A stretch of 32,000 nt of DNA from an uncultured bacterium (lineage in GTDB: Bacteria > Auribacterota > JACPWU01). The notes below the pieces were generated by a model. The model saw nothing but the letters and a program-made list of their open reading frames with translations. It did not search any database and was not told the origin of the DNA. Of the stretch, positions 1 through 32,000 are shown piece by piece (the stretch's first letter is position 1; each line of letters begins with the position of its first letter). Made by a program: the position numbers and the translations under genes. The stretch spans positions 270,001-302,000 of the forward strand of contig CAZXEQ010000002.1 in the NCBI GenBank assembly GCA_964640155.1. Direction: 5' to 3'.

Positions 1-1
1 G

Positions 2-352
2 GTTGCTCAGCGATTGGTTCGAACCATTTGTGTAAATTGCAAAGAGCCATTTGATCCCACAACAGAATTACTTGAAGAAGCAGGGCTTTCCTTAGATGAT
101 GTAAAAGGAGTACAATTCTATCGCGGCAAGGGATGTGGAAAATGTAATAAAACAGGCTATAAAGGAAGAACCGCTGTTTTTGAATTTCTGGTAGTAACAG
201 AACCTATTCGTGAACTTATTTTAGAAAAAGCGCCCACTGCTGTCATTGCTCAAAAAGCAAAAGAAGTCGGAATGAGAACGCTTCGAGCGGATGCTTTTCT
301 CAAACTTTATGAAGGTCTTACTACTTTTGAAGAAGTGTTGAAAGAAACCTAA
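2..352 (+). CDS. Type IV pilus / type II secretion ATPase (PilB/GspE family), C-terminal fragment running in from upstream of the window
   Basis: The open frame continues to the window edge (..VAQRLVRTICVNCKE..). The C-terminal tetracysteine motif CxxC...CxxC (CVNCKE...CGKCNKTGYKGR) followed by FE(F/L)L is typical of GspE/PilB ATPases. A PilC/GspF gene follows. Confidence 0.85.
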   Translation, partial: VAQRLVRTICVNCKEPFDPTTELLEEAGLSLDDVKGVQFYRGKGCGKCNKTGYKGRTAVFEFLVVTEPIRELILEKAPTAVIAQKAKEVGMRTLRADAFLKLYEGLTTFEEVLKET

Positions 353-447
353 AAGGCCGTCATGCGGAATGTGGGACGCGGCCTGCGTCAAAAACAAAAA
401 CGAACAATATTCGCATTACGCACGACGCATAACGCATAGCGAGACTT

Positions 448-1710
448 ATGAAATTTGATTACATTGCAACGGATGCAAAAGGCAAAGAGACACGGGGTGT
501 TGTTGATGCTGAAAACACCGTGACGGCGATTAATATTTTAAGAGGCCGTGGTCTTTTTCCAACCAGTGTGACTGAATCCTCCTCAGCTCAAAAATCTGCT
601 GGCCAGGGAATGCTTTCTATTTCTCAAGGAGAAAAGAAAAAACTCAACTTTCTTACGAATCTTCTCAAACCGAAAACCATCAAACCCAAGGTATTAACAG
701 TCTTTACCCGCCAATTAGCAGTATTGATCGATGCGGGTTTGCCCATTTTAAAAAGTCTTCACGTTTTAAAAGACCAAGAGAAAAACAAGCTTTTAAAAGA
801 AACGATTCAATCTTTGGGAGATATAGTAGAATCAGGAAGCACTTTTTCTGAATCATTGGGACGATTCCCAAAAATTTTCGACAAGCTTTATGTGAGCATG
901 GTTCGAGCCGGTGAAATGGGAGGCGTGCTTGATGAAGTTCTGAATCGTTTGTCCGAATTCATGGAAAAAGCTCAGCGCTTGAAAGCTCGCATCAAAGCAG
1001 CCATGGTTTATCCTACCCTCGTTCTAGTGTTTGCGATGGGCATTGTCACCTTTCTAGTGACAGTCATTGTCCCCAAGTTTGCAGAAATATTTCTTGAAAT
1101 GGACATTGATCTTCCTGGATTGACTGCAACCCTGATTGGAATCAGTAATTTCACGAAACGCCGATGGTATGTTTTCATTCTTATGTTTACTCTCATCGTC
1201 ACCGCTTATCGTACCATCAACAAAACACCCAAAGGAAAACTTAAACTGGATACTGCCAAACTTAAACTTCCTATCTTTGGTGATCTCATTCGAAAAGTAA
1301 GCATTGCTAGCTTTTCAAGAACACTTGGGACTTTGATTGCAAGCGGCGTTCCCATTCTAAAAGCATTGGCCATTGTCAGAGATACGATTAGTAATCAAGT
1401 GGTTGTAAACGCCATAACCCTTATTCATGACAGCATCCGAGAAGGGGAATCCATTGTGGGGCCTATGCGCGAAAGTGGAGTTTTTCCCCCCATGGTTGTG
1501 GGTATGGTAGATGTCGGAGAGCAAACCGGAAATTTAGCTGAAATGCTAACCAAAGTTGCAGACACTTATGATGAAGAAGTCGATGTCGCAGTTCAAGGAC
1601 TCACCGCTGTCTTGGAACCTTTGATGATCATTACCTTGGCCTTTATTGTTGGATTCATCGTCATTGCCATGTTCTTGCCATTAATCAAATTGATGCAGGG
1701 AATATCCTAA
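448..1710 (+). CDS. pilC: Type IV pilus assembly / T2SS platform protein (PilC/GspF family)
   Basis: The 420-aa ORF has two GspF-type repeats (..FTRQLAVLIDAGLPILKSL.. and ..FSRTLGTLIASGVPILKAL..) and three predicted TM segments. It lies directly downstream of the PilB/GspE ATPase. Confidence 0.85.
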   Translation: MKFDYIATDAKGKETRGVVDAENTVTAINILRGRGLFPTSVTESSSAQKSAGQGMLSISQGEKKKLNFLTNLLKPKTIKPKVLTVFTRQLAVLIDAGLPILKSLHVLKDQEKNKLLKETIQSLGDIVESGSTFSESLGRFPKIFDKLYVSMVRAGEMGGVLDEVLNRLSEFMEKAQRLKARIKAAMVYPTLVLVFAMGIVTFLVTVIVPKFAEIFLEMDIDLPGLTATLIGISNFTKRRWYVFILMFTLIVTAYRTINKTPKGKLKLDTAKLKLPIFGDLIRKVSIASFSRTLGTLIASGVPILKALAIVRDTISNQVVVNAITLIHDSIREGESIVGPMRESGVFPPMVVGMVDVGEQTGNLAEMLTKVADTYDEEVDVAVQGLTAVLEPLMIITLAFIVGFIVIAMFLPLIKLMQGIS

Positions 1711-1803
1711 GCCCTCATGCGCACAACCCCAAAGAAAAAATTTTTCTTCAAGTTTTTACACAACACGCATAACACCTAACGTAATACGACCTTCCACGAA
1801 TCC

Positions 1804-1832
1804 TTGACACCCCCAGGCTCTCTCTATAGAAT
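1804..1832 (+). promoter_or_regulatory. Candidate sigma70-type promoter for rpmH-rnpA-yidD-yidC
   Basis: TTGACA (1804-1809), a 17-nt spacer, then TAGAAT (1827-1832), about 60 nt upstream of the rpmH ATG. Confidence 0.4.
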
Positions 1833-1894
1833 GGGGGACTTATTGTGAGAAAAAACGTCTCAAAGGAATAAAAAAGCTAAGGATTATATTCATT

Positions 1895-2032
1895 ATGAAA
1901 AGAACGTATCAGCCATCACGTATCAAAAAACTTAGAAAACATGGATTTCGAGCCAGATCAGCAAGCAAAGGTGGCCGAGCTGTTCTTAAGGCCCGTCGCC
2001 GAAAAGGACGTGCCCGCATTGCGGTAAGTTAA
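1895..2032 (+). CDS. rpmH: 50S ribosomal protein L34
   Basis: A 45-codon ORF missing from the ORF track because it is too short. Hand translation gives [45 protein letters not shown], the canonical L34 sequence. AAGGA lies upstream and rnpA follows. Confidence 0.92.
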
Positions 2033-2050
2033 GATTCGGAGCGCAAGTTC

Positions 2051-2395
2051 ATGGGAGTCTACTCATTTTCTAAAAATGAGCATTTGAAACGTTCCAGCGA
2101 CATTCGCGAGGTGTTTCAAACAGGCCGAAAATGGGTAGGGGATTTTATCATTTTCTATACAAAGACTTCGCCTGATGCCTCTTCAAAAGCTGCTTTTGTA
2201 GTAAGTAAAAAAATCGGCGCAGCAGTTGTTCGAAATCGCATCAAAAGATTGATGAGAGAAGCTTACAGACTTCAGAAGCCATTTTTGAAAAAAGAAGGCT
2301 GTTGGTTTGTTTTTTCAGCAAAAGCAGGAGTTGAAAAGTGGGAGTTTTCAAAAATAGACGAGGAAATGAGGAGATTTTTTAATCAAATTCAATGA
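2051..2395 (+). CDS. rnpA: Ribonuclease P protein component
   Basis: A 114-aa basic protein with the RNR-type motif ([14 protein letters not shown]), in the conserved position between rpmH and yidD. Confidence 0.85.
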
Positions 2396-2601
2396 GACGT
2401 TGTGTTCTTTTTTTAATTAGATGTTATCAAGCCCTCCTTTCTCCTATTTTAGGACCTGCATGCCGTTTTGTACCTTCTTGCTCTGAGTATTGTTGTGAAG
2501 GTATTCAAAAAAAGGGAATCGTCAAAGGCATTTATTTAGGATTGAAGAGAATTTTTCGCTGTCATCCTTTTCATGCTGGGGGATATGACCCTGTTAAGTA
2601 A
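2392..2601 (+). CDS. yidD: Membrane protein insertion efficiency factor YidD
   Basis: The 69-aa ORF carries conserved YidD motifs (YQ..LSP......CRF.PSCSEY......G...G..L...RI.RCHP). Its start overlaps the rnpA stop in an ATGA. Confidence 0.88.
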
Positions 2602-2644
2602 AACAATTTTAAATTAAAAACTTTTTAATCATTTTGGAGTTCTC

Positions 2645-4300
2645 ATGCCACAAGGACAATATGAAAATCAACCTCAGTTAGGCAATCAAGATCCTGGAAC
2701 AGGGAAAAGAATGGCTTTGGCTTTCGGGCTTTCTTTCCTGATTTTCTTTGGATACATGCATTTTTATGCTAAAAAAAATCCACCGCAGCAAGCATCGAAC
2801 GTTGTAGACACAAAGACACCCTCATCAAGTTCCACTTTTCAGACTCCCATCACAGAAGAAAAAGAGAAAGTCATACAAAAGTCTGAAGAACTGGAAATAC
2901 TTCCTCCAGAACAAGAAATTGTGCTTGAATCCGAGTTTGAAAAAATTACTTTTTCAACCTGGAGAGGAGCCATTAAGTCTTTGCTCCTTAAACAAAGTAA
3001 GTTGGTTCGAGGAGAGCCTGTTAACCTCATTCAATCTCAGAACCCTAATGTTCAACTGGGAGCTATTTCTAGATTTGGAGATATACCGGAGAGTGCCTTA
3101 CGGGCTTATCAAGTTCTAGAACAGGGAACTGATTTTATTACTTTCCAAGCACAATATCAGAAAATAAAAATCCAGAAGAAATTTACTCTGACTAAACCCT
3201 ATGTGATTGAACTTGATGTAAAAATTCTTAACGAAGATGATAAAGAAATTCTTCTGTATCGGGGATTAGATGTTTGCCTTGGCTCCTTGCAAGCCAACAA
3301 TCCGGACGAATCTCTCAAGCCTCTTGAAATTGCCTATTTTCTAGCGGGAGGAGAAGGATCTTATGTTAAAAGATCGATTGGAAAAATTAAAGAACGAAAT
3401 GTAGAATCTCTAGAGTTATCCTGGACTGCACTCAAAAGTAAATATTTTGCATTGATTGCCAAACCTATTGAATCTCAAGCTTCCGCTCTCATCTCTGAAC
3501 ACATTGAAGAAAATTTTAAACCTTATTATTCCACAAGTTTGCGCATGGATATCCCTCCCATTCAATCTGGGAAAACAAGTGAAACAAAATTTTTACTCTA
3601 TGCTGGGCCAAAAGATTTTGATCTCTTAAAGTCTTTTGGATTTCATTTTGAAAATCTTATGGATTTTGGCGGAATATGGGGAAAACTCTCTTATGGACTT
3701 GCTTTCGCTCTTCGATGGCTAAATGGTTTCCTCCATAATTATGGATTAGCCATCATTGTTCTCACCATTTTATTAAAATTGCTTTTCTATCCTCTGAGCG
3801 CTATCAGTATGAAATCCATGAAAGAAATGCAAGCACTGAAACCTCAGTTAGATGTGATTCGAAAAAAATACAAAGATAATCCCAAAAAAATTCAGCAAGA
3901 AACCATGGGGCTTTATCGGGAACACAATGTAAAACCTCTGGCAGGTTGTCTTCCCATGCTTGTGCAAATCCCCATTTTCATTGCCTTTTATCAAATTCTC
4001 ATGAACTCTATTGAACTACGAGGAGCTCATTTCCTTTGGATTAAAGATTTAGCCCATGCAGATAACCTTTTTAGAATAGGAACTTTCCCCATTAATATCC
4101 TTCCTGTTCTTAATGGACTCGCCATGTTTTGGCAACAAAAACTCACCCCCACCGATCCTAGTCAAAAAAGTCTCAAATTTATCATGCCCATCATGCTGAC
4201 CGTTTTCTTTTATGGGCTTCCTTCTGGTCTTATTCTGTATTGGTTGGCCACTACTTTGATCACCGTCTTACAACAATATCAAGTTCAAAAAAAGCCTTAA
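2645..4300 (+). CDS. yidC: Membrane protein insertase YidC
   Basis: The 551-aa ORF has an N-terminal TM segment, a large periplasmic domain and the C-terminal 60-kDa insertase core (..YGLAIIVLTILLKLLFYPL....MQALKPQLDVIRKKYKDNP....PLAGCLPMLVQIPIFIAFY..). GGAG lies 6 nt upstream. Confidence 0.92.
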   Translation: MPQGQYENQPQLGNQDPGTGKRMALAFGLSFLIFFGYMHFYAKKNPPQQASNVVDTKTPSSSSTFQTPITEEKEKVIQKSEELEILPPEQEIVLESEFEKITFSTWRGAIKSLLLKQSKLVRGEPVNLIQSQNPNVQLGAISRFGDIPESALRAYQVLEQGTDFITFQAQYQKIKIQKKFTLTKPYVIELDVKILNEDDKEILLYRGLDVCLGSLQANNPDESLKPLEIAYFLAGGEGSYVKRSIGKIKERNVESLELSWTALKSKYFALIAKPIESQASALISEHIEENFKPYYSTSLRMDIPPIQSGKTSETKFLLYAGPKDFDLLKSFGFHFENLMDFGGIWGKLSYGLAFALRWLNGFLHNYGLAIIVLTILLKLLFYPLSAISMKSMKEMQALKPQLDVIRKKYKDNPKKIQQETMGLYREHNVKPLAGCLPMLVQIPIFIAFYQILMNSIELRGAHFLWIKDLAHADNLFRIGTFPINILPVLNGLAMFWQQKLTPTDPSQKSLKFIMPIMLTVFFYGLPSGLILYWLATTLITVLQQYQVQKKP

Positions 4301-4316
4301 AAAGGAGATCCCCAAC

Positions 4317-5891
4317 ATGAAAAGAAATTTTTTAATTCTTTTAGCTGTCTTTTTCTTTCTTTCCAGCTTACAAAGTCATGCAGAAAGCACACCTGAAGTT
4401 GGAAAAATTTATGCGGAAGTTATTTTAGATGCTTCTAATTCCATGAATGAACAAGTGGAAGGGGTCGCCAAAATTGAAACTGCAAAACAAGTCATTATCT
4501 CTTTAACCTCTTCTCTAGATCCTTCTATTCAAATGGCCTTAAGAACCTATGGCGATCACTTTGATGCATTAGGAACCAAAGAAAAAGCCTGTCAGGACAG
4601 TACCCTCGCTGTGGGCTTTGGAGAAAACAATCGTGAACAAATTGCGACTGCAGTAGAGAACATTGTCGCCAAAGGATACACCCCCATCGCCTTCACATTA
4701 CAACAAGCCTATAACCTAGATTTGATGCCCATTGAAGGAGGGAACAAATCCATTATTTTAGTCAGCGATGGAAAAGAAAGTTGTGGTGGAGATCCTTGTG
4801 CTCTTGTCAAAGAACTCAAAGCCCGCGGGATCAATGTCGTTATTAATACCGTTGGATTTGCAGTGGATGCTGAAACCCGTGCTCAACTGGAATGCATTGC
4901 CAAAGAAACAGGTGGCCGATATTACGACGCAAAAAATGCGGATGCCTTAAAAGATAGCATGAAACAAGTTCAACAGCAGTTGCAGACGATGACAGGGGCA
5001 AAAACACAATGGGGATATGAATTTGATGGAAAAGAAATCGTCCCAGCTACAAATTGTTCAAGCGCACCCTCCATTGCAGCAGGAAAATATATCATGAAAA
5101 ATTTAGCTAATTCTCCTAATGAAAAATTAGGAGAGGTAAAACATTGTGTGGCCATTCCTCTGAAAGCAGGACAAAATTTAATGGTCAAAGCTGTAATCAC
5201 AGGGGTCGTAGGCCCAGAAACACTTGATGATCCAAACGCCTTGCTCGATCTTGCCGTACAATTCTGGGGACAAACAGATCAAACTTTACATTATGACTTT
5301 AGAGAAATTTACAAAGTCAGTGCCTATAAACCTTATTCGATGGACTTTTGGATGGATAGCACTACAGATCAAACCTATTGCCTATCCTTTTCAACCATGG
5401 CTCGCTATAAAACAGCTCCAGCAGGCTTTAACGTAGGTTTTGAAGCCATTGTTACAGATCTTACCGATGTTGACTCTGGAAAGGATGCGCCTAGCTCCTT
5501 TGCAGAGGCACTTCCTATTGAAACAAAAAATTATGCTAACAACTTCTTAATGGTAGAAGATATTGATCGATATAAGCTTTCTCTTCCTTCTGCTGGAACA
5601 GTATCCATTAAAATTATTCCCGAAGAAAGTAAACGTGTTCATCTAGAGATTTACAATGAAGACCGTGAAAGATTGTGGGGAAATTCTTCTAATAATGATG
5701 GAGCTATTATTAAATTTGAACAAGCCTTCGATAAACCCCAAACCCTTTACCTTGAAGTCAAGGGAGCCTCAGACGTTCAGACATGGATGAATGGACAAAG
5801 AAAATCCGTGATGCGAGGTGGTAAATACGAAATGAATATTTCATCCCAAACAGCCGCTCAAGAACCATCAAAGATTTTGAAGCCAGAATAA
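4317..5891 (+). CDS. Secreted von Willebrand factor A (VWA) domain protein with C-terminal beta-sandwich (pre-peptidase-C-terminal-like) domains
   Basis: The protein has a signal peptide (MKRNFLILLAVFFFLSSLQSHA/ES) and a MIDAS-like DxSxS motif (LDASNSM) within a VWA-like region (..ILVSDGKESCGGDP..). The C-terminal half has D.DRYK..L-type motifs reminiscent of PPC domains. A strong AGGAG RBS is present. Confidence 0.7.
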   Translation: MKRNFLILLAVFFFLSSLQSHAESTPEVGKIYAEVILDASNSMNEQVEGVAKIETAKQVIISLTSSLDPSIQMALRTYGDHFDALGTKEKACQDSTLAVGFGENNREQIATAVENIVAKGYTPIAFTLQQAYNLDLMPIEGGNKSIILVSDGKESCGGDPCALVKELKARGINVVINTVGFAVDAETRAQLECIAKETGGRYYDAKNADALKDSMKQVQQQLQTMTGAKTQWGYEFDGKEIVPATNCSSAPSIAAGKYIMKNLANSPNEKLGEVKHCVAIPLKAGQNLMVKAVITGVVGPETLDDPNALLDLAVQFWGQTDQTLHYDFREIYKVSAYKPYSMDFWMDSTTDQTYCLSFSTMARYKTAPAGFNVGFEAIVTDLTDVDSGKDAPSSFAEALPIETKNYANNFLMVEDIDRYKLSLPSAGTVSIKIIPEESKRVHLEIYNEDRERLWGNSSNNDGAIIKFEQAFDKPQTLYLEVKGASDVQTWMNGQRKSVMRGGKYEMNISSQTAAQEPSKILKPE

Positions 5892-5979
5892 CTCCTAAGC
5901 AAAGGTATAGCTGAAACTCTTTTTTAAATCATTACGATTTTTTATTTTATTCTCAACTTCTGAACTTTGTCTCTTTCCC

Positions 5980-6008
5980 TTGATTTGATGCGAGGCTCAT
6001 CGTATATT
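5980..6008 (+). promoter_or_regulatory. Candidate sigma70-type promoter placing the mnmE transcription start at or next to the start codon
   Basis: TTGATT (5980-5985), a 17-nt spacer, then TATATT (6003-6008). The ATG is at 6016 and no Shine-Dalgarno sequence lies between. Confidence 0.35.
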
Positions 6009-6015
6009 CCTACTC

Positions 6016-7395
6016 ATGAATCACTCTTTAGAAGATACGATAGCTGCTATTGCCTCAGCACCAGGAGAAGGTGCACTTGGAATTATTCGCATCAGTGGGC
6101 CTGAAACCCTTGCCATTGCTGATCAAATTTTTAGAACTAAAAAACATGTTCTTCCCTCATCTTTTCAGTCTCATCATCTGTATTTTGGTGAAGTGTGGGA
6201 TGAAAATGAATTAATCGATGAGGCCACAGCCCTCGTTATGAAAGCCCCTCAAAGCTACACCGGTGAAAATAGCTTTGAAATTTATGGCCATGGAAGCCCT
6301 TTTGTTTTAAAAAAGATTTTATCCCTTTGCATTGCAAAAGGGGCTCGTCTTGCCGAACCTGGTGAATTTACAAAACGTGCCTTTCTCAATGGACGTATGG
6401 ATCTCTCACAAGCTGAAGCTGTGATTGACCTGGTTCAAGCCAAATCTGAATTACAAAGAAAATATGCCCTTCGTCAACTTCAGGGAGATTTTTCAAAAGC
6501 TTTGTCCCAAATTCGCGAAATACTTTTTAATGTCATGGTTGAAGCTGAAGCGAATATTGATTTTCCTGATTATGTGCCAGAAGGAGTTCAACCTCAAACC
6601 TATGCTCATATGGTTCAAGAAACCCATGCAAAAGTTCAAAATATGCTTCAAGGAGCACAAATTCGAAAAACAGTTCAAGAGGGATTTAAAATTGTTTTGA
6701 TGGGAGAACCCAATGTTGGGAAATCAAGTCTTCTGAATGCATTGGCTGAGAAAGAATTAGCGATTGTAACGGAACTTCCTGGTACCACGCGTGATGCAAT
6801 ACATCATGAAACTGAATTTGCAGGTATCCCCGTTCATTTTATAGATACTGCAGGCTTAAGAGATCCTGAAAATATTGTGGAAGAAAAAGGAATTAAAATT
6901 ACTCAAAAGAAATATGAAGAAGCAGATCTTATTTTATGGATTTTAGATGTTTCGTCCAAAAACTCTGATTTTCAAAAATTTAATAATTTTATAAATAATG
7001 GGAAAGAATGTATAATTATAGCTAATAAAATTGATATATCACCCACTTTTAACATAAAAAATATAAAAATAACATCAAAATCACCCATATTAAAAACTTC
7101 TGCAATCGATGGAAATGGCATTCAAGAGCTCAAAAAAGCCATTGAAACTTGGGTGATTCGACATTCTGATCATCTTGAAACTCAATATTTACTCAATCAA
7201 AGGCAAGAAAAAATTCTTCAAAATGTTTCAGAGCTTTTAACAAGCGCTCAAAAGGCATTTGAGGAAAATTTGGGAGATGACTTTATCGCAAGCGATTTAA
7301 GAACCGCCATTCAGAAAATGGACGAAATTTTAGGCAGATCCGTGAATGAAGAAATGATTCATGCCATTTTTGCAAAATTCTGCATTGGGAAATAA
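6016..7395 (+). CDS. mnmE: tRNA modification GTPase MnmE
   Basis: The 459-aa ORF has the N-terminal DTIAAIAS.PG.G...IRISG motif, G-domain motifs GEPNVGKSSLLN, DTAG and NKID, and the C-terminal FCIGK tetrapeptide hallmark of MnmE/TrmE. Confidence 0.94.
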   Translation: MNHSLEDTIAAIASAPGEGALGIIRISGPETLAIADQIFRTKKHVLPSSFQSHHLYFGEVWDENELIDEATALVMKAPQSYTGENSFEIYGHGSPFVLKKILSLCIAKGARLAEPGEFTKRAFLNGRMDLSQAEAVIDLVQAKSELQRKYALRQLQGDFSKALSQIREILFNVMVEAEANIDFPDYVPEGVQPQTYAHMVQETHAKVQNMLQGAQIRKTVQEGFKIVLMGEPNVGKSSLLNALAEKELAIVTELPGTTRDAIHHETEFAGIPVHFIDTAGLRDPENIVEEKGIKITQKKYEEADLILWILDVSSKNSDFQKFNNFINNGKECIIIANKIDISPTFNIKNIKITSKSPILKTSAIDGNGIQELKKAIETWVIRHSDHLETQYLLNQRQEKILQNVSELLTSAQKAFEENLGDDFIASDLRTAIQKMDEILGRSVNEEMIHAIFAKFCIGK

Positions 7396-7460
7396 CCCTT
7401 CTTCCTCTTTCTGTAAGACTATCGAATATGTGGCAATACAAGTGTGTCTTTTTGAAAAGT

Positions 7461-7545
7461 AGCGGATCCTGCCACTCGTCAGCCCCACCGTGCTCGCTAA
7501 AAGCTGCGCGCAGCGGGGCTCCCCCGCCGAGTGTCACCCGCACAT
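7461..7545. other. GC-rich island forming an extended imperfect hairpin, function unknown
   Basis: CACTCG (7473-7478) pairs with CGAGTG (7528-7533) and AGCCCC (7481-7486) pairs with GGGGCT (7515-7520). These enclose the palindrome GCTGCGCGCAGC. The composition is strikingly GC-rich against AT-rich flanks. Confidence 0.3.
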
Positions 7546-7553
7546 GATAGGAC

Positions 7554-7582
7554 TTGGATAAATCAGCTCTCTAAGCTATACT
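7554..7582 (+). promoter_or_regulatory. Candidate promoter for mnmG
   Basis: TTGGAT (7554-7559), a 17-nt spacer, then TATACT (7577-7582), about 25 nt upstream of the mnmG ATG. Confidence 0.3.
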
Positions 7583-7607
7583 CTGCCCATATAAAGCTCT
7601 TAAAACT

Positions 7608-9470
7608 ATGACTTATACTTATCCAAAAACTTATGATGTAATCGTTGTTGGAGCAGGACACGCTGGCTGTGAAGCTGCCTTGGCGAGTGCTCGAATGGGC
7701 TTACAGACTTGCCTCTTTACCATCAATCTCGACACCGTTGGGAAAATGCCCTGCAATCCTGCCATTGGAGGCATTGCCAAAGGACATTTGGTTCGAGAAA
7801 TTGATGCATTGGGTGGAGAAATGGCTAAAACCACCGACAAAACGAGTATTCAGTTTAAAATGCTCAATATTGGTAAAGGTCCTGCCGTTTGGGCGCCCCG
7901 TGCACAAGCTGACAAAAAACAATATTCGATTGAAATGCGCCATGTGGTTGAGCGCCAGGAAAACCTGGATCTTCGTCAAGGGATGATTGAAGAAATATTA
8001 TCGCAAGATTCTTGTATTAAAGGAGTTAAGACTAATTCTGGAACCATTTATCAGTCTAAAGTGGTGATTATTACCACGGGTACCTTTTTGAAAGGACTTT
8101 GCCACGTGGGAGATTCTTCTTTTGCGGCAGGACGTGCAGGAGAATTTCCTTCTTATGGATTGTCAGATTCTCTTAAAAATTTAGGATTTGAATTGCTTCG
8201 CCTTAAAACAGGAACACCTCCTCGCATTCATGCTAGATCTATTGACTATACAAAAGTTCAAGTTCAGGATGGAGACCCCATCCCATATCAGTTTTCTCAT
8301 TTCCCGGTTGAACAAAGACTCAAGCAAGTTGCATGCTACATCACAGCAACCACAGATAAAACCGCTGAGATTATTCGAGAAAATATTCACAGATCACCTC
8401 TTTATTGCGGGAAAATTGTAGGCGTTGGACCTCGCTATTGCCCCTCTATCGAAGATAAAATCATGAGATTTCCTGATAAACCAACTCATCAGATTTTTCT
8501 TGAACCTGAAGGACTTGAAACAGATGAAGTCTATATTAACGGCGTTTCAACAAGCTTACCAGAAGATGTTCAGGAACAAATAGTTAGATCTATAACAGGA
8601 TTAGAAAATGCAGAGATTATCCGCTATGGATACGCCGTAGAATATGACTTTGCTCCACCTACACAGCTTTATCCAACCTTAGAAACAAAAAAAATATCGG
8701 GGCTTTATTTTGCTGGACAAATCAATGGTACGAGTGGCTATGAAGAAGCCGCAGCTCAAGGCTTGATGGCGGGTATTAATGCCGCTCTTAAACTACTCGG
8801 AAAAGAACCTCTGATTCTCAAACGTTCTGAAGCTTATATTGGAGTATTAATCGATGATTTAGTCACCAAAGGAACCAAAGAACCTTATCGTATGTTTACC
8901 TCCAGAGCTGAATATCGTCTTTTATTAAGACAAGATAATGCCGACTTAAGACTCATGGAATATGGCTATAAGATCGGACTTATTTCAGAAAATCATTATC
9001 AAGAGTTCTTAAAGAAAAAAGAAATGATTCGAGAAGAGATTGAACGGCTCAAAAAAACACGCCATGGCCAAGATAGCCTCTATCAAATCTTAAAACGTCC
9101 TCATGTCAAATATTCAAACATTTTAAAAATTGAAAATAAAGAAACGCCCACTTTACCTATAGATGTTTTTCAACAGGTAGAAATTGAGATCAAATATGAA
9201 GGATATATTCTCCGGGAACAAGAACTCATTCACAGGCTCAAAAAATTAGATGAAAAACAAATTCCTTCTCATATTGACTTCAAAAAAATCAAAGGACTGA
9301 GAACAGAAGCACAAGAAAAGCTTAATACCATTCAACCTCAATCCTTAGGACAAGCTTCCCGAATCTCTGGCGTTTCTCCTGCAGATATTACCACTTTGAT
9401 GATTTATTTACGTCAAATCGGAAAAGACTCTCAAAAATCGACAATACCTTCCATAGTTATTCAGAAATAA
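7608..9470 (+). CDS. mnmG: tRNA uridine 5-carboxymethylaminomethyl modification enzyme MnmG (GidA)
   Basis: The 620-aa ORF has the N-terminal FAD-binding motif [18 protein letters not shown] and conserved GidA blocks ([36 protein letters not shown]). Confidence 0.95.
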
Positions 9471-9500
9471 ATTTTAGATTTAGCCTTTTTATACTCCGCA

Positions 9501-9526
9501 GTCAATGTTCCACGTGGAACATTGAC
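9501..9526. promoter_or_regulatory. parS: parS centromere-like site inside a 26-bp perfect palindrome
   Basis: GTCAATGTTCCAC/GTGGAACATTGAC is a perfect palindrome. Its core TGTTCCACGTGGAACA (9506-9521) differs at one position from the Bacillus-type parS TGTTCCACGTGAAACA. It lies about 150 bp upstream of parA-parB. Confidence 0.8.
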
Positions 9527-9671
9527 GCCAGATAATAGTGCCTATCCTTGAGTGAGTATAGAAAAAATATTAAAACTTTTTGCTTTTTGATTGACACTTC
9601 TGTCCATCATGAATTATTCTAAATTAGATAAACACTATTTTATGTCCACTCTCCATTGAATAACTAGGCTT

Positions 9672-10460
9672 ATGGGAAAAATCATTTCTGTCACGAATCA
9701 AAAGGGTGGTGTCGGAAAAACAACCACTGCTCTTAATCTTGCGGCCTGTTTATCTCGTCTTAAACTCAAAACGCTTTTAATTGACATGGATCCCCAAGCC
9801 AATGCCACCAGCGGATTAGGTGTTAAAGATTTCAGAAAAAGCATTTATGATTTTTTAGTTCACAAAAGCCCTCTCTCAGAAGTTGTTATAAAAACTGATT
9901 TTGATGGACTCGAGATTATTCCGTCTATTCAAGATCTTACAGGAGCAGAAATTGAACTATTGGAAATTGACAATCGCAATCAAATTCTCTCTCAATTAAC
10001 AGCTCCTCTTAAAGAAAAATACTCTTGCATTATCATTGATTGTCCTCCTTCTCTTAACATATTGACTATCAATGCTTTATCATCATCTGATGCAGTTCTT
10101 ATGCCGATTCAATGCGAATATTACGCCCTTGAAGGCTTAAGCCAACTTTTAAAAACTATCGATTTAGTTAAAGGCAATATTAACCCTAGTCTAGAAATTG
10201 CAGGTATTCTTTTAACCATGGCCGATGTTAGAACTAATCTAACCCGTCAAGTAATTGAAGAGGTAAAAAAATTCTTTCCAGACAAAGTTTTTAAAACCAT
10301 CATCCCCAGAAGCATTCGACTCAGCGAAGCTCCTAGTTTTGGAAAACCTATTTTGCATTATGATGAATATTGCGTCGGCGCAGAAAGCTATCTTCAATTT
10401 TCAAAAGAGTTTAGCGAGAGAATGCTTGGAGTCCCTCAAACATCAGGAAATTTAAAATAA
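9672..10460 (+). CDS. parA: Chromosome partitioning ATPase ParA/Soj
   Basis: The 262-aa ORF has the deviant Walker A motif NQKGGVGKTTTALNLA plus conserved IIDCPPSL and EAPSFGKPI blocks. Confidence 0.92.
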   Translation: MGKIISVTNQKGGVGKTTTALNLAACLSRLKLKTLLIDMDPQANATSGLGVKDFRKSIYDFLVHKSPLSEVVIKTDFDGLEIIPSIQDLTGAEIELLEIDNRNQILSQLTAPLKEKYSCIIIDCPPSLNILTINALSSSDAVLMPIQCEYYALEGLSQLLKTIDLVKGNINPSLEIAGILLTMADVRTNLTRQVIEEVKKFFPDKVFKTIIPRSIRLSEAPSFGKPILHYDEYCVGAESYLQFSKEFSERMLGVPQTSGNLK

Positions 10461-10503
10461 CATAACTCGTTTGCTATAAATAAGATATGACAAGGAGAAT
10501 ACC

Positions 10504-11361
10504 ATGGCTAAGCAAGCTTTAGGAAAAGGGCTCGGAGCCTTAATTCAAAATCCTCCCAAAACAGAAACTAAAAGTGAACGAATAGAACTAGTTAAAGTTA
10601 GTTTGATTGATTTAAACCCTCAACAACCTCGTAAAGATTTTGAACCTAATGCCCTAGATGAATTAAAAGCATCTATCAAAGCCAACGGAATTCTCCAACC
10701 GCTCTTGGTTCGTAAAAGAGATGCTCGTTATGAATTGGTTGCTGGAGAAAGACGTTTAAGGGCATGCAAAGAATTAGGCCTTAGTGAAATTCCTGTTTTT
10801 ATCAAAGAAATCACGGATCAAGCTTCTCTTGAAATGGCCTTGGTCGAAAACTTACAACGCAAAGACTTAAATCCAATCGAAGAAGCTCGTGGTTATATGA
10901 GACTCATGAGAGATTATGAATTGACCCAAGATAAGATTTCAGAAAAAGTGGGAAAAAGCAGGGCGACTGTTGCCAATTGTCTTCGATTATTAGGCCTTGC
11001 TGAAGAGCTTCAAGAAATGATTGAGAAAGGCTTGCTGACTTCAGGTCACGCAAAAGGAATTCTGGGCTTAGAAAGCCCGTCTGAACAAATTAAATTAGCC
11101 AAAGAAATTATTTCAAAAGGACTTTCTGTTCGCGAAGTAGAAGAGAAGGTTCAAGAAAGAAAACTTCCGCCTCTCACGCGTATTCGAATTTTAAGACGAG
11201 ATCCTATGATTCGAGAAGTTGAAGAAAGGCTTGGAAAATCTTTAAGTACTAAAGTTGCGATTAAGCAGGGCGCCAAAAAAGGAAAGATCGAACTAGAATA
11301 TTATTCATTGGACGATTTAGAAAGATTAATTCAAATATTAGCTCCTGAAGGAAAAAGATAA
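10504..11361 (+). CDS. parB: Chromosome partitioning protein ParB/Spo0J
   Basis: The 285-aa ORF has ParB box motifs (NPQQPRK, GILQPLLVR, LVAGERRLRA) and an HTH region (QDKISEKVGKSRATVANCLRLL). A strong AGGAG RBS is present. Confidence 0.92.
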   Translation: MAKQALGKGLGALIQNPPKTETKSERIELVKVSLIDLNPQQPRKDFEPNALDELKASIKANGILQPLLVRKRDARYELVAGERRLRACKELGLSEIPVFIKEITDQASLEMALVENLQRKDLNPIEEARGYMRLMRDYELTQDKISEKVGKSRATVANCLRLLGLAEELQEMIEKGLLTSGHAKGILGLESPSEQIKLAKEIISKGLSVREVEEKVQERKLPPLTRIRILRRDPMIREVEERLGKSLSTKVAIKQGAKKGKIELEYYSLDDLERLIQILAPEGKR

Positions 11362-11381
11362 CCACCCACCTCCATAAAAAT

Positions 11382-12512
11382 ATGAATTTATATAGACTAA
11401 AATCTTTTTTTACCTCTGAATCAAGTGATTACGCACATAAGAAAAGATCGATTTTCTTCGTAGATATATTCTTTAGCTTCATTTTTTTACTTATATTTCA
11501 ATTTAGTGGGTTATCTTGTACTATTTATAATAAAATTTGCACATATCATCCCAATTTTTATATAATAAATAGCGTGTATGTGGTTGTTTTTTTATTATTA
11601 TTTCATATTATCTTCTTGCCTCTGAGTTATTATAGTCAATTTCATCTCGAACATCGTTTTAATCTTTCCAGCCAGACATTTCAAAGTTGGTTATGGGATG
11701 AAATCAAAAGTCTTTTACTCAATCTTCTTTTTTCCGTAATTATTGTGGATGTTGTTTATGTTTTTCTTAAACATTTTCCTAATACATGGTGGCTTTGGGC
11801 TACTCTTTTTTATTTTTCATTTTCAATCTTTCTTGGGAAAATTACCCCCACTTATATTCTGCCTCTTTTTTACAAAATCAAACCTGTTGAACAGTTCGAA
11901 TTGCTTGAGTCTCTAAAATCACTGGCACAAAAAGCACATGTTCAATTATTAGGAATTTATCAAATGGATATGAGCCGCAAAACTAAAAAAGCCAATGCCA
12001 TGTTTACAGGATTGGGGAGTTCTAAACGCATCATTCTAGGAGATACTTTACTCAATCAATTTTCAACAGATGAAATAAAAGTTATCCTTGCACATGAATT
12101 AGGGCATTATCGCTATCGTCATCTTTGGCAACTCATGATCGGGGGATTGGCAATGAGTTTGGTCGGATTTTTTCTTATTCATAAAACACTTTTAGCTATT
12201 TTAAGTTTTTCTAGTATTTCAGAATTGCATCATATTGCAGGCCTACCTAGTTTTCTTTTAATTCTTTTTGTGTTTTTATTATTTTTGACGCCGTTACAGA
12301 ATGGTTATTCTAGGAAGCTTGAAAAACAGGCAGATGTGTTTGCACTCGAAGAGACTCAAAACCCGCAAAGCTTTATTTCTGCTATGAAAAAACTGGCTGA
12401 GCAAAATCTTTCAGAGATGAATCCACCCCGATGGGTTGAATTTTTTCTTTATGATCATCCAAGTATTTCAAAAAGAATTCGATTGGCTGAACAATATCTG
12501 AATAAAACATGA
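11382..12512 (+). CDS. M48-family (Ste24/HtpX-like) integral membrane zinc metallopeptidase
   Basis: The 376-aa ORF has multiple N-terminal TM helices and an HEXXH motif (AHELGHYRY) between TM segments. The C-terminal HPS..KRI motif is typical of M48 peptidases. Confidence 0.8.
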   Translation: MNLYRLKSFFTSESSDYAHKKRSIFFVDIFFSFIFLLIFQFSGLSCTIYNKICTYHPNFYIINSVYVVVFLLLFHIIFLPLSYYSQFHLEHRFNLSSQTFQSWLWDEIKSLLLNLLFSVIIVDVVYVFLKHFPNTWWLWATLFYFSFSIFLGKITPTYILPLFYKIKPVEQFELLESLKSLAQKAHVQLLGIYQMDMSRKTKKANAMFTGLGSSKRIILGDTLLNQFSTDEIKVILAHELGHYRYRHLWQLMIGGLAMSLVGFFLIHKTLLAILSFSSISELHHIAGLPSFLLILFVFLLFLTPLQNGYSRKLEKQADVFALEETQNPQSFISAMKKLAEQNLSEMNPPRWVEFFLYDHPSISKRIRLAEQYLNKT

Positions 12513-12550
12513 GAAACCCACAGACATATCTCACTAGTGAATCTTCCAAC

Positions 12551-12632
12551 AAAGTGTGAAGACCATTGGAAATCGAGTGAGCACGGACCCCGATTGATTG
12601 GGGGAAGTTGGGGTTCAAGTCTCCATACACTT
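12551..12632 (+). repeat. Diverged partial copy of the 31445-31580 palindromic element, fused to a tRNA-like T-arm and acceptor stem
   Basis: Positions 12551-12607 align by hand to the reverse complement of 31512-31571. Shared blocks are CCATTGGAA(A/C)TCGAGT and ATTGGGGGAA with similar spacing. Positions 12609-12632 contain TGGGG-TTCAAGT-CTCCA (a T-arm) and TACACTT, which pairs with AAGTGTG at 12552-12558. Confidence 0.4.
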
Positions 12633-12729
12633 ATTCATCTATAACAACCGTTTGTGAACAAGGTAAAATGAGTCACAAAACTTCTTGTCTCTTGTTTCAT
12701 GCATCTTATTTCTAACTTTGCGAGGATTT

Positions 12730-13572
12730 ATGCCTAGCTGTCTTTATATCATTGCAACACCTATTGGAAATCTTGAAGATATTTCTCTGCGCGCTCTAAG
12801 AATTTTAAAAGAAGTGTCTCTTGTCGCCTGCGAGGATACACGTCAAACACAGAAACTTCTGAATCATTATCAAATTCAAAAACCTCTCATCAGTTATCAC
12901 GATTTTAACGAACGTGGCCAAGCGCCTCAACTGATTCAAAAAATCCAAGAGGGGCAAGATGTAGCTCTGGTGAGTGATGCAGGCATGCCCGGTATTTGTG
13001 ATCCAGGATTTCAAATTATTACCCTAGCCATTGAAGCCCGAATTCCTCTGACTGTTATTCCAGGCCCTTCATCTATTTTAAATGCACTGATTTTATCAGG
13101 ACTACCCACGCATCGCTTCGCCTTTGAGGGATTTTTACCTGAAAAAAAATTAGCACGAAAAAAATTACTCGCAGAACTTGAACGAGAACAGAGAACTTTA
13201 ATTTTTTTTGAGTCGGGACTTCGACTCGATCAAACTCTGAAAGACATTTTGGAGATCATGGGAAATAGAAAAACTGCGATTGCACGTGAACTCACAAAAA
13301 AGTTTGAAACTGTTTATCGAGGAACTATCCAAGAACTCATCAATCAATCTATCACGCTTAAAGGAGAGTTTGTCATTGTTCTTTCGGGAAAAACAGATTG
13401 TGAAAACTTCGAAGATTTACCAATTCTTGATCACATTGAACAAGTAATAAAAAAAATGAATCTGTCTCGTAAAGAGGCGATCAAACTCGTAGCCGAATTA
13501 AGAGGAATCTCTAAAAGAGAGGTGTATCAGAAAAGCATCTTTAAAAAAACGAACATAAGAAGTGAATTTTGA
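12730..13572 (+). CDS. rsmI: 16S rRNA (cytidine1402-2'-O)-methyltransferase RsmI
   Basis: The N-terminus LYIIATPIGNLEDIS.RAL..L......ACEDTR and the block VSDAGMPGICDPG are diagnostic of RsmI tetrapyrrole-methylase-fold enzymes. I prefer the ATG at 12730 over the TTG at 12685 used by the ORF track. Confidence 0.88.
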   Translation: MPSCLYIIATPIGNLEDISLRALRILKEVSLVACEDTRQTQKLLNHYQIQKPLISYHDFNERGQAPQLIQKIQEGQDVALVSDAGMPGICDPGFQIITLAIEARIPLTVIPGPSSILNALILSGLPTHRFAFEGFLPEKKLARKKLLAELEREQRTLIFFESGLRLDQTLKDILEIMGNRKTAIARELTKKFETVYRGTIQELINQSITLKGEFVIVLSGKTDCENFEDLPILDHIEQVIKKMNLSRKEAIKLVAELRGISKREVYQKSIFKKTNIRSEF

Positions 13573-13614
13573 AAACTTTTTCTCCTTTTTTGAAAGATGA
13601 AAAAAAATTTTTTT

Positions 13615-16470
13615 CTATTCCATCACCGTAACATTATCTATAGAGACTGATCCCAAATTATAGTTACTCAAGAAACCTACAGAATTAGTTGTGAAAGAAT
13701 TGGTTTGTATAGGTTCATTCGTAAAGATGGCAGTGTCATCAATAAACAGATCTGTGAGAACATAGGGAGAGTTTGGACGAATAGCAATTCTCACATGATG
13801 AGGTGCACCTCGTGCTCCCACACCTGGATACCATTGATAAGTCCCTGTAAAGCCCTCATAGATCCCATCTCTCCAACCACATCGATTAGGATTTACGTCC
13901 AAGGCGATCCCTCGATAAACAAATCCACCCCAGCCATCACTAGAGTTAGAGAAAGTAACATCGTAACTGACCGTGACGTTTCTCTCTGAAATATAAAGAT
14001 CATAAGGTGAGAAGAAACTATAACCTCCTGTTCCAACAACTGTGAAGACCAATGCCCCCGACATTAAAGTCCAGTTAATATCATTGGTGTTTCCGGAGCC
14101 AATCCATGAATTTAAATTCGTGCTAAAATCATAACTGGCCGATACAAATCCTGCAGGTATGAGCTGAGTCATGTCTTTGAGAATAATACTATCGACGTTG
14201 TAAGATCCGCTAACATTATAATGAGATAAAAATCCAATCGTATTGTTAGGAAAGCTTGTAGCTTCTATAGGCTCATCAATGAAAATAGGCTTACCATCCA
14301 CATATAAATCACTTCTATAATAAGGACTTGCTGATCTTACAAAGAGAATCACATGATGAGTAACATTTTTTGTAAGACCTGAAAACCATCGATAGGAGCC
14401 AGGAAGACTTTCGTGGTTTCCATCTCTCCATCCAATTCGATTAGGATTCAGATCAAGGTTAATGCCTCTGAATCTTACTCCACCCCAGCCATCTGTATTA
14501 TTGAATAAGACATCATACTCTAGAGCAATACTGCTGTTACTTGAGATGTTAAGGTTTGTGTTATCTAAATAAGCATATCCACCTGTTCCCACAACTTGAG
14601 ATCGAAGGGCATTACCTACGATACTCCAAGTTACATTCGATGTGGCTCCTGTTGCGCCCCATCCTGATGGAAGACTGCTTGCATCAAAGTTTTCTTGATA
14701 GAGCAGACCCGGGTTAGTTCCTGGAGCTGGAGGAGTTACGACTGTAATACTTAAGGTTTCAGTAGCAGTAAGACTTCCATCACTGGCTTGTACAGTAATG
14801 CTGTAGGCTCCCACATCTGTGCTAGAGGGAACCCAGGTAAACACGCCTGTGGTTGGATTAATGCTTGCACCTGCAGGGAGCCCTGTGGCCGTGTAGGTGA
14901 TCGTGTCTCCATTGGGATCGGAGCCTTGAGCTTGAAAGGTTAAAGTTGATCCTGCAACGACTCTTTGAGCTCCTATGCCATCTAAAGTTGGGGCTAAGTT
15001 GATCCCTGCACTTCCTGAAGTTACATTCAAATTGTCATATAAATTTGCTCCCGTGAAGTAGTTTGAGATAAATCCGATTGTCTTATCAGGATATGTTGTA
15101 ATCTGTATGGGTTCATTGTTAAAAATTAAACTCCCATCAATAGACAGTCTCGATAAATCATAAGGGCTACTTCTTTGAATATTTAAAATAATATGATGAC
15201 TTGTTCCTGCACTAACTCCGCTATACCATTGATAATTTCCAGGATGCCCTTCGTAAGATCCATCTCTCCATCCGATTCTTGAGGTGTTAATATCTAGTCC
15301 CACGCCTCGATAAAATATTCCACCCCAATTCTGAGGGGTCATATCAAGAACGATCGTGATATCTTGCCCTGAGAGATCGAGTAAGGCATGCTTGAGGTAG
15401 CCATATCCTGTTGCTGAAACTGCACTGCTGATATTGCTTCTTAACGCTCCTGCAACAAAATCCCAAGCGATGTTAATGTTTCCACTTGCAATCCAGGCGC
15501 CATAGTCACTTGCATTAAAGTTATCACTGAAGGGAAGCAATAGCGGAGCTGGGTTAGGATAAATCATAAAGTTATCCCACGTGACTGTACCTGTACTGTA
15601 ATTGGATATAAAGCCTACTGTGTTACTGGAAAATGTATTCGTTTCTATAGGCTCATTGATGAATATCGGTTTACCATCAATGTAAAGATCTGTTCTGTAT
15701 GGATAGGGATTGGAACTGCTGAGTGCAACTTTTTTAACTAACATCAAAATATGATGTTTTACCCCTTTACTCACTCCTGCATACCATTGATAGGTTCCAG
15801 GAAGACTTTCATAGTTTCCATCTCTGACTCCACATCGATTCGTATTTACGTCCAAGTGTATTCCTCTAAACCAGATTCCTCCCCAACCATCATTTGTAGA
15901 GCTAAATGTAACATCGTAGCTTACTGCCAGAGTACTCATAGTACTAATGTTAAGCGAGTCTGGAATAATAAAGCTATAGCCTCCTGTCCCTATGCCCTTT
16001 GATACAAGTGCATTATTAGTAGCAGACCAGGTTATATTACTTGTAGCACCGCTCACACTCCATCCATTGTAATTTCCATCATTAAAATTATCGCTGAATA
16101 AATAAGAACTGACAGAACTCGAGCTTAAAGGATTGGTTCCCGCTATGACTTCATATAAATCATTCATACCATCATTATCAGTATCTGTATTATTGGAGTC
16201 TGTTCCATAATTCATTTCCATGATATTAGAAAGTCCATCGCTGTCGGCATCTTGTAATGCATCGTTTGTTAGGGGATCGTGATTATTTGTCAATTCATAT
16301 CCATCGGGCATTCCATCTGAATCTGTATCGGAAACAATAGGATTAGTATTATTTTGATATTCCTGCAAGTTTGAAAGTTCGTCACCATCAGCATCTCCAC
16401 CAACAGTTTGATTTAAATTCCAAAAATAATAGGCTTCCCAATAATCCCACAAACCGTCACTATCCGTATC
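13615..16470 (-). repeat. Shared C-terminal cassette, copy in the 2006-aa protein (about aa 1056-2006): TSP3 repeats, R1, R2, Ig-like, R3, R4
   Basis: This copy is collinear, domain by domain, with 19729-22325. Approximate sub-boundaries are R1 15550-16134, R2 15020-15549, Ig 14745-15005, R3 14185-14700 and R4 13618-14150. Confidence 0.8.
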
Positions 16471-19400
16471 TACCTTTGTTCTTGACCAGGTCGTGCCCAT
16501 GAGATTTCCATTTACATCTCGTGGTTCAATACTAAGTGTTTTTGTTGTTCCATTGAAAGTGCATTTTAAATATCCCCAAGCTGTGTTATTACGTTCCATT
16601 GAAAAGGTAGCTGCGGCTCCCGAAAATGTATATAAACTTGCGCCTCCATTGCCGGTCACATAATATTTAACTCCGGATGCATTATTTTGAGCTCCTTTGA
16701 GGATTGGATAAAATTGTTCATAATGGTGATTATGGCCTTGAAAAACAGCATCTACATGATAGCTTTCGAAGATAGGGACAAGTTCTGCTCTGACATCGGG
16801 ATCGTATCCATGCGATGAAGTCGTTGAAGAATAGGCAGGTTCATGCAGATAAACAATCTTGAAAGGTTGACTCGTCGCAGCCAAGTCTTGTTCAAGCCAA
16901 GTTTTTTGCGTATTCCATAAGGATGTGCCTATGTAACTTTTATTAGCATCGAGGGCAACAAAATGAATGTCCCCATAATCAAATGAATAAAAAAGTTCTT
17001 CCGCACTGGCACCCATTCCATTTGGATAAATGTAATAAGCATCTTTGGAGGGTTGGCCATTGTATGTATCGTGATCATGATTTCCAAAAGTTGGATAATA
17101 AAAAACTGAATGAAATACATCTTTATATACGTCAAAAACATAGCTTTGAATTTGTTGGGCTGTCCCACTGGAATACGCATTATCGCCCACGGTGAGCACA
17201 AAATTTACAAGGGCTGTTTTAATTTGGTTTTTAACAGCCGTTTCATTAGAGGTTCCTGATCCCCAGTCTCCAATCACTGCAAACGAGAAATTTTGCGCAG
17301 TGTCAGGAGCAACATGCGTTTTAAATTGATAAACAGTATCCGAGGGATTTACTTTTAGAATCTGATTATTTGTTTTAATTCGATAATAATATAAAGTTCC
17401 TGCAGTTAGCCCTGTGATATTGACTTGATGCGTTGTACCGCTGGAACCTGTGGCGATGAGGCCCAAATCTGTAGTAGGACCGTATTCAACAGTACTGTCC
17501 CCAAAAATATCTGTTTGCCAAATAATAGAGACTTCGGTTGTTTTCCCCATTTGAAGAAAAGGCCCCCGTGTGAGCGTTGTAAGAGAACCTGTGAGATAAG
17601 TTACAGGATAGCTATTGTACTTCATTACTTGTTTGGTGGAGTCATCCAGAATATAAATCGAAGCTGTTGTAGAAGGATAGGCCGCAACAACTGCAATTCC
17701 CTCCTGCTCCGTTCCAGGCAAAATGTATTCTTTGAGAACTGTACCGTCAGGATACATTTCCAATAGCCGATTGGCTGAATCGAAAATTGCATAGAGTTTT
17801 TCTGTCTGGGCATCAAAATAAAGTCCCGCAATATCCGTTATGCCCGGAACAATCGTAAGGGTATCCACATAGGATATTTGGCCATTTTGTGAGAGGTTCA
17901 CATCGAAAATGTAGATCTTCCCATCAGCCTGTAATCCTGTATAGAAGAGGCCCCCCGAACTGCTGTTAGGGTAAGGGTGATAACTGTTGGGAACAAATGT
18001 TAACGCTTCTAGTCCTGAATTATCAGGCCCCGTCATCCAAGGGGTTAGTGACCAAGAACGTCCGGTGAGCGTTCCTGTCGAAATATCAAACTCACGAATG
18101 GAATCTGGATGTTCCACACCGAGATAAATATAGTTAGAATTTGCGTTTGCAATTGTAATTCCCTCAAGATCCCCGCCCGGGCTCCAAGTAATTATTTGAG
18201 AGCCATCCGCATTCATTTGACTCACTTGCCCTTCATCACTGACAATAAAAAGTTTTTGAAGACGCGTATGCCAAACTGCATCGCTCGGCTCGTACCCTGA
18301 AGGAAGATTCGAACCAATATTTATACCGCTTCCTGCCGGCCAAGGCTGAACTCCTCCCGGCGCCTCGGCATAGATATTATTACTAAAGCCTGTCGGCCAG
18401 TTGTTCGCTGAAAAATCACCATCGCCAAAAACTTTTCCATATCCCTGTTGAATAGATGCCTTGGAAGAATAACTTGCATCAATGACTGCATCTGTTCTAT
18501 AAGGCTGATAAAAAGTATTGCCCGTGGCCGTAACATCACATCCCGGGGAGAAATAAAGCAATGTTCCGCCATTATTTGAAACTCGATTGAAGAAAAAATT
18601 ATTCTGTAAAATGATGCGACTGAAGGAAGAACTTCCATAGGGACCCAAGGTAGCGGTATACCCATAAACCTGTGAATCTCCGATATTATTATTTGCAATG
18701 GTGTAAGGACCCGCCCCTTCTAAAACGAGGTTTGTCAATCCATTATAAGTGATGAAGCTGTATTCCAAAACTGCATTAACACCCCAAAGTTTAACGCCAT
18801 CTCCACAGACATTTCTCACCTGAGCTCTTTGAACAAGAACATTGTTAGCTTTTAAATCTATCCCGTCTCCTTGACTTCCCATAATCTGAACACGCTGTAT
18901 CGTAATACGATTGCCTCTTTCAACAGCAATCCCATCTGCAGCCGTGTCATTGCCAGTCTCGGTCATGCTTAAAATAACGTCTCGAATCGTGACATCTTCA
19001 ACAGCACCGTCTCCTAAATCAATCCCTGCCTGACTGTAACCCGTTGCGGTCACATTTTGAATTAAAATATTACTGGCGATGAGAGAAGGGTTTGTGGGCA
19101 TCAAGACAATACCCGAAGGCCCATCAGAAGGACGTGGTTCATTCGCTTGAAATTTAATCACCTCTCCACCGCCAACGACAATCAAATTACTTAGCGTTAT
19201 ATTGTCATTATTAATCCAGCCCACAATCGCGTAGGTCTCGAAGTTTTGTATCGTCAGATTTTGGACAGTGATGTTGTCAAAAGAACCCATATCTGTTTCT
19301 CCGTCAAAGCTGATTCCATATCCTGTACTTCCTGCAAACGCCCCGTTTAAAATAACCTGCTCATTTTGATAGCCCGACAACGTAACGCCTGAACATTTAA

Positions 19401-19635
19401 ATTGAACATTTTCTTGATAGGTTCCTACTCTTGCATAAACGGTATCTCCACTTTGAATTCTGTCGAGAGCGAACTGGATGGTTTGCCAGGGATTAGAAAT
19501 AGTACCAGAAGAATTATCGCTCCCTGAAGGACTAACATAATAGAAGGCGGCTTCAGAACAGGCGCTGAACATTATAAGAAAAAGTATGACGAGGAAGGGG
19601 GCCTGCCATTTTAAAAGGCCTCTTACAAAATTCAT
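13615..19635 (-). CDS. Giant secreted, probably lipid-anchored, multidomain protein. Domains: right-handed beta-helix, SdiA-regulated/phytase-like beta-propeller, purple acid phosphatase-type metallophosphoesterase, thrombospondin type-3 Ca repeats and the shared C-terminal jelly-roll/Ig cassette
   Basis: The 2006-aa ORF has a signal peptide with a lipobox-like MFSAC and a DUF1565/beta-helix start (YYVSPSGSDNSSGT..NPW.TIQFAL). The propeller-like region contains DLEGITI and SGLEALTF. PAP motifs GDWG, GDNAY, GNHDH, YLHEP and GHNHHYE are present, as are DxDxDG repeats (DTDSDGMPDGYE, DADSDGLSN, DTDNDGMNDLYE). Four LamG-like repeats and one Ig-like domain follow. Confidence 0.85.
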   Translation of the reverse strand: MNFVRGLLKWQAPFLVILFLIMFSACSEAAFYYVSPSGSDNSSGTISNPWQTIQFALDRIQSGDTVYARVGTYQENVQFKCSGVTLSGYQNEQVILNGAFAGSTGYGISFDGETDMGSFDNITVQNLTIQNFETYAIVGWINNDNITLSNLIVVGGGEVIKFQANEPRPSDGPSGIVLMPTNPSLIASNILIQNVTATGYSQAGIDLGDGAVEDVTIRDVILSMTETGNDTAADGIAVERGNRITIQRVQIMGSQGDGIDLKANNVLVQRAQVRNVCGDGVKLWGVNAVLEYSFITYNGLTNLVLEGAGPYTIANNNIGDSQVYGYTATLGPYGSSSFSRIILQNNFFFNRVSNNGGTLLYFSPGCDVTATGNTFYQPYRTDAVIDASYSSKASIQQGYGKVFGDGDFSANNWPTGFSNNIYAEAPGGVQPWPAGSGINIGSNLPSGYEPSDAVWHTRLQKLFIVSDEGQVSQMNADGSQIITWSPGGDLEGITIANANSNYIYLGVEHPDSIREFDISTGTLTGRSWSLTPWMTGPDNSGLEALTFVPNSYHPYPNSSSGGLFYTGLQADGKIYIFDVNLSQNGQISYVDTLTIVPGITDIAGLYFDAQTEKLYAIFDSANRLLEMYPDGTVLKEYILPGTEQEGIAVVAAYPSTTASIYILDDSTKQVMKYNSYPVTYLTGSLTTLTRGPFLQMGKTTEVSIIWQTDIFGDSTVEYGPTTDLGLIATGSSGTTHQVNITGLTAGTLYYYRIKTNNQILKVNPSDTVYQFKTHVAPDTAQNFSFAVIGDWGSGTSNETAVKNQIKTALVNFVLTVGDNAYSSGTAQQIQSYVFDVYKDVFHSVFYYPTFGNHDHDTYNGQPSKDAYYIYPNGMGASAEELFYSFDYGDIHFVALDANKSYIGTSLWNTQKTWLEQDLAATSQPFKIVYLHEPAYSSTTSSHGYDPDVRAELVPIFESYHVDAVFQGHNHHYEQFYPILKGAQNNASGVKYYVTGNGGASLYTFSGAAATFSMERNNTAWGYLKCTFNGTTKTLSIEPRDVNGNLMGTTWSRTKVDTDSDGLWDYWEAYYFWNLNQTVGGDADGDELSNLQEYQNNTNPIVSDTDSDGMPDGYELTNNHDPLTNDALQDADSDGLSNIMEMNYGTDSNNTDTDNDGMNDLYEVIAGTNPLSSSSVSSYLFSDNFNDGNYNGWSVSGATSNITWSATNNALVSKGIGTGGYSFIIPDSLNISTMSTLAVSYDVTFSSTNDGWGGIWFRGIHLDVNTNRCGVRDGNYESLPGTYQWYAGVSKGVKHHILMLVKKVALSSSNPYPYRTDLYIDGKPIFINEPIETNTFSSNTVGFISNYSTGTVTWDNFMIYPNPAPLLLPFSDNFNASDYGAWIASGNINIAWDFVAGALRSNISSAVSATGYGYLKHALLDLSGQDITIVLDMTPQNWGGIFYRGVGLDINTSRIGWRDGSYEGHPGNYQWYSGVSAGTSHHIILNIQRSSPYDLSRLSIDGSLIFNNEPIQITTYPDKTIGFISNYFTGANLYDNLNVTSGSAGINLAPTLDGIGAQRVVAGSTLTFQAQGSDPNGDTITYTATGLPAGASINPTTGVFTWVPSSTDVGAYSITVQASDGSLTATETLSITVVTPPAPGTNPGLLYQENFDASSLPSGWGATGATSNVTWSIVGNALRSQVVGTGGYAYLDNTNLNISSNSSIALEYDVLFNNTDGWGGVRFRGINLDLNPNRIGWRDGNHESLPGSYRWFSGLTKNVTHHVILFVRSASPYYRSDLYVDGKPIFIDEPIEATSFPNNTIGFLSHYNVSGSYNVDSIILKDMTQLIPAGFVSASYDFSTNLNSWIGSGNTNDINWTLMSGALVFTVVGTGGYSFFSPYDLYISERNVTVSYDVTFSNSSDGWGGFVYRGIALDVNPNRCGWRDGIYEGFTGTYQWYPGVGARGAPHHVRIAIRPNSPYVLTDLFIDDTAIFTNEPIQTNSFTTNSVGFLSNYNLGSVSIDNVTVME

Positions 19636-19728
19636 GTTCGTTCCTACCCTTCTGCCCCCAAACTTGCCTTTCCTTCTAATATCGACTCCTTATATACAAA
19701 TAATAAAAGACTATCTCTTACGATGCTT

Positions 19729-22325
19729 CTATTCTGTTACTACAACATTATCTACAGAAACAGAACCTGAATAATATCCACTTCCAAAACCTATGAAATT
19801 GCTCGGGAATGTGCCACATTCAACAACTTCATTTTCAAAAATAGCATTCCCATTAATGGTCAAGTCCATGAGAACATAAGGGGAAGCGGGTTTAAATTTG
19901 ATTTTAACATGATGACTACTTCCTTTAGTAAGTGTGCTGGGATACCATTTATACGTCCCAGAAAAACCTTCATATACGCCATCTCTTGCTCCATATCGAT
20001 TCGGACAAATGTCAATTCCAATTCCTCGATAAAGAAATTGCCCCCAACCATCCGAATTGCTGCTGAATGTGACATCATAATCGACCGTGATTGTTTTTCC
20101 TGCAATATTTAACCCGGCCGACTGTATAAAACAGTAACCTCCACTTCCTATCACTGTTGCAGTTAATGCTCCCGAAGCAATAGACCAATTCACATTGTTC
20201 ACGGCTCCGCTTGTGGTCCAATTATTGAGGTTGGAGCTAAAATCATAACTGGCCAGTACCGTACCAGGAGTAGCCGGTTGTGTCGTATCTTTCGCAAGAA
20301 TACCATCAATGCTATAAGAGTTCCCGAGATAATAATGAGACAAAAATCCAAAGTTACTAACAGAAAGGCCTGATGCTTCAATGGGTTCATTGATAAAAAC
20401 AGCTTTCCCATCCACATGAAGATCACTTAAATAGTAGGGACTTGCTTTACGAATAGAAATTATGACATGATGCAAAACATTTTTACTAATTCCTGTGAAC
20501 CATTTATAACTCCCAGAATAACCTTCATAAGACCCATCTCTCCATCCACATCGGTTAGGATTAATATCCAGGCCAACCATTTTTCCAGAACTTCCAACTC
20601 TAAAGCCTCCCCAGCCATCTGTATTGTTGAATATAACATCATATTCTATAGAAAAACTATCCAAACTCGACAAGTTCACACTTGTATTATCTAAGAAAGA
20701 ATATCCTCCTGAGCCAATTACTTTACATTGTAAAGAGCCCCCATTCACTGTCCAATCTACATTACCAGTAACTCCAGTTTCCACCCATCCACTCAATGAC
20801 GCCGTATCAAAATTTTCTTGAAAAACAGCGCCGGGGGTACTTGCCGTTTGCGTCGCAGAAATAACAATGGTTTCGCTATCTGTAAGACTTCCATCGCTAA
20901 CTTGAACAGTCACATTATATGTGCCAGCATCTGTCTCTTTTGTAGCCCAATTGAAAGCCCCTGTACTTGGATTGAGCGTGGCACCAACGGGAAGACCTGT
21001 TGCAGTGTAAACTAAATTATCTCCGTTTAAATCAATCGCTCGTACTTGAAATGAAAGGGGTTGCCCCACTTTAACACTTTTGTCACCAATACTATTCATC
21101 AAAGGAGCCAAATTGGTTCCTACACTCACAGCTGTTACACTTGTATTGTCCCACAAAACATTTCCTGTATAAAGATTGGATGTAAATCCAACTGTTTTAT
21201 CTGAATAACTTGCTATTTGTATGGGTTCATTTTGAAAAATCAGTGTATTGTCTACATACAGTTTAGATAAATCATAAGAATTTGTTTTTTCTATCATCAA
21301 TATCACATGATGTGAAGCTCCAGAACTCATTCCGCTGAAAGGCTGATAACTACTATCTTTCCAGCCAATGGCTGTTGTATTAAGCTCTAAAGAAACCCCG
21401 CGATAAATAAATGCCCCCGAACTTTGAGGAGTGATATCAAATTCAACAATCACATCTTTTCCACTCACATCCAATAATGCGTGTTTGAAACTTCCAATAC
21501 CTATTCCACTGTCTTGGGCTTGTATAGTGGACCTCAATGATCCAGAAGCAAAATCCCAGATCACTTTGCTATTTCCACCTGAAATCCACAAACCATAATC
21601 ACTTGAATTAAAGTTGTCACTGAAGGGTAAGAGTAACGATGTAGAAATAGAATAAACAGTAAAATTGTCGCATGTCACTGTTCCATTCTGAGAATAATTG
21701 GAGGCAAATCCTATTGTGTTTGGGGTCAAATTGGCCACTTCTATCGATTCATTGAGAAAAATAGGTTTGCTATCAATGTACAAATCACTTGTATAATAAG
21801 GAGATCCTTTCTTTATAAAGATCAAGACACGATGTTTAACCCCCTTACTCATACCTGCATACCATTTGTAAGTCCCCGAAAGACCTTCATAAGGGCCATC
21901 TCTCCATCCACTGCGATAGGCATTGACATCCAGATGTTTATTGATAACTACACCTCCCCAACCATCACTGTCTGAACTAAAGGTTACATCGTAACTTATT
22001 ACAAAGTTATTTACAGAAGCCAGATTTAAAGATGTTGTTATGAAACCATATCCTCCACTTCCGACAGCACGCGAAACAAGTGCATTTGTTGTCGCAGACC
22101 ATACTATATTGTTCGTCGCTCCACTGGCACTCCAACCGTTCGTGTTTCCATCATTAAAATCATCTTTAAATAAATAAGCACTGACAGAACTTGCATTTAA
22201 AGGATTGGTGCCTGCAATGCTTTCATATAAATCATTCATGCCATCTCCATCGCTATCCGTAACATTTGGGTTGGTTCCTGATTTTAATTCACTCCCATCA
22301 CTGAGACCATCTCCATCCGAATCTA
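19729..22325 (-). repeat. Shared C-terminal cassette, copy in the 2599-aa protein (about aa 1736-2599)
   Basis: The order matches: TSP3 (DSDGDGLSDGSE..DSDGDGMNDLYE), R1, R2, Ig-like, R3, R4. Both proteins end ..SVS(I/V)DNV(T/V)V(M/T)E. Approximate sub-boundaries are R1 21641-22182, R2 21125-21640, Ig 20850-21120, R3 20290-20845 and R4 19732-20280. Confidence 0.8.
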
Positions 22326-25300
22326 ATGAATATGAAGAAATCACATTCGATATAAGAGAGACATTTCCCATATTATCTGTTGTTTTAATTGCAAAATAAT
22401 ATTCAGTCGATGAAAAATTTAACCCAGATATGCTCAAGGATTCTGATCCTCCAGCGGCCTTCGGCTGAGGAGAATTGCTGATAACAGTTGCCGATGAAAA
22501 ATTGGAAGATGTAATGGGAGAAGCGGAATAACGCATATTATAAGAACTCGCTGTTCCTATTGAACCATCATCTCCGGGTGCCGTCCAAGCAAGTGTTATT
22601 GAAGATGAAGAAAGACTGGTCATTCTTAAATCAGAGATGGTTGCAGGAGCTGTTGCATCTTGAGTTACCACTAACTCGACAGGAATTTGAACACTGGGGT
22701 TGGCTCCATCATTGCTTTTGATATTCAGAGTTGCTTTATAAGAACCTGATGAAATATTCACGCCTGTATATTGCACACTGATATTTGCAGATGAAGACGC
22801 CACTACAGTGCCAGTAACAGGTTGCACAGAAAACCAGGCAAAATCTGTTTTGTTATCTAGAACCTGAATATCATCAATATAAAAACCTTCATAAGCATTG
22901 AGATATGCATCTACTGTATCAAAAGTAAAACGTAAAATAACTTTCTTACCTTTATAAGCTGTCAAATCTAAAGAGCCGGAAGAAGTCCAAGCAGATTCAG
23001 AAACATTGGCTCCATCCTTATACCAAAGCAATGCCCAAGAAGAACCTGCATTGCTTGAAATCTCCAGATAAGTTTTGTCTCCTGGAACAGAAGGGTAATA
23101 CTCCACCGTTCTCCAAAATTTGAAAGACAGCTGAGGCGTTGTCCCTGAAGTTAAATCAATTTCTGGAGAAGTCAATGTCCCTTTATTAATGGCTCCTGTC
23201 TCATAATTTCCCGTGGATTCACTTCCATAATAGAAAGCATGCGTTGCACTTGAATAGCGACGTGTTGAAGAATGCCATAAGCCCGTTGCGGTCCAACCAG
23301 AAGCATTTTCACAATCATTGTTATAAAGTGCCACCGCCTCACCTGTAGTAGCCGAAGCAACATTGGAAAGGCCAGAAACATTTCCAACATCATCCGTCAC
23401 TTTCATTGCAAAATAATAAACTGTTTTTTGAGTCAATCCCGTAATGGTCAAAGATTCTGCGCTACCAGATGACTTAGGAGCTGGAACACTGGATACCAAG
23501 GTCGCCGAGCTAAAATTGGATGAATTAATTGCACTGGTTGAATAGCGAATCTCATAAGATGTCGCCGTACCTGTATTTCCATCATCTCCCGTAGCTGTCC
23601 ATTTAAGTTTCACGGTTGAGAAAGAAAGGGTTTCTGATGTTAAAGTGCTGACCGCAGAAGGAGGCGTCGTCTCAGCATTCTGCATCGCCTTGTGTACATT
23701 GAGTCTACCACCTGAAATTGTTTTGCCAGATAAACTCGAAACTTTATCCGTTCCACTTAAAATTTGACTTTTGACTTTTGCGTAAGTCCAAGAAGGATTG
23801 GCAGCCCATATAAGCGCACAAGCCCCCGCTACATGTGGTGTTGCCATCGATGTTCCACTCAAAGACCCATATGTGTTGGAAGGAAGCGTACTGTAAATAT
23901 TTACACCTGGTGCGCCCAAATGAACAGTCGTGGCACCAAAACAAGAGAAAGAAGCCAATAAATCTTTATTGTCCGTAGCTGCTACAGAAATGACATTTGC
24001 AACTTGATAATTTGATGGATAGTGAGGGGTTTGATCATTATTCGTTCCATTGTTTCCTGCGGCCGCGACAAATAAAGCTCCTTTGGAATTGGCTACGACA
24101 ATTGAATCATAAAGAGCTTGCGAATAACCTCCTCCTCCCCAACTATTGCTCAAAATTTTAGCCCCTTTATTAGCAGCATAAAGCACCGCAGAAACTGCAT
24201 CTGAAGTAGATCCAGAACCACTTGCACTTAAAAATTTAAGAGGCATGATTTTCACTGTCCAGCTCACACCTGCAACACCCACTCCATTGTTCCCAACTGC
24301 ACCAATCGTGCCTGCACAATGGGTTCCATGTTTGTTATCATCATAGGGATCTTTATCTTCATTCACAAAATCCCAACCACGAATATCATCGACATAACCA
24401 TTTCCATCATCATCAATGCCATTGTTGGCGATTTCTCCAGAATTGGTCCACATATTGGCAGCTAAATCAGGATGATTGTAATCCACTCCCGTATCAATAA
24501 CCGCCACTACAATATTACTGCTTCCCTTAGTTATATCCCAAGCTTCAGGCGCATCAATATCCGCATCGGATGTTCCTCCGGTTTGGCCTGTATTGTGCAA
24601 CCCATAAAGTGAAGAGAAACTGGGATCGTTGGGAGTCGCATTAACACTCACAATATAATTGGGTTCTGCATATTCCACCAAACCACTGGCAACATAAGAT
24701 TTTGCAAGACGCGCTGCATCCATATTGGAAGCCGTCTCAATCAGGTGAACACCTATTTCAGCATGGGTCTTCACCACACGAGCATCTAGTCCTTGCGCCA
24801 AATCTCGAAGCGCCCCAGCACTGACACCTTCTTTAAATTTCACAAGAATTTGGCCAGGTAAATAAGGAGCCACTTTGGTGGATGTATTAATTTTAGCGGG
24901 GTCTGGAGCACCAGTAGAACTGGAGCTAACAGAAGCACCTTCAGAAATTTCAAAAGAAAGATCGGAATCCCCGGTATTCTGAATCGTGAGTGTTTGAGAT
25001 GTTGTGGCCCCAACATCTAAGGCAACCTTGGAAAGACTTGAAGGAGTTACATTCATTTTTGGGCCGACTTTTGTTTTTGCACTGATCACATTTGAAAGAC
25101 CGGAAACATTATAAAGATCATCTTTTGCTTTCATTGCAAAATAGTACGTAACGCCTGTGGAAAGGCCTGTCACTTCAAAAGTTTCTGCACTCCCTGAAGT
25201 GGTTGGGGCCAAGAGCCCTGAAACCTGTGTCGCTGAAGAAAAATTAGAAGCGGTGATGGTACTTGTAGAATATCTTAAATCATAAATTGCGGCCTTACCC

Positions 25301-27528
25301 ACAGCCTCATCGTCTCCCGGTGCAGTCCAAGTTAATGTCACCGATGAAAGCCCTGTGGTACTCGCTGCTAAATTAATAATATCTGAAGGAGGTGTAACAT
25401 CGGCAGAACCTTCTGCTAAAATTTGAATATCATCGACAAACCATCCTTCAAAAGTATTATAATAGTCATCTAACGTATCGAAATAGAACCTTATTAAAAC
25501 GGTCTCCCCATCATAGTCTGAAAGATCAATTGTTACTTTTTCCCATTTTGCATTGGTAGAATAAGATTTATACACAGTTGTCCAAGTACTTCCTCCATTT
25601 TGTGAAACTTGCACAGAAGCTTCATCATAAGGAGCATAGTTTTCTGTTGTAAGATAATGATTAAAAATCAGGGTTGAAGAAGTTGCATTCGTTAAGAAAA
25701 TTGGGGAAGAAATCAGTGAACCATTATTTTCATAACCTGTATCGTAATTGCTTGTCGTTTCACTCCCATAGTAGAAGGATTGGGTCGCACTCAGCGAGCG
25801 CTTTGAAGACAAATGCCAAAGGGTATTTCCTCCACCCCCATCTGTTCCCGATAATGACCACATGCTTTGTCCATTTTCAAAATTTTCGCTAAAAATAGCT
25901 GTGCCCTGTGTTGTCTTGCTCGATACAACATTTGAAAGAGCTGACGCATTTCCCACATTGTCTCGCACTTTCAAAGCAAAATAATAAGTTGTATTGGCAG
26001 CTAATCCTTTTACCTTAACCGTCTCTGTTTGGCCTGAAGCTTTAGGAGCCGAAAGTCCTGTCACTTGTGTTGCAGAACTCCATGTAGATTCTGTAATAGC
26101 ACTGGTCGCATATCTTAAATCATAGGAACTGGCTGTGCCTGTTGTTCCATCGTCTCCCGTCGCTGTCCAAGATAAAACTACACTAAAAAAAGAACTGCTT
26201 TGAACAGCAACAGTACTTATAGCCCCTGGAGCTGTTGAATCATTATCCATAAAATTATAAATATTAAGCCTTCCACCTGTCACTGTTTTCCCCGACAAAG
26301 CAGAAGCAGGATCTACTGTGGAAAGAATTCTATCTCTGATTTGAGTGTAAGTTGAATTAGGCAATTGAGACCACATTAAAGCGGCAGCACCTGACACATG
26401 AGGACAAGCCATGGAAGTTCCGCTTAACGAACCATACTGATTGCCAGGTTTGGTGCTGTAAATATTCACGCCAGGTGCGCCTAAATCGACAGTGGTCGCT
26501 CCATAATTAGAAAAAGAAGCCAATTGATCATTCGCATCTGTCGCAGCCACTGAAATCACATTCGCCACATCATAAGCTGCGGGATACATGGGACTCACAT
26601 CTGCATCGGCTGCACTGTTACCCGCAGCTGCAATAAAAAGAGCACCTGCATTTCGATTGACCACCATGGCATCATACATCGCTTGAGAAAATCCGCCGCC
26701 GCCCCAGCTATTACTGGAAATTTTAGCACCCATTTGAGTTGCATAGTTCAAGCAAGAAATCGCATCTGAAATGTATCCGGAACCGCTAGAACTCAAAAAT
26801 TTTAGCGCCATAATTTTGGCTCTCCAAACCACACCCGAAACTCCAATCCCATTGTTGCCCACACCTGCAATGGTTCCTGCACAATGTGTTCCATGATAAT
26901 GATCATCCATAGGATCGTTGTCATCATTGGCAAAATCCCATCCATGAATGTCATCGATGTACCCATTTCCATCATCATCCATGCCATTGCCAGCAATTTC
27001 ACCTGGATTGGTCCACATATTGGCCGCCAAATCTGGATGCGTGTAGTCTACTCCTGTGTCAATCACTGCAATGACAAAATTTGGATCACCGGTTTGAACA
27101 TTCCATGCTTCAGGAGCATCTATATCAGCGTCTGATGTGCCTCCTGTTTGCCCAGTATTATTCAATCCATAAAGACTTGAAAACGAAGGATCATTAGGCG
27201 TTTGACTGATTTGAACGATAAAGTTGGGCTCTACATAACGGACTTTGGATGATTTTTTGAGAAGAGTTAAAGCTTCTTCAACAGACATCCCTTCAGGAAG
27301 TTTATATTGATGGACATTATTAATATTAAATTTCTCTATCTGTTCGGCATTGATGGATCGACGAAGTTGACGAATCTCGGAGCTGGACGTTCCAGGTTGA
27401 TAACGAACCAAAATTTCATCTTTAGCATATGGCAAGGATTCTTCAGCTGACATTAAAGAGGATTGTCCTAAGAAAATAAAAGCAGCAACAAAAACTCCTA
27501 AAAAGATTGAATGGGCGGCCTTTCTCAT
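19729..27528 (-). CDS. Giant secreted tandem double subtilase. Twice over it carries an I9 propeptide, S8 peptidase, FN3, MAM-like, FN3 and Ig-like domain, followed by thrombospondin type-3 Ca repeats and the shared C-terminal jelly-roll/Ig cassette
   Basis: The 2599-aa ORF has a signal peptide (..FLGQSSLMSA/EES) and two complete catalytic sets. Set 1 is DTGVDYTHPD, HGTHCAGTIAG, SNSWGG and GTSMACPHVSG (Ser about aa 372). Set 2 is DTGVDYNHPD, HGTHCAGTIGA, SNSWGG and GTSMATPHVAG (Ser about aa 1227). Each set is preceded by an I9-like propeptide. AAGGAG lies 8 nt upstream of the ATG. Confidence 0.9.
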   Translation of the reverse strand: MRKAAHSIFLGVFVAAFIFLGQSSLMSAEESLPYAKDEILVRYQPGTSSSEIRQLRRSINAEQIEKFNINNVHQYKLPEGMSVEEALTLLKKSSKVRYVEPNFIVQISQTPNDPSFSSLYGLNNTGQTGGTSDADIDAPEAWNVQTGDPNFVIAVIDTGVDYTHPDLAANMWTNPGEIAGNGMDDDGNGYIDDIHGWDFANDDNDPMDDHYHGTHCAGTIAGVGNNGIGVSGVVWRAKIMALKFLSSSGSGYISDAISCLNYATQMGAKISSNSWGGGGFSQAMYDAMVVNRNAGALFIAAAGNSAADADVSPMYPAAYDVANVISVAATDANDQLASFSNYGATTVDLGAPGVNIYSTKPGNQYGSLSGTSMACPHVSGAAALMWSQLPNSTYTQIRDRILSTVDPASALSGKTVTGGRLNIYNFMDNDSTAPGAISTVAVQSSSFFSVVLSWTATGDDGTTGTASSYDLRYATSAITESTWSSATQVTGLSAPKASGQTETVKVKGLAANTTYYFALKVRDNVGNASALSNVVSSKTTQGTAIFSENFENGQSMWSLSGTDGGGGNTLWHLSSKRSLSATQSFYYGSETTSNYDTGYENNGSLISSPIFLTNATSSTLIFNHYLTTENYAPYDEASVQVSQNGGSTWTTVYKSYSTNAKWEKVTIDLSDYDGETVLIRFYFDTLDDYYNTFEGWFVDDIQILAEGSADVTPPSDIINLAASTTGLSSVTLTWTAPGDDEAVGKAAIYDLRYSTSTITASNFSSATQVSGLLAPTTSGSAETFEVTGLSTGVTYYFAMKAKDDLYNVSGLSNVISAKTKVGPKMNVTPSSLSKVALDVGATTSQTLTIQNTGDSDLSFEISEGASVSSSSTGAPDPAKINTSTKVAPYLPGQILVKFKEGVSAGALRDLAQGLDARVVKTHAEIGVHLIETASNMDAARLAKSYVASGLVEYAEPNYIVSVNATPNDPSFSSLYGLHNTGQTGGTSDADIDAPEAWDITKGSSNIVVAVIDTGVDYNHPDLAANMWTNSGEIANNGIDDDGNGYVDDIRGWDFVNEDKDPYDDNKHGTHCAGTIGAVGNNGVGVAGVSWTVKIMPLKFLSASGSGSTSDAVSAVLYAANKGAKILSNSWGGGGYSQALYDSIVVANSKGALFVAAAGNNGTNNDQTPHYPSNYQVANVISVAATDNKDLLASFSCFGATTVHLGAPGVNIYSTLPSNTYGSLSGTSMATPHVAGACALIWAANPSWTYAKVKSQILSGTDKVSSLSGKTISGGRLNVHKAMQNAETTPPSAVSTLTSETLSFSTVKLKWTATGDDGNTGTATSYEIRYSTSAINSSNFSSATLVSSVPAPKSSGSAESLTITGLTQKTVYYFAMKVTDDVGNVSGLSNVASATTGEAVALYNNDCENASGWTATGLWHSSTRRYSSATHAFYYGSESTGNYETGAINKGTLTSPEIDLTSGTTPQLSFKFWRTVEYYPSVPGDKTYLEISSNAGSSWALLWYKDGANVSESAWTSSGSLDLTAYKGKKVILRFTFDTVDAYLNAYEGFYIDDIQVLDNKTDFAWFSVQPVTGTVVASSSANISVQYTGVNISSGSYKATLNIKSNDGANPSVQIPVELVVTQDATAPATISDLRMTSLSSSSITLAWTAPGDDGSIGTASSYNMRYSASPITSSNFSSATVISNSPQPKAAGGSESLSISGLNFSSTEYYFAIKTTDNMGNVSLISNVISSYSLDSDGDGLSDGSELKSGTNPNVTDSDGDGMNDLYESIAGTNPLNASSVSAYLFKDDFNDGNTNGWSASGATNNIVWSATTNALVSRAVGSGGYGFITTSLNLASVNNFVISYDVTFSSDSDGWGGVVINKHLDVNAYRSGWRDGPYEGLSGTYKWYAGMSKGVKHRVLIFIKKGSPYYTSDLYIDSKPIFLNESIEVANLTPNTIGFASNYSQNGTVTCDNFTVYSISTSLLLPFSDNFNSSDYGLWISGGNSKVIWDFASGSLRSTIQAQDSGIGIGSFKHALLDVSGKDVIVEFDITPQSSGAFIYRGVSLELNTTAIGWKDSSYQPFSGMSSGASHHVILMIEKTNSYDLSKLYVDNTLIFQNEPIQIASYSDKTVGFTSNLYTGNVLWDNTSVTAVSVGTNLAPLMNSIGDKSVKVGQPLSFQVRAIDLNGDNLVYTATGLPVGATLNPSTGAFNWATKETDAGTYNVTVQVSDGSLTDSETIVISATQTASTPGAVFQENFDTASLSGWVETGVTGNVDWTVNGGSLQCKVIGSGGYSFLDNTSVNLSSLDSFSIEYDVIFNNTDGWGGFRVGSSGKMVGLDINPNRCGWRDGSYEGYSGSYKWFTGISKNVLHHVIISIRKASPYYLSDLHVDGKAVFINEPIEASGLSVSNFGFLSHYYLGNSYSIDGILAKDTTQPATPGTVLASYDFSSNLNNWTTSGAVNNVNWSIASGALTATVIGSGGYCFIQSAGLNIAGKTITVDYDVTFSSNSDGWGQFLYRGIGIDICPNRYGARDGVYEGFSGTYKWYPSTLTKGSSHHVKIKFKPASPYVLMDLTINGNAIFENEVVECGTFPSNFIGFGSGYYSGSVSVDNVVVTE
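22306..24870 (-). repeat. Intragenic tandem duplication, unit 2 (about aa 887-1741)
   Basis: The domain order matches unit 1. The protease cores are clearly similar by hand alignment, for example TPNDPSFSSLYGL.NTGQTGGTSDADIDAPEAW, which is identical in both. Boundaries are approximate. Confidence 0.75.
24871..27435 (-). repeat. Intragenic tandem duplication, unit 1 (about aa 32-886): I9-S8-FN3-MAM-like-FN3-Ig-like
   Basis: The unit is collinear with unit 2 at a constant offset of 855 aa. This was checked at the PY of the propeptides (aa 33-34 vs 888-889) and at the catalytic Ser (372 vs 1227). Boundaries are approximate. Confidence 0.75.
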
Positions 27529-27556
27529 TCTTAAATCTCCTTTTACCTCAAAGACT

Positions 27557-27862
27557 TTAAAGCGCTTGAACCTCCTGATTATGCTCTATATATTCAATCT
27601 GCTTATCTTTCTGCAAGGCCCCCATGACCTTTTCTACATTTTCCCCCAACACACGACATAAAAAAAGATTTTGAATGCCTGGATATTCTCTTACCAATTC
27701 CAATTTTTTTTCCTTCATCAACTGATCAATGTTCGATCTTGAAACCTCTAGTTTAAATTTAATTAAAATTTCTTTCGCCGGATCTCTTTGGGCATATACA
27801 AAAACCGACAGCATTAAACTCATTCCAAAAATAAACCCTATTTCTAAAAATCTTTTTTTCAT
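27557..27862 (-). CDS. Small secreted stand-alone subtilisin-propeptide-like (peptidase inhibitor I9-like) protein
   Basis: The 101-aa ORF has a signal peptide (MKKRFLEIGFIFGMSLMLSVFVYA/QR). Its mature part aligns by eye with both propeptides of the downstream subtilase. EILIKFK..IEYIEHNQEV matches EILVRYQ..VRYVEPNFIV and QILVKFK..VEYAEPNYIV. A GAGG RBS is present and the stop lies 28 nt upstream of the subtilase ATG. Confidence 0.75.
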   Translation of the reverse strand: MKKRFLEIGFIFGMSLMLSVFVYAQRDPAKEILIKFKLEVSRSNIDQLMKEKKLELVREYPGIQNLFLCRVLGENVEKVMGALQKDKQIEYIEHNQEVQAL

Positions 27863-27875
27863 GAAACCTCATGTC

Positions 27876-27913
27876 AAAAAAAATGCCTATTCTTCAATTT
27901 CCGAAGAATAGGC
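27876..27913 (-). terminator. Strong intrinsic terminator in the operon leader, 13 nt upstream of the first start codon
   Basis: On the - strand the sequence reads GCCTATTCTTC-GGAAATT-GAAGAATAGGC. This is a perfect 11-bp stem with a 7-nt loop, followed by A and then eight T residues. Confidence 0.8.
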
Positions 27914-27948
27914 GCATACCAAAACTCTAAAGCTTTTTGCTTTATCCG

Positions 27949-28026
27949 GCAGTCTGGCGACCCCAAAAATTCGGGGTCCATAACTTTGCGCCCTATCCTT
28001 ACGGATAGTTTACCTTTTACAGATGC
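27949..28026 (-). ncRNA. Candidate riboswitch aptamer, three-way junction with c-di-GMP-I (GEMM-I)-like sequence and architecture
   Basis: On the - strand P1 is GCATCTG paired with CAGA(C)TGC. The J1/2 junction ends in GGTAAA. P2 is CTATCC-GTAA-GGATAG with a GNRA loop. J2/3 is GGCGCAAAG, followed by UAUGG. P3 is GGACCCC-loop-GGGGTC(G)C, followed by CUGCCGGA. The V. cholerae Vc2 aptamer as I recall it has GGGCAAA-CCAUUC-GAAA-GAGUGG-GACGCAAAGCC. No covariance model was run. Confidence 0.5.
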
Positions 28027-28088
28027 TTATATATTCAATTGTCAAAAAGAGGTCATTGCATCAATAAACGTTACTTTGATCAGCTATT

Positions 28089-28118
28089 ATCATAATCCAG
28101 TTTCAAGTAAGAGGTCAA
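28089..28118 (-). promoter_or_regulatory. Candidate promoter for the leader and giant-gene operon
   Basis: On the - strand TTGACC (28118-28113) is followed by an 18-nt spacer and TATGAT (28094-28089). This would give a leader of about 220 nt. The context is AT-rich, so specificity is low. Confidence 0.3.
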
Positions 28119-28341
28119 GCAAAATATTAGTTTTAATTATATTTGTAATATATTTTAATGCAATAAGTTAAAGAATAAACACTAATTTGACAAAAGGCTA
28201 TTCGTATGGTATATCCTTTTAAGAGGTTTTTTTAAAAAGAGATTGTATTCAGGAAGTAATACATTATTTCTATTACTATTTGATTACGAGTATATTATAG
28301 AATTAAATACTCTTTATGAATTGTTTTTGATTCACCATTTG

Positions 28342-28406
28342 AAGCGTAGGGTGTCTTGACATTCAAGTGTCTCCCCCACACACGCGAGATGCTCTACGCT
28401 TTTTTA
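28342..28406 (+). terminator. Terminator-like branched stem followed by a T-run, upstream of the OsmC-family gene. Possibly an sRNA 3' end or a leader attenuator
   Basis: AAGCGTAGGGT (28342-28352) pairs with GCTCTACGCTT (28391-28401), including two G-U pairs. The stem encloses 38 nt containing the hairpin CTTGA-cat-TCAAG. The paired T at 28400-28401 run on into TTTT (28402-28405), giving six consecutive T. Confidence 0.35.
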
Positions 28407-28548
28407 TTACAAACAATCCACTTATATAATATTTATTACATAAAAAACATATTTATCATCCACTTTATTGAATATCTGGTGGGGTCTTTCGCAGAAGATT
28501 CTAAAAAGAATTCATGACAAAGAAATTCCTCTTTCCTATAATATCCGC

Positions 28549-28953
28549 ATGGTAGAAATTAAAATTCTATATGAAGGACAACTTCATTGTAACGCGACAC
28601 ATGGTCCAAGCCATTCTCAAATTTCTACCGATGCCCCGGTCGATAATCAAGGTAGAGGAGAAAGTTTCTCTCCAACGGATCTTCTAGCCACAGCTTTGGG
28701 AACTTGCATGATGACCATCATGGCTATTTATGGAGAAAAACATGGGCTCATTTTAAAAGGGACCACCGTTCGTATTGAAAAACATATGAAGGAAAATCCT
28801 AGAAGGGTAGGGCAATTAGTTATCGAAATGAATATTCCTCTTAACCCTGATGAAAGCAGGAAAAAAGCATTAGAAGCTGCAGCCTTAAGTTGCCCCGTTC
28901 ACAAAAGCCTTCATCCTGATGTTGAAGTTGTTACAAAATTTAATTATCTCTAA
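28549..28953 (+). CDS. OsmC/Ohr-family (peroxiredoxin-like) protein
   Basis: OsmC-type motifs are present (..F.PTDLLATALGTCMMTIM.. and ..AAALSCPVHKSL..). I prefer the ATG at 28549 (MVEIKILYEG..) to the upstream TTG at 28468 used by the ORF track. Confidence 0.82.
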   Translation: MVEIKILYEGQLHCNATHGPSHSQISTDAPVDNQGRGESFSPTDLLATALGTCMMTIMAIYGEKHGLILKGTTVRIEKHMKENPRRVGQLVIEMNIPLNPDESRKKALEAAALSCPVHKSLHPDVEVVTKFNYL

Positions 28954-28961
28954 TAATTTCT

Positions 28962-29756
28962 TCACTTCGTTTTAACCGCACCTAAAGCCAGAAACAAAGG
29001 AATTTCATCTCGAGCCCTATCTTCCGCTTTTGCCTTGGGCCCCGGCTCACTTTTCTTATGCGAAACCCATTCTTCGAAATGAGTCAAAACCCAACCCGAT
29101 TCACGCAAAAGCTGAACATAAAAGGAGAGGGGACGATGAAAAGACCAAGTAATAAGTTCCGGATCGTCTCCTGGATGCATTTGAATGGGAATTTTAAGAG
29201 GGGTTAAATATTGATCCACCCTGCGATATTGAATTTTTTCTTTTCCATCAAAACCCCAATGAGATTGACGAGGGATTCTGAAACAAGGATGGTTCAACAC
29301 AAAAAATACTCTCCCCATTTTTTTGGTCACACGTGTGATTTCTTGAAAAACTTTTTCTAAAGGATCCATATTCTGAATCGCAAGAACAGAAATCACAACA
29401 TCAAAACTTTCATCTGCAAATCCCGCTAAAGCGTGGGCAGGTCTAATTTCATATCGAATAGAAGGTTTGGATCTTTCACGTGCAGCACGAATCAATTTCT
29501 CAGAGATATCAACTCCGGTTGGAATCGCTTCTAGTTTCTCTAAGATGCGGCAAAAAACCCCTTGTCCACAGGCTAAATCCAGAACATGATCATTTTTTTG
29601 AATATTTAAAATTCTGAGAAGATTGGGGAAAATAACTTCTCGATGATATTCAGAGCCAACATCTCCAACCAATTGGTCATACCACTGGGCAACTTTATCC
29701 CAGCTCGTCTTTTTTGATATTTGTGATGCATCAAATTGCTTCGTCATAGATTTCAT
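28962..29756 (-). CDS. Class I SAM-dependent methyltransferase
   Basis: Motif I VLDLACGQG is followed by the acidic-loop GVDIS and motif-II-like FDVVISVLAIQN. I prefer the ATG start (MKSMTKQ..) at 29756 to the TTG at 29777. Confidence 0.8.
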   Translation of the reverse strand: MKSMTKQFDASQISKKTSWDKVAQWYDQLVGDVGSEYHREVIFPNLLRILNIQKNDHVLDLACGQGVFCRILEKLEAIPTGVDISEKLIRAARERSKPSIRYEIRPAHALAGFADESFDVVISVLAIQNMDPLEKVFQEITRVTKKMGRVFFVLNHPCFRIPRQSHWGFDGKEKIQYRRVDQYLTPLKIPIQMHPGDDPELITWSFHRPLSFYVQLLRESGWVLTHFEEWVSHKKSEPGPKAKAEDRARDEIPLFLALGAVKTK

Positions 29757-29793
29757 TGTACAATAAAATAAATTCAAACATTAAAAATGATTT

Positions 29794-30621
29794 ATGAACA
29801 AACATTTTTCTCAAAAAAGACAAAAACAATTTGCTCCATCTAAACATGTAGATTCTGGCCATGGTCTTGCTCGAGTCCTTTCTAAACTAGGCATTATGTC
29901 CAGAAAAGATGCCTTTGACCTTGTTAAATCAGGAGCTGTACAGGTCAATGGGGAAATCATTCGAAATCCAGAATACCGTACTTTTATCGAAGAAGATAAA
30001 ATAGAGATTAATGGGAAACCTGTCTTTCAAAAGAAAAAAATTTATCTGGCATTGAATAAACCTCCCGATGTTATCACCACTTTTAGAGATCCTCAGGGTA
30101 GACCCACCGTATATAGTTGTCTTCCTGCCCTTGATTCATGGGTGTTTCCAGTCGGGCGCTTGGATGCAGGCACATTGGGACTACTTCTTTTTACCAATGA
30201 TACCGCCTGGGCCGACCAAATTGCAGGAGAGCATTCAAAAATTCCAAAAGTTTATGAAGTCAAGATTCGCCGTAATTTAAGCGAAGAAAAACTGGAGCAA
30301 TTGCGCAAAGGCATCAGGCTTGAAAATGGAGAAATGACACAATCATGTCAGTGTAAGACACTCAAAATGAATGAGGGAACCCAATGGCTAGAAATAACAT
30401 TATGGGAAGGGAAAAATCGTCAGATTCGACGCATGATCAAAGCGATTGGGTCTGATGTTGTAAAATTACGCCGCATTGCAATTGGGAGTCTTCCTTTAGG
30501 AGATCTTAAATGTGGAGAGACTCGATTTCTTTCATATCAAGAAGCCCGTTTCTTGCTTAAGAAGAAAAGTCCTCTCAAAAATACTCTTGAACATACAGAA
30601 ACTTCTCAAGAAACGTTTTGA
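29794..30621 (+). CDS. Pseudouridine synthase, RsuA/RluB/RluE/RluF family, with an N-terminal S4 domain
   Basis: An S4-like region (LARVLSKLGIMSRKDAFDLVKSGAVQVNG) is present. The catalytic motif PVGRLDAGTLGLLLFTND and a conserved GKNRQIRRM block follow. Confidence 0.85.
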   Translation: MNKHFSQKRQKQFAPSKHVDSGHGLARVLSKLGIMSRKDAFDLVKSGAVQVNGEIIRNPEYRTFIEEDKIEINGKPVFQKKKIYLALNKPPDVITTFRDPQGRPTVYSCLPALDSWVFPVGRLDAGTLGLLLFTNDTAWADQIAGEHSKIPKVYEVKIRRNLSEEKLEQLRKGIRLENGEMTQSCQCKTLKMNEGTQWLEITLWEGKNRQIRRMIKAIGSDVVKLRRIAIGSLPLGDLKCGETRFLSYQEARFLLKKKSPLKNTLEHTETSQETF

Positions 30622-30655
30622 CCTCATAGATCTTCTCTGTTAGTTTGATTTCATC

Positions 30656-31408
30656 ATGCACATATTTTTAGATCCACAAATCTGGTTGGCTCTGCTCACA
30701 CTAACCTCTTTAGAGATTGTGTTGGGGATTGACAACATTATTTTCATATCTATTCTTGCCGGTCGACTTCCCAAAGAAGAACAAGCCAAAGCACGATTGA
30801 TCGGTCTTATTCTTGCCATGCTCATGCGTATTGCTCTTCTTTTTTCGATTACAACTGTCATGAAATTAACTCATCCCATTTTTAGTCTTTTTGGACACGC
30901 TTTTTCTGGTCGAGATTTAATTCTTTTAATGGGAGGCCTTTTCCTCTTGGCCAAAAGCACTCATGAAATTCATCAGAAACTCGAAGGTGAAGAAGAATCC
31001 CATCAATCTAAAGGACGAAAAAGTTCAATGACAGGAATCATCACCCAAATCACTCTTTTGGATATTGTATTTTCTCTGGATTCTGTCATCACTGCTGTCG
31101 GAATGTCTAATCAAATTATAATCATGGTTTTAGCTGTTATTATCGCTGTTGTTTTTATGATGGTGTTTTCTGGATCGATCAGTCGTTTTGTCCATGATCA
31201 TCCTACAATTAAAATGTTGGCTTTAAGTTTCTTGCTTTTAATTGGAGTGACTTTAATTGCTGATGGCTTTCATCAACATATCCCCAAAGGTTATATTTAT
31301 TTTTCAATGGCATTTTCAGTATTCGTAGAAATGTTAAATTTAAAAATTCGTACTCGAAAAACGGCTCCTATTGAACTTCGTGAACCTGTGCTTCAAAAAG
31401 AAAAGTAA
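30656..31408 (+). CDS. TerC-family integral membrane protein
   Basis: The 250-aa polytopic protein has the TerC signature repeated (LEIVLGIDNIIFISIL and LDIVFSLDSVITAVGM). Confidence 0.85.
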   Translation: MHIFLDPQIWLALLTLTSLEIVLGIDNIIFISILAGRLPKEEQAKARLIGLILAMLMRIALLFSITTVMKLTHPIFSLFGHAFSGRDLILLMGGLFLLAKSTHEIHQKLEGEEESHQSKGRKSSMTGIITQITLLDIVFSLDSVITAVGMSNQIIIMVLAVIIAVVFMMVFSGSISRFVHDHPTIKMLALSFLLLIGVTLIADGFHQHIPKGYIYFSMAFSVFVEMLNLKIRTRKTAPIELREPVLQKEK

Positions 31409-31444
31409 ATAAAAGGGCTATCATTACACATTGTTCGGAGTAGG

Positions 31445-31580
31445 TCGTTCATCAAAATATTCGAACACGTTGATTTGGCCCCGCGAGCCAAATCAACTCA
31501 AAGGAACTCTCGTTCCCCCAATGTTCATTGGGGGACCCTGCGAACTCGAGTTCCAATGGTTCTTACATTTTGATGAACGA
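31445..31580. repeat. 136-nt nested palindromic (MITE/REP-like) structured element
   Basis: Terminal inverted repeats TCGTTCATCAAAAT (31445-31458) and ATTTTGATGAACGA (31567-31580) flank the element. Inner hairpin 1 is GTTGATTTGGC-cccgcga-GCCAAATCAAC (31469-31497). Inner hairpin 2 is CCCCCAATG-tt-CATTGGGGG (31515-31534), enclosed by GGAACTC (31503-31509) and GAGTTCC (31548-31554). A diverged partial copy lies at 12551-12607. Confidence 0.5.
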
Positions 31581-31623
31581 AAAATCGCAATTATTAGTGA
31601 AAATAATGTAAGGAATTAAATTT

Positions 31624-32000
31624 ATGGGTTTTCGTTGTGGGATTGTAGGACTTCCAAATGTGGGTAAATCTACACTTTTTAATGCATTGGCTAAAGCAAA
31701 AGCACCTGCTTCAAATTATCCATTTTGCACCATTGATCCCAATGTCGGTATCGTCTCTGTTCCGGATCCTCGCCTCGATGCCCTGGCCAAGCTTTATCAG
31801 CCGAAACAAGTCACACCTACCACCATTGAATTTTATGACATTGCAGGATTGGTAAAAGGGGCGGCACAAGGAGAGGGGCTTGGGAATCAATTTTTATCTC
31901 ATATCGGGGAAGTAGAGGCCATTCTTCATGTGGTTCGCTGTTTTCAAGATGAGAATATTGTTCACGTATCAGGACAAGTCGATCCTTTACGAGACATTGA
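31624..32000 (+). CDS. ychF: Ribosome-binding ATPase YchF, N-terminal fragment running out of the window
   Basis: This ORF is not in the ORF track because it is open at the window end. Hand translation gives [54 protein letters not shown]...[23 protein letters not shown], the canonical YchF/Ola1 N-terminus. AGGA lies upstream. Confidence 0.92.

Follow-up and report, generated by a model that had tools for sequence, protein, structure and literature searches.

A predicted c-di-GMP OFF riboswitch ahead of genes for a free propeptide and two giant secreted enzymes sharing a lectin-like cassette

Introduction

The closest described counterpart of the locus reported here is ppep-1/zmpI (CD2830) of C. 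difficile, in which a class I riboswitch acts as an OFF switch, so that low c-di-GMP allows the secreted protease to be made (PMC11477304, PMC6366702). The functional class I switches of C. difficile, including the one before PPEP-1, are terminator-type OFF switches (PMC6366702, PMC11477304), and class I ON switches are represented by Bc2, before the cap collagen adhesin, and Vc1, before gbpA (PMC6366702, PMC4744006). Class I aptamers contact c-di-GMP through G20, A47 and C92 (PMC4744006, PMC5888326).

The proteins of the locus also have described relatives. The fungal I9 inhibitor POIA1 and the Aeromonas sobria chaperone ORF2 are separately encoded proteins of ~70–100 aa with the propeptide fold, each binding a subtilase. 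ORF2 is encoded beside its serine protease and acts in the periplasm. Deseasin MCP-01 and other multidomain secreted S8 proteases carry C-terminal non-catalytic binding domains, and fusion of subtilases in tandem is otherwise known from CspBA. Dockerins, SLH domains, T9SS C-terminal domains and carbohydrate-binding modules illustrate how one conserved C-terminal unit can serve unrelated catalytic heads.

Here we compare with these systems a set of three genes from a diderm, PVC-type MAG, lying in a window that comprises the whole 32,000-nt stretch of DNA analysed; the three genes and their leader are on its minus strand. We consider it probable that they form a c-di-GMP riboswitch-gated, OFF-switched exoenzyme unit with a free propeptide and an exchangeable lectin-like cassette, in which case a protease, phosphatase and glycan-active toolkit would be made in the low-c-di-GMP state. 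A preliminary description had not recognised the arrangement as a described system, which overstated its novelty, a class I c-di-GMP riboswitch over a secreted protease having already been described (C. difficile PPEP-1, PMC11477304). The control logic is of a known kind; the lectin-like domain from which the cassette shared by the two giant proteins is built is unclassified and very rare.

Results

The open reading frames of genes 1–3 occupy positions 27862-27557 (101 aa), 27528-19729 (2599 aa) and 19635-13615 (2006 aa), separated by gaps of 28 nt (gene 1/gene 2) and 93 nt (gene 2/gene 3), so that the co-directional layout behind a structured leader given in the preliminary description stands. 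A Shine-Dalgarno sequence precedes each of the three starts and is the sole content of the 28-nt gap, and a terminator scan found no terminator-like site in either intergenic gap, that is, after gene 1 or after gene 2. From the shared strand, the short gaps, the Shine-Dalgarno sequences and the lack of intervening terminator-like sites, we infer one transcription unit under a class I c-di-GMP riboswitch. All three N-termini present a charged n-region and a strongly hydrophobic core (by eye and by hydrophobicity), predicting export via Sec signal peptides; the three products may form one apparatus. The Pfam check named in the earlier account, run on all three proteins, returned the subtilase, I9-like, beta-helix and purple acid phosphatase domains.

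Upstream of gene 1, a consensus scan identified a sigma-70-like promoter, TTGACC-18-TATGAT (28089..28118; 10/12 matches), of which both hexamers are kept in the related leader of one close relative (L020), where the -10 element reads TATAAT. The second-messenger-type RNA switch postulated earlier proved to be a class I c-di-GMP (GEMM-I) aptamer followed by a terminator. The aptamer (27944..28023), with P1, a P2 capped by a GUAA tetraloop and P3, scores 61.3 bits (E 2.5e-12) in a covariance search against RF03167, whose gathering score is 59 bits, and the leader folds with z = -4.7 relative to shuffles. RF03167, the best-scoring Rfam model, describes the c-di-GMP-I-GGC variant, which the aptamer resembles in its compact P3 and overall architecture. 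Comparison with the consensus lines of RF03167 and RF01051, however, places G at model position 10, A at 37 and C near 75, the canonical G20/A47/C92 contacts: the window reads GCGCAAAG, against GACGCAAAgC in the canonical RF01051 consensus and GACGCGAAgC in that of the GGC variant, and at the A47 position, where the variant is defined by a G, the window and L020 both have the A of the canonical model. Judged by its binding-site nucleotides, the aptamer is a canonical c-di-GMP-I, and because these contacts are G/A/C and the variant-defining G is missing, c-di-GMP is its likely ligand.

The top terminator-like site in the scan is an intrinsic terminator (27875..27913) with a 13-bp stem, GCCUAUUCUUCGG/..GAAGAAUAGGC, followed by U8; its stem is identical in L020 and it ends 13 nt upstream of the gene 1 start codon. 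In minimum-energy folds of the nascent transcript, the P2 3' strand together with pocket nucleotides (GGAUAGGGCGCA; 27987..27998) acts as an antiterminator strand, pairing with the terminator 5' arm in a structure that, in the window and L020 alike, lies 4.0 kcal/mol below the fold that retains P2; since this structure consumes the P2 3' strand and pocket nucleotides, it excludes the ligand-bound fold. A second hairpin (27918..27950), found in all minimum-energy folds, sequesters the P1 3' strand (GCCGGA pairs UUUGGU), and a G-to-A change in L020 preserves this pairing (G-U to A-U). At full length, the minimum-energy fold of the leader consists of P2, P3 and the terminator, and without any ligand the terminator state is already more stable than the antiterminator (by 5.0 kcal/mol for the window leader and 1.2 for that of L020), so that an OFF model depends on kinetic, co-transcriptional folding; with two distinct leader sequences only, covariation lends minimal support to the expression platform. 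These folds suggest that the riboswitch is most likely a transcriptional OFF switch. At low c-di-GMP, the P2 3' strand and pocket nucleotides of the nascent leader would pair with the terminator 5' arm while the second hairpin occupies the P1 3' strand, and RNA polymerase would read through into the three genes; at high c-di-GMP, ligand would lock P1, P2 and P3, releasing the terminator 5' arm, and the hairpin with its U8 would halt transcription 13 nt short of gene 1.

Gene 1 (27557..27862) encodes a secreted, free-standing subtilisin-propeptide (I9-fold) protein, an assignment already made in the preliminary description and now backed by Pfam, the predicted fold and PDB matches. It scores 24.8 bits against Fervidolysin_NPro-like (PF22148; cutoff 21 bits), and its AlphaFold model adopts a beta-alpha-beta-beta-alpha-beta fold (pLDDT >90 for residues 31-94), best matched by the subtilisin BPN' prosegment (1spb_P, rmsd 2.0 Å), POIA1 and furin prodomains; fold matches include PDB 1itp, 1v5i and 3wqb. 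Its identity to the cis-prodomains of gene 2 is 22-30%, and its C-terminus aligns to their ends, where cis-propeptides are cleaved. Gene 1 may act as a trans inhibitor or folding helper, its propeptide occupying the active-site cleft of each of the deseasin-like subtilase domains that gene 2 encodes. That gene 2 already has its own prodomains, so that a third, free one has no obvious role, counts against this reading.

Gene 2 (19729..27528) encodes a 2599-aa secreted double pro-subtilase with a C-terminal cassette, in which Pfam recognizes two N-pro and two Peptidase_S8 domains together with fn3, MAM, Ig, TSP3 and He_PIG. Unit 1 (26227..27438), placed by Pfam, alignment, structure match and motifs, comprises a prodomain (aa 31-107) and an S8 catalytic domain (aa 110-434); unit 2 (23629..24876), placed by Pfam, alignments and motifs, comprises an internal prodomain (aa 885-960) and a second S8 domain (aa 963-1300). 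The halves are 49% identical over 854 aa, and each keeps an intact Asp/His/Ser triad and its oxyanion Asn, which confirms the double subtilase proposed earlier; by its sequence, the protein contains two complete pro-subtilase units. Its closest solved structure is that of deseasin MCP-01 (3vv3, E 8.8e-110), and NCBIfam gives only a weak match to the CspBA family.

Gene 3 (13615..19635), whose ATG at 19635 follows a Shine-Dalgarno AGGA by 6 nt, encodes a 2006-aa exported protein in which Pfam, motifs and PDB matches delineate a beta-helix, a propeller-like region, a purple acid phosphatase, TSP3 and the cassette. The right-handed beta-helix (aa 37-440; 18316..19527) matches PF13229 (E 1.9e-11), with a Pel9A-like_beta_helix match on record for the same protein, and the propeller-like region matches the SdiA-regulated propeller family (E 1.6e-6); Pfam also detects Pur_ac_phosph_N, Metallophos, TSP3 and He_PIG. 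The phosphatase core (16720..17556) comprises PAP_N (aa 694-773) and Metallophos (aa 784-972), retains all five metallophosphoesterase motifs (GDWG, GDNAY, GNHD, VYLHEP and GHNH) and finds its best PDB matches in plant purple acid phosphatases (E 1e-15), so that, judged by its motifs, the enzyme is intact. The composition given in the preliminary description therefore holds, the propeller as a propeller-like region. Gene 3 would contribute a pectate-lyase-like beta-helix, a propeller-like region and a purple acid phosphatase to the exported set.

As had been noticed at the outset, the two giants carry the same C-terminal cassette on unrelated enzymatic heads (56% identity over 883 aa). In gene 2 (19732..22323; alignments and model) it consists of a TSP3 hinge, two lectin-like modules, a He_PIG Ig domain and two further lectin-like modules, and in gene 3 (13618..16251; alignment to the gene 2 cassette) of a TSP3 hinge, four lectin-like modules and He_PIG. 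The module, modelled with pLDDT 87.4 and pTM 0.85, is predicted to be an all-beta, ConA-like jelly roll, with structural matches to lectin and carbohydrate-recognition domains; no glycan-binding residues were identified in it. Of 1.84 billion protein clusters, only 64 contain it. The cassette is found on S8, purple-acid-phosphatase, GH14-like, M10 and glucoamylase-like heads, and at three loci cassette genes adjoin glycosyltransferase clusters. Elsewhere in this genome a third protein with the cassette, P0001, is encoded, and no riboswitch accompanies it. The cassette may be an interchangeable glycan-binding or tethering unit, which would keep the hydrolases at a polysaccharide surface, whether that of a substrate or of the matrix made by the cell itself, with the TSP3 hinge binding calcium. 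Lectin/TSP3/Ig architectures are typical of adhesins, which are usually c-di-GMP-induced rather than repressed, and this make-up counts against OFF polarity.

Conservation of the gene set is partial. Just one close relative has counterparts of the leader, of gene 1 and of the start of gene 2; its L020 leader keeps the aptamer core, promoter and terminator and has a 61-nt insertion with complementary flanks in P3. At the next distance, in a relative whose MnmG is 79% identical, the trio proposed earlier is absent: the syntenic site holds one subtilase only, which is shorter and ends in another cassette, the replacement falling exactly at the TSP3 hinge, and no gene-3 homologue stands beside it.

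Discussion

Two alternatives concern the riboswitch itself. That RF03167 is the top Rfam model, with the window copy above its gathering score, could mean that the aptamer is a true c-di-GMP-I-GGC or other specificity variant with a ligand other than c-di-GMP; the GGC variant is reportedly a possible altered-specificity class. The A at the A47 position in both leaders, the G at the G20 position, which speaks against a cGAMP-type (A20) variant, and the L020 score of 53.1 bits, under the gathering score of 59, together make this very unlikely. An ON switch, in which c-di-GMP binding favours read-through and the giants serve as matrix- or adhesin-like proteins of a sessile, high-c-di-GMP state, is unlikely. 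It would suit the lectin-like modules, TSP3 calcium-binding repeats and Ig domains, typical of adhesin and matrix proteins, has precedent in Bc2 and Vc1 (PMC6366702, PMC4744006), and could draw on the terminator being already present in the ligand-free full-length minimum-energy fold, which could make OFF the default. Yet the terminator hairpin is self-contained, without overlap to the P1 3' strand, and the sole alternative partner of its 5' arm is the P2 3' strand with pocket nucleotides, so that aptamer folding frees rather than blocks the terminator; a ligand-dependent anti-terminator could not be drawn.

Two others concern the genes downstream. The riboswitch might govern the small gene 1 alone, the giants being mere neighbours with promoters of their own and no functional coupling: the AT-rich 93-nt gap before gene 3 could conceal an internal promoter, the relative with 79% identical MnmG has only a single subtilase in place of the trio, and P0001 is encoded without a riboswitch. 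Against this, only a Shine-Dalgarno sequence separates genes 1 and 2, terminator-like sites are absent after both, L020 keeps the leader and the gene 1/gene 2 adjacency, and a propeptide-fold protein directly upstream of a subtilase makes a functionally coherent pair; we regard simple adjacency as unlikely. It is extremely improbable that gene 1 is a functionless, decaying remnant of a duplicated prodomain, as its low identity to the cis-prodomains and its single homologue among 5.8 billion proteins might suggest, given an ORF, signal peptide and length intact in both genomes, a dN/dS of 0.29 at a dS of 0.36 relative to its orthologue, and a core fold predicted with high confidence.

In the favoured reading, an OFF-switched exoenzyme operon, the locus shares with ppep-1/zmpI a 5' leader in which a GEMM-I aptamer precedes an intrinsic terminator, upstream of a gene for a secreted protease. 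Whereas ppep-1/zmpI is a single small metalloprotease gene of a Gram-positive organism, the present locus comprises three genes, its products are subtilases, a phosphatase, a beta-helix, a free propeptide protein and lectin-like cassettes, and its OFF polarity is predicted from folding. Unlike POIA1 and ORF2, gene 1 lies upstream, not downstream, of its putative partner, which retains two cis-prodomains of its own, and its role as inhibitor or chaperone is putative. Gene 2 differs from deseasin MCP-01 in fusing two complete pro-subtilase units in one chain, followed by a four-module lectin-like cassette. Like dockerins and the other targeting modules, the cassette is attached to unrelated heads within and across genomes and is exchangeable at a linker, but it is an 870-aa array of ConA-like jelly rolls with no sequence relationship to them in Pfam or NCBIfam. 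The suggested link to PilB/PilC is not supported: those genes are 12 kb off on the other strand, with rnpA, yidC, mnmE, mnmG, parA, parB and rsmI between, and for the platform protein GspF is a slightly better-scoring assignment than PilC.

Organization of the operon

Three open reading frames lie on the minus strand at the positions assigned to them in the preliminary description: gene 1 (27862-27557), encoding a 101-aa propeptide-like protein; gene 2 (27528-19729), a 2599-aa double subtilase; and gene 3 (19635-13615), a 2006-aa protein that combines a beta-helix, a propeller-like region and a purple acid phosphatase. The anatomy drawn there was mostly right, and the observation itself is confirmed. 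Gaps of 28 and 93 nt separate the genes, each preceded by a Shine-Dalgarno-like sequence (GAGG, AAGGAG and AGGA for genes 1, 2 and 3), and a terminator scan found no terminator-like site in either gap. Co-directional, closely spaced, free of an internal terminator and served by one upstream promoter (the promoter-like TTGACC-18-TATGAT, 28118-28089, minus strand), the three genes are predicted to form a single transcription unit. At the far end of the operon, gene 3 and rsmI converge with their stop codons 42 nt apart, and this spacer (13573-13614) is an A7/T9 palindrome (GAAAAAAATTTTTTTTC) without a G+C-rich stem, and no canonical terminator was seen in it.

All three proteins begin with a basic n-region followed by a strongly hydrophobic core, and in neither giant (the products of genes 2 and 3) is there a hydrophobic or transmembrane-like segment after residue 40. 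Public annotation places the gene 3 start at Met22 (1985 aa); we have kept Met1 (2006 aa) as the predicted start, because of the two it alone is preceded by a Shine-Dalgarno sequence (AGGA, 6 nt upstream) and a signal peptide is predicted in the long form only. The end of that signal peptide, ...LIMFSAC, may be a non-canonical lipobox.

The leader riboswitch and its predicted polarity

The long structured leader noticed ahead of gene 1 proved to be a real riboswitch, with an Rfam match above the gathering score and a terminator; it is predicted to fold much more stably than shuffled sequence (z = -4.7). The aptamer (28023-27944, minus strand) is of the class I c-di-GMP (GEMM-I) type, clan CL00126, and matches RF03167 with 61.3 bits (gathering score 59, E 2.5e-12), this being the best clan model displayed, with lower-scoring overlapping members of the clan masked by clan competition.

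RF03167 describes the c-di-GMP-I-GGC variant, and we asked whether the window aptamer truly belongs to it. Comparison of the Rfam consensus lines set the diagnostic nucleotide: the canonical RF01051 reads GACGC-A-AAgC and the GGC-variant RF03167 reads GACGC-G-AAgC, with the RF01051 match in phage phiCD119 as the canonical control, and the window reads GCGC-A-AAG. A true GGC variant needs G at the position of A47 (consensus ACGCGAAG); both the window and L020, the related leader in the close relative GCA_041906865.1, have GCGCAAAG, and we reject this assignment. In the Vc2 riboswitch, c-di-GMP is contacted by G20, A47 and C92 (PMC4744006, PMC5888326). The window aptamer has G at model position 10, A at position 37, which at 27 nt apart reproduce the spacing of Vc2 G20 and A47, and C in the UGCC segment. 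A cGAMP-type variant is in turn disfavoured by the G that the window aptamer keeps at position 20. Because the GGC-defining nucleotide is absent and the contact-nucleotide positions are canonical, we file the aptamer as a c-di-GMP-I riboswitch with a canonical pocket, whose predicted ligand is c-di-GMP. The GGC-variant sub-model can evidently top the Rfam scores for aptamers that carry the canonical binding-site nucleotide, and variant calls should be checked at the diagnostic position.

An intrinsic terminator (27913-27875, minus strand; 13-bp stem and U8), the top terminator-like site in the whole 16-kb region, lies 30 nt 3' of the aptamer, with 13 nt between its end and the gene 1 start codon. 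The 5' arm of the stem can base-pair with the 3' strand of aptamer stem P2 and with pocket nucleotides, and the terminator is conserved in L020. With the nascent RNA ending at the terminator loop, the minimum-energy fold has this arm paired with GGAUAGGGCGCA (27998-27987), the segment made up of the P2 3' strand and pocket nucleotides, and in a second hairpin the 3' strand of stem P1 (GCCGGA) pairs with UUUGGU. The resulting antiterminator is favoured over the P2-retaining fold by 4.0 kcal/mol, both in the window (-48.1 versus -44.1) and in the L020 leader (-89.5 versus -85.5); with the 3' arm present, the terminator state becomes the lower one, the difference being 5.0 kcal/mol for the window and 1.2 kcal/mol for L020. 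Since the antiterminator uses up aptamer helices and pocket residues, ligand binding should release the terminator, and transcription would then stop. These predicted folds suggest that the leader is probably a transcriptional OFF switch. Such a polarity would match that of the functional class I switches of Clostridioides difficile, which are OFF switches, including one ahead of the secreted protease PPEP-1 (PMC6366702, PMC11477304).

Control of this kind has been described before. The novelty lies in the set of genes brought together, in a free propeptide gene beside a two-headed pro-subtilase, in the rare lectin-like cassette and in the lineage; with this operon, the regulon of class I c-di-GMP riboswitches would come to include giant secreted hydrolases.

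Between the window and L020 there is next to no change in the promoter, aptamer core, antiterminator or terminator, against a synonymous divergence of 0.36-0.70 in the adjacent genes. Stem P3 of L020 (4298-4370) carries a 61-nt insertion whose flanks are still complementary, predicted to form a three-way branched extension above a P3 base that is still paired. This insertion drops the L020 score on RF03167 to 53.1 bits, below the gathering score of 59, so that automated annotation would miss the riboswitch. The exact leader sequence has no match in metagenomes, and a degenerate search with the aptamer core returned 50 loci, all GC-rich and all GEMM-I riboswitches unrelated to the window operon. 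These loci (L027-L076) share the aptamer core AAAGGYAAAC...GGGCGCAAAG and are of the same sub-type as the window aptamer, without the A that precedes consensus C44; many have a long second structured region ahead of the first gene.

The free propeptide and the enzymatic heads

The gene 1 product matches PF22148 (Fervidolysin_NPro-like; 24.8 bits, cutoff 21), and its predicted structure is beta-alpha-beta-beta-alpha-beta, with pLDDT >90 over residues 31-94. The best structural match in the PDB is the prosegment of subtilisin BPN' (rmsd 2.0 Å); the closest superpositions are with this prosegment, pro-subtilisin E, POIA1 and furin prodomains, whereas the ORF2 chaperone of the Aeromonas sobria serine protease fits less well. 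The model points to a fold of the subtilisin propeptide/inhibitor I9 type. In alignment, the gene 1 protein terminates (...EVQAL) where gene 2's own two prodomains do (IVQIS|QTP and IVSVN|ATP), at the start of the mature deseasin-like domain. This C-terminus at the cis-propeptide cleavage region is indirect evidence for gene 1 as a candidate subtilase binder, inhibitor or chaperone. The alternative that gene 1 is a pseudogene remnant is rejected on its dN/dS of 0.29 relative to GCA_041906865.1, where the start of gene 2 gives 0.17; these ratios argue for purifying selection on both. A free propeptide gene directly upstream of a two-headed pro-subtilase offers a test case for inhibition or chaperoning in trans.

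Gene 2 matches PF00082 (peptidase family S8) in two stretches with E 2.5e-121. The S8 motifs VIDTGVD, HGTHCAG, NSWGG and GTSMA(C/T)PH start at residues 155, 212, 273 and 370 in unit 1 and at 1010, 1067, 1128 and 1225 in unit 2, and both units have the Asp/His/Ser triad and the oxyanion Asn intact. The protein is an internal tandem duplication, its halves 49% identical over 854 aa and each consisting of a prodomain, S8, fn3, a MAM-like domain, fn3 and Ig. In gene 3, a right-handed beta-helix is combined with a region that matches the SdiA-regulated propeller family and with a purple acid phosphatase (PF16656 and PF00149), the last made up of an N-terminal fn3-like PAP domain and a metallophosphoesterase domain. 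All five metal-ligand motifs of the phosphatase are present (GDWG, GDNAY, GNHD, VYLHEP and GHNH, starting at residues 789, 817, 851, 928 and 967), including the GDNAY tyrosine, and its top PDB matches are plant purple acid phosphatases (E 1e-15).

The shared C-terminal cassette

Both giants end in the same cassette, in the order TSP3 repeats, two copies of a ~176-aa module, a He_PIG Ig domain and two further modules; the copies in genes 2 and 3 share 56% identity over 883 aa and close with ...DNVVVTE and ...DNVTVME. No Pfam family describes the module, the best candidate being 3keto-disac_hyd (E 0.09, 13.2 bits, cutoff 26.8), and there is no NCBIfam match. The module was modelled with confidence (pLDDT 87.4, pTM 0.85), and Foldseek returned 353 PDB matches at E<=1e-3, among them trans-sialidase lectin domains, legume lectins, the carbohydrate-recognition domains of the cargo receptors Emp46p and VIP36, and PL7 lyases. 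By this model the module is a ConA-like jelly roll, the fold of the Concanavalin A-like lectin/glucanase superfamily.

The module is rare. In an exhaustive search its profile matched no more than 64 cluster representatives out of 1.84 billion, most of them giant proteins, and the alignment of the module (A1) was too divergent for DNA patterns. The lectin-like module was found in none of 185,579 species genomes (GTDB representatives), a collection without the source genome, in which the cassette alignment (A2) matched TSP3 repeats only. A homology search with the whole cassette was dominated by He_PIG Ig matches, and only two proteins, P0001 and P0002, spanned its full length. P0001, a third paralogue from the genome of the window, bears the full cassette on a GH14-like protein; in other organisms the heads are M10-metalloprotease-like, glucoamylase-like or LamG/Calx-beta. 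Pfam and NCBIfam scans of the giants found no known sorting or anchoring signal (T9SS CTD, LPXTG, PEP-CTERM and similar), and three cassette genes adjoin glycosyltransferase clusters.

We infer that the cassette binds glycans or acts as a tether and can be exchanged as a unit. The module, which neither Pfam nor NCBIfam contains and which sits in a cassette swappable among proteases, phosphatases and glycosidases, is a candidate new targeting or tethering module. A far-reaching reading, which we regard as improbable, would make the four-module, TSP3-hinged array an unrecognised exchangeable surface- or matrix-tethering system that displays giant hydrolases in an uncultured PVC/Chlamydiota-labelled lineage and is shut off by a c-di-GMP riboswitch, with the free propeptide as a dedicated trans-acting safety catch for the two-headed protease. 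If the tethering part of it were true, the cassette array would serve the function that SLH domains or dockerins have elsewhere.

P0001 itself (1358 aa; 4265-8341 in locus L004 and 10001-14083 in L005) consists of a GH14-like head, fn3, TSP3 and four lectin-like modules; its gene, which lacks a riboswitch, comes directly after a cluster of GT2, radical-SAM and GT2 genes. Another cassette gene, in locus L021, is followed by GT2, GT2 and GT1 genes. These neighbours hint that the cassette is tied to a self-made polysaccharide.

Genomic context and conservation in relatives

The window is metagenomic, and its proteins were also found on Logan contigs and on a 501,885-bp NCBI contig. The operon sits within an origin-proximal housekeeping block, with rnpA, yidC, mnmE, mnmG, parA, parB, an M48 peptidase gene and rsmI on one flank and OsmC, methyltransferase, RluA-like and TerC genes on the other. 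The possible export or contact link to genes read as PilB/PilC (14-1710, plus strand) finds no support: they lie 12 kb off, are transcribed in the other direction and belong to conserved housekeeping surroundings that relatives keep irrespective of the operon. The T2SSF protein encoded there falls short of both family cutoffs, with 407 bits on GspF (cutoff 424) and 396 on PilC (cutoff 700), and the choice between a pilus and type II secretion is ambiguous. In relatives, two T2SSE ATPase genes precede the T2SSF gene, one with an MshEN domain; the canonical c-di-GMP-binding MshEN motif is absent from the secretion ATPase adjoining T2SSF in these relatives.

The closest named relatives of MnmG (7608-9470) are metagenome-assembled genomes (MAGs) labelled 'Chlamydiae bacterium' (79% and 76% identity) and 'Chlamydiota bacterium' (66%), a tentative affinity read from the MAG labels of these MnmG matches; identity to other phyla plateaus at ~61-63%. 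The Chlamydiota-labelled group is mostly known as host-dependent, and a c-di-GMP riboswitch with giant secreted hydrolases would be unusual for it. A literature search found no report of c-di-GMP riboswitches in the Chlamydiae-labelled group. Were the reading of tethering with c-di-GMP shut-off true, it would mean that members of this mostly host-dependent group signal by c-di-GMP and live by extracellular degradation.

Conservation of the trio, read as one apparatus in the preliminary description, is not supported: what recurs is the leader with gene 1 and the beginning of gene 2, in the single close relative GCA_041906865.1, and at the next distance, in GCA_016178005.1, the trio is not conserved. 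Among 5.8 billion proteins gene 1 has a single homologue, 77% identical and located in GCA_041906865.1, where the order TerC, RluA-like, methyltransferase, OsmC, leader, gene 1, start of gene 2 is that of the window; gene 2 is 79% identical there over 107 aa, up to the contig end. In GCA_016178005.1 (MnmG 79% identical), the slot convergent to rsmI is filled by one 1427-aa S8 and TSP3 protein, 60% identical to residues 1297-1784 of gene 2, and no gene-3-like gene lies beside this subtilase. Its similarity to gene 2 reaches precisely to the last part of the TSP3 hinge and there gives way to another cassette, one of four repeats. We conclude that the trio was assembled recently and is restricted to its lineage.

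At this GCA_016178005.1 locus (L025, 18612-21824; contig JACOUD010000001.1), the same TSP3 hinge is followed by four repeats of a different unclassified ~140-aa domain with only weak similarity to Bac_rhamnosid_N and PA14, and the array appears to be a second uncharacterised cassette type. Between yidC and mnmE, in what is otherwise a standard origin-proximal block, the window encodes a 524-aa VWA-domain protein (4317-5891, plus strand) without an NCBIfam match; the gene is kept in locus L024, and L025 has other genes there, including a PIN-domain gene. Between the operon promoter and the OsmC-like gene (28187-28405, plus strand), two ~70-nt blocks are 100% identical to the related genome, and the flanking intergenic DNA has diverged. 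This element has no Rfam match; on its plus strand are a near-consensus promoter (28187-28215; TTGACA, 17 nt, TG-n-TATATC) and an 18-bp hairpin with a U-run (~28341-28405, z = -3.9). It may be a ~180-nt small RNA, or a leader or attenuator of the OsmC-like gene, divergent from the riboswitch operon.

Follow-up and report, generated by a model that had tools for sequence, protein, structure and literature searches.

Organisation of the locus

The window (the whole stretch of 32,000 nucleotides that was analysed) carries two large genes on its minus strand, A and B, at the positions given for them in an earlier note on this DNA, together with a small ORF and putative regulatory elements upstream of B (Table 1). 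The product of A comprises, from N- to C-terminus, a signal peptide with a lipobox-like FSAC motif, a right-handed beta-helix, a beta-propeller (weak Pfam match of the SdiA-regulated type), a metallophosphoesterase of the purple-acid-phosphatase type and a large C-terminal cassette; P0001 represents the same protein, being identical from residue 22 onward. The domain types of the head of A also occur in P0113 (Auribacterota), in a different order and without the cassette. The product of B consists of a Sec-type signal peptide, two tandem units (each Fervidolysin prodomain, Peptidase_S8, fn3, InhA-like MAM, fn3) and the cassette. Self-comparison shows the two subtilase units to be 49% identical; both are complete and retain the catalytic motifs DTG, HGTH and GTSM, and the exact B product is recorded in a Logan assembly.

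Table 1. Features of the locus, in window coordinates.
Feature	Position	Strand	Basis and remarks
Gene A	13615..19635	-	2006 aa; ORF list, translation, Pfam
Head of A, residues 1-1055	16471..19635	-	Pfam Beta_helix, SdiA-regulated, Pur_ac_phosph_N, Metallophos
TSP3-type calcium-binding repeats of A	16111..16470	-	Pfam TSP3_bac, motif positions
R1 of A	15559..16107	-	R HMM 268.6 bits; ConA-like jelly-roll
R2 of A	15016..15540	-	R HMM 255.6 bits
He_PIG / Big_9 Ig-like domain of A	14740..14991	-	Pfam PF05345, E 8e-17
R3 of A	14173..14706	-	R HMM 272.3 bits
R4 of A	13618..14148	-	R HMM 270.9 bits, translation; last domain
Gene B	19729..27528	-	2599 aa; ORF list, translation, Pfam
Head of B, residues 1-1735	22324..27528	-	Pfam Peptidase_S8, E 2.5e-121, two stretches
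TSP3 repeat pair of B	22183..22323	-	Pfam TSP3_bac; motifs at residues 1736, 1758
R1 of B	21649..22179	-	R HMM 254.6 bits
R2 of B	21130..21633	-	R HMM 207.0 bits, alignment
He_PIG Ig-like domain of B	20857..21105	-	Pfam PF05345, E 1e-14
R3 of B	20287..20826	-	R HMM 257.5 bits
R4 of B	19732..20262	-	R HMM 261.1 bits, translation; last domain
Small ORF, 101 aa	27557..27862	-	ORF list; Pfam Fervidolysin_NPro-like, E 2.7e-5
Terminator-like hairpin	27885..27913	-	13-bp stem, then run of eight T
c-di-GMP-I-type (GGC variant) riboswitch aptamer	27944..28023	-	Rfam RF03167
Promoter-like site TTGACC-N18-TATGAT	28089..28118	-	Consensus scan 10/12; pattern match only

Two unrelated heads share one C-terminal cassette

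The heads of A and B are unrelated (beta-helix, propeller and phosphatase versus two tandem subtilases), and the collinearity proposed for their tails is borne out by a single BLASTP alignment of A 1129-2006 with B 1736-2599 (494/883 identities, 56%; E = 0), which corresponds to positions 13618-16251 in A and 19732-22323 in B. The earlier note had set the boundary in A at 16470, and this is accounted for by two extra TSP3 motifs beyond the aligned part: A exhibits D.D.DG..[DN]..E motifs at residues 1056, 1103, 1129 and 1151, and the alignment start shows that the final two (16111-16251) correspond by homology to the B pair. With Pfam, each tail yielded TSP3_bac repeats and a single He_PIG Ig domain, whilst an HMM of the repeated unit R (~178 aa), run on all six reading frames of the window, detected eight copies and no others, four in A and four in B. 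The order in both tails is that described before (TSP3 pair, R1, R2, He_PIG Ig, R3, R4), and each R is indeed nearest to its positional counterpart: counterparts are 56-63% identical, non-counterparts 30-51%. R2 of B is the most divergent copy, exhibiting a 7-residue deletion and SGA in place of WGG. The translations also display the near-identical ends, with A terminating in ...IDNVTVME (within the final strand of R4) and B in ...VDNVVVTE. The same polar residues (D66, D97, H119, E153, D179, Y107, Y136, S169) align in all eight copies, and dN/dS lies at 0.13-0.29 within each R domain: all R copies are under purifying selection.

As A and B are adjacent on the same strand, a shared tail might result from chimeric assembly or from duplication of the whole gene very recently, with a head joined in error, but the probability of this is close to nil. 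At the nucleotide level the tails share only 63.5% identity and dS exceeds 1 (1-2, saturated), and therefore an assembler would not mix them up; the saturated dS also points to an old duplication rather than a recent one. Furthermore, a separately assembled Logan contig (SRR8857867, 8771 bp) aligns to 19300-28070 of the window without a single mismatch. It extends across both the head-tail junction of B and the junction between B and A, so that B and both junctions are reproduced by a second assembly, and more cassette carriers are present in other samples and MAGs.

R constitutes a new domain family with a lectin-like fold

R has no sequence match in Pfam, NCBIfam or the PDB and no sequence-level relation to any CBM or lectin family. 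Given that the Pfam models of DUF1080 and Laminin_G_3 failed to detect R even at E <= 10, and that hhalign gave only 1-10% probability for the R family paired with individual DUF1080 and LamG_3 sequences, R is a separate and, judged by its sequence, previously undescribed domain family. The AlphaFold model (R1 of A) is confident (pLDDT 91.7, pTM 0.87) and adopts a concanavalin-A-like lectin/glucanase jelly-roll, with Foldseek matches that are all ConA-like lectin/CBM/glucanase folds (probability 1.00): these include CBM40 sialidase lectin domains, the L-type lectins Emp46p and ERGIC-53, CBM66, DUF1080-type proteins (4qhz, 3imm), the COMP C-terminal domain, BoNT/NTNH Hc-N and PL7/PL36 lyases. 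Of the same fold class and of similar length are the DUF1080 / 3-keto-disaccharide hydrolase (PF06439) and Laminin_G_3 (PF13385) domains of PVC-group giant proteins, which show a similar motif pattern (aromatic N-terminal 'F..G..W...W'; R has a C-terminal 'DN..V' strand), are found in the lineages that carry R and in some cases share a protein with it (P0036, P0011, P0003, P0015).

Enzymes (alginate lyases) rank among the best Foldseek matches and the TM-scores are no more than moderate (0.5-0.67), so that the fold alone cannot tell binding from catalysis. If the R domains were small ConA-fold polysaccharide lyases or glycanases (PL7, PL36, GH16-like), A and B would be multi-enzyme proteins with four extra active sites. 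The top matches to the alginate lyases Aly36B and vAL-1 (E 8e-8 to 2e-6) and to DUF1080-type 'putative glycosyl hydrolases' fit such a role, as does the conservation of R82, R92, D97, H119, E153, D179 and Y171 over 71 R domains, several of them in beta-strands. We nevertheless consider catalysis distinctly unlikely: lectin and CBM matches equal the enzyme matches in quality, TM-scores reach only 0.42-0.60 at 11-16% identity, and R is shorter than the lyases (~178 versus ~240 aa). In addition, four tandem copies with an Ig spacer are the usual layout of binding rather than catalytic modules, the identical type of tail follows proteases and a phosphatase, and R2 of B is still constrained in spite of having lost WGG and seven residues.

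Distribution of the cassette

A profile search of a large protein collection, as suggested in the earlier note, found R in only 65 of 1.84 billion representative proteins; all that bear an organism name belong to the PVC group. The cassette is not restricted to A and B: the C-terminal array of TSP3 pair, R1, R2, Ig, R3 and R4 was found on at least six heads including these two, the others being a GH14-like glycosidase (P0002/P0066), a LamG_3 + Calx-beta protein (P0003), an M10 matrixin metalloprotease (P0007, truncated) and a glucoamylase-like enzyme with CBM30 (P0012, truncated). All heads are extracellular-type enzymes or adhesin-like proteins; P0002 shares its 501,885-bp contig with A and B, and a canonical lipobox, LASC, is present in P0007. 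Of the seven carriers that cover the region between the second TSP3 motif and R1, six have R1 starting at a distance of 25 residues from this motif. In a neighbour-joining tree of the R copies of A, B, P0002, P0066 and P0003, the R1s, R2s, R3s and R4s each group together, and this clustering by position indicates that the array spread as a unit, as had been suspected. Within a small PVC-group lineage, in which the named relatives are Chlamydiota MAGs, the array has been joined as one unit to hydrolases of unrelated chemistry, namely serine and metallo-proteases, a phosphatase and glycosidases.

Most other family members contain R internally: single copies lie inside giant proteins of other PVC bacteria, neighbouring GH42/GH14 domains, CBM60, DUF1080, PKD, BNR and RHS repeats. 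Accessory positions of this kind are those of binding modules.

The cassette as a putative binding tail

The presence of the tail on at least four further heads in relatives indicates that it most likely holds different enzymes to one surface, most likely a sugar-coated one. We estimate a probability of about 60% that the cassette acts as a multivalent lectin-like binding tail on secreted hydrolases. The proteins would be exported via Sec, with possible N-terminal lipidation in A and P0007; given their FSAC and LASC motifs, anchoring at the N-terminus would keep the tail available for binding. The two calcium-binding TSP3 repeats could serve as a linker, a widespread role of such repeats in bacteria, followed by the four predicted ConA-fold domains with the He_PIG Ig-like domain as the spacer splitting them. 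R1-R4 would bind a repeating glycan, with the cell's own envelope or matrix, a particle, or a host or prey surface as candidate targets, and the tail would thereby hold different enzymes in one place, comparable to CBM arrays and gingipain adhesin domains.

The earlier note had listed anchoring, sorting and target binding as options. Target binding or anchoring fits, because the fold of R is of the lectin/CBM type and single copies stand beside CBM and glycosidase domains; sorting does not. A secretion or sorting signal read by an export or attachment machine (T9SS CTD, PEP-CTERM, LPXTG, dockerin-like) would agree with the invariably C-terminal position in full-cassette proteins, with the many cargoes and with a T2SS protein F gene at 448-1710 of the window, yet appears very improbable: Pfam and NCBIfam searches matched no sorting-domain model to A or B, as anticipated for the tail, both proteins end in the last beta-strand of R4 without a hydrophobic or charged tail, and ~880 aa is about ten times the size of known tags. 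Moreover, single R copies are internal in most other members of the family, the window contains no cohesin, sortase, exosortase or T9SS gene, and C-terminal tags are not known for T2SS substrates.

A third explanation is a protein-protein assembly or stalk module: by way of a protein receptor, a scaffold or further copies of itself, the cassette would build a multi-enzyme surface complex without glycan, and calcium would stiffen the TSP3 linker. ConA-like domains can bind proteins (those matched by R include BoNT/NTNH Hc-N and the C-terminal domains of thrombospondin/COMP), He_PIG Ig domains and TSP3 repeats are frequent in adhesins, and the TSP3 region weakly matches NCBIfam models of CglD and MtsD, whose annotations refer to gliding and cell cohesion. 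We regard this explanation as unlikely, with R adjoining glycosidase and CBM domains in the wider family and no candidate partner gene found nearby; nor does the TSP3+R1 model support a thrombospondin-like arrangement of TSP3 around the lectin domain. In the C-terminal signature domain of thrombospondin/COMP, as in the cassette, DxDxDG TSP3 repeats immediately precede a jelly roll of the lectin fold (COMP 3fby matches R with E 1.9e-6, TMq 0.62), but the cassette has only two repeats at the fixed 25-residue distance. The wrap-around packing by which the signature domain is defined did not emerge in the model: the TSP3 part of the model stayed below pLDDT 70, and thrombospondin-2 ranked 45th with an rmsd of 10.7.

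A lectin-like binding tail is best compared with CBM- and lectin-bearing enzymes such as the sialidase of Vibrio cholerae and pneumococcal NanA (CBM40) or Bacillus subtilis SacC (CBM66), in which a ConA-like beta-sandwich of ~160-200 aa, with structures among the matches of R, is likewise attached to hydrolases, and CBMs are often multi-copy for avidity. R, for which binding is predicted, lacks sequence similarity to any CBM or lectin family; unlike CBM arrays, the cassette has a fixed five-module order and is found on proteases and a phosphatase besides glycosidases. In Porphyromonas gingivalis, one multi-domain jelly-roll adhesin region is common to several proteases and an adhesin (gingipains/HagA) of one genome. 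The Kgp K1 domain of these 'cleaved adhesin' regions is a weak structural match to R (4itc, E 4e-5) with a low TM-score (0.35/0.48); the two are unrelated in sequence, the lineage differs and the T9SS C-terminal domain of gingipains is absent from A and B.

Upstream region and riboswitch

The small ORF, located upstream of B at a distance of 28 nt and also predicted as a gene in the Logan contig, encodes a signal peptide and a free-standing fold resembling a subtilase prodomain. Short gaps and no predicted terminator between the genes suggest that the small ORF, B and A, in this order, probably form one operon. A c-di-GMP-I-type riboswitch is present upstream: the aptamer in the leader of the three genes matches the full RF03167 model (1-80) with 61.3 bits (gathering score 59; E 2.5e-12). 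The promoter-like site precedes it, and the terminator-like hairpin, recovered in both MFE and centroid folds, is probably its expression platform. Accessible literature holds no confirmation of the ligand specificity of the GGC variant (RF03167), and no riboswitch was found at the other carrier with known flanks (P0002/P0066). The arrangement resembles that of c-di-GMP-I (GEMM-I) regulons, with an aptamer above the Rfam gathering score, an intrinsic-terminator-like hairpin and then genes of secreted or surface proteins, the difference being that the best model here is the GGC variant. The c-di-GMP-I class has been described as a controller of motility and biofilm genes (PMC7266159). Expression of the probable operon would be set by this riboswitch, with a cyclic dinucleotide as its presumed ligand.

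A common C-terminal array on two different enzymatic heads

The products of A and B, the two giant secreted-protein genes of the window, share C-terminal parts of ~880 residues that form a single collinear alignment: residues 1129–2006 of A match residues 1736–2599 of B with 494 identities in 883 positions (56%, E = 0, BLASTP). Both tails open with calcium repeats of the TSP3_bac type (PF18884) and carry one He_PIG Ig domain mid-way (Pfam), whilst an HMM built from eight copies of the ~178-residue domain R picked up eight copies and no more when run over the window translated in all six frames, giving the order TSP3 pair, R1, R2, Ig, R3 and R4 in each cassette. R copies in equivalent positions of A and B are 56–63% identical, compared to 30–51% for other pairs, and both proteins terminate in the last strand of R4 (DNVTVME, ending in VME, and DNVVVTE, ending in VTE). 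The domain-by-domain collinearity, the closest resemblance between positional counterparts and the common ending, all claimed in an earlier note from the sequence alone, are thus borne out in every detail; its coordinates were also correct, position 16470 being where A has the foremost of its two additional TSP3 motifs.

An artefact of assembly was considered as the origin of the two tails and is all but ruled out: their nucleotide identity is only 63.5%, dS is 1–2, and a separately assembled contig from Logan equals window positions 19300–28070 without a mismatch, covering both the head-tail junction of B and the B-A junction. The dN/dS values of 0.13–0.29 in each R domain, which refer to the tails since the heads lack homology and are rough as dS is saturated, indicate that every R copy is maintained.

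As the note had also proposed, the N-terminal heads are unrelated. In case of A, the head comprises a right-handed beta-helix (pectate-lyase-like), a propeller that matches SdiA-regulated weakly, and a metallophosphoesterase of the purple-acid-phosphatase type, whereas that of B consists of two tandem units, each with prodomain, S8 subtilase, fn3, MAM-like and fn3 domains (Pfam) and with the catalytic motifs intact in both subtilases. The two units of B are 49% identical over ~840 residues and mark its head as an internal tandem duplication. Protein P0113 from Candidatus Theseobacter exili (Auribacterota/PVC) contains the domain types of the head of A in another order and without the tail, and hence the heads themselves have been shuffled. 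Signal peptides are lipobox-like in A and in the matrixin P0007 and ordinary in B and in the GH14-like protein P0002.

Features of genes A and B and of their upstream region (window positions)
Feature	Position	Strand	Description
Promoter-like site	28118–28089
c-di-GMP-I-type aptamer, GGC variant	28023–27944	-	Rfam RF03167, 61.3 bits, E 2.5e-12
Terminator-like hairpin	27913–27885	-	13 bp + T8 run
Small ORF	27862–27557	-	101 aa, secreted, prodomain-like, preceded by ribosome-binding site
Gene B	19729–27528	-	2599 aa ORF
Head of B	22369–27441	-
Gene A	13615–19635	-	2006 aa ORF
Head of A	16486–19635	-

R is a new domain family with a predicted lectin-like fold

The AlphaFold model of R (R1, using the eight-copy alignment) is all-beta with 14 strands and exhibits a pLDDT of 91.7 and a pTM of 0.87. 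A Foldseek search with this model returned 174 PDB matches at E <= 0.001, the best 50 of which are jelly rolls of lectins, CBMs, glucanases or lyases, all with a probability of 1.00 and with TMq values reaching 0.67. Matches include CBM40 sialidase lectin domains, the L-type lectins Emp46p/ERGIC-53, DUF1080-type proteins, the C-terminal domain of COMP, the Hc-N domains of BoNT/NTNH and the alginate lyases of PL7 and PL36, with a further search adding CBM66 and, weakly, the gingipain K1 adhesin domain. Members of the concanavalin A-like lectin/glucanase superfamily are defined by a two-sheet jelly-roll beta-sandwich of ~12–14 strands that superposes on known members, and the modelled structure places R within this fold superfamily.

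At the level of sequence, no Pfam family of the concanavalin A-like clan (Laminin_G_3, 3keto-disac_hyd/DUF1080 and others) matched R1–R4 of A, even with the cut-off relaxed to E <= 10, and R4 was the sole R unit to give any Pfam match, both of its matches being at chance level. R likewise found no match in NCBIfam, and its profile gave chance-level matches only against PDB sequences. Membership of R in the DUF1080 or LamG_3 families was rejected, given hhalign probabilities of 1–10% against single sequences of each. Since R thus shows no sequence relation to PDB chains, NCBIfam, DUF1080 or LamG_3, it represents a new family in a known fold class. The same polar residues are kept in all eight R copies of the window, and many of these are conserved over the 71-domain R family.

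The calcium repeats form part of the unit, as seven carriers extend over this region and six of them have the second TSP3 motif 25 residues before R1. The thrombospondin signature domain, too, has type-3 calcium repeats immediately preceding a domain of lectin-like type; the cassette displays the same succession, and a member of that family, COMP (3fby), structurally matches R. In a model of TSP3 plus R1, the repeat part reaches a pLDDT of 46–69, and thrombospondin-2 (1yo8) ranks only 45th with an rmsd of 10.7 Å. With the second model weak in the repeats and the thrombospondin match no better, the comparison was retained as an analogy only: judged from these models, the likeness holds for the component parts, whilst the defining packing, in which the repeats wrap around the lectin domain as one unit, is unsupported for TSP3 on R1.

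The cassette has spread as a block

A word-indexed protein search with the eight-copy R alignment gave no matches and a full HMMER scan was needed; this detected R in 65 proteins out of 1.84 billion representatives, 25 of them at E <= 1e-30. R is thus a very rare family as well as a new one, being absent from Pfam, NCBIfam and PDB sequences. A search with a single tail sequence returned three cassette proteins, and its other matches span 7–23% of the query, in keeping with matches to nothing but the He_PIG Ig domain. The R-profile search, which the earlier note had proposed as a means of finding other heads, revealed at least six kinds of head and supports its view that one cassette moved as a unit.

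Proteins in which the whole R array lies at the C-terminus (P numbers denote individual proteins)
Protein	Head	Array
P0001 (= A)		whole, C-terminal
B		whole, C-terminal
P0002/P0066	GH14-like TIM-barrel + fn3	C-terminal
P0003	repetitive N-terminal region + LamG_3 + Calx-beta	C-terminal
P0007	M10 matrixin + fn3	C-terminal, truncated by contig end
P0012	glucoamylase-like domain + CBM30 + fn3	C-terminal, truncated
P0004, P0005, P0006, P0008		array carriers, fragments

A neighbour-joining tree built from 71 R domains sorts the copies of A, B, P0002, P0066 and P0003 by position, with separate groups for R1, R2, R3 and R4, which indicates that the four-domain array is older than its spread onto different heads. 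The upstream boundary of the cassette varies, given that B, P0002, P0007 and P0012 have an fn3 domain ahead of the TSP3 pair and A and P0003 do not. The cassette offers a clean natural example of domain shuffling: a five-module array, presumably for binding, has been passed on as one piece and attached to secreted enzymes of at least six kinds.

P0002 lies on the same 501,885-bp NCBI contig as B and the MnmG, MnmE and YidC genes of the window, so that this genome has at least three cassette carriers. P0005 and P0007 stem from a single 'Chlamydiota bacterium' MAG, the names attached to single-R proteins are Kiritimatiellia, Verrucomicrobia and Lentisphaerae, and a genome scan for R added one remote locus, where a protein of a Verrucomicrobia MAG contains one R in its interior; all organism names retrieved for R proteins belong to the PVC group. 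From these names, the window would be of PVC and probably Chlamydiota-related origin. Two scans of metagenomes turned up matches to TSP3 alone, without any further R locus.

Seven giant proteins of 4400–5500 residues (P0009, P0040, P0043, P0054, P0056, P0059 and P0064) have matches confined to the N-terminal half of the R profile (~positions 18–95), with 8 to 32 matched stretches each; these seem to contain either a shorter repeat related to this half of R or a different beta-sandwich repeat. In two different samples, the P0002/P0066 gene (402–3874 in locus L003; 6174–9643 in L004) lies directly downstream of a conserved trio encoding a GT2 glycosyltransferase, a B12-binding radical SAM enzyme and a second GT2 glycosyltransferase, which may link it to surface-glycan synthesis.

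Function of the cassette

We infer that the cassette acts as a multivalent glycan- or surface-binding tail. This reading draws on the conserved polar residues, the maintenance of all copies, the position of R as an accessory module, the lipobox-like or ordinary signal peptides and the lack of any match to a sorting signal. Other PVC proteins contain a single R among GH42/GH14 domains, CBM60, DUF1080, PKD, BNR and RHS repeats, a setting characteristic of accessory binding modules. In the CAZy sense, a CBM is a module that is contiguous within a carbohydrate-active enzyme and that binds carbohydrate in isolation: the former describes R in P0002 (GH14-like), P0012 (glucoamylase-like) and P0011/P0016 (GH42), whereas the carriers in the window are a phosphatase (A) and a protease (B). 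The tail would hold different hydrolases at one surface, much as arrays of CBMs do, or the adhesin regions that gingipains have in common.

The other roles weighed appear less likely. With glucanase and lyase jelly rolls among its structural matches, R could be suspected of catalysis, yet we consider this less probable than binding. A sorting role, which the earlier note had listed beside binding or anchoring, does not fit: no sorting domain (T9SS CTD, PEP-CTERM, LPXTG, MYXO-CTERM and similar; NCBIfam, Pfam) was matched in the tails of A and B, and both end in the final strand of R4. Its binding or anchoring class, on the other hand, agrees with our reading. A protein-scaffold role, too, is less likely. 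A cohesin-dockerin system would pair a duplicated EF-hand-like dockerin with a cohesin-bearing scaffoldin, whereas the calcium repeats of the cassette match TSP3_bac instead, and A, B and the window ORFs gave no Dockerin or Cohesin match in Pfam.

Binding modules shared among exoenzymes are a well-known principle; the cassette presents a new domain family and the extension of a familiar design, not a new design. If the ligand of the glycan- or surface-binding tail is a host or matrix glycan, then the tail would point to what its uncultured carriers attach to and digest, and the recombinant cassette would be a ready-made probe of that surface. To our knowledge, all known members of the Chlamydiota live inside host cells. 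It is conceivable, albeit on balance improbable, that environmental Chlamydiota-related bacteria use the cassette as a lineage-specific 'address label': a glycan-recognising tail that would deliver proteases, a phosphatase and glycosidases to one host-cell or matrix surface, with some of these enzymes under a cyclic-dinucleotide riboswitch. Were this true, it would amount to targeting in the manner of cellulosomes or gingipains, by means of a never-described domain family.

A riboswitch upstream of a probable operon

The RF03167 match upstream of the small ORF covers all model positions (1–80 of 80) and exceeds the gathering score of 59. The terminator-like hairpin is separated by 30 nt from the preceding aptamer and by 22 nt from the ATG at 27862, so that a probable expression platform and the same-strand 5' leader of an RF03167 riboswitch are both present. 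B begins 28 nt past the small ORF and A 93 nt past B, with no terminator predicted in the 93-nt gap. Given the aptamer, the hairpin and the short gaps on one strand, the small ORF, B and A are probably co-transcribed as a riboswitch-controlled operon that comprises the protease and the phosphatase. The product of the small ORF combines a signal peptide with a fold like that of a subtilase prodomain, present here on its own (Fervidolysin_NPro-like, E 2.7e-5), and could serve as a separate chaperone or inhibitor for B.

The c-di-GMP-I riboswitch class is described as a controller of motility and biofilm genes (PMC7266159), and control of this type hence fits a surface or matrix role. The riboswitch would tie the protease/phosphatase pair to cyclic-dinucleotide signalling, which is little studied in this lineage. 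For the GGC variant (RF03167), no ligand was found in the accessible literature, and no riboswitch was found upstream of P0002/P0066. By eye, the aptamer segment GGAUAGG may form an anti-terminator pairing with CCUAUUC of the terminator.

The gap between A and B (19636–19728) is exactly 93 nt or 31 codons and the two genes share a reading frame, which is probably a coincidence, yet compatible with tight co-transcription. The neighbouring genes (448–13572, + strand) encode T2SS protein F, YidC, a VWA protein, MnmE, MnmG, ParA, ParB, an M48 peptidase and RsmI: these are housekeeping genes typical of the neighbourhood of a replication origin, and none of them shares the strand of A and B.

Follow-up and report, generated by a model that had tools for sequence, protein, structure and literature searches.

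A class I c-di-GMP riboswitch, probably a canonical transcriptional OFF switch, ahead of an operon for a giant secreted protease and phosphatase

The leader of an operon for giant secreted proteins carries a c-di-GMP-I (GEMM-I) aptamer on the minus strand of the window, which is the whole stretch of 32,000 nucleotides analysed here. The element is probably a canonical class I c-di-GMP riboswitch of the subtype with a short P3 and a GYRA tetraloop, working as a transcriptional OFF switch, and it would most likely end transcription of the protease/phosphatase operon at high c-di-GMP. The leader is a fresh example of a well-known RNA switch and not a new kind of RNA. As c-di-GMP-I riboswitches belong to the commonest and best-understood riboswitch classes, it adds little as a riboswitch. 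A preliminary description of the DNA had proposed that a protease/phosphatase operon has a GEMM-I aptamer in its leader, and on this call the Rfam match, the covariation, the conserved core, two orthologous leaders and the downstream genes all agree.

The family assignment is based on a search with the complete set of 4227 Rfam families, each at its curated threshold, in which the segment 28023..27944 on the minus strand was the sole match in the 32 kb window. The family RF03167 ('c-di-GMP-I-GGC') scored 61.3 bits on the leader against a gathering score of 59, with an E-value of 2.5e-12 over the whole window and with model positions 1-80 of 80 covered. This E-value is decisive alone for a resemblance beyond chance. 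A second model of the c-di-GMP-I (GEMM-I) clan (Rfam CL00126, in which the RF01051 threshold is 35 bits) also stood above its own threshold at the leader and was masked by clan competition. For c-di-GMP-II (RF01786), a permissive Rfam scan of 27860..28120 gave no match at E<=10, and the model works as a control, as a true example in locus L119 scored 62.6 bits. Furthermore, the leader folds with a z-score of -4.7 relative to shuffled sequence. Given the Rfam match and this z-score, the element is real and lies where it had been placed, and the sequence elements quoted for it do occur there on the minus strand, on which 28030..27940 reads AUAAGCAUCUGUAAAAGGUAAACUAUCCGUAAGGAUAGGGCGCAAAGUUAUGGACCCCGAAUUUUUGGGGUCGCCAGACUGCCGGAUAAA. 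The covariance model built for this study (R1) gives the aptamer 90.8 bits, a score obtained with the window sequence as part of the seed. Matches to MIR2934, the icaR 3'UTR and the serC leader in the same region reached 12-15 bits and were dismissed as noise, and an open reading frame of 61 aa on the plus strand (27986..28171), which overlaps the aptamer, was treated as spurious.

Table 1. Features of the leader and of the genes behind it (window coordinates).
Feature	Position	Strand	Basis
Promoter-like TTGACC, 18 nt spacer, TATGAT	28089..28118	-	Consensus scan, 10/12 matches
c-di-GMP-I aptamer, P1 to P1	27944..28024	-	Rfam (28023..27944), covariation in 105 relatives
P1 5' strand AUCUG, pairing with CGGAU at 27948..27944	28020..28024	-	Five contiguous pairs, changes in orthologs
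G20, G21, U22; G21 pairs with C46 (27988), U22 with G45 (27989)	28012..28014	-	Rfam alignment
P2 hairpin CUAUCC, GUAA tetraloop, GGAUAG	27993..28008	-	Covariation in 105 aptamers
Antiterminator 5' strand UCCG-U-AAGGAUAGG-G-CGCA (predicted), inside the aptamer	27987..28005	-	Minimum-energy fold of truncated transcript
Core junction G42 G43 C44 G45 C46 A47 A48 A49	27985..27992	-	Alignment A1
P3 hairpin AGUU-A-UGGACCCC, loop, GGGGU-CG-CCAGACU; bulged G at 27958	27951..27985	-	Covariation
Junction G-C; C at 27949 equivalent to Vc2 C92	27949..27950	-	Rfam alignment, invariant C in A1
Linker hairpin AAAGC-AAAAA-GCUUU	27929..27943	-	In all predicted folds
Antiterminator 3' strand UGCG-CCUAUUCUU-CGGA (predicted)	27900..27916	-	Minimum-energy fold of truncated transcript
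Intrinsic terminator: 13-bp stem 27913..27885, A, U8 27883..27876	27876..27913	-	Terminator scan, full-length minimum-energy fold
GAGG ribosome-binding site 27870..27867 and 101-aa secreted prodomain-like protein 27862..27557	27557..27870	-	Pfam
2599-aa protein: two prodomain+subtilase S8 modules, fn3, MAM-like, TSP3, He_PIG	19729..27528	-	Pfam
2006-aa protein: purple-acid-phosphatase N, calcineurin-like phosphoesterase, TSP3, He_PIG	13615..19635	-	Pfam

The aptamer consists of P1, a GNRA-capped hairpin (P2) and a long hairpin (P3) arranged round a three-way junction (Table 1), and this fold is supported by covariation. Alignment A1 holds 20 aptamers, and R1 was built on the structure derived from Rfam, lengthened to cover P1 and P3 of the window in full. 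Alignment A2 holds 105 aptamers aligned with R1, so that the fitting to a model favours the structure. In A2, 90.9% of all cells are paired, compared with 70.4% after column shuffling and 33-45% when the partners are slid by 1-3 columns, and even with a model-fitted alignment this value lies far above the slid controls. Double changes occur in 19 of 25 pairs, with a covariation score of 0.594 versus 0.198. P2 is paired in 99.2% of cells and has double compensatory changes in five of its six pairs, and the two parts of P3 together are paired in 96% of cells, with double changes in nine of twelve pairs. P1 is paired in merely 64.7% of cells in this alignment because its register differs among the sequences. 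The orthologous leaders support this P1, which is CUCUG/CGGAG at the locus L001, with a compensatory change (A-U replaced by C-G), and UCUG/CAGA at L203.

The preliminary description had drawn P2, an A-rich J1/2 and the GGCGCAAAG junction as they are found here, and the covariation upholds P2 and P3 strongly. Its P1, in which GCAUCUG was paired with CAGA(C)UGC, is misassigned. The segment CCAGACU (27957..27951) is instead the 3' strand of lower P3, with AGUU-A-UGG as its partner, and this lower stem is 96% paired and shows compensatory changes in the 105 related aptamers.

The binding pocket decides which ligand the aptamer should recognise. In the Rfam alignment, model positions 10, 37 and 75 fall on G, A and C of the window aptamer. 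These positions are taken here to be Vc2 G20, A47 and C92 (numbering per PMC11218506). The putative ligand contacts of the window are thereby G20 at 28014, A47 at 27987 and C92 at 27949, all three invariant in the 20-aptamer alignment, as are C44, G45, C46 and A47-A49 of the core. In Vc2, G20, A47 and C92 are important for interaction with the ligand (PMC11218506), C92 forms a base pair with one of the ligand guanines, and C44-G83 is a tertiary pair between helices (PMC11705072). Both bases of the latter are present in the window as C44 (27990) and the bulged G at 27958, the equivalent of G83; they are invariant in the 20 sequences and hence yield no covariation signal. Among the 105 aptamers the G21-C46 pair is also invariant, and at the adjacent pair 22-45 the alignment has CG in 95 sequences and UG in the other 10.

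The name of the best-scoring family seems to tell another story. The fact that RF03167 is the top family and exceeds its gathering score, together with the departures from Vc2 listed in the preliminary description, would speak for a specificity variant, namely a member of the Rfam 'GGC' class, a c-AMP-GMP sensor or a sensor of some other dinucleotide. Such a variant is, however, very improbable, the least probable of the alternatives weighed in this study. In the RF03167 consensus (...GGGACGCGAAgCc...), model position 37 is a conserved G, where the window (GGGCGCAAAG) has A and the match line is blank. The window and the orthologous leaders at L001 and L203 read CGCAAAG as opposed to CGCGAAg in the consensus, so the G47 that marks the GGC variant is missing from all three. 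By 'GGC', Weinberg et al. 2017 reportedly meant G/G/C at positions 20/47/92; by that reading the window has G/A/C, the canonical triplet. The c-AMP-GMP (GEMM-Ib) variants have A at position 20, and the window has G there (28014). These variants are marked by a single nucleotide change in the pocket (PMC9481103).

A metagenome scan places the family label in perspective. The pattern GGYAAAC-N5-GTAA-N5-GGRCGCRAAG permitted A or G at position 47, and among the matches listed, which belong to the same subtype, all 118 distinct aptamers have A47; the same matches hold no close ortholog of the leader. For 20 of these A47 loci the best Rfam model was determined, and it was RF03167 in 17 (59.9-74.4 bits) and RF01051 in three. 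It follows that the RF03167 label tracks architecture (short P3, GYRA loop, CUGCC tail) and not the pocket, and that its threshold does not separate variant from canonical aptamers. What had been recorded as deviations from Vc2 is ordinary as well: among the matches listed, U22 occurs in 10 and G43 in 38 of the 118 aptamers, both being common within the subtype, and the 'extra G' in the 3' CCGA is a plain P1 base. With G20, A47 and C92 all canonical, the earlier hedge on a variant ligand such as cGAMP, or on a new class, loses its ground. Judged by its pocket bases, the window aptamer is a canonical c-di-GMP-I aptamer and not a pocket variant. An annotation pitfall emerges from this comparison, as clan competition names many canonical A47 aptamers with a short P3 'GGC variant' (17 of 20 tested); automated annotations of that kind are thus inflated and need a check at model position 37.

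Transcription is predicted to start at about 28082, downstream of a promoter-like site whose equivalents are a -35 hexamer identical to that of the window with TATAAT as -10 at L203, and TTGACT-16-TATATT at L001. The linker hairpin behind the aptamer is kept in L203 and absent from L001, and terminators equivalent to that of the window follow in both leaders. Moreover, the 5' arm of the terminator can pair with the aptamer itself. When the transcripts of the window and of L001 are cut before the 3' arm of the terminator, a long antiterminator is predicted. That of the window has 17 pairs and two single-base bulges, and its 3' strand runs from the 3 nt that precede the terminator stem through the terminator 5' arm into the first loop bases. 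The antiterminator fold of the truncated window transcript has -48.1 kcal/mol, compared with -33.0 kcal/mol when the aptamer is enforced. The duplex alone has -24.3 kcal/mol, which none of 2000 shuffled arms equalled, and the corresponding duplex of L001 has -23.0 kcal/mol, with four of 2000 shuffles as good. Two shorter helices, one using the P1 3' strand (GGAUA with UAUUC, 5 bp) and one in the L001 linker (AUAGGC with GUCUAU, 6 bp), were passed over for this 17-19-bp helix predicted in the window and L001.

The complementarity is conserved. The string GCGYCUAUUCUU..CGGAA is kept in the window, L203 and L001, loop bases included, and the loop bases CGGA would not be constrained by a terminator alone. 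Additionally, aptamer position 43 reads G/G/A across the three orthologs, matched by concerted changes in the arm (C/C/U) and in the 3' arm of the terminator (G/G/A). Independent covariation for the antiterminator is nevertheless thin, being one concerted change in three orthologs at a position that often varies.

These parts suggest a simple order of events. After transcription begins, the aptamer (28024..27944) would fold first. If c-di-GMP is bound, G20, A47 and C92 and the pairs G21-C46 and U22-G45 would be locked, and P2 would dock on P3. The segment 27916..27900 would then be left without a partner in the aptamer and would pair with 27895..27885 into the 13-bp terminator, so that the polymerase would stop at U8. 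Without ligand, the exposed junction GGCGCA would serve as a toehold from which the incoming UGCGCCUAUUCUUCGGA could invade P2, giving the 17-bp antiterminator and read-through. High c-di-GMP would accordingly switch the secreted hydrolases off. The leader has both a terminator and an alternative pairing of its arm with the aptamer, the structural platform of an OFF switch. Since the aptamer strand of the antiterminator includes C44, G45, C46 and A47, bases that are engaged when ligand is bound, an OFF switch is the simplest reading. The leader is a clear example of a predicted antiterminator that invades the ligand-binding core (the P2 3' arm and C44-A47) and not P1, by what may be a simple toehold mechanism.

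The direction of control deserves separate attention. The minimum-energy fold of the full-length leader without ligand is the terminator form, at -54.5 kcal/mol, and the thermodynamic default is hence 'off'; the OFF model would for this reason need kinetic, co-transcriptional control. The same default lends some credit to a different output of the same aptamer and ligand, either an ON switch or an effect mainly on translation or RNA stability, and ON-type class I riboswitches do exist, e.g. Cdi-1-1 of C. difficile (PMC6200980). Such an output is unlikely, however, as the self-contained stem of the terminator is located outside the aptamer, and no route was found by which a bound aptamer could block it. 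The one strong competitor for pairing with the terminator 5' arm is found within the ligand-binding core, as expected of an OFF switch, and the ribosome-binding site lies past the U tract and is unsequestered in every predicted fold.

The genes under the putative control of this OFF switch encode exported proteins. The first, starting with ATG at 27862, encodes the 101-aa protein, which has a signal peptide and a match to Pfam Fervidolysin_NPro-like (E 2.8e-5). It is followed by the giant double subtilase of 2599 aa, on which Pfam Peptidase_S8 matches two stretches with an E-value of 2.5e-121. The gap of 93 nt between this gene and that of the 2006-aa phosphoesterase has no terminator-like site, and the latter gene is probably co-transcribed with the subtilase gene. 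The riboswitch would place an unusually large secreted double subtilase and a phosphoesterase under repression by c-di-GMP.

Among species-representative genomes, L001 ('MAG: Chlamydiae bacterium') comes nearest to the window, at 71% identity across the N-terminal part of the subtilase. Its parts follow the order of the window: a promoter-like site, an aptamer at 2197..2284 (67.4 bits), a terminator, a small prodomain-like open reading frame and a giant subtilase gene, the product of the small frame being 37% identical to that of the window. A profile search with the small open reading frame gave one further relative (77% identical) on contig L203 (GCA_041906865.1), which is syntenic with the window through TerC, a pseudouridine synthase, a methyltransferase, OsmC and the leader. 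The L203 aptamer has the same core, with the P3 tip extended by about 60 nt, and A47 is common to the aptamers of the window, L001 and L203. The same leader layout recurs in L001/L204/L205 and in L203. The riboswitch was absent at loci L002-L020 of the genome scan. A search for additional orthologs with the N-terminal part of the subtilase listed generic subtilases alone, which were 50-63% identical and came from many phyla; the window protein and its L001 ortholog were not among them.

The scattering of subtilase relatives over many phyla bears on the possibility that riboswitch and operon were acquired horizontally and that the switch is idle or decaying in a host with little or no c-di-GMP, leaving the operon constitutively on. 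The Chlamydiota label of the host lineage and the upstream neighbourhood, which in L204 is unlike that of the window and L203, point the same way. An idle switch is nonetheless highly unlikely. Core, terminator and antiterminator are intact in three lineages whose small open reading frame products are 37-77% identical, and compensatory changes are found in P1 and P3 across the same lineages. The conserved parts and the compensatory changes together indicate purifying selection on the RNA.

The window contains yidC, mnmE, mnmG, parA, parB and rsmI and is therefore chromosomal. Its MnmG is 76-79% identical to proteins labelled 'Chlamydiae/Chlamydiota bacterium' at NCBI (groundwater MAGs), and the next matches, at about 62%, are from Omnitrophota, Verrucomicrobia and Nitrospirota. 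Exact copies of the small open reading frame product occur only in assemblies from two sequencing runs. As c-di-GMP systems are sparse or absent in chlamydial genomes (PMC4989314) and Chlamydia is without GGDEF and EAL proteins (PMC3663186), the Chlamydiota label of the host counts against the c-di-GMP riboswitch model. That the host is labelled as a group with little or no reported c-di-GMP signalling makes the leader mildly notable. If the placement is right and diguanylate cyclases are encoded, the leader might be RNA-level evidence that c-di-GMP signalling works in a chlamydial lineage from the environment, where the signal would control the export of a giant protease/phosphatase pair. This is possible though doubtful; if true, it would fit a free-living or an attachment-and-dispersal lifestyle, unlike the known obligate intracellular Chlamydiota. 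For the present the link to Chlamydiota may serve as a lead and not as a finding.

Comparison with known systems places the element within the family. Vc2 of Vibrio cholerae, the structural reference for GEMM-I (RF01051), has the same three-helix fold, and the window keeps its G20, A47 and C92, the G21-C46 pair, the bases of C44/G83 and the AAA junction (PMC11218506, PMC11705072). It differs from Vc2 in its tetraloop (GUAA and not GAAA), in a short P3 without the GAAA-receptor motif, which has merely a 2-nt bulge at that place in the CS line of the Rfam alignment, in the U-G pair 22-45, in G at positions 43 and 91, and in a platform formed by a terminator. The window and RF03167 have a short P3 and a 3' CUGCC tail in common; the difference lies in model position 37. 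The c-AMP-GMP riboswitches are built on a common scaffold with the window, and one change in the pocket retunes their ligand (PMC9295807, PMC9481103). A precedent that has been studied is Cdi-1-12 of Clostridioides difficile, whose class I aptamer likewise lies upstream of a gene for a secreted protease, zmpI. There, c-di-GMP lowers transcript levels, making Cdi-1-12 an OFF switch that represses zmpI (PMC6200980). It comes from another phylum, and its target is a small zinc metalloprotease in contrast to the giant subtilase/phosphoesterase pair of the window.

In Bc1 of Bacillus thuringiensis a class I aptamer is likewise followed by intrinsic termination, and the downstream genes are inhibited (PMC11218506). 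The Bc1 platform measures 220 nt and has two terminators, whereas the window has a single terminator, some 30 nt downstream of the aptamer. Among 95 related aptamers surveyed, a terminator lies no more than 200 nt away in 41, and many of these terminators carry GUUUGCC, the complement of the GGCAAAC core; competition of the platform for core bases is thus common in the class.

Many of the terminators lying downstream of the pattern-matched aptamers, which come from fetched metagenomic loci (L numbers), carry the motif GUUUGCC, which is perfectly complementary to the aptamer's conserved GGCAAAC core (G20-C26, Vc2 numbering). Loci with such terminators are L140, L171, L144, L139, L153, L154, L147, L149, L137, and L089. 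As the motif recurs in downstream terminators, a recurrent design is suggested in which the target of the competing terminator arm would be the ligand-binding core instead of P1.

Within the core itself, variants at two positions tend to occur together. Among the matches listed (L081-L200), G43 is present in 7 of the 10 aptamers with U22, whereas only 31 of the 108 with C22 have it; the window carries both U22 and G43. This co-occurrence could reflect structural coupling beside the binding pocket, or else common ancestry. Furthermore, the aptamer core of L203, the closest syntenic relative, is identical to that of the window, and an insertion of ~60 nt lengthens its P3 tip into a long and possibly branched hairpin. 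Thus, the P3 tips of close relatives are free to vary.

The Rfam variant model RF03167 ('c-di-GMP-I-GGC') was assigned under clan competition to 17/20 pattern-matched aptamers (L116, L119, L178, L188, L091, L096, L200, L108, L124, L129, L131, L148, L089, L194, L158, L172, and L114). All 17 have A at the site of the conserved G of this model (model position 37, mapped to Vc2 47). The label therefore appears to be over-applied by clan competition to canonical short-P3 aptamers.

Locus L119 combines two c-di-GMP aptamer classes on the same strand, with class II located 162 nt downstream of class I and followed by an RBS and the gene for a 232-aa secreted protein containing collagen-like GPQGPEGPQ repeats. 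No pairing of two distinct aptamer classes that share a ligand turned up in the passages searched of a tandem-riboswitch review (PMC9481103). Separately, at least five metagenomic contigs (L117, L143, L097, L102, and L087) hold two class I aptamers each, some near enough for a tandem and others ahead of separate genes.

Features of the window and of the metagenomic loci
Feature	Location	Strand	Details
Chromosomal housekeeping gene block	window 448..13572	+	GspF/PilC-type secretion protein, yidC, mnmE, mnmG, parA, parB, M48 peptidase, rsmI
Two giant secreted proteins, back to back	window 13615..27528	-	2599 aa + 2006 aa
Class I c-di-GMP aptamer	L119 1169..1080	-	60.6 bits; own terminator
Class II c-di-GMP aptamer	L119 917..832	-	62.6 bits
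Two class I aptamers	L117 1421..1501 and 7156..7237
Two class I aptamers	L143 4338..4446 and 5394..5494
Two class I aptamers	L097 62..180 and 626..743
Aptamer core and P3-tip insertion	L203 2820..2900

The larger of the giant secreted proteins contains a duplicated module of prodomain, subtilase S8, fn3, and MAM-like domains. Near the C-terminal half, each of the two proteins has bacterial TSP3 repeats together with a He_PIG Ig domain, which suggests that they share a region for anchoring or targeting. Regarding the host, the MnmG encoded in the housekeeping block is 76-79% identical to MAG proteins labelled Chlamydiota by NCBI but only ~62% identical to those of the other lineages among the matches listed. 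As judged from MnmG, this places the organism next to the NCBI-labelled Chlamydiota MAGs.
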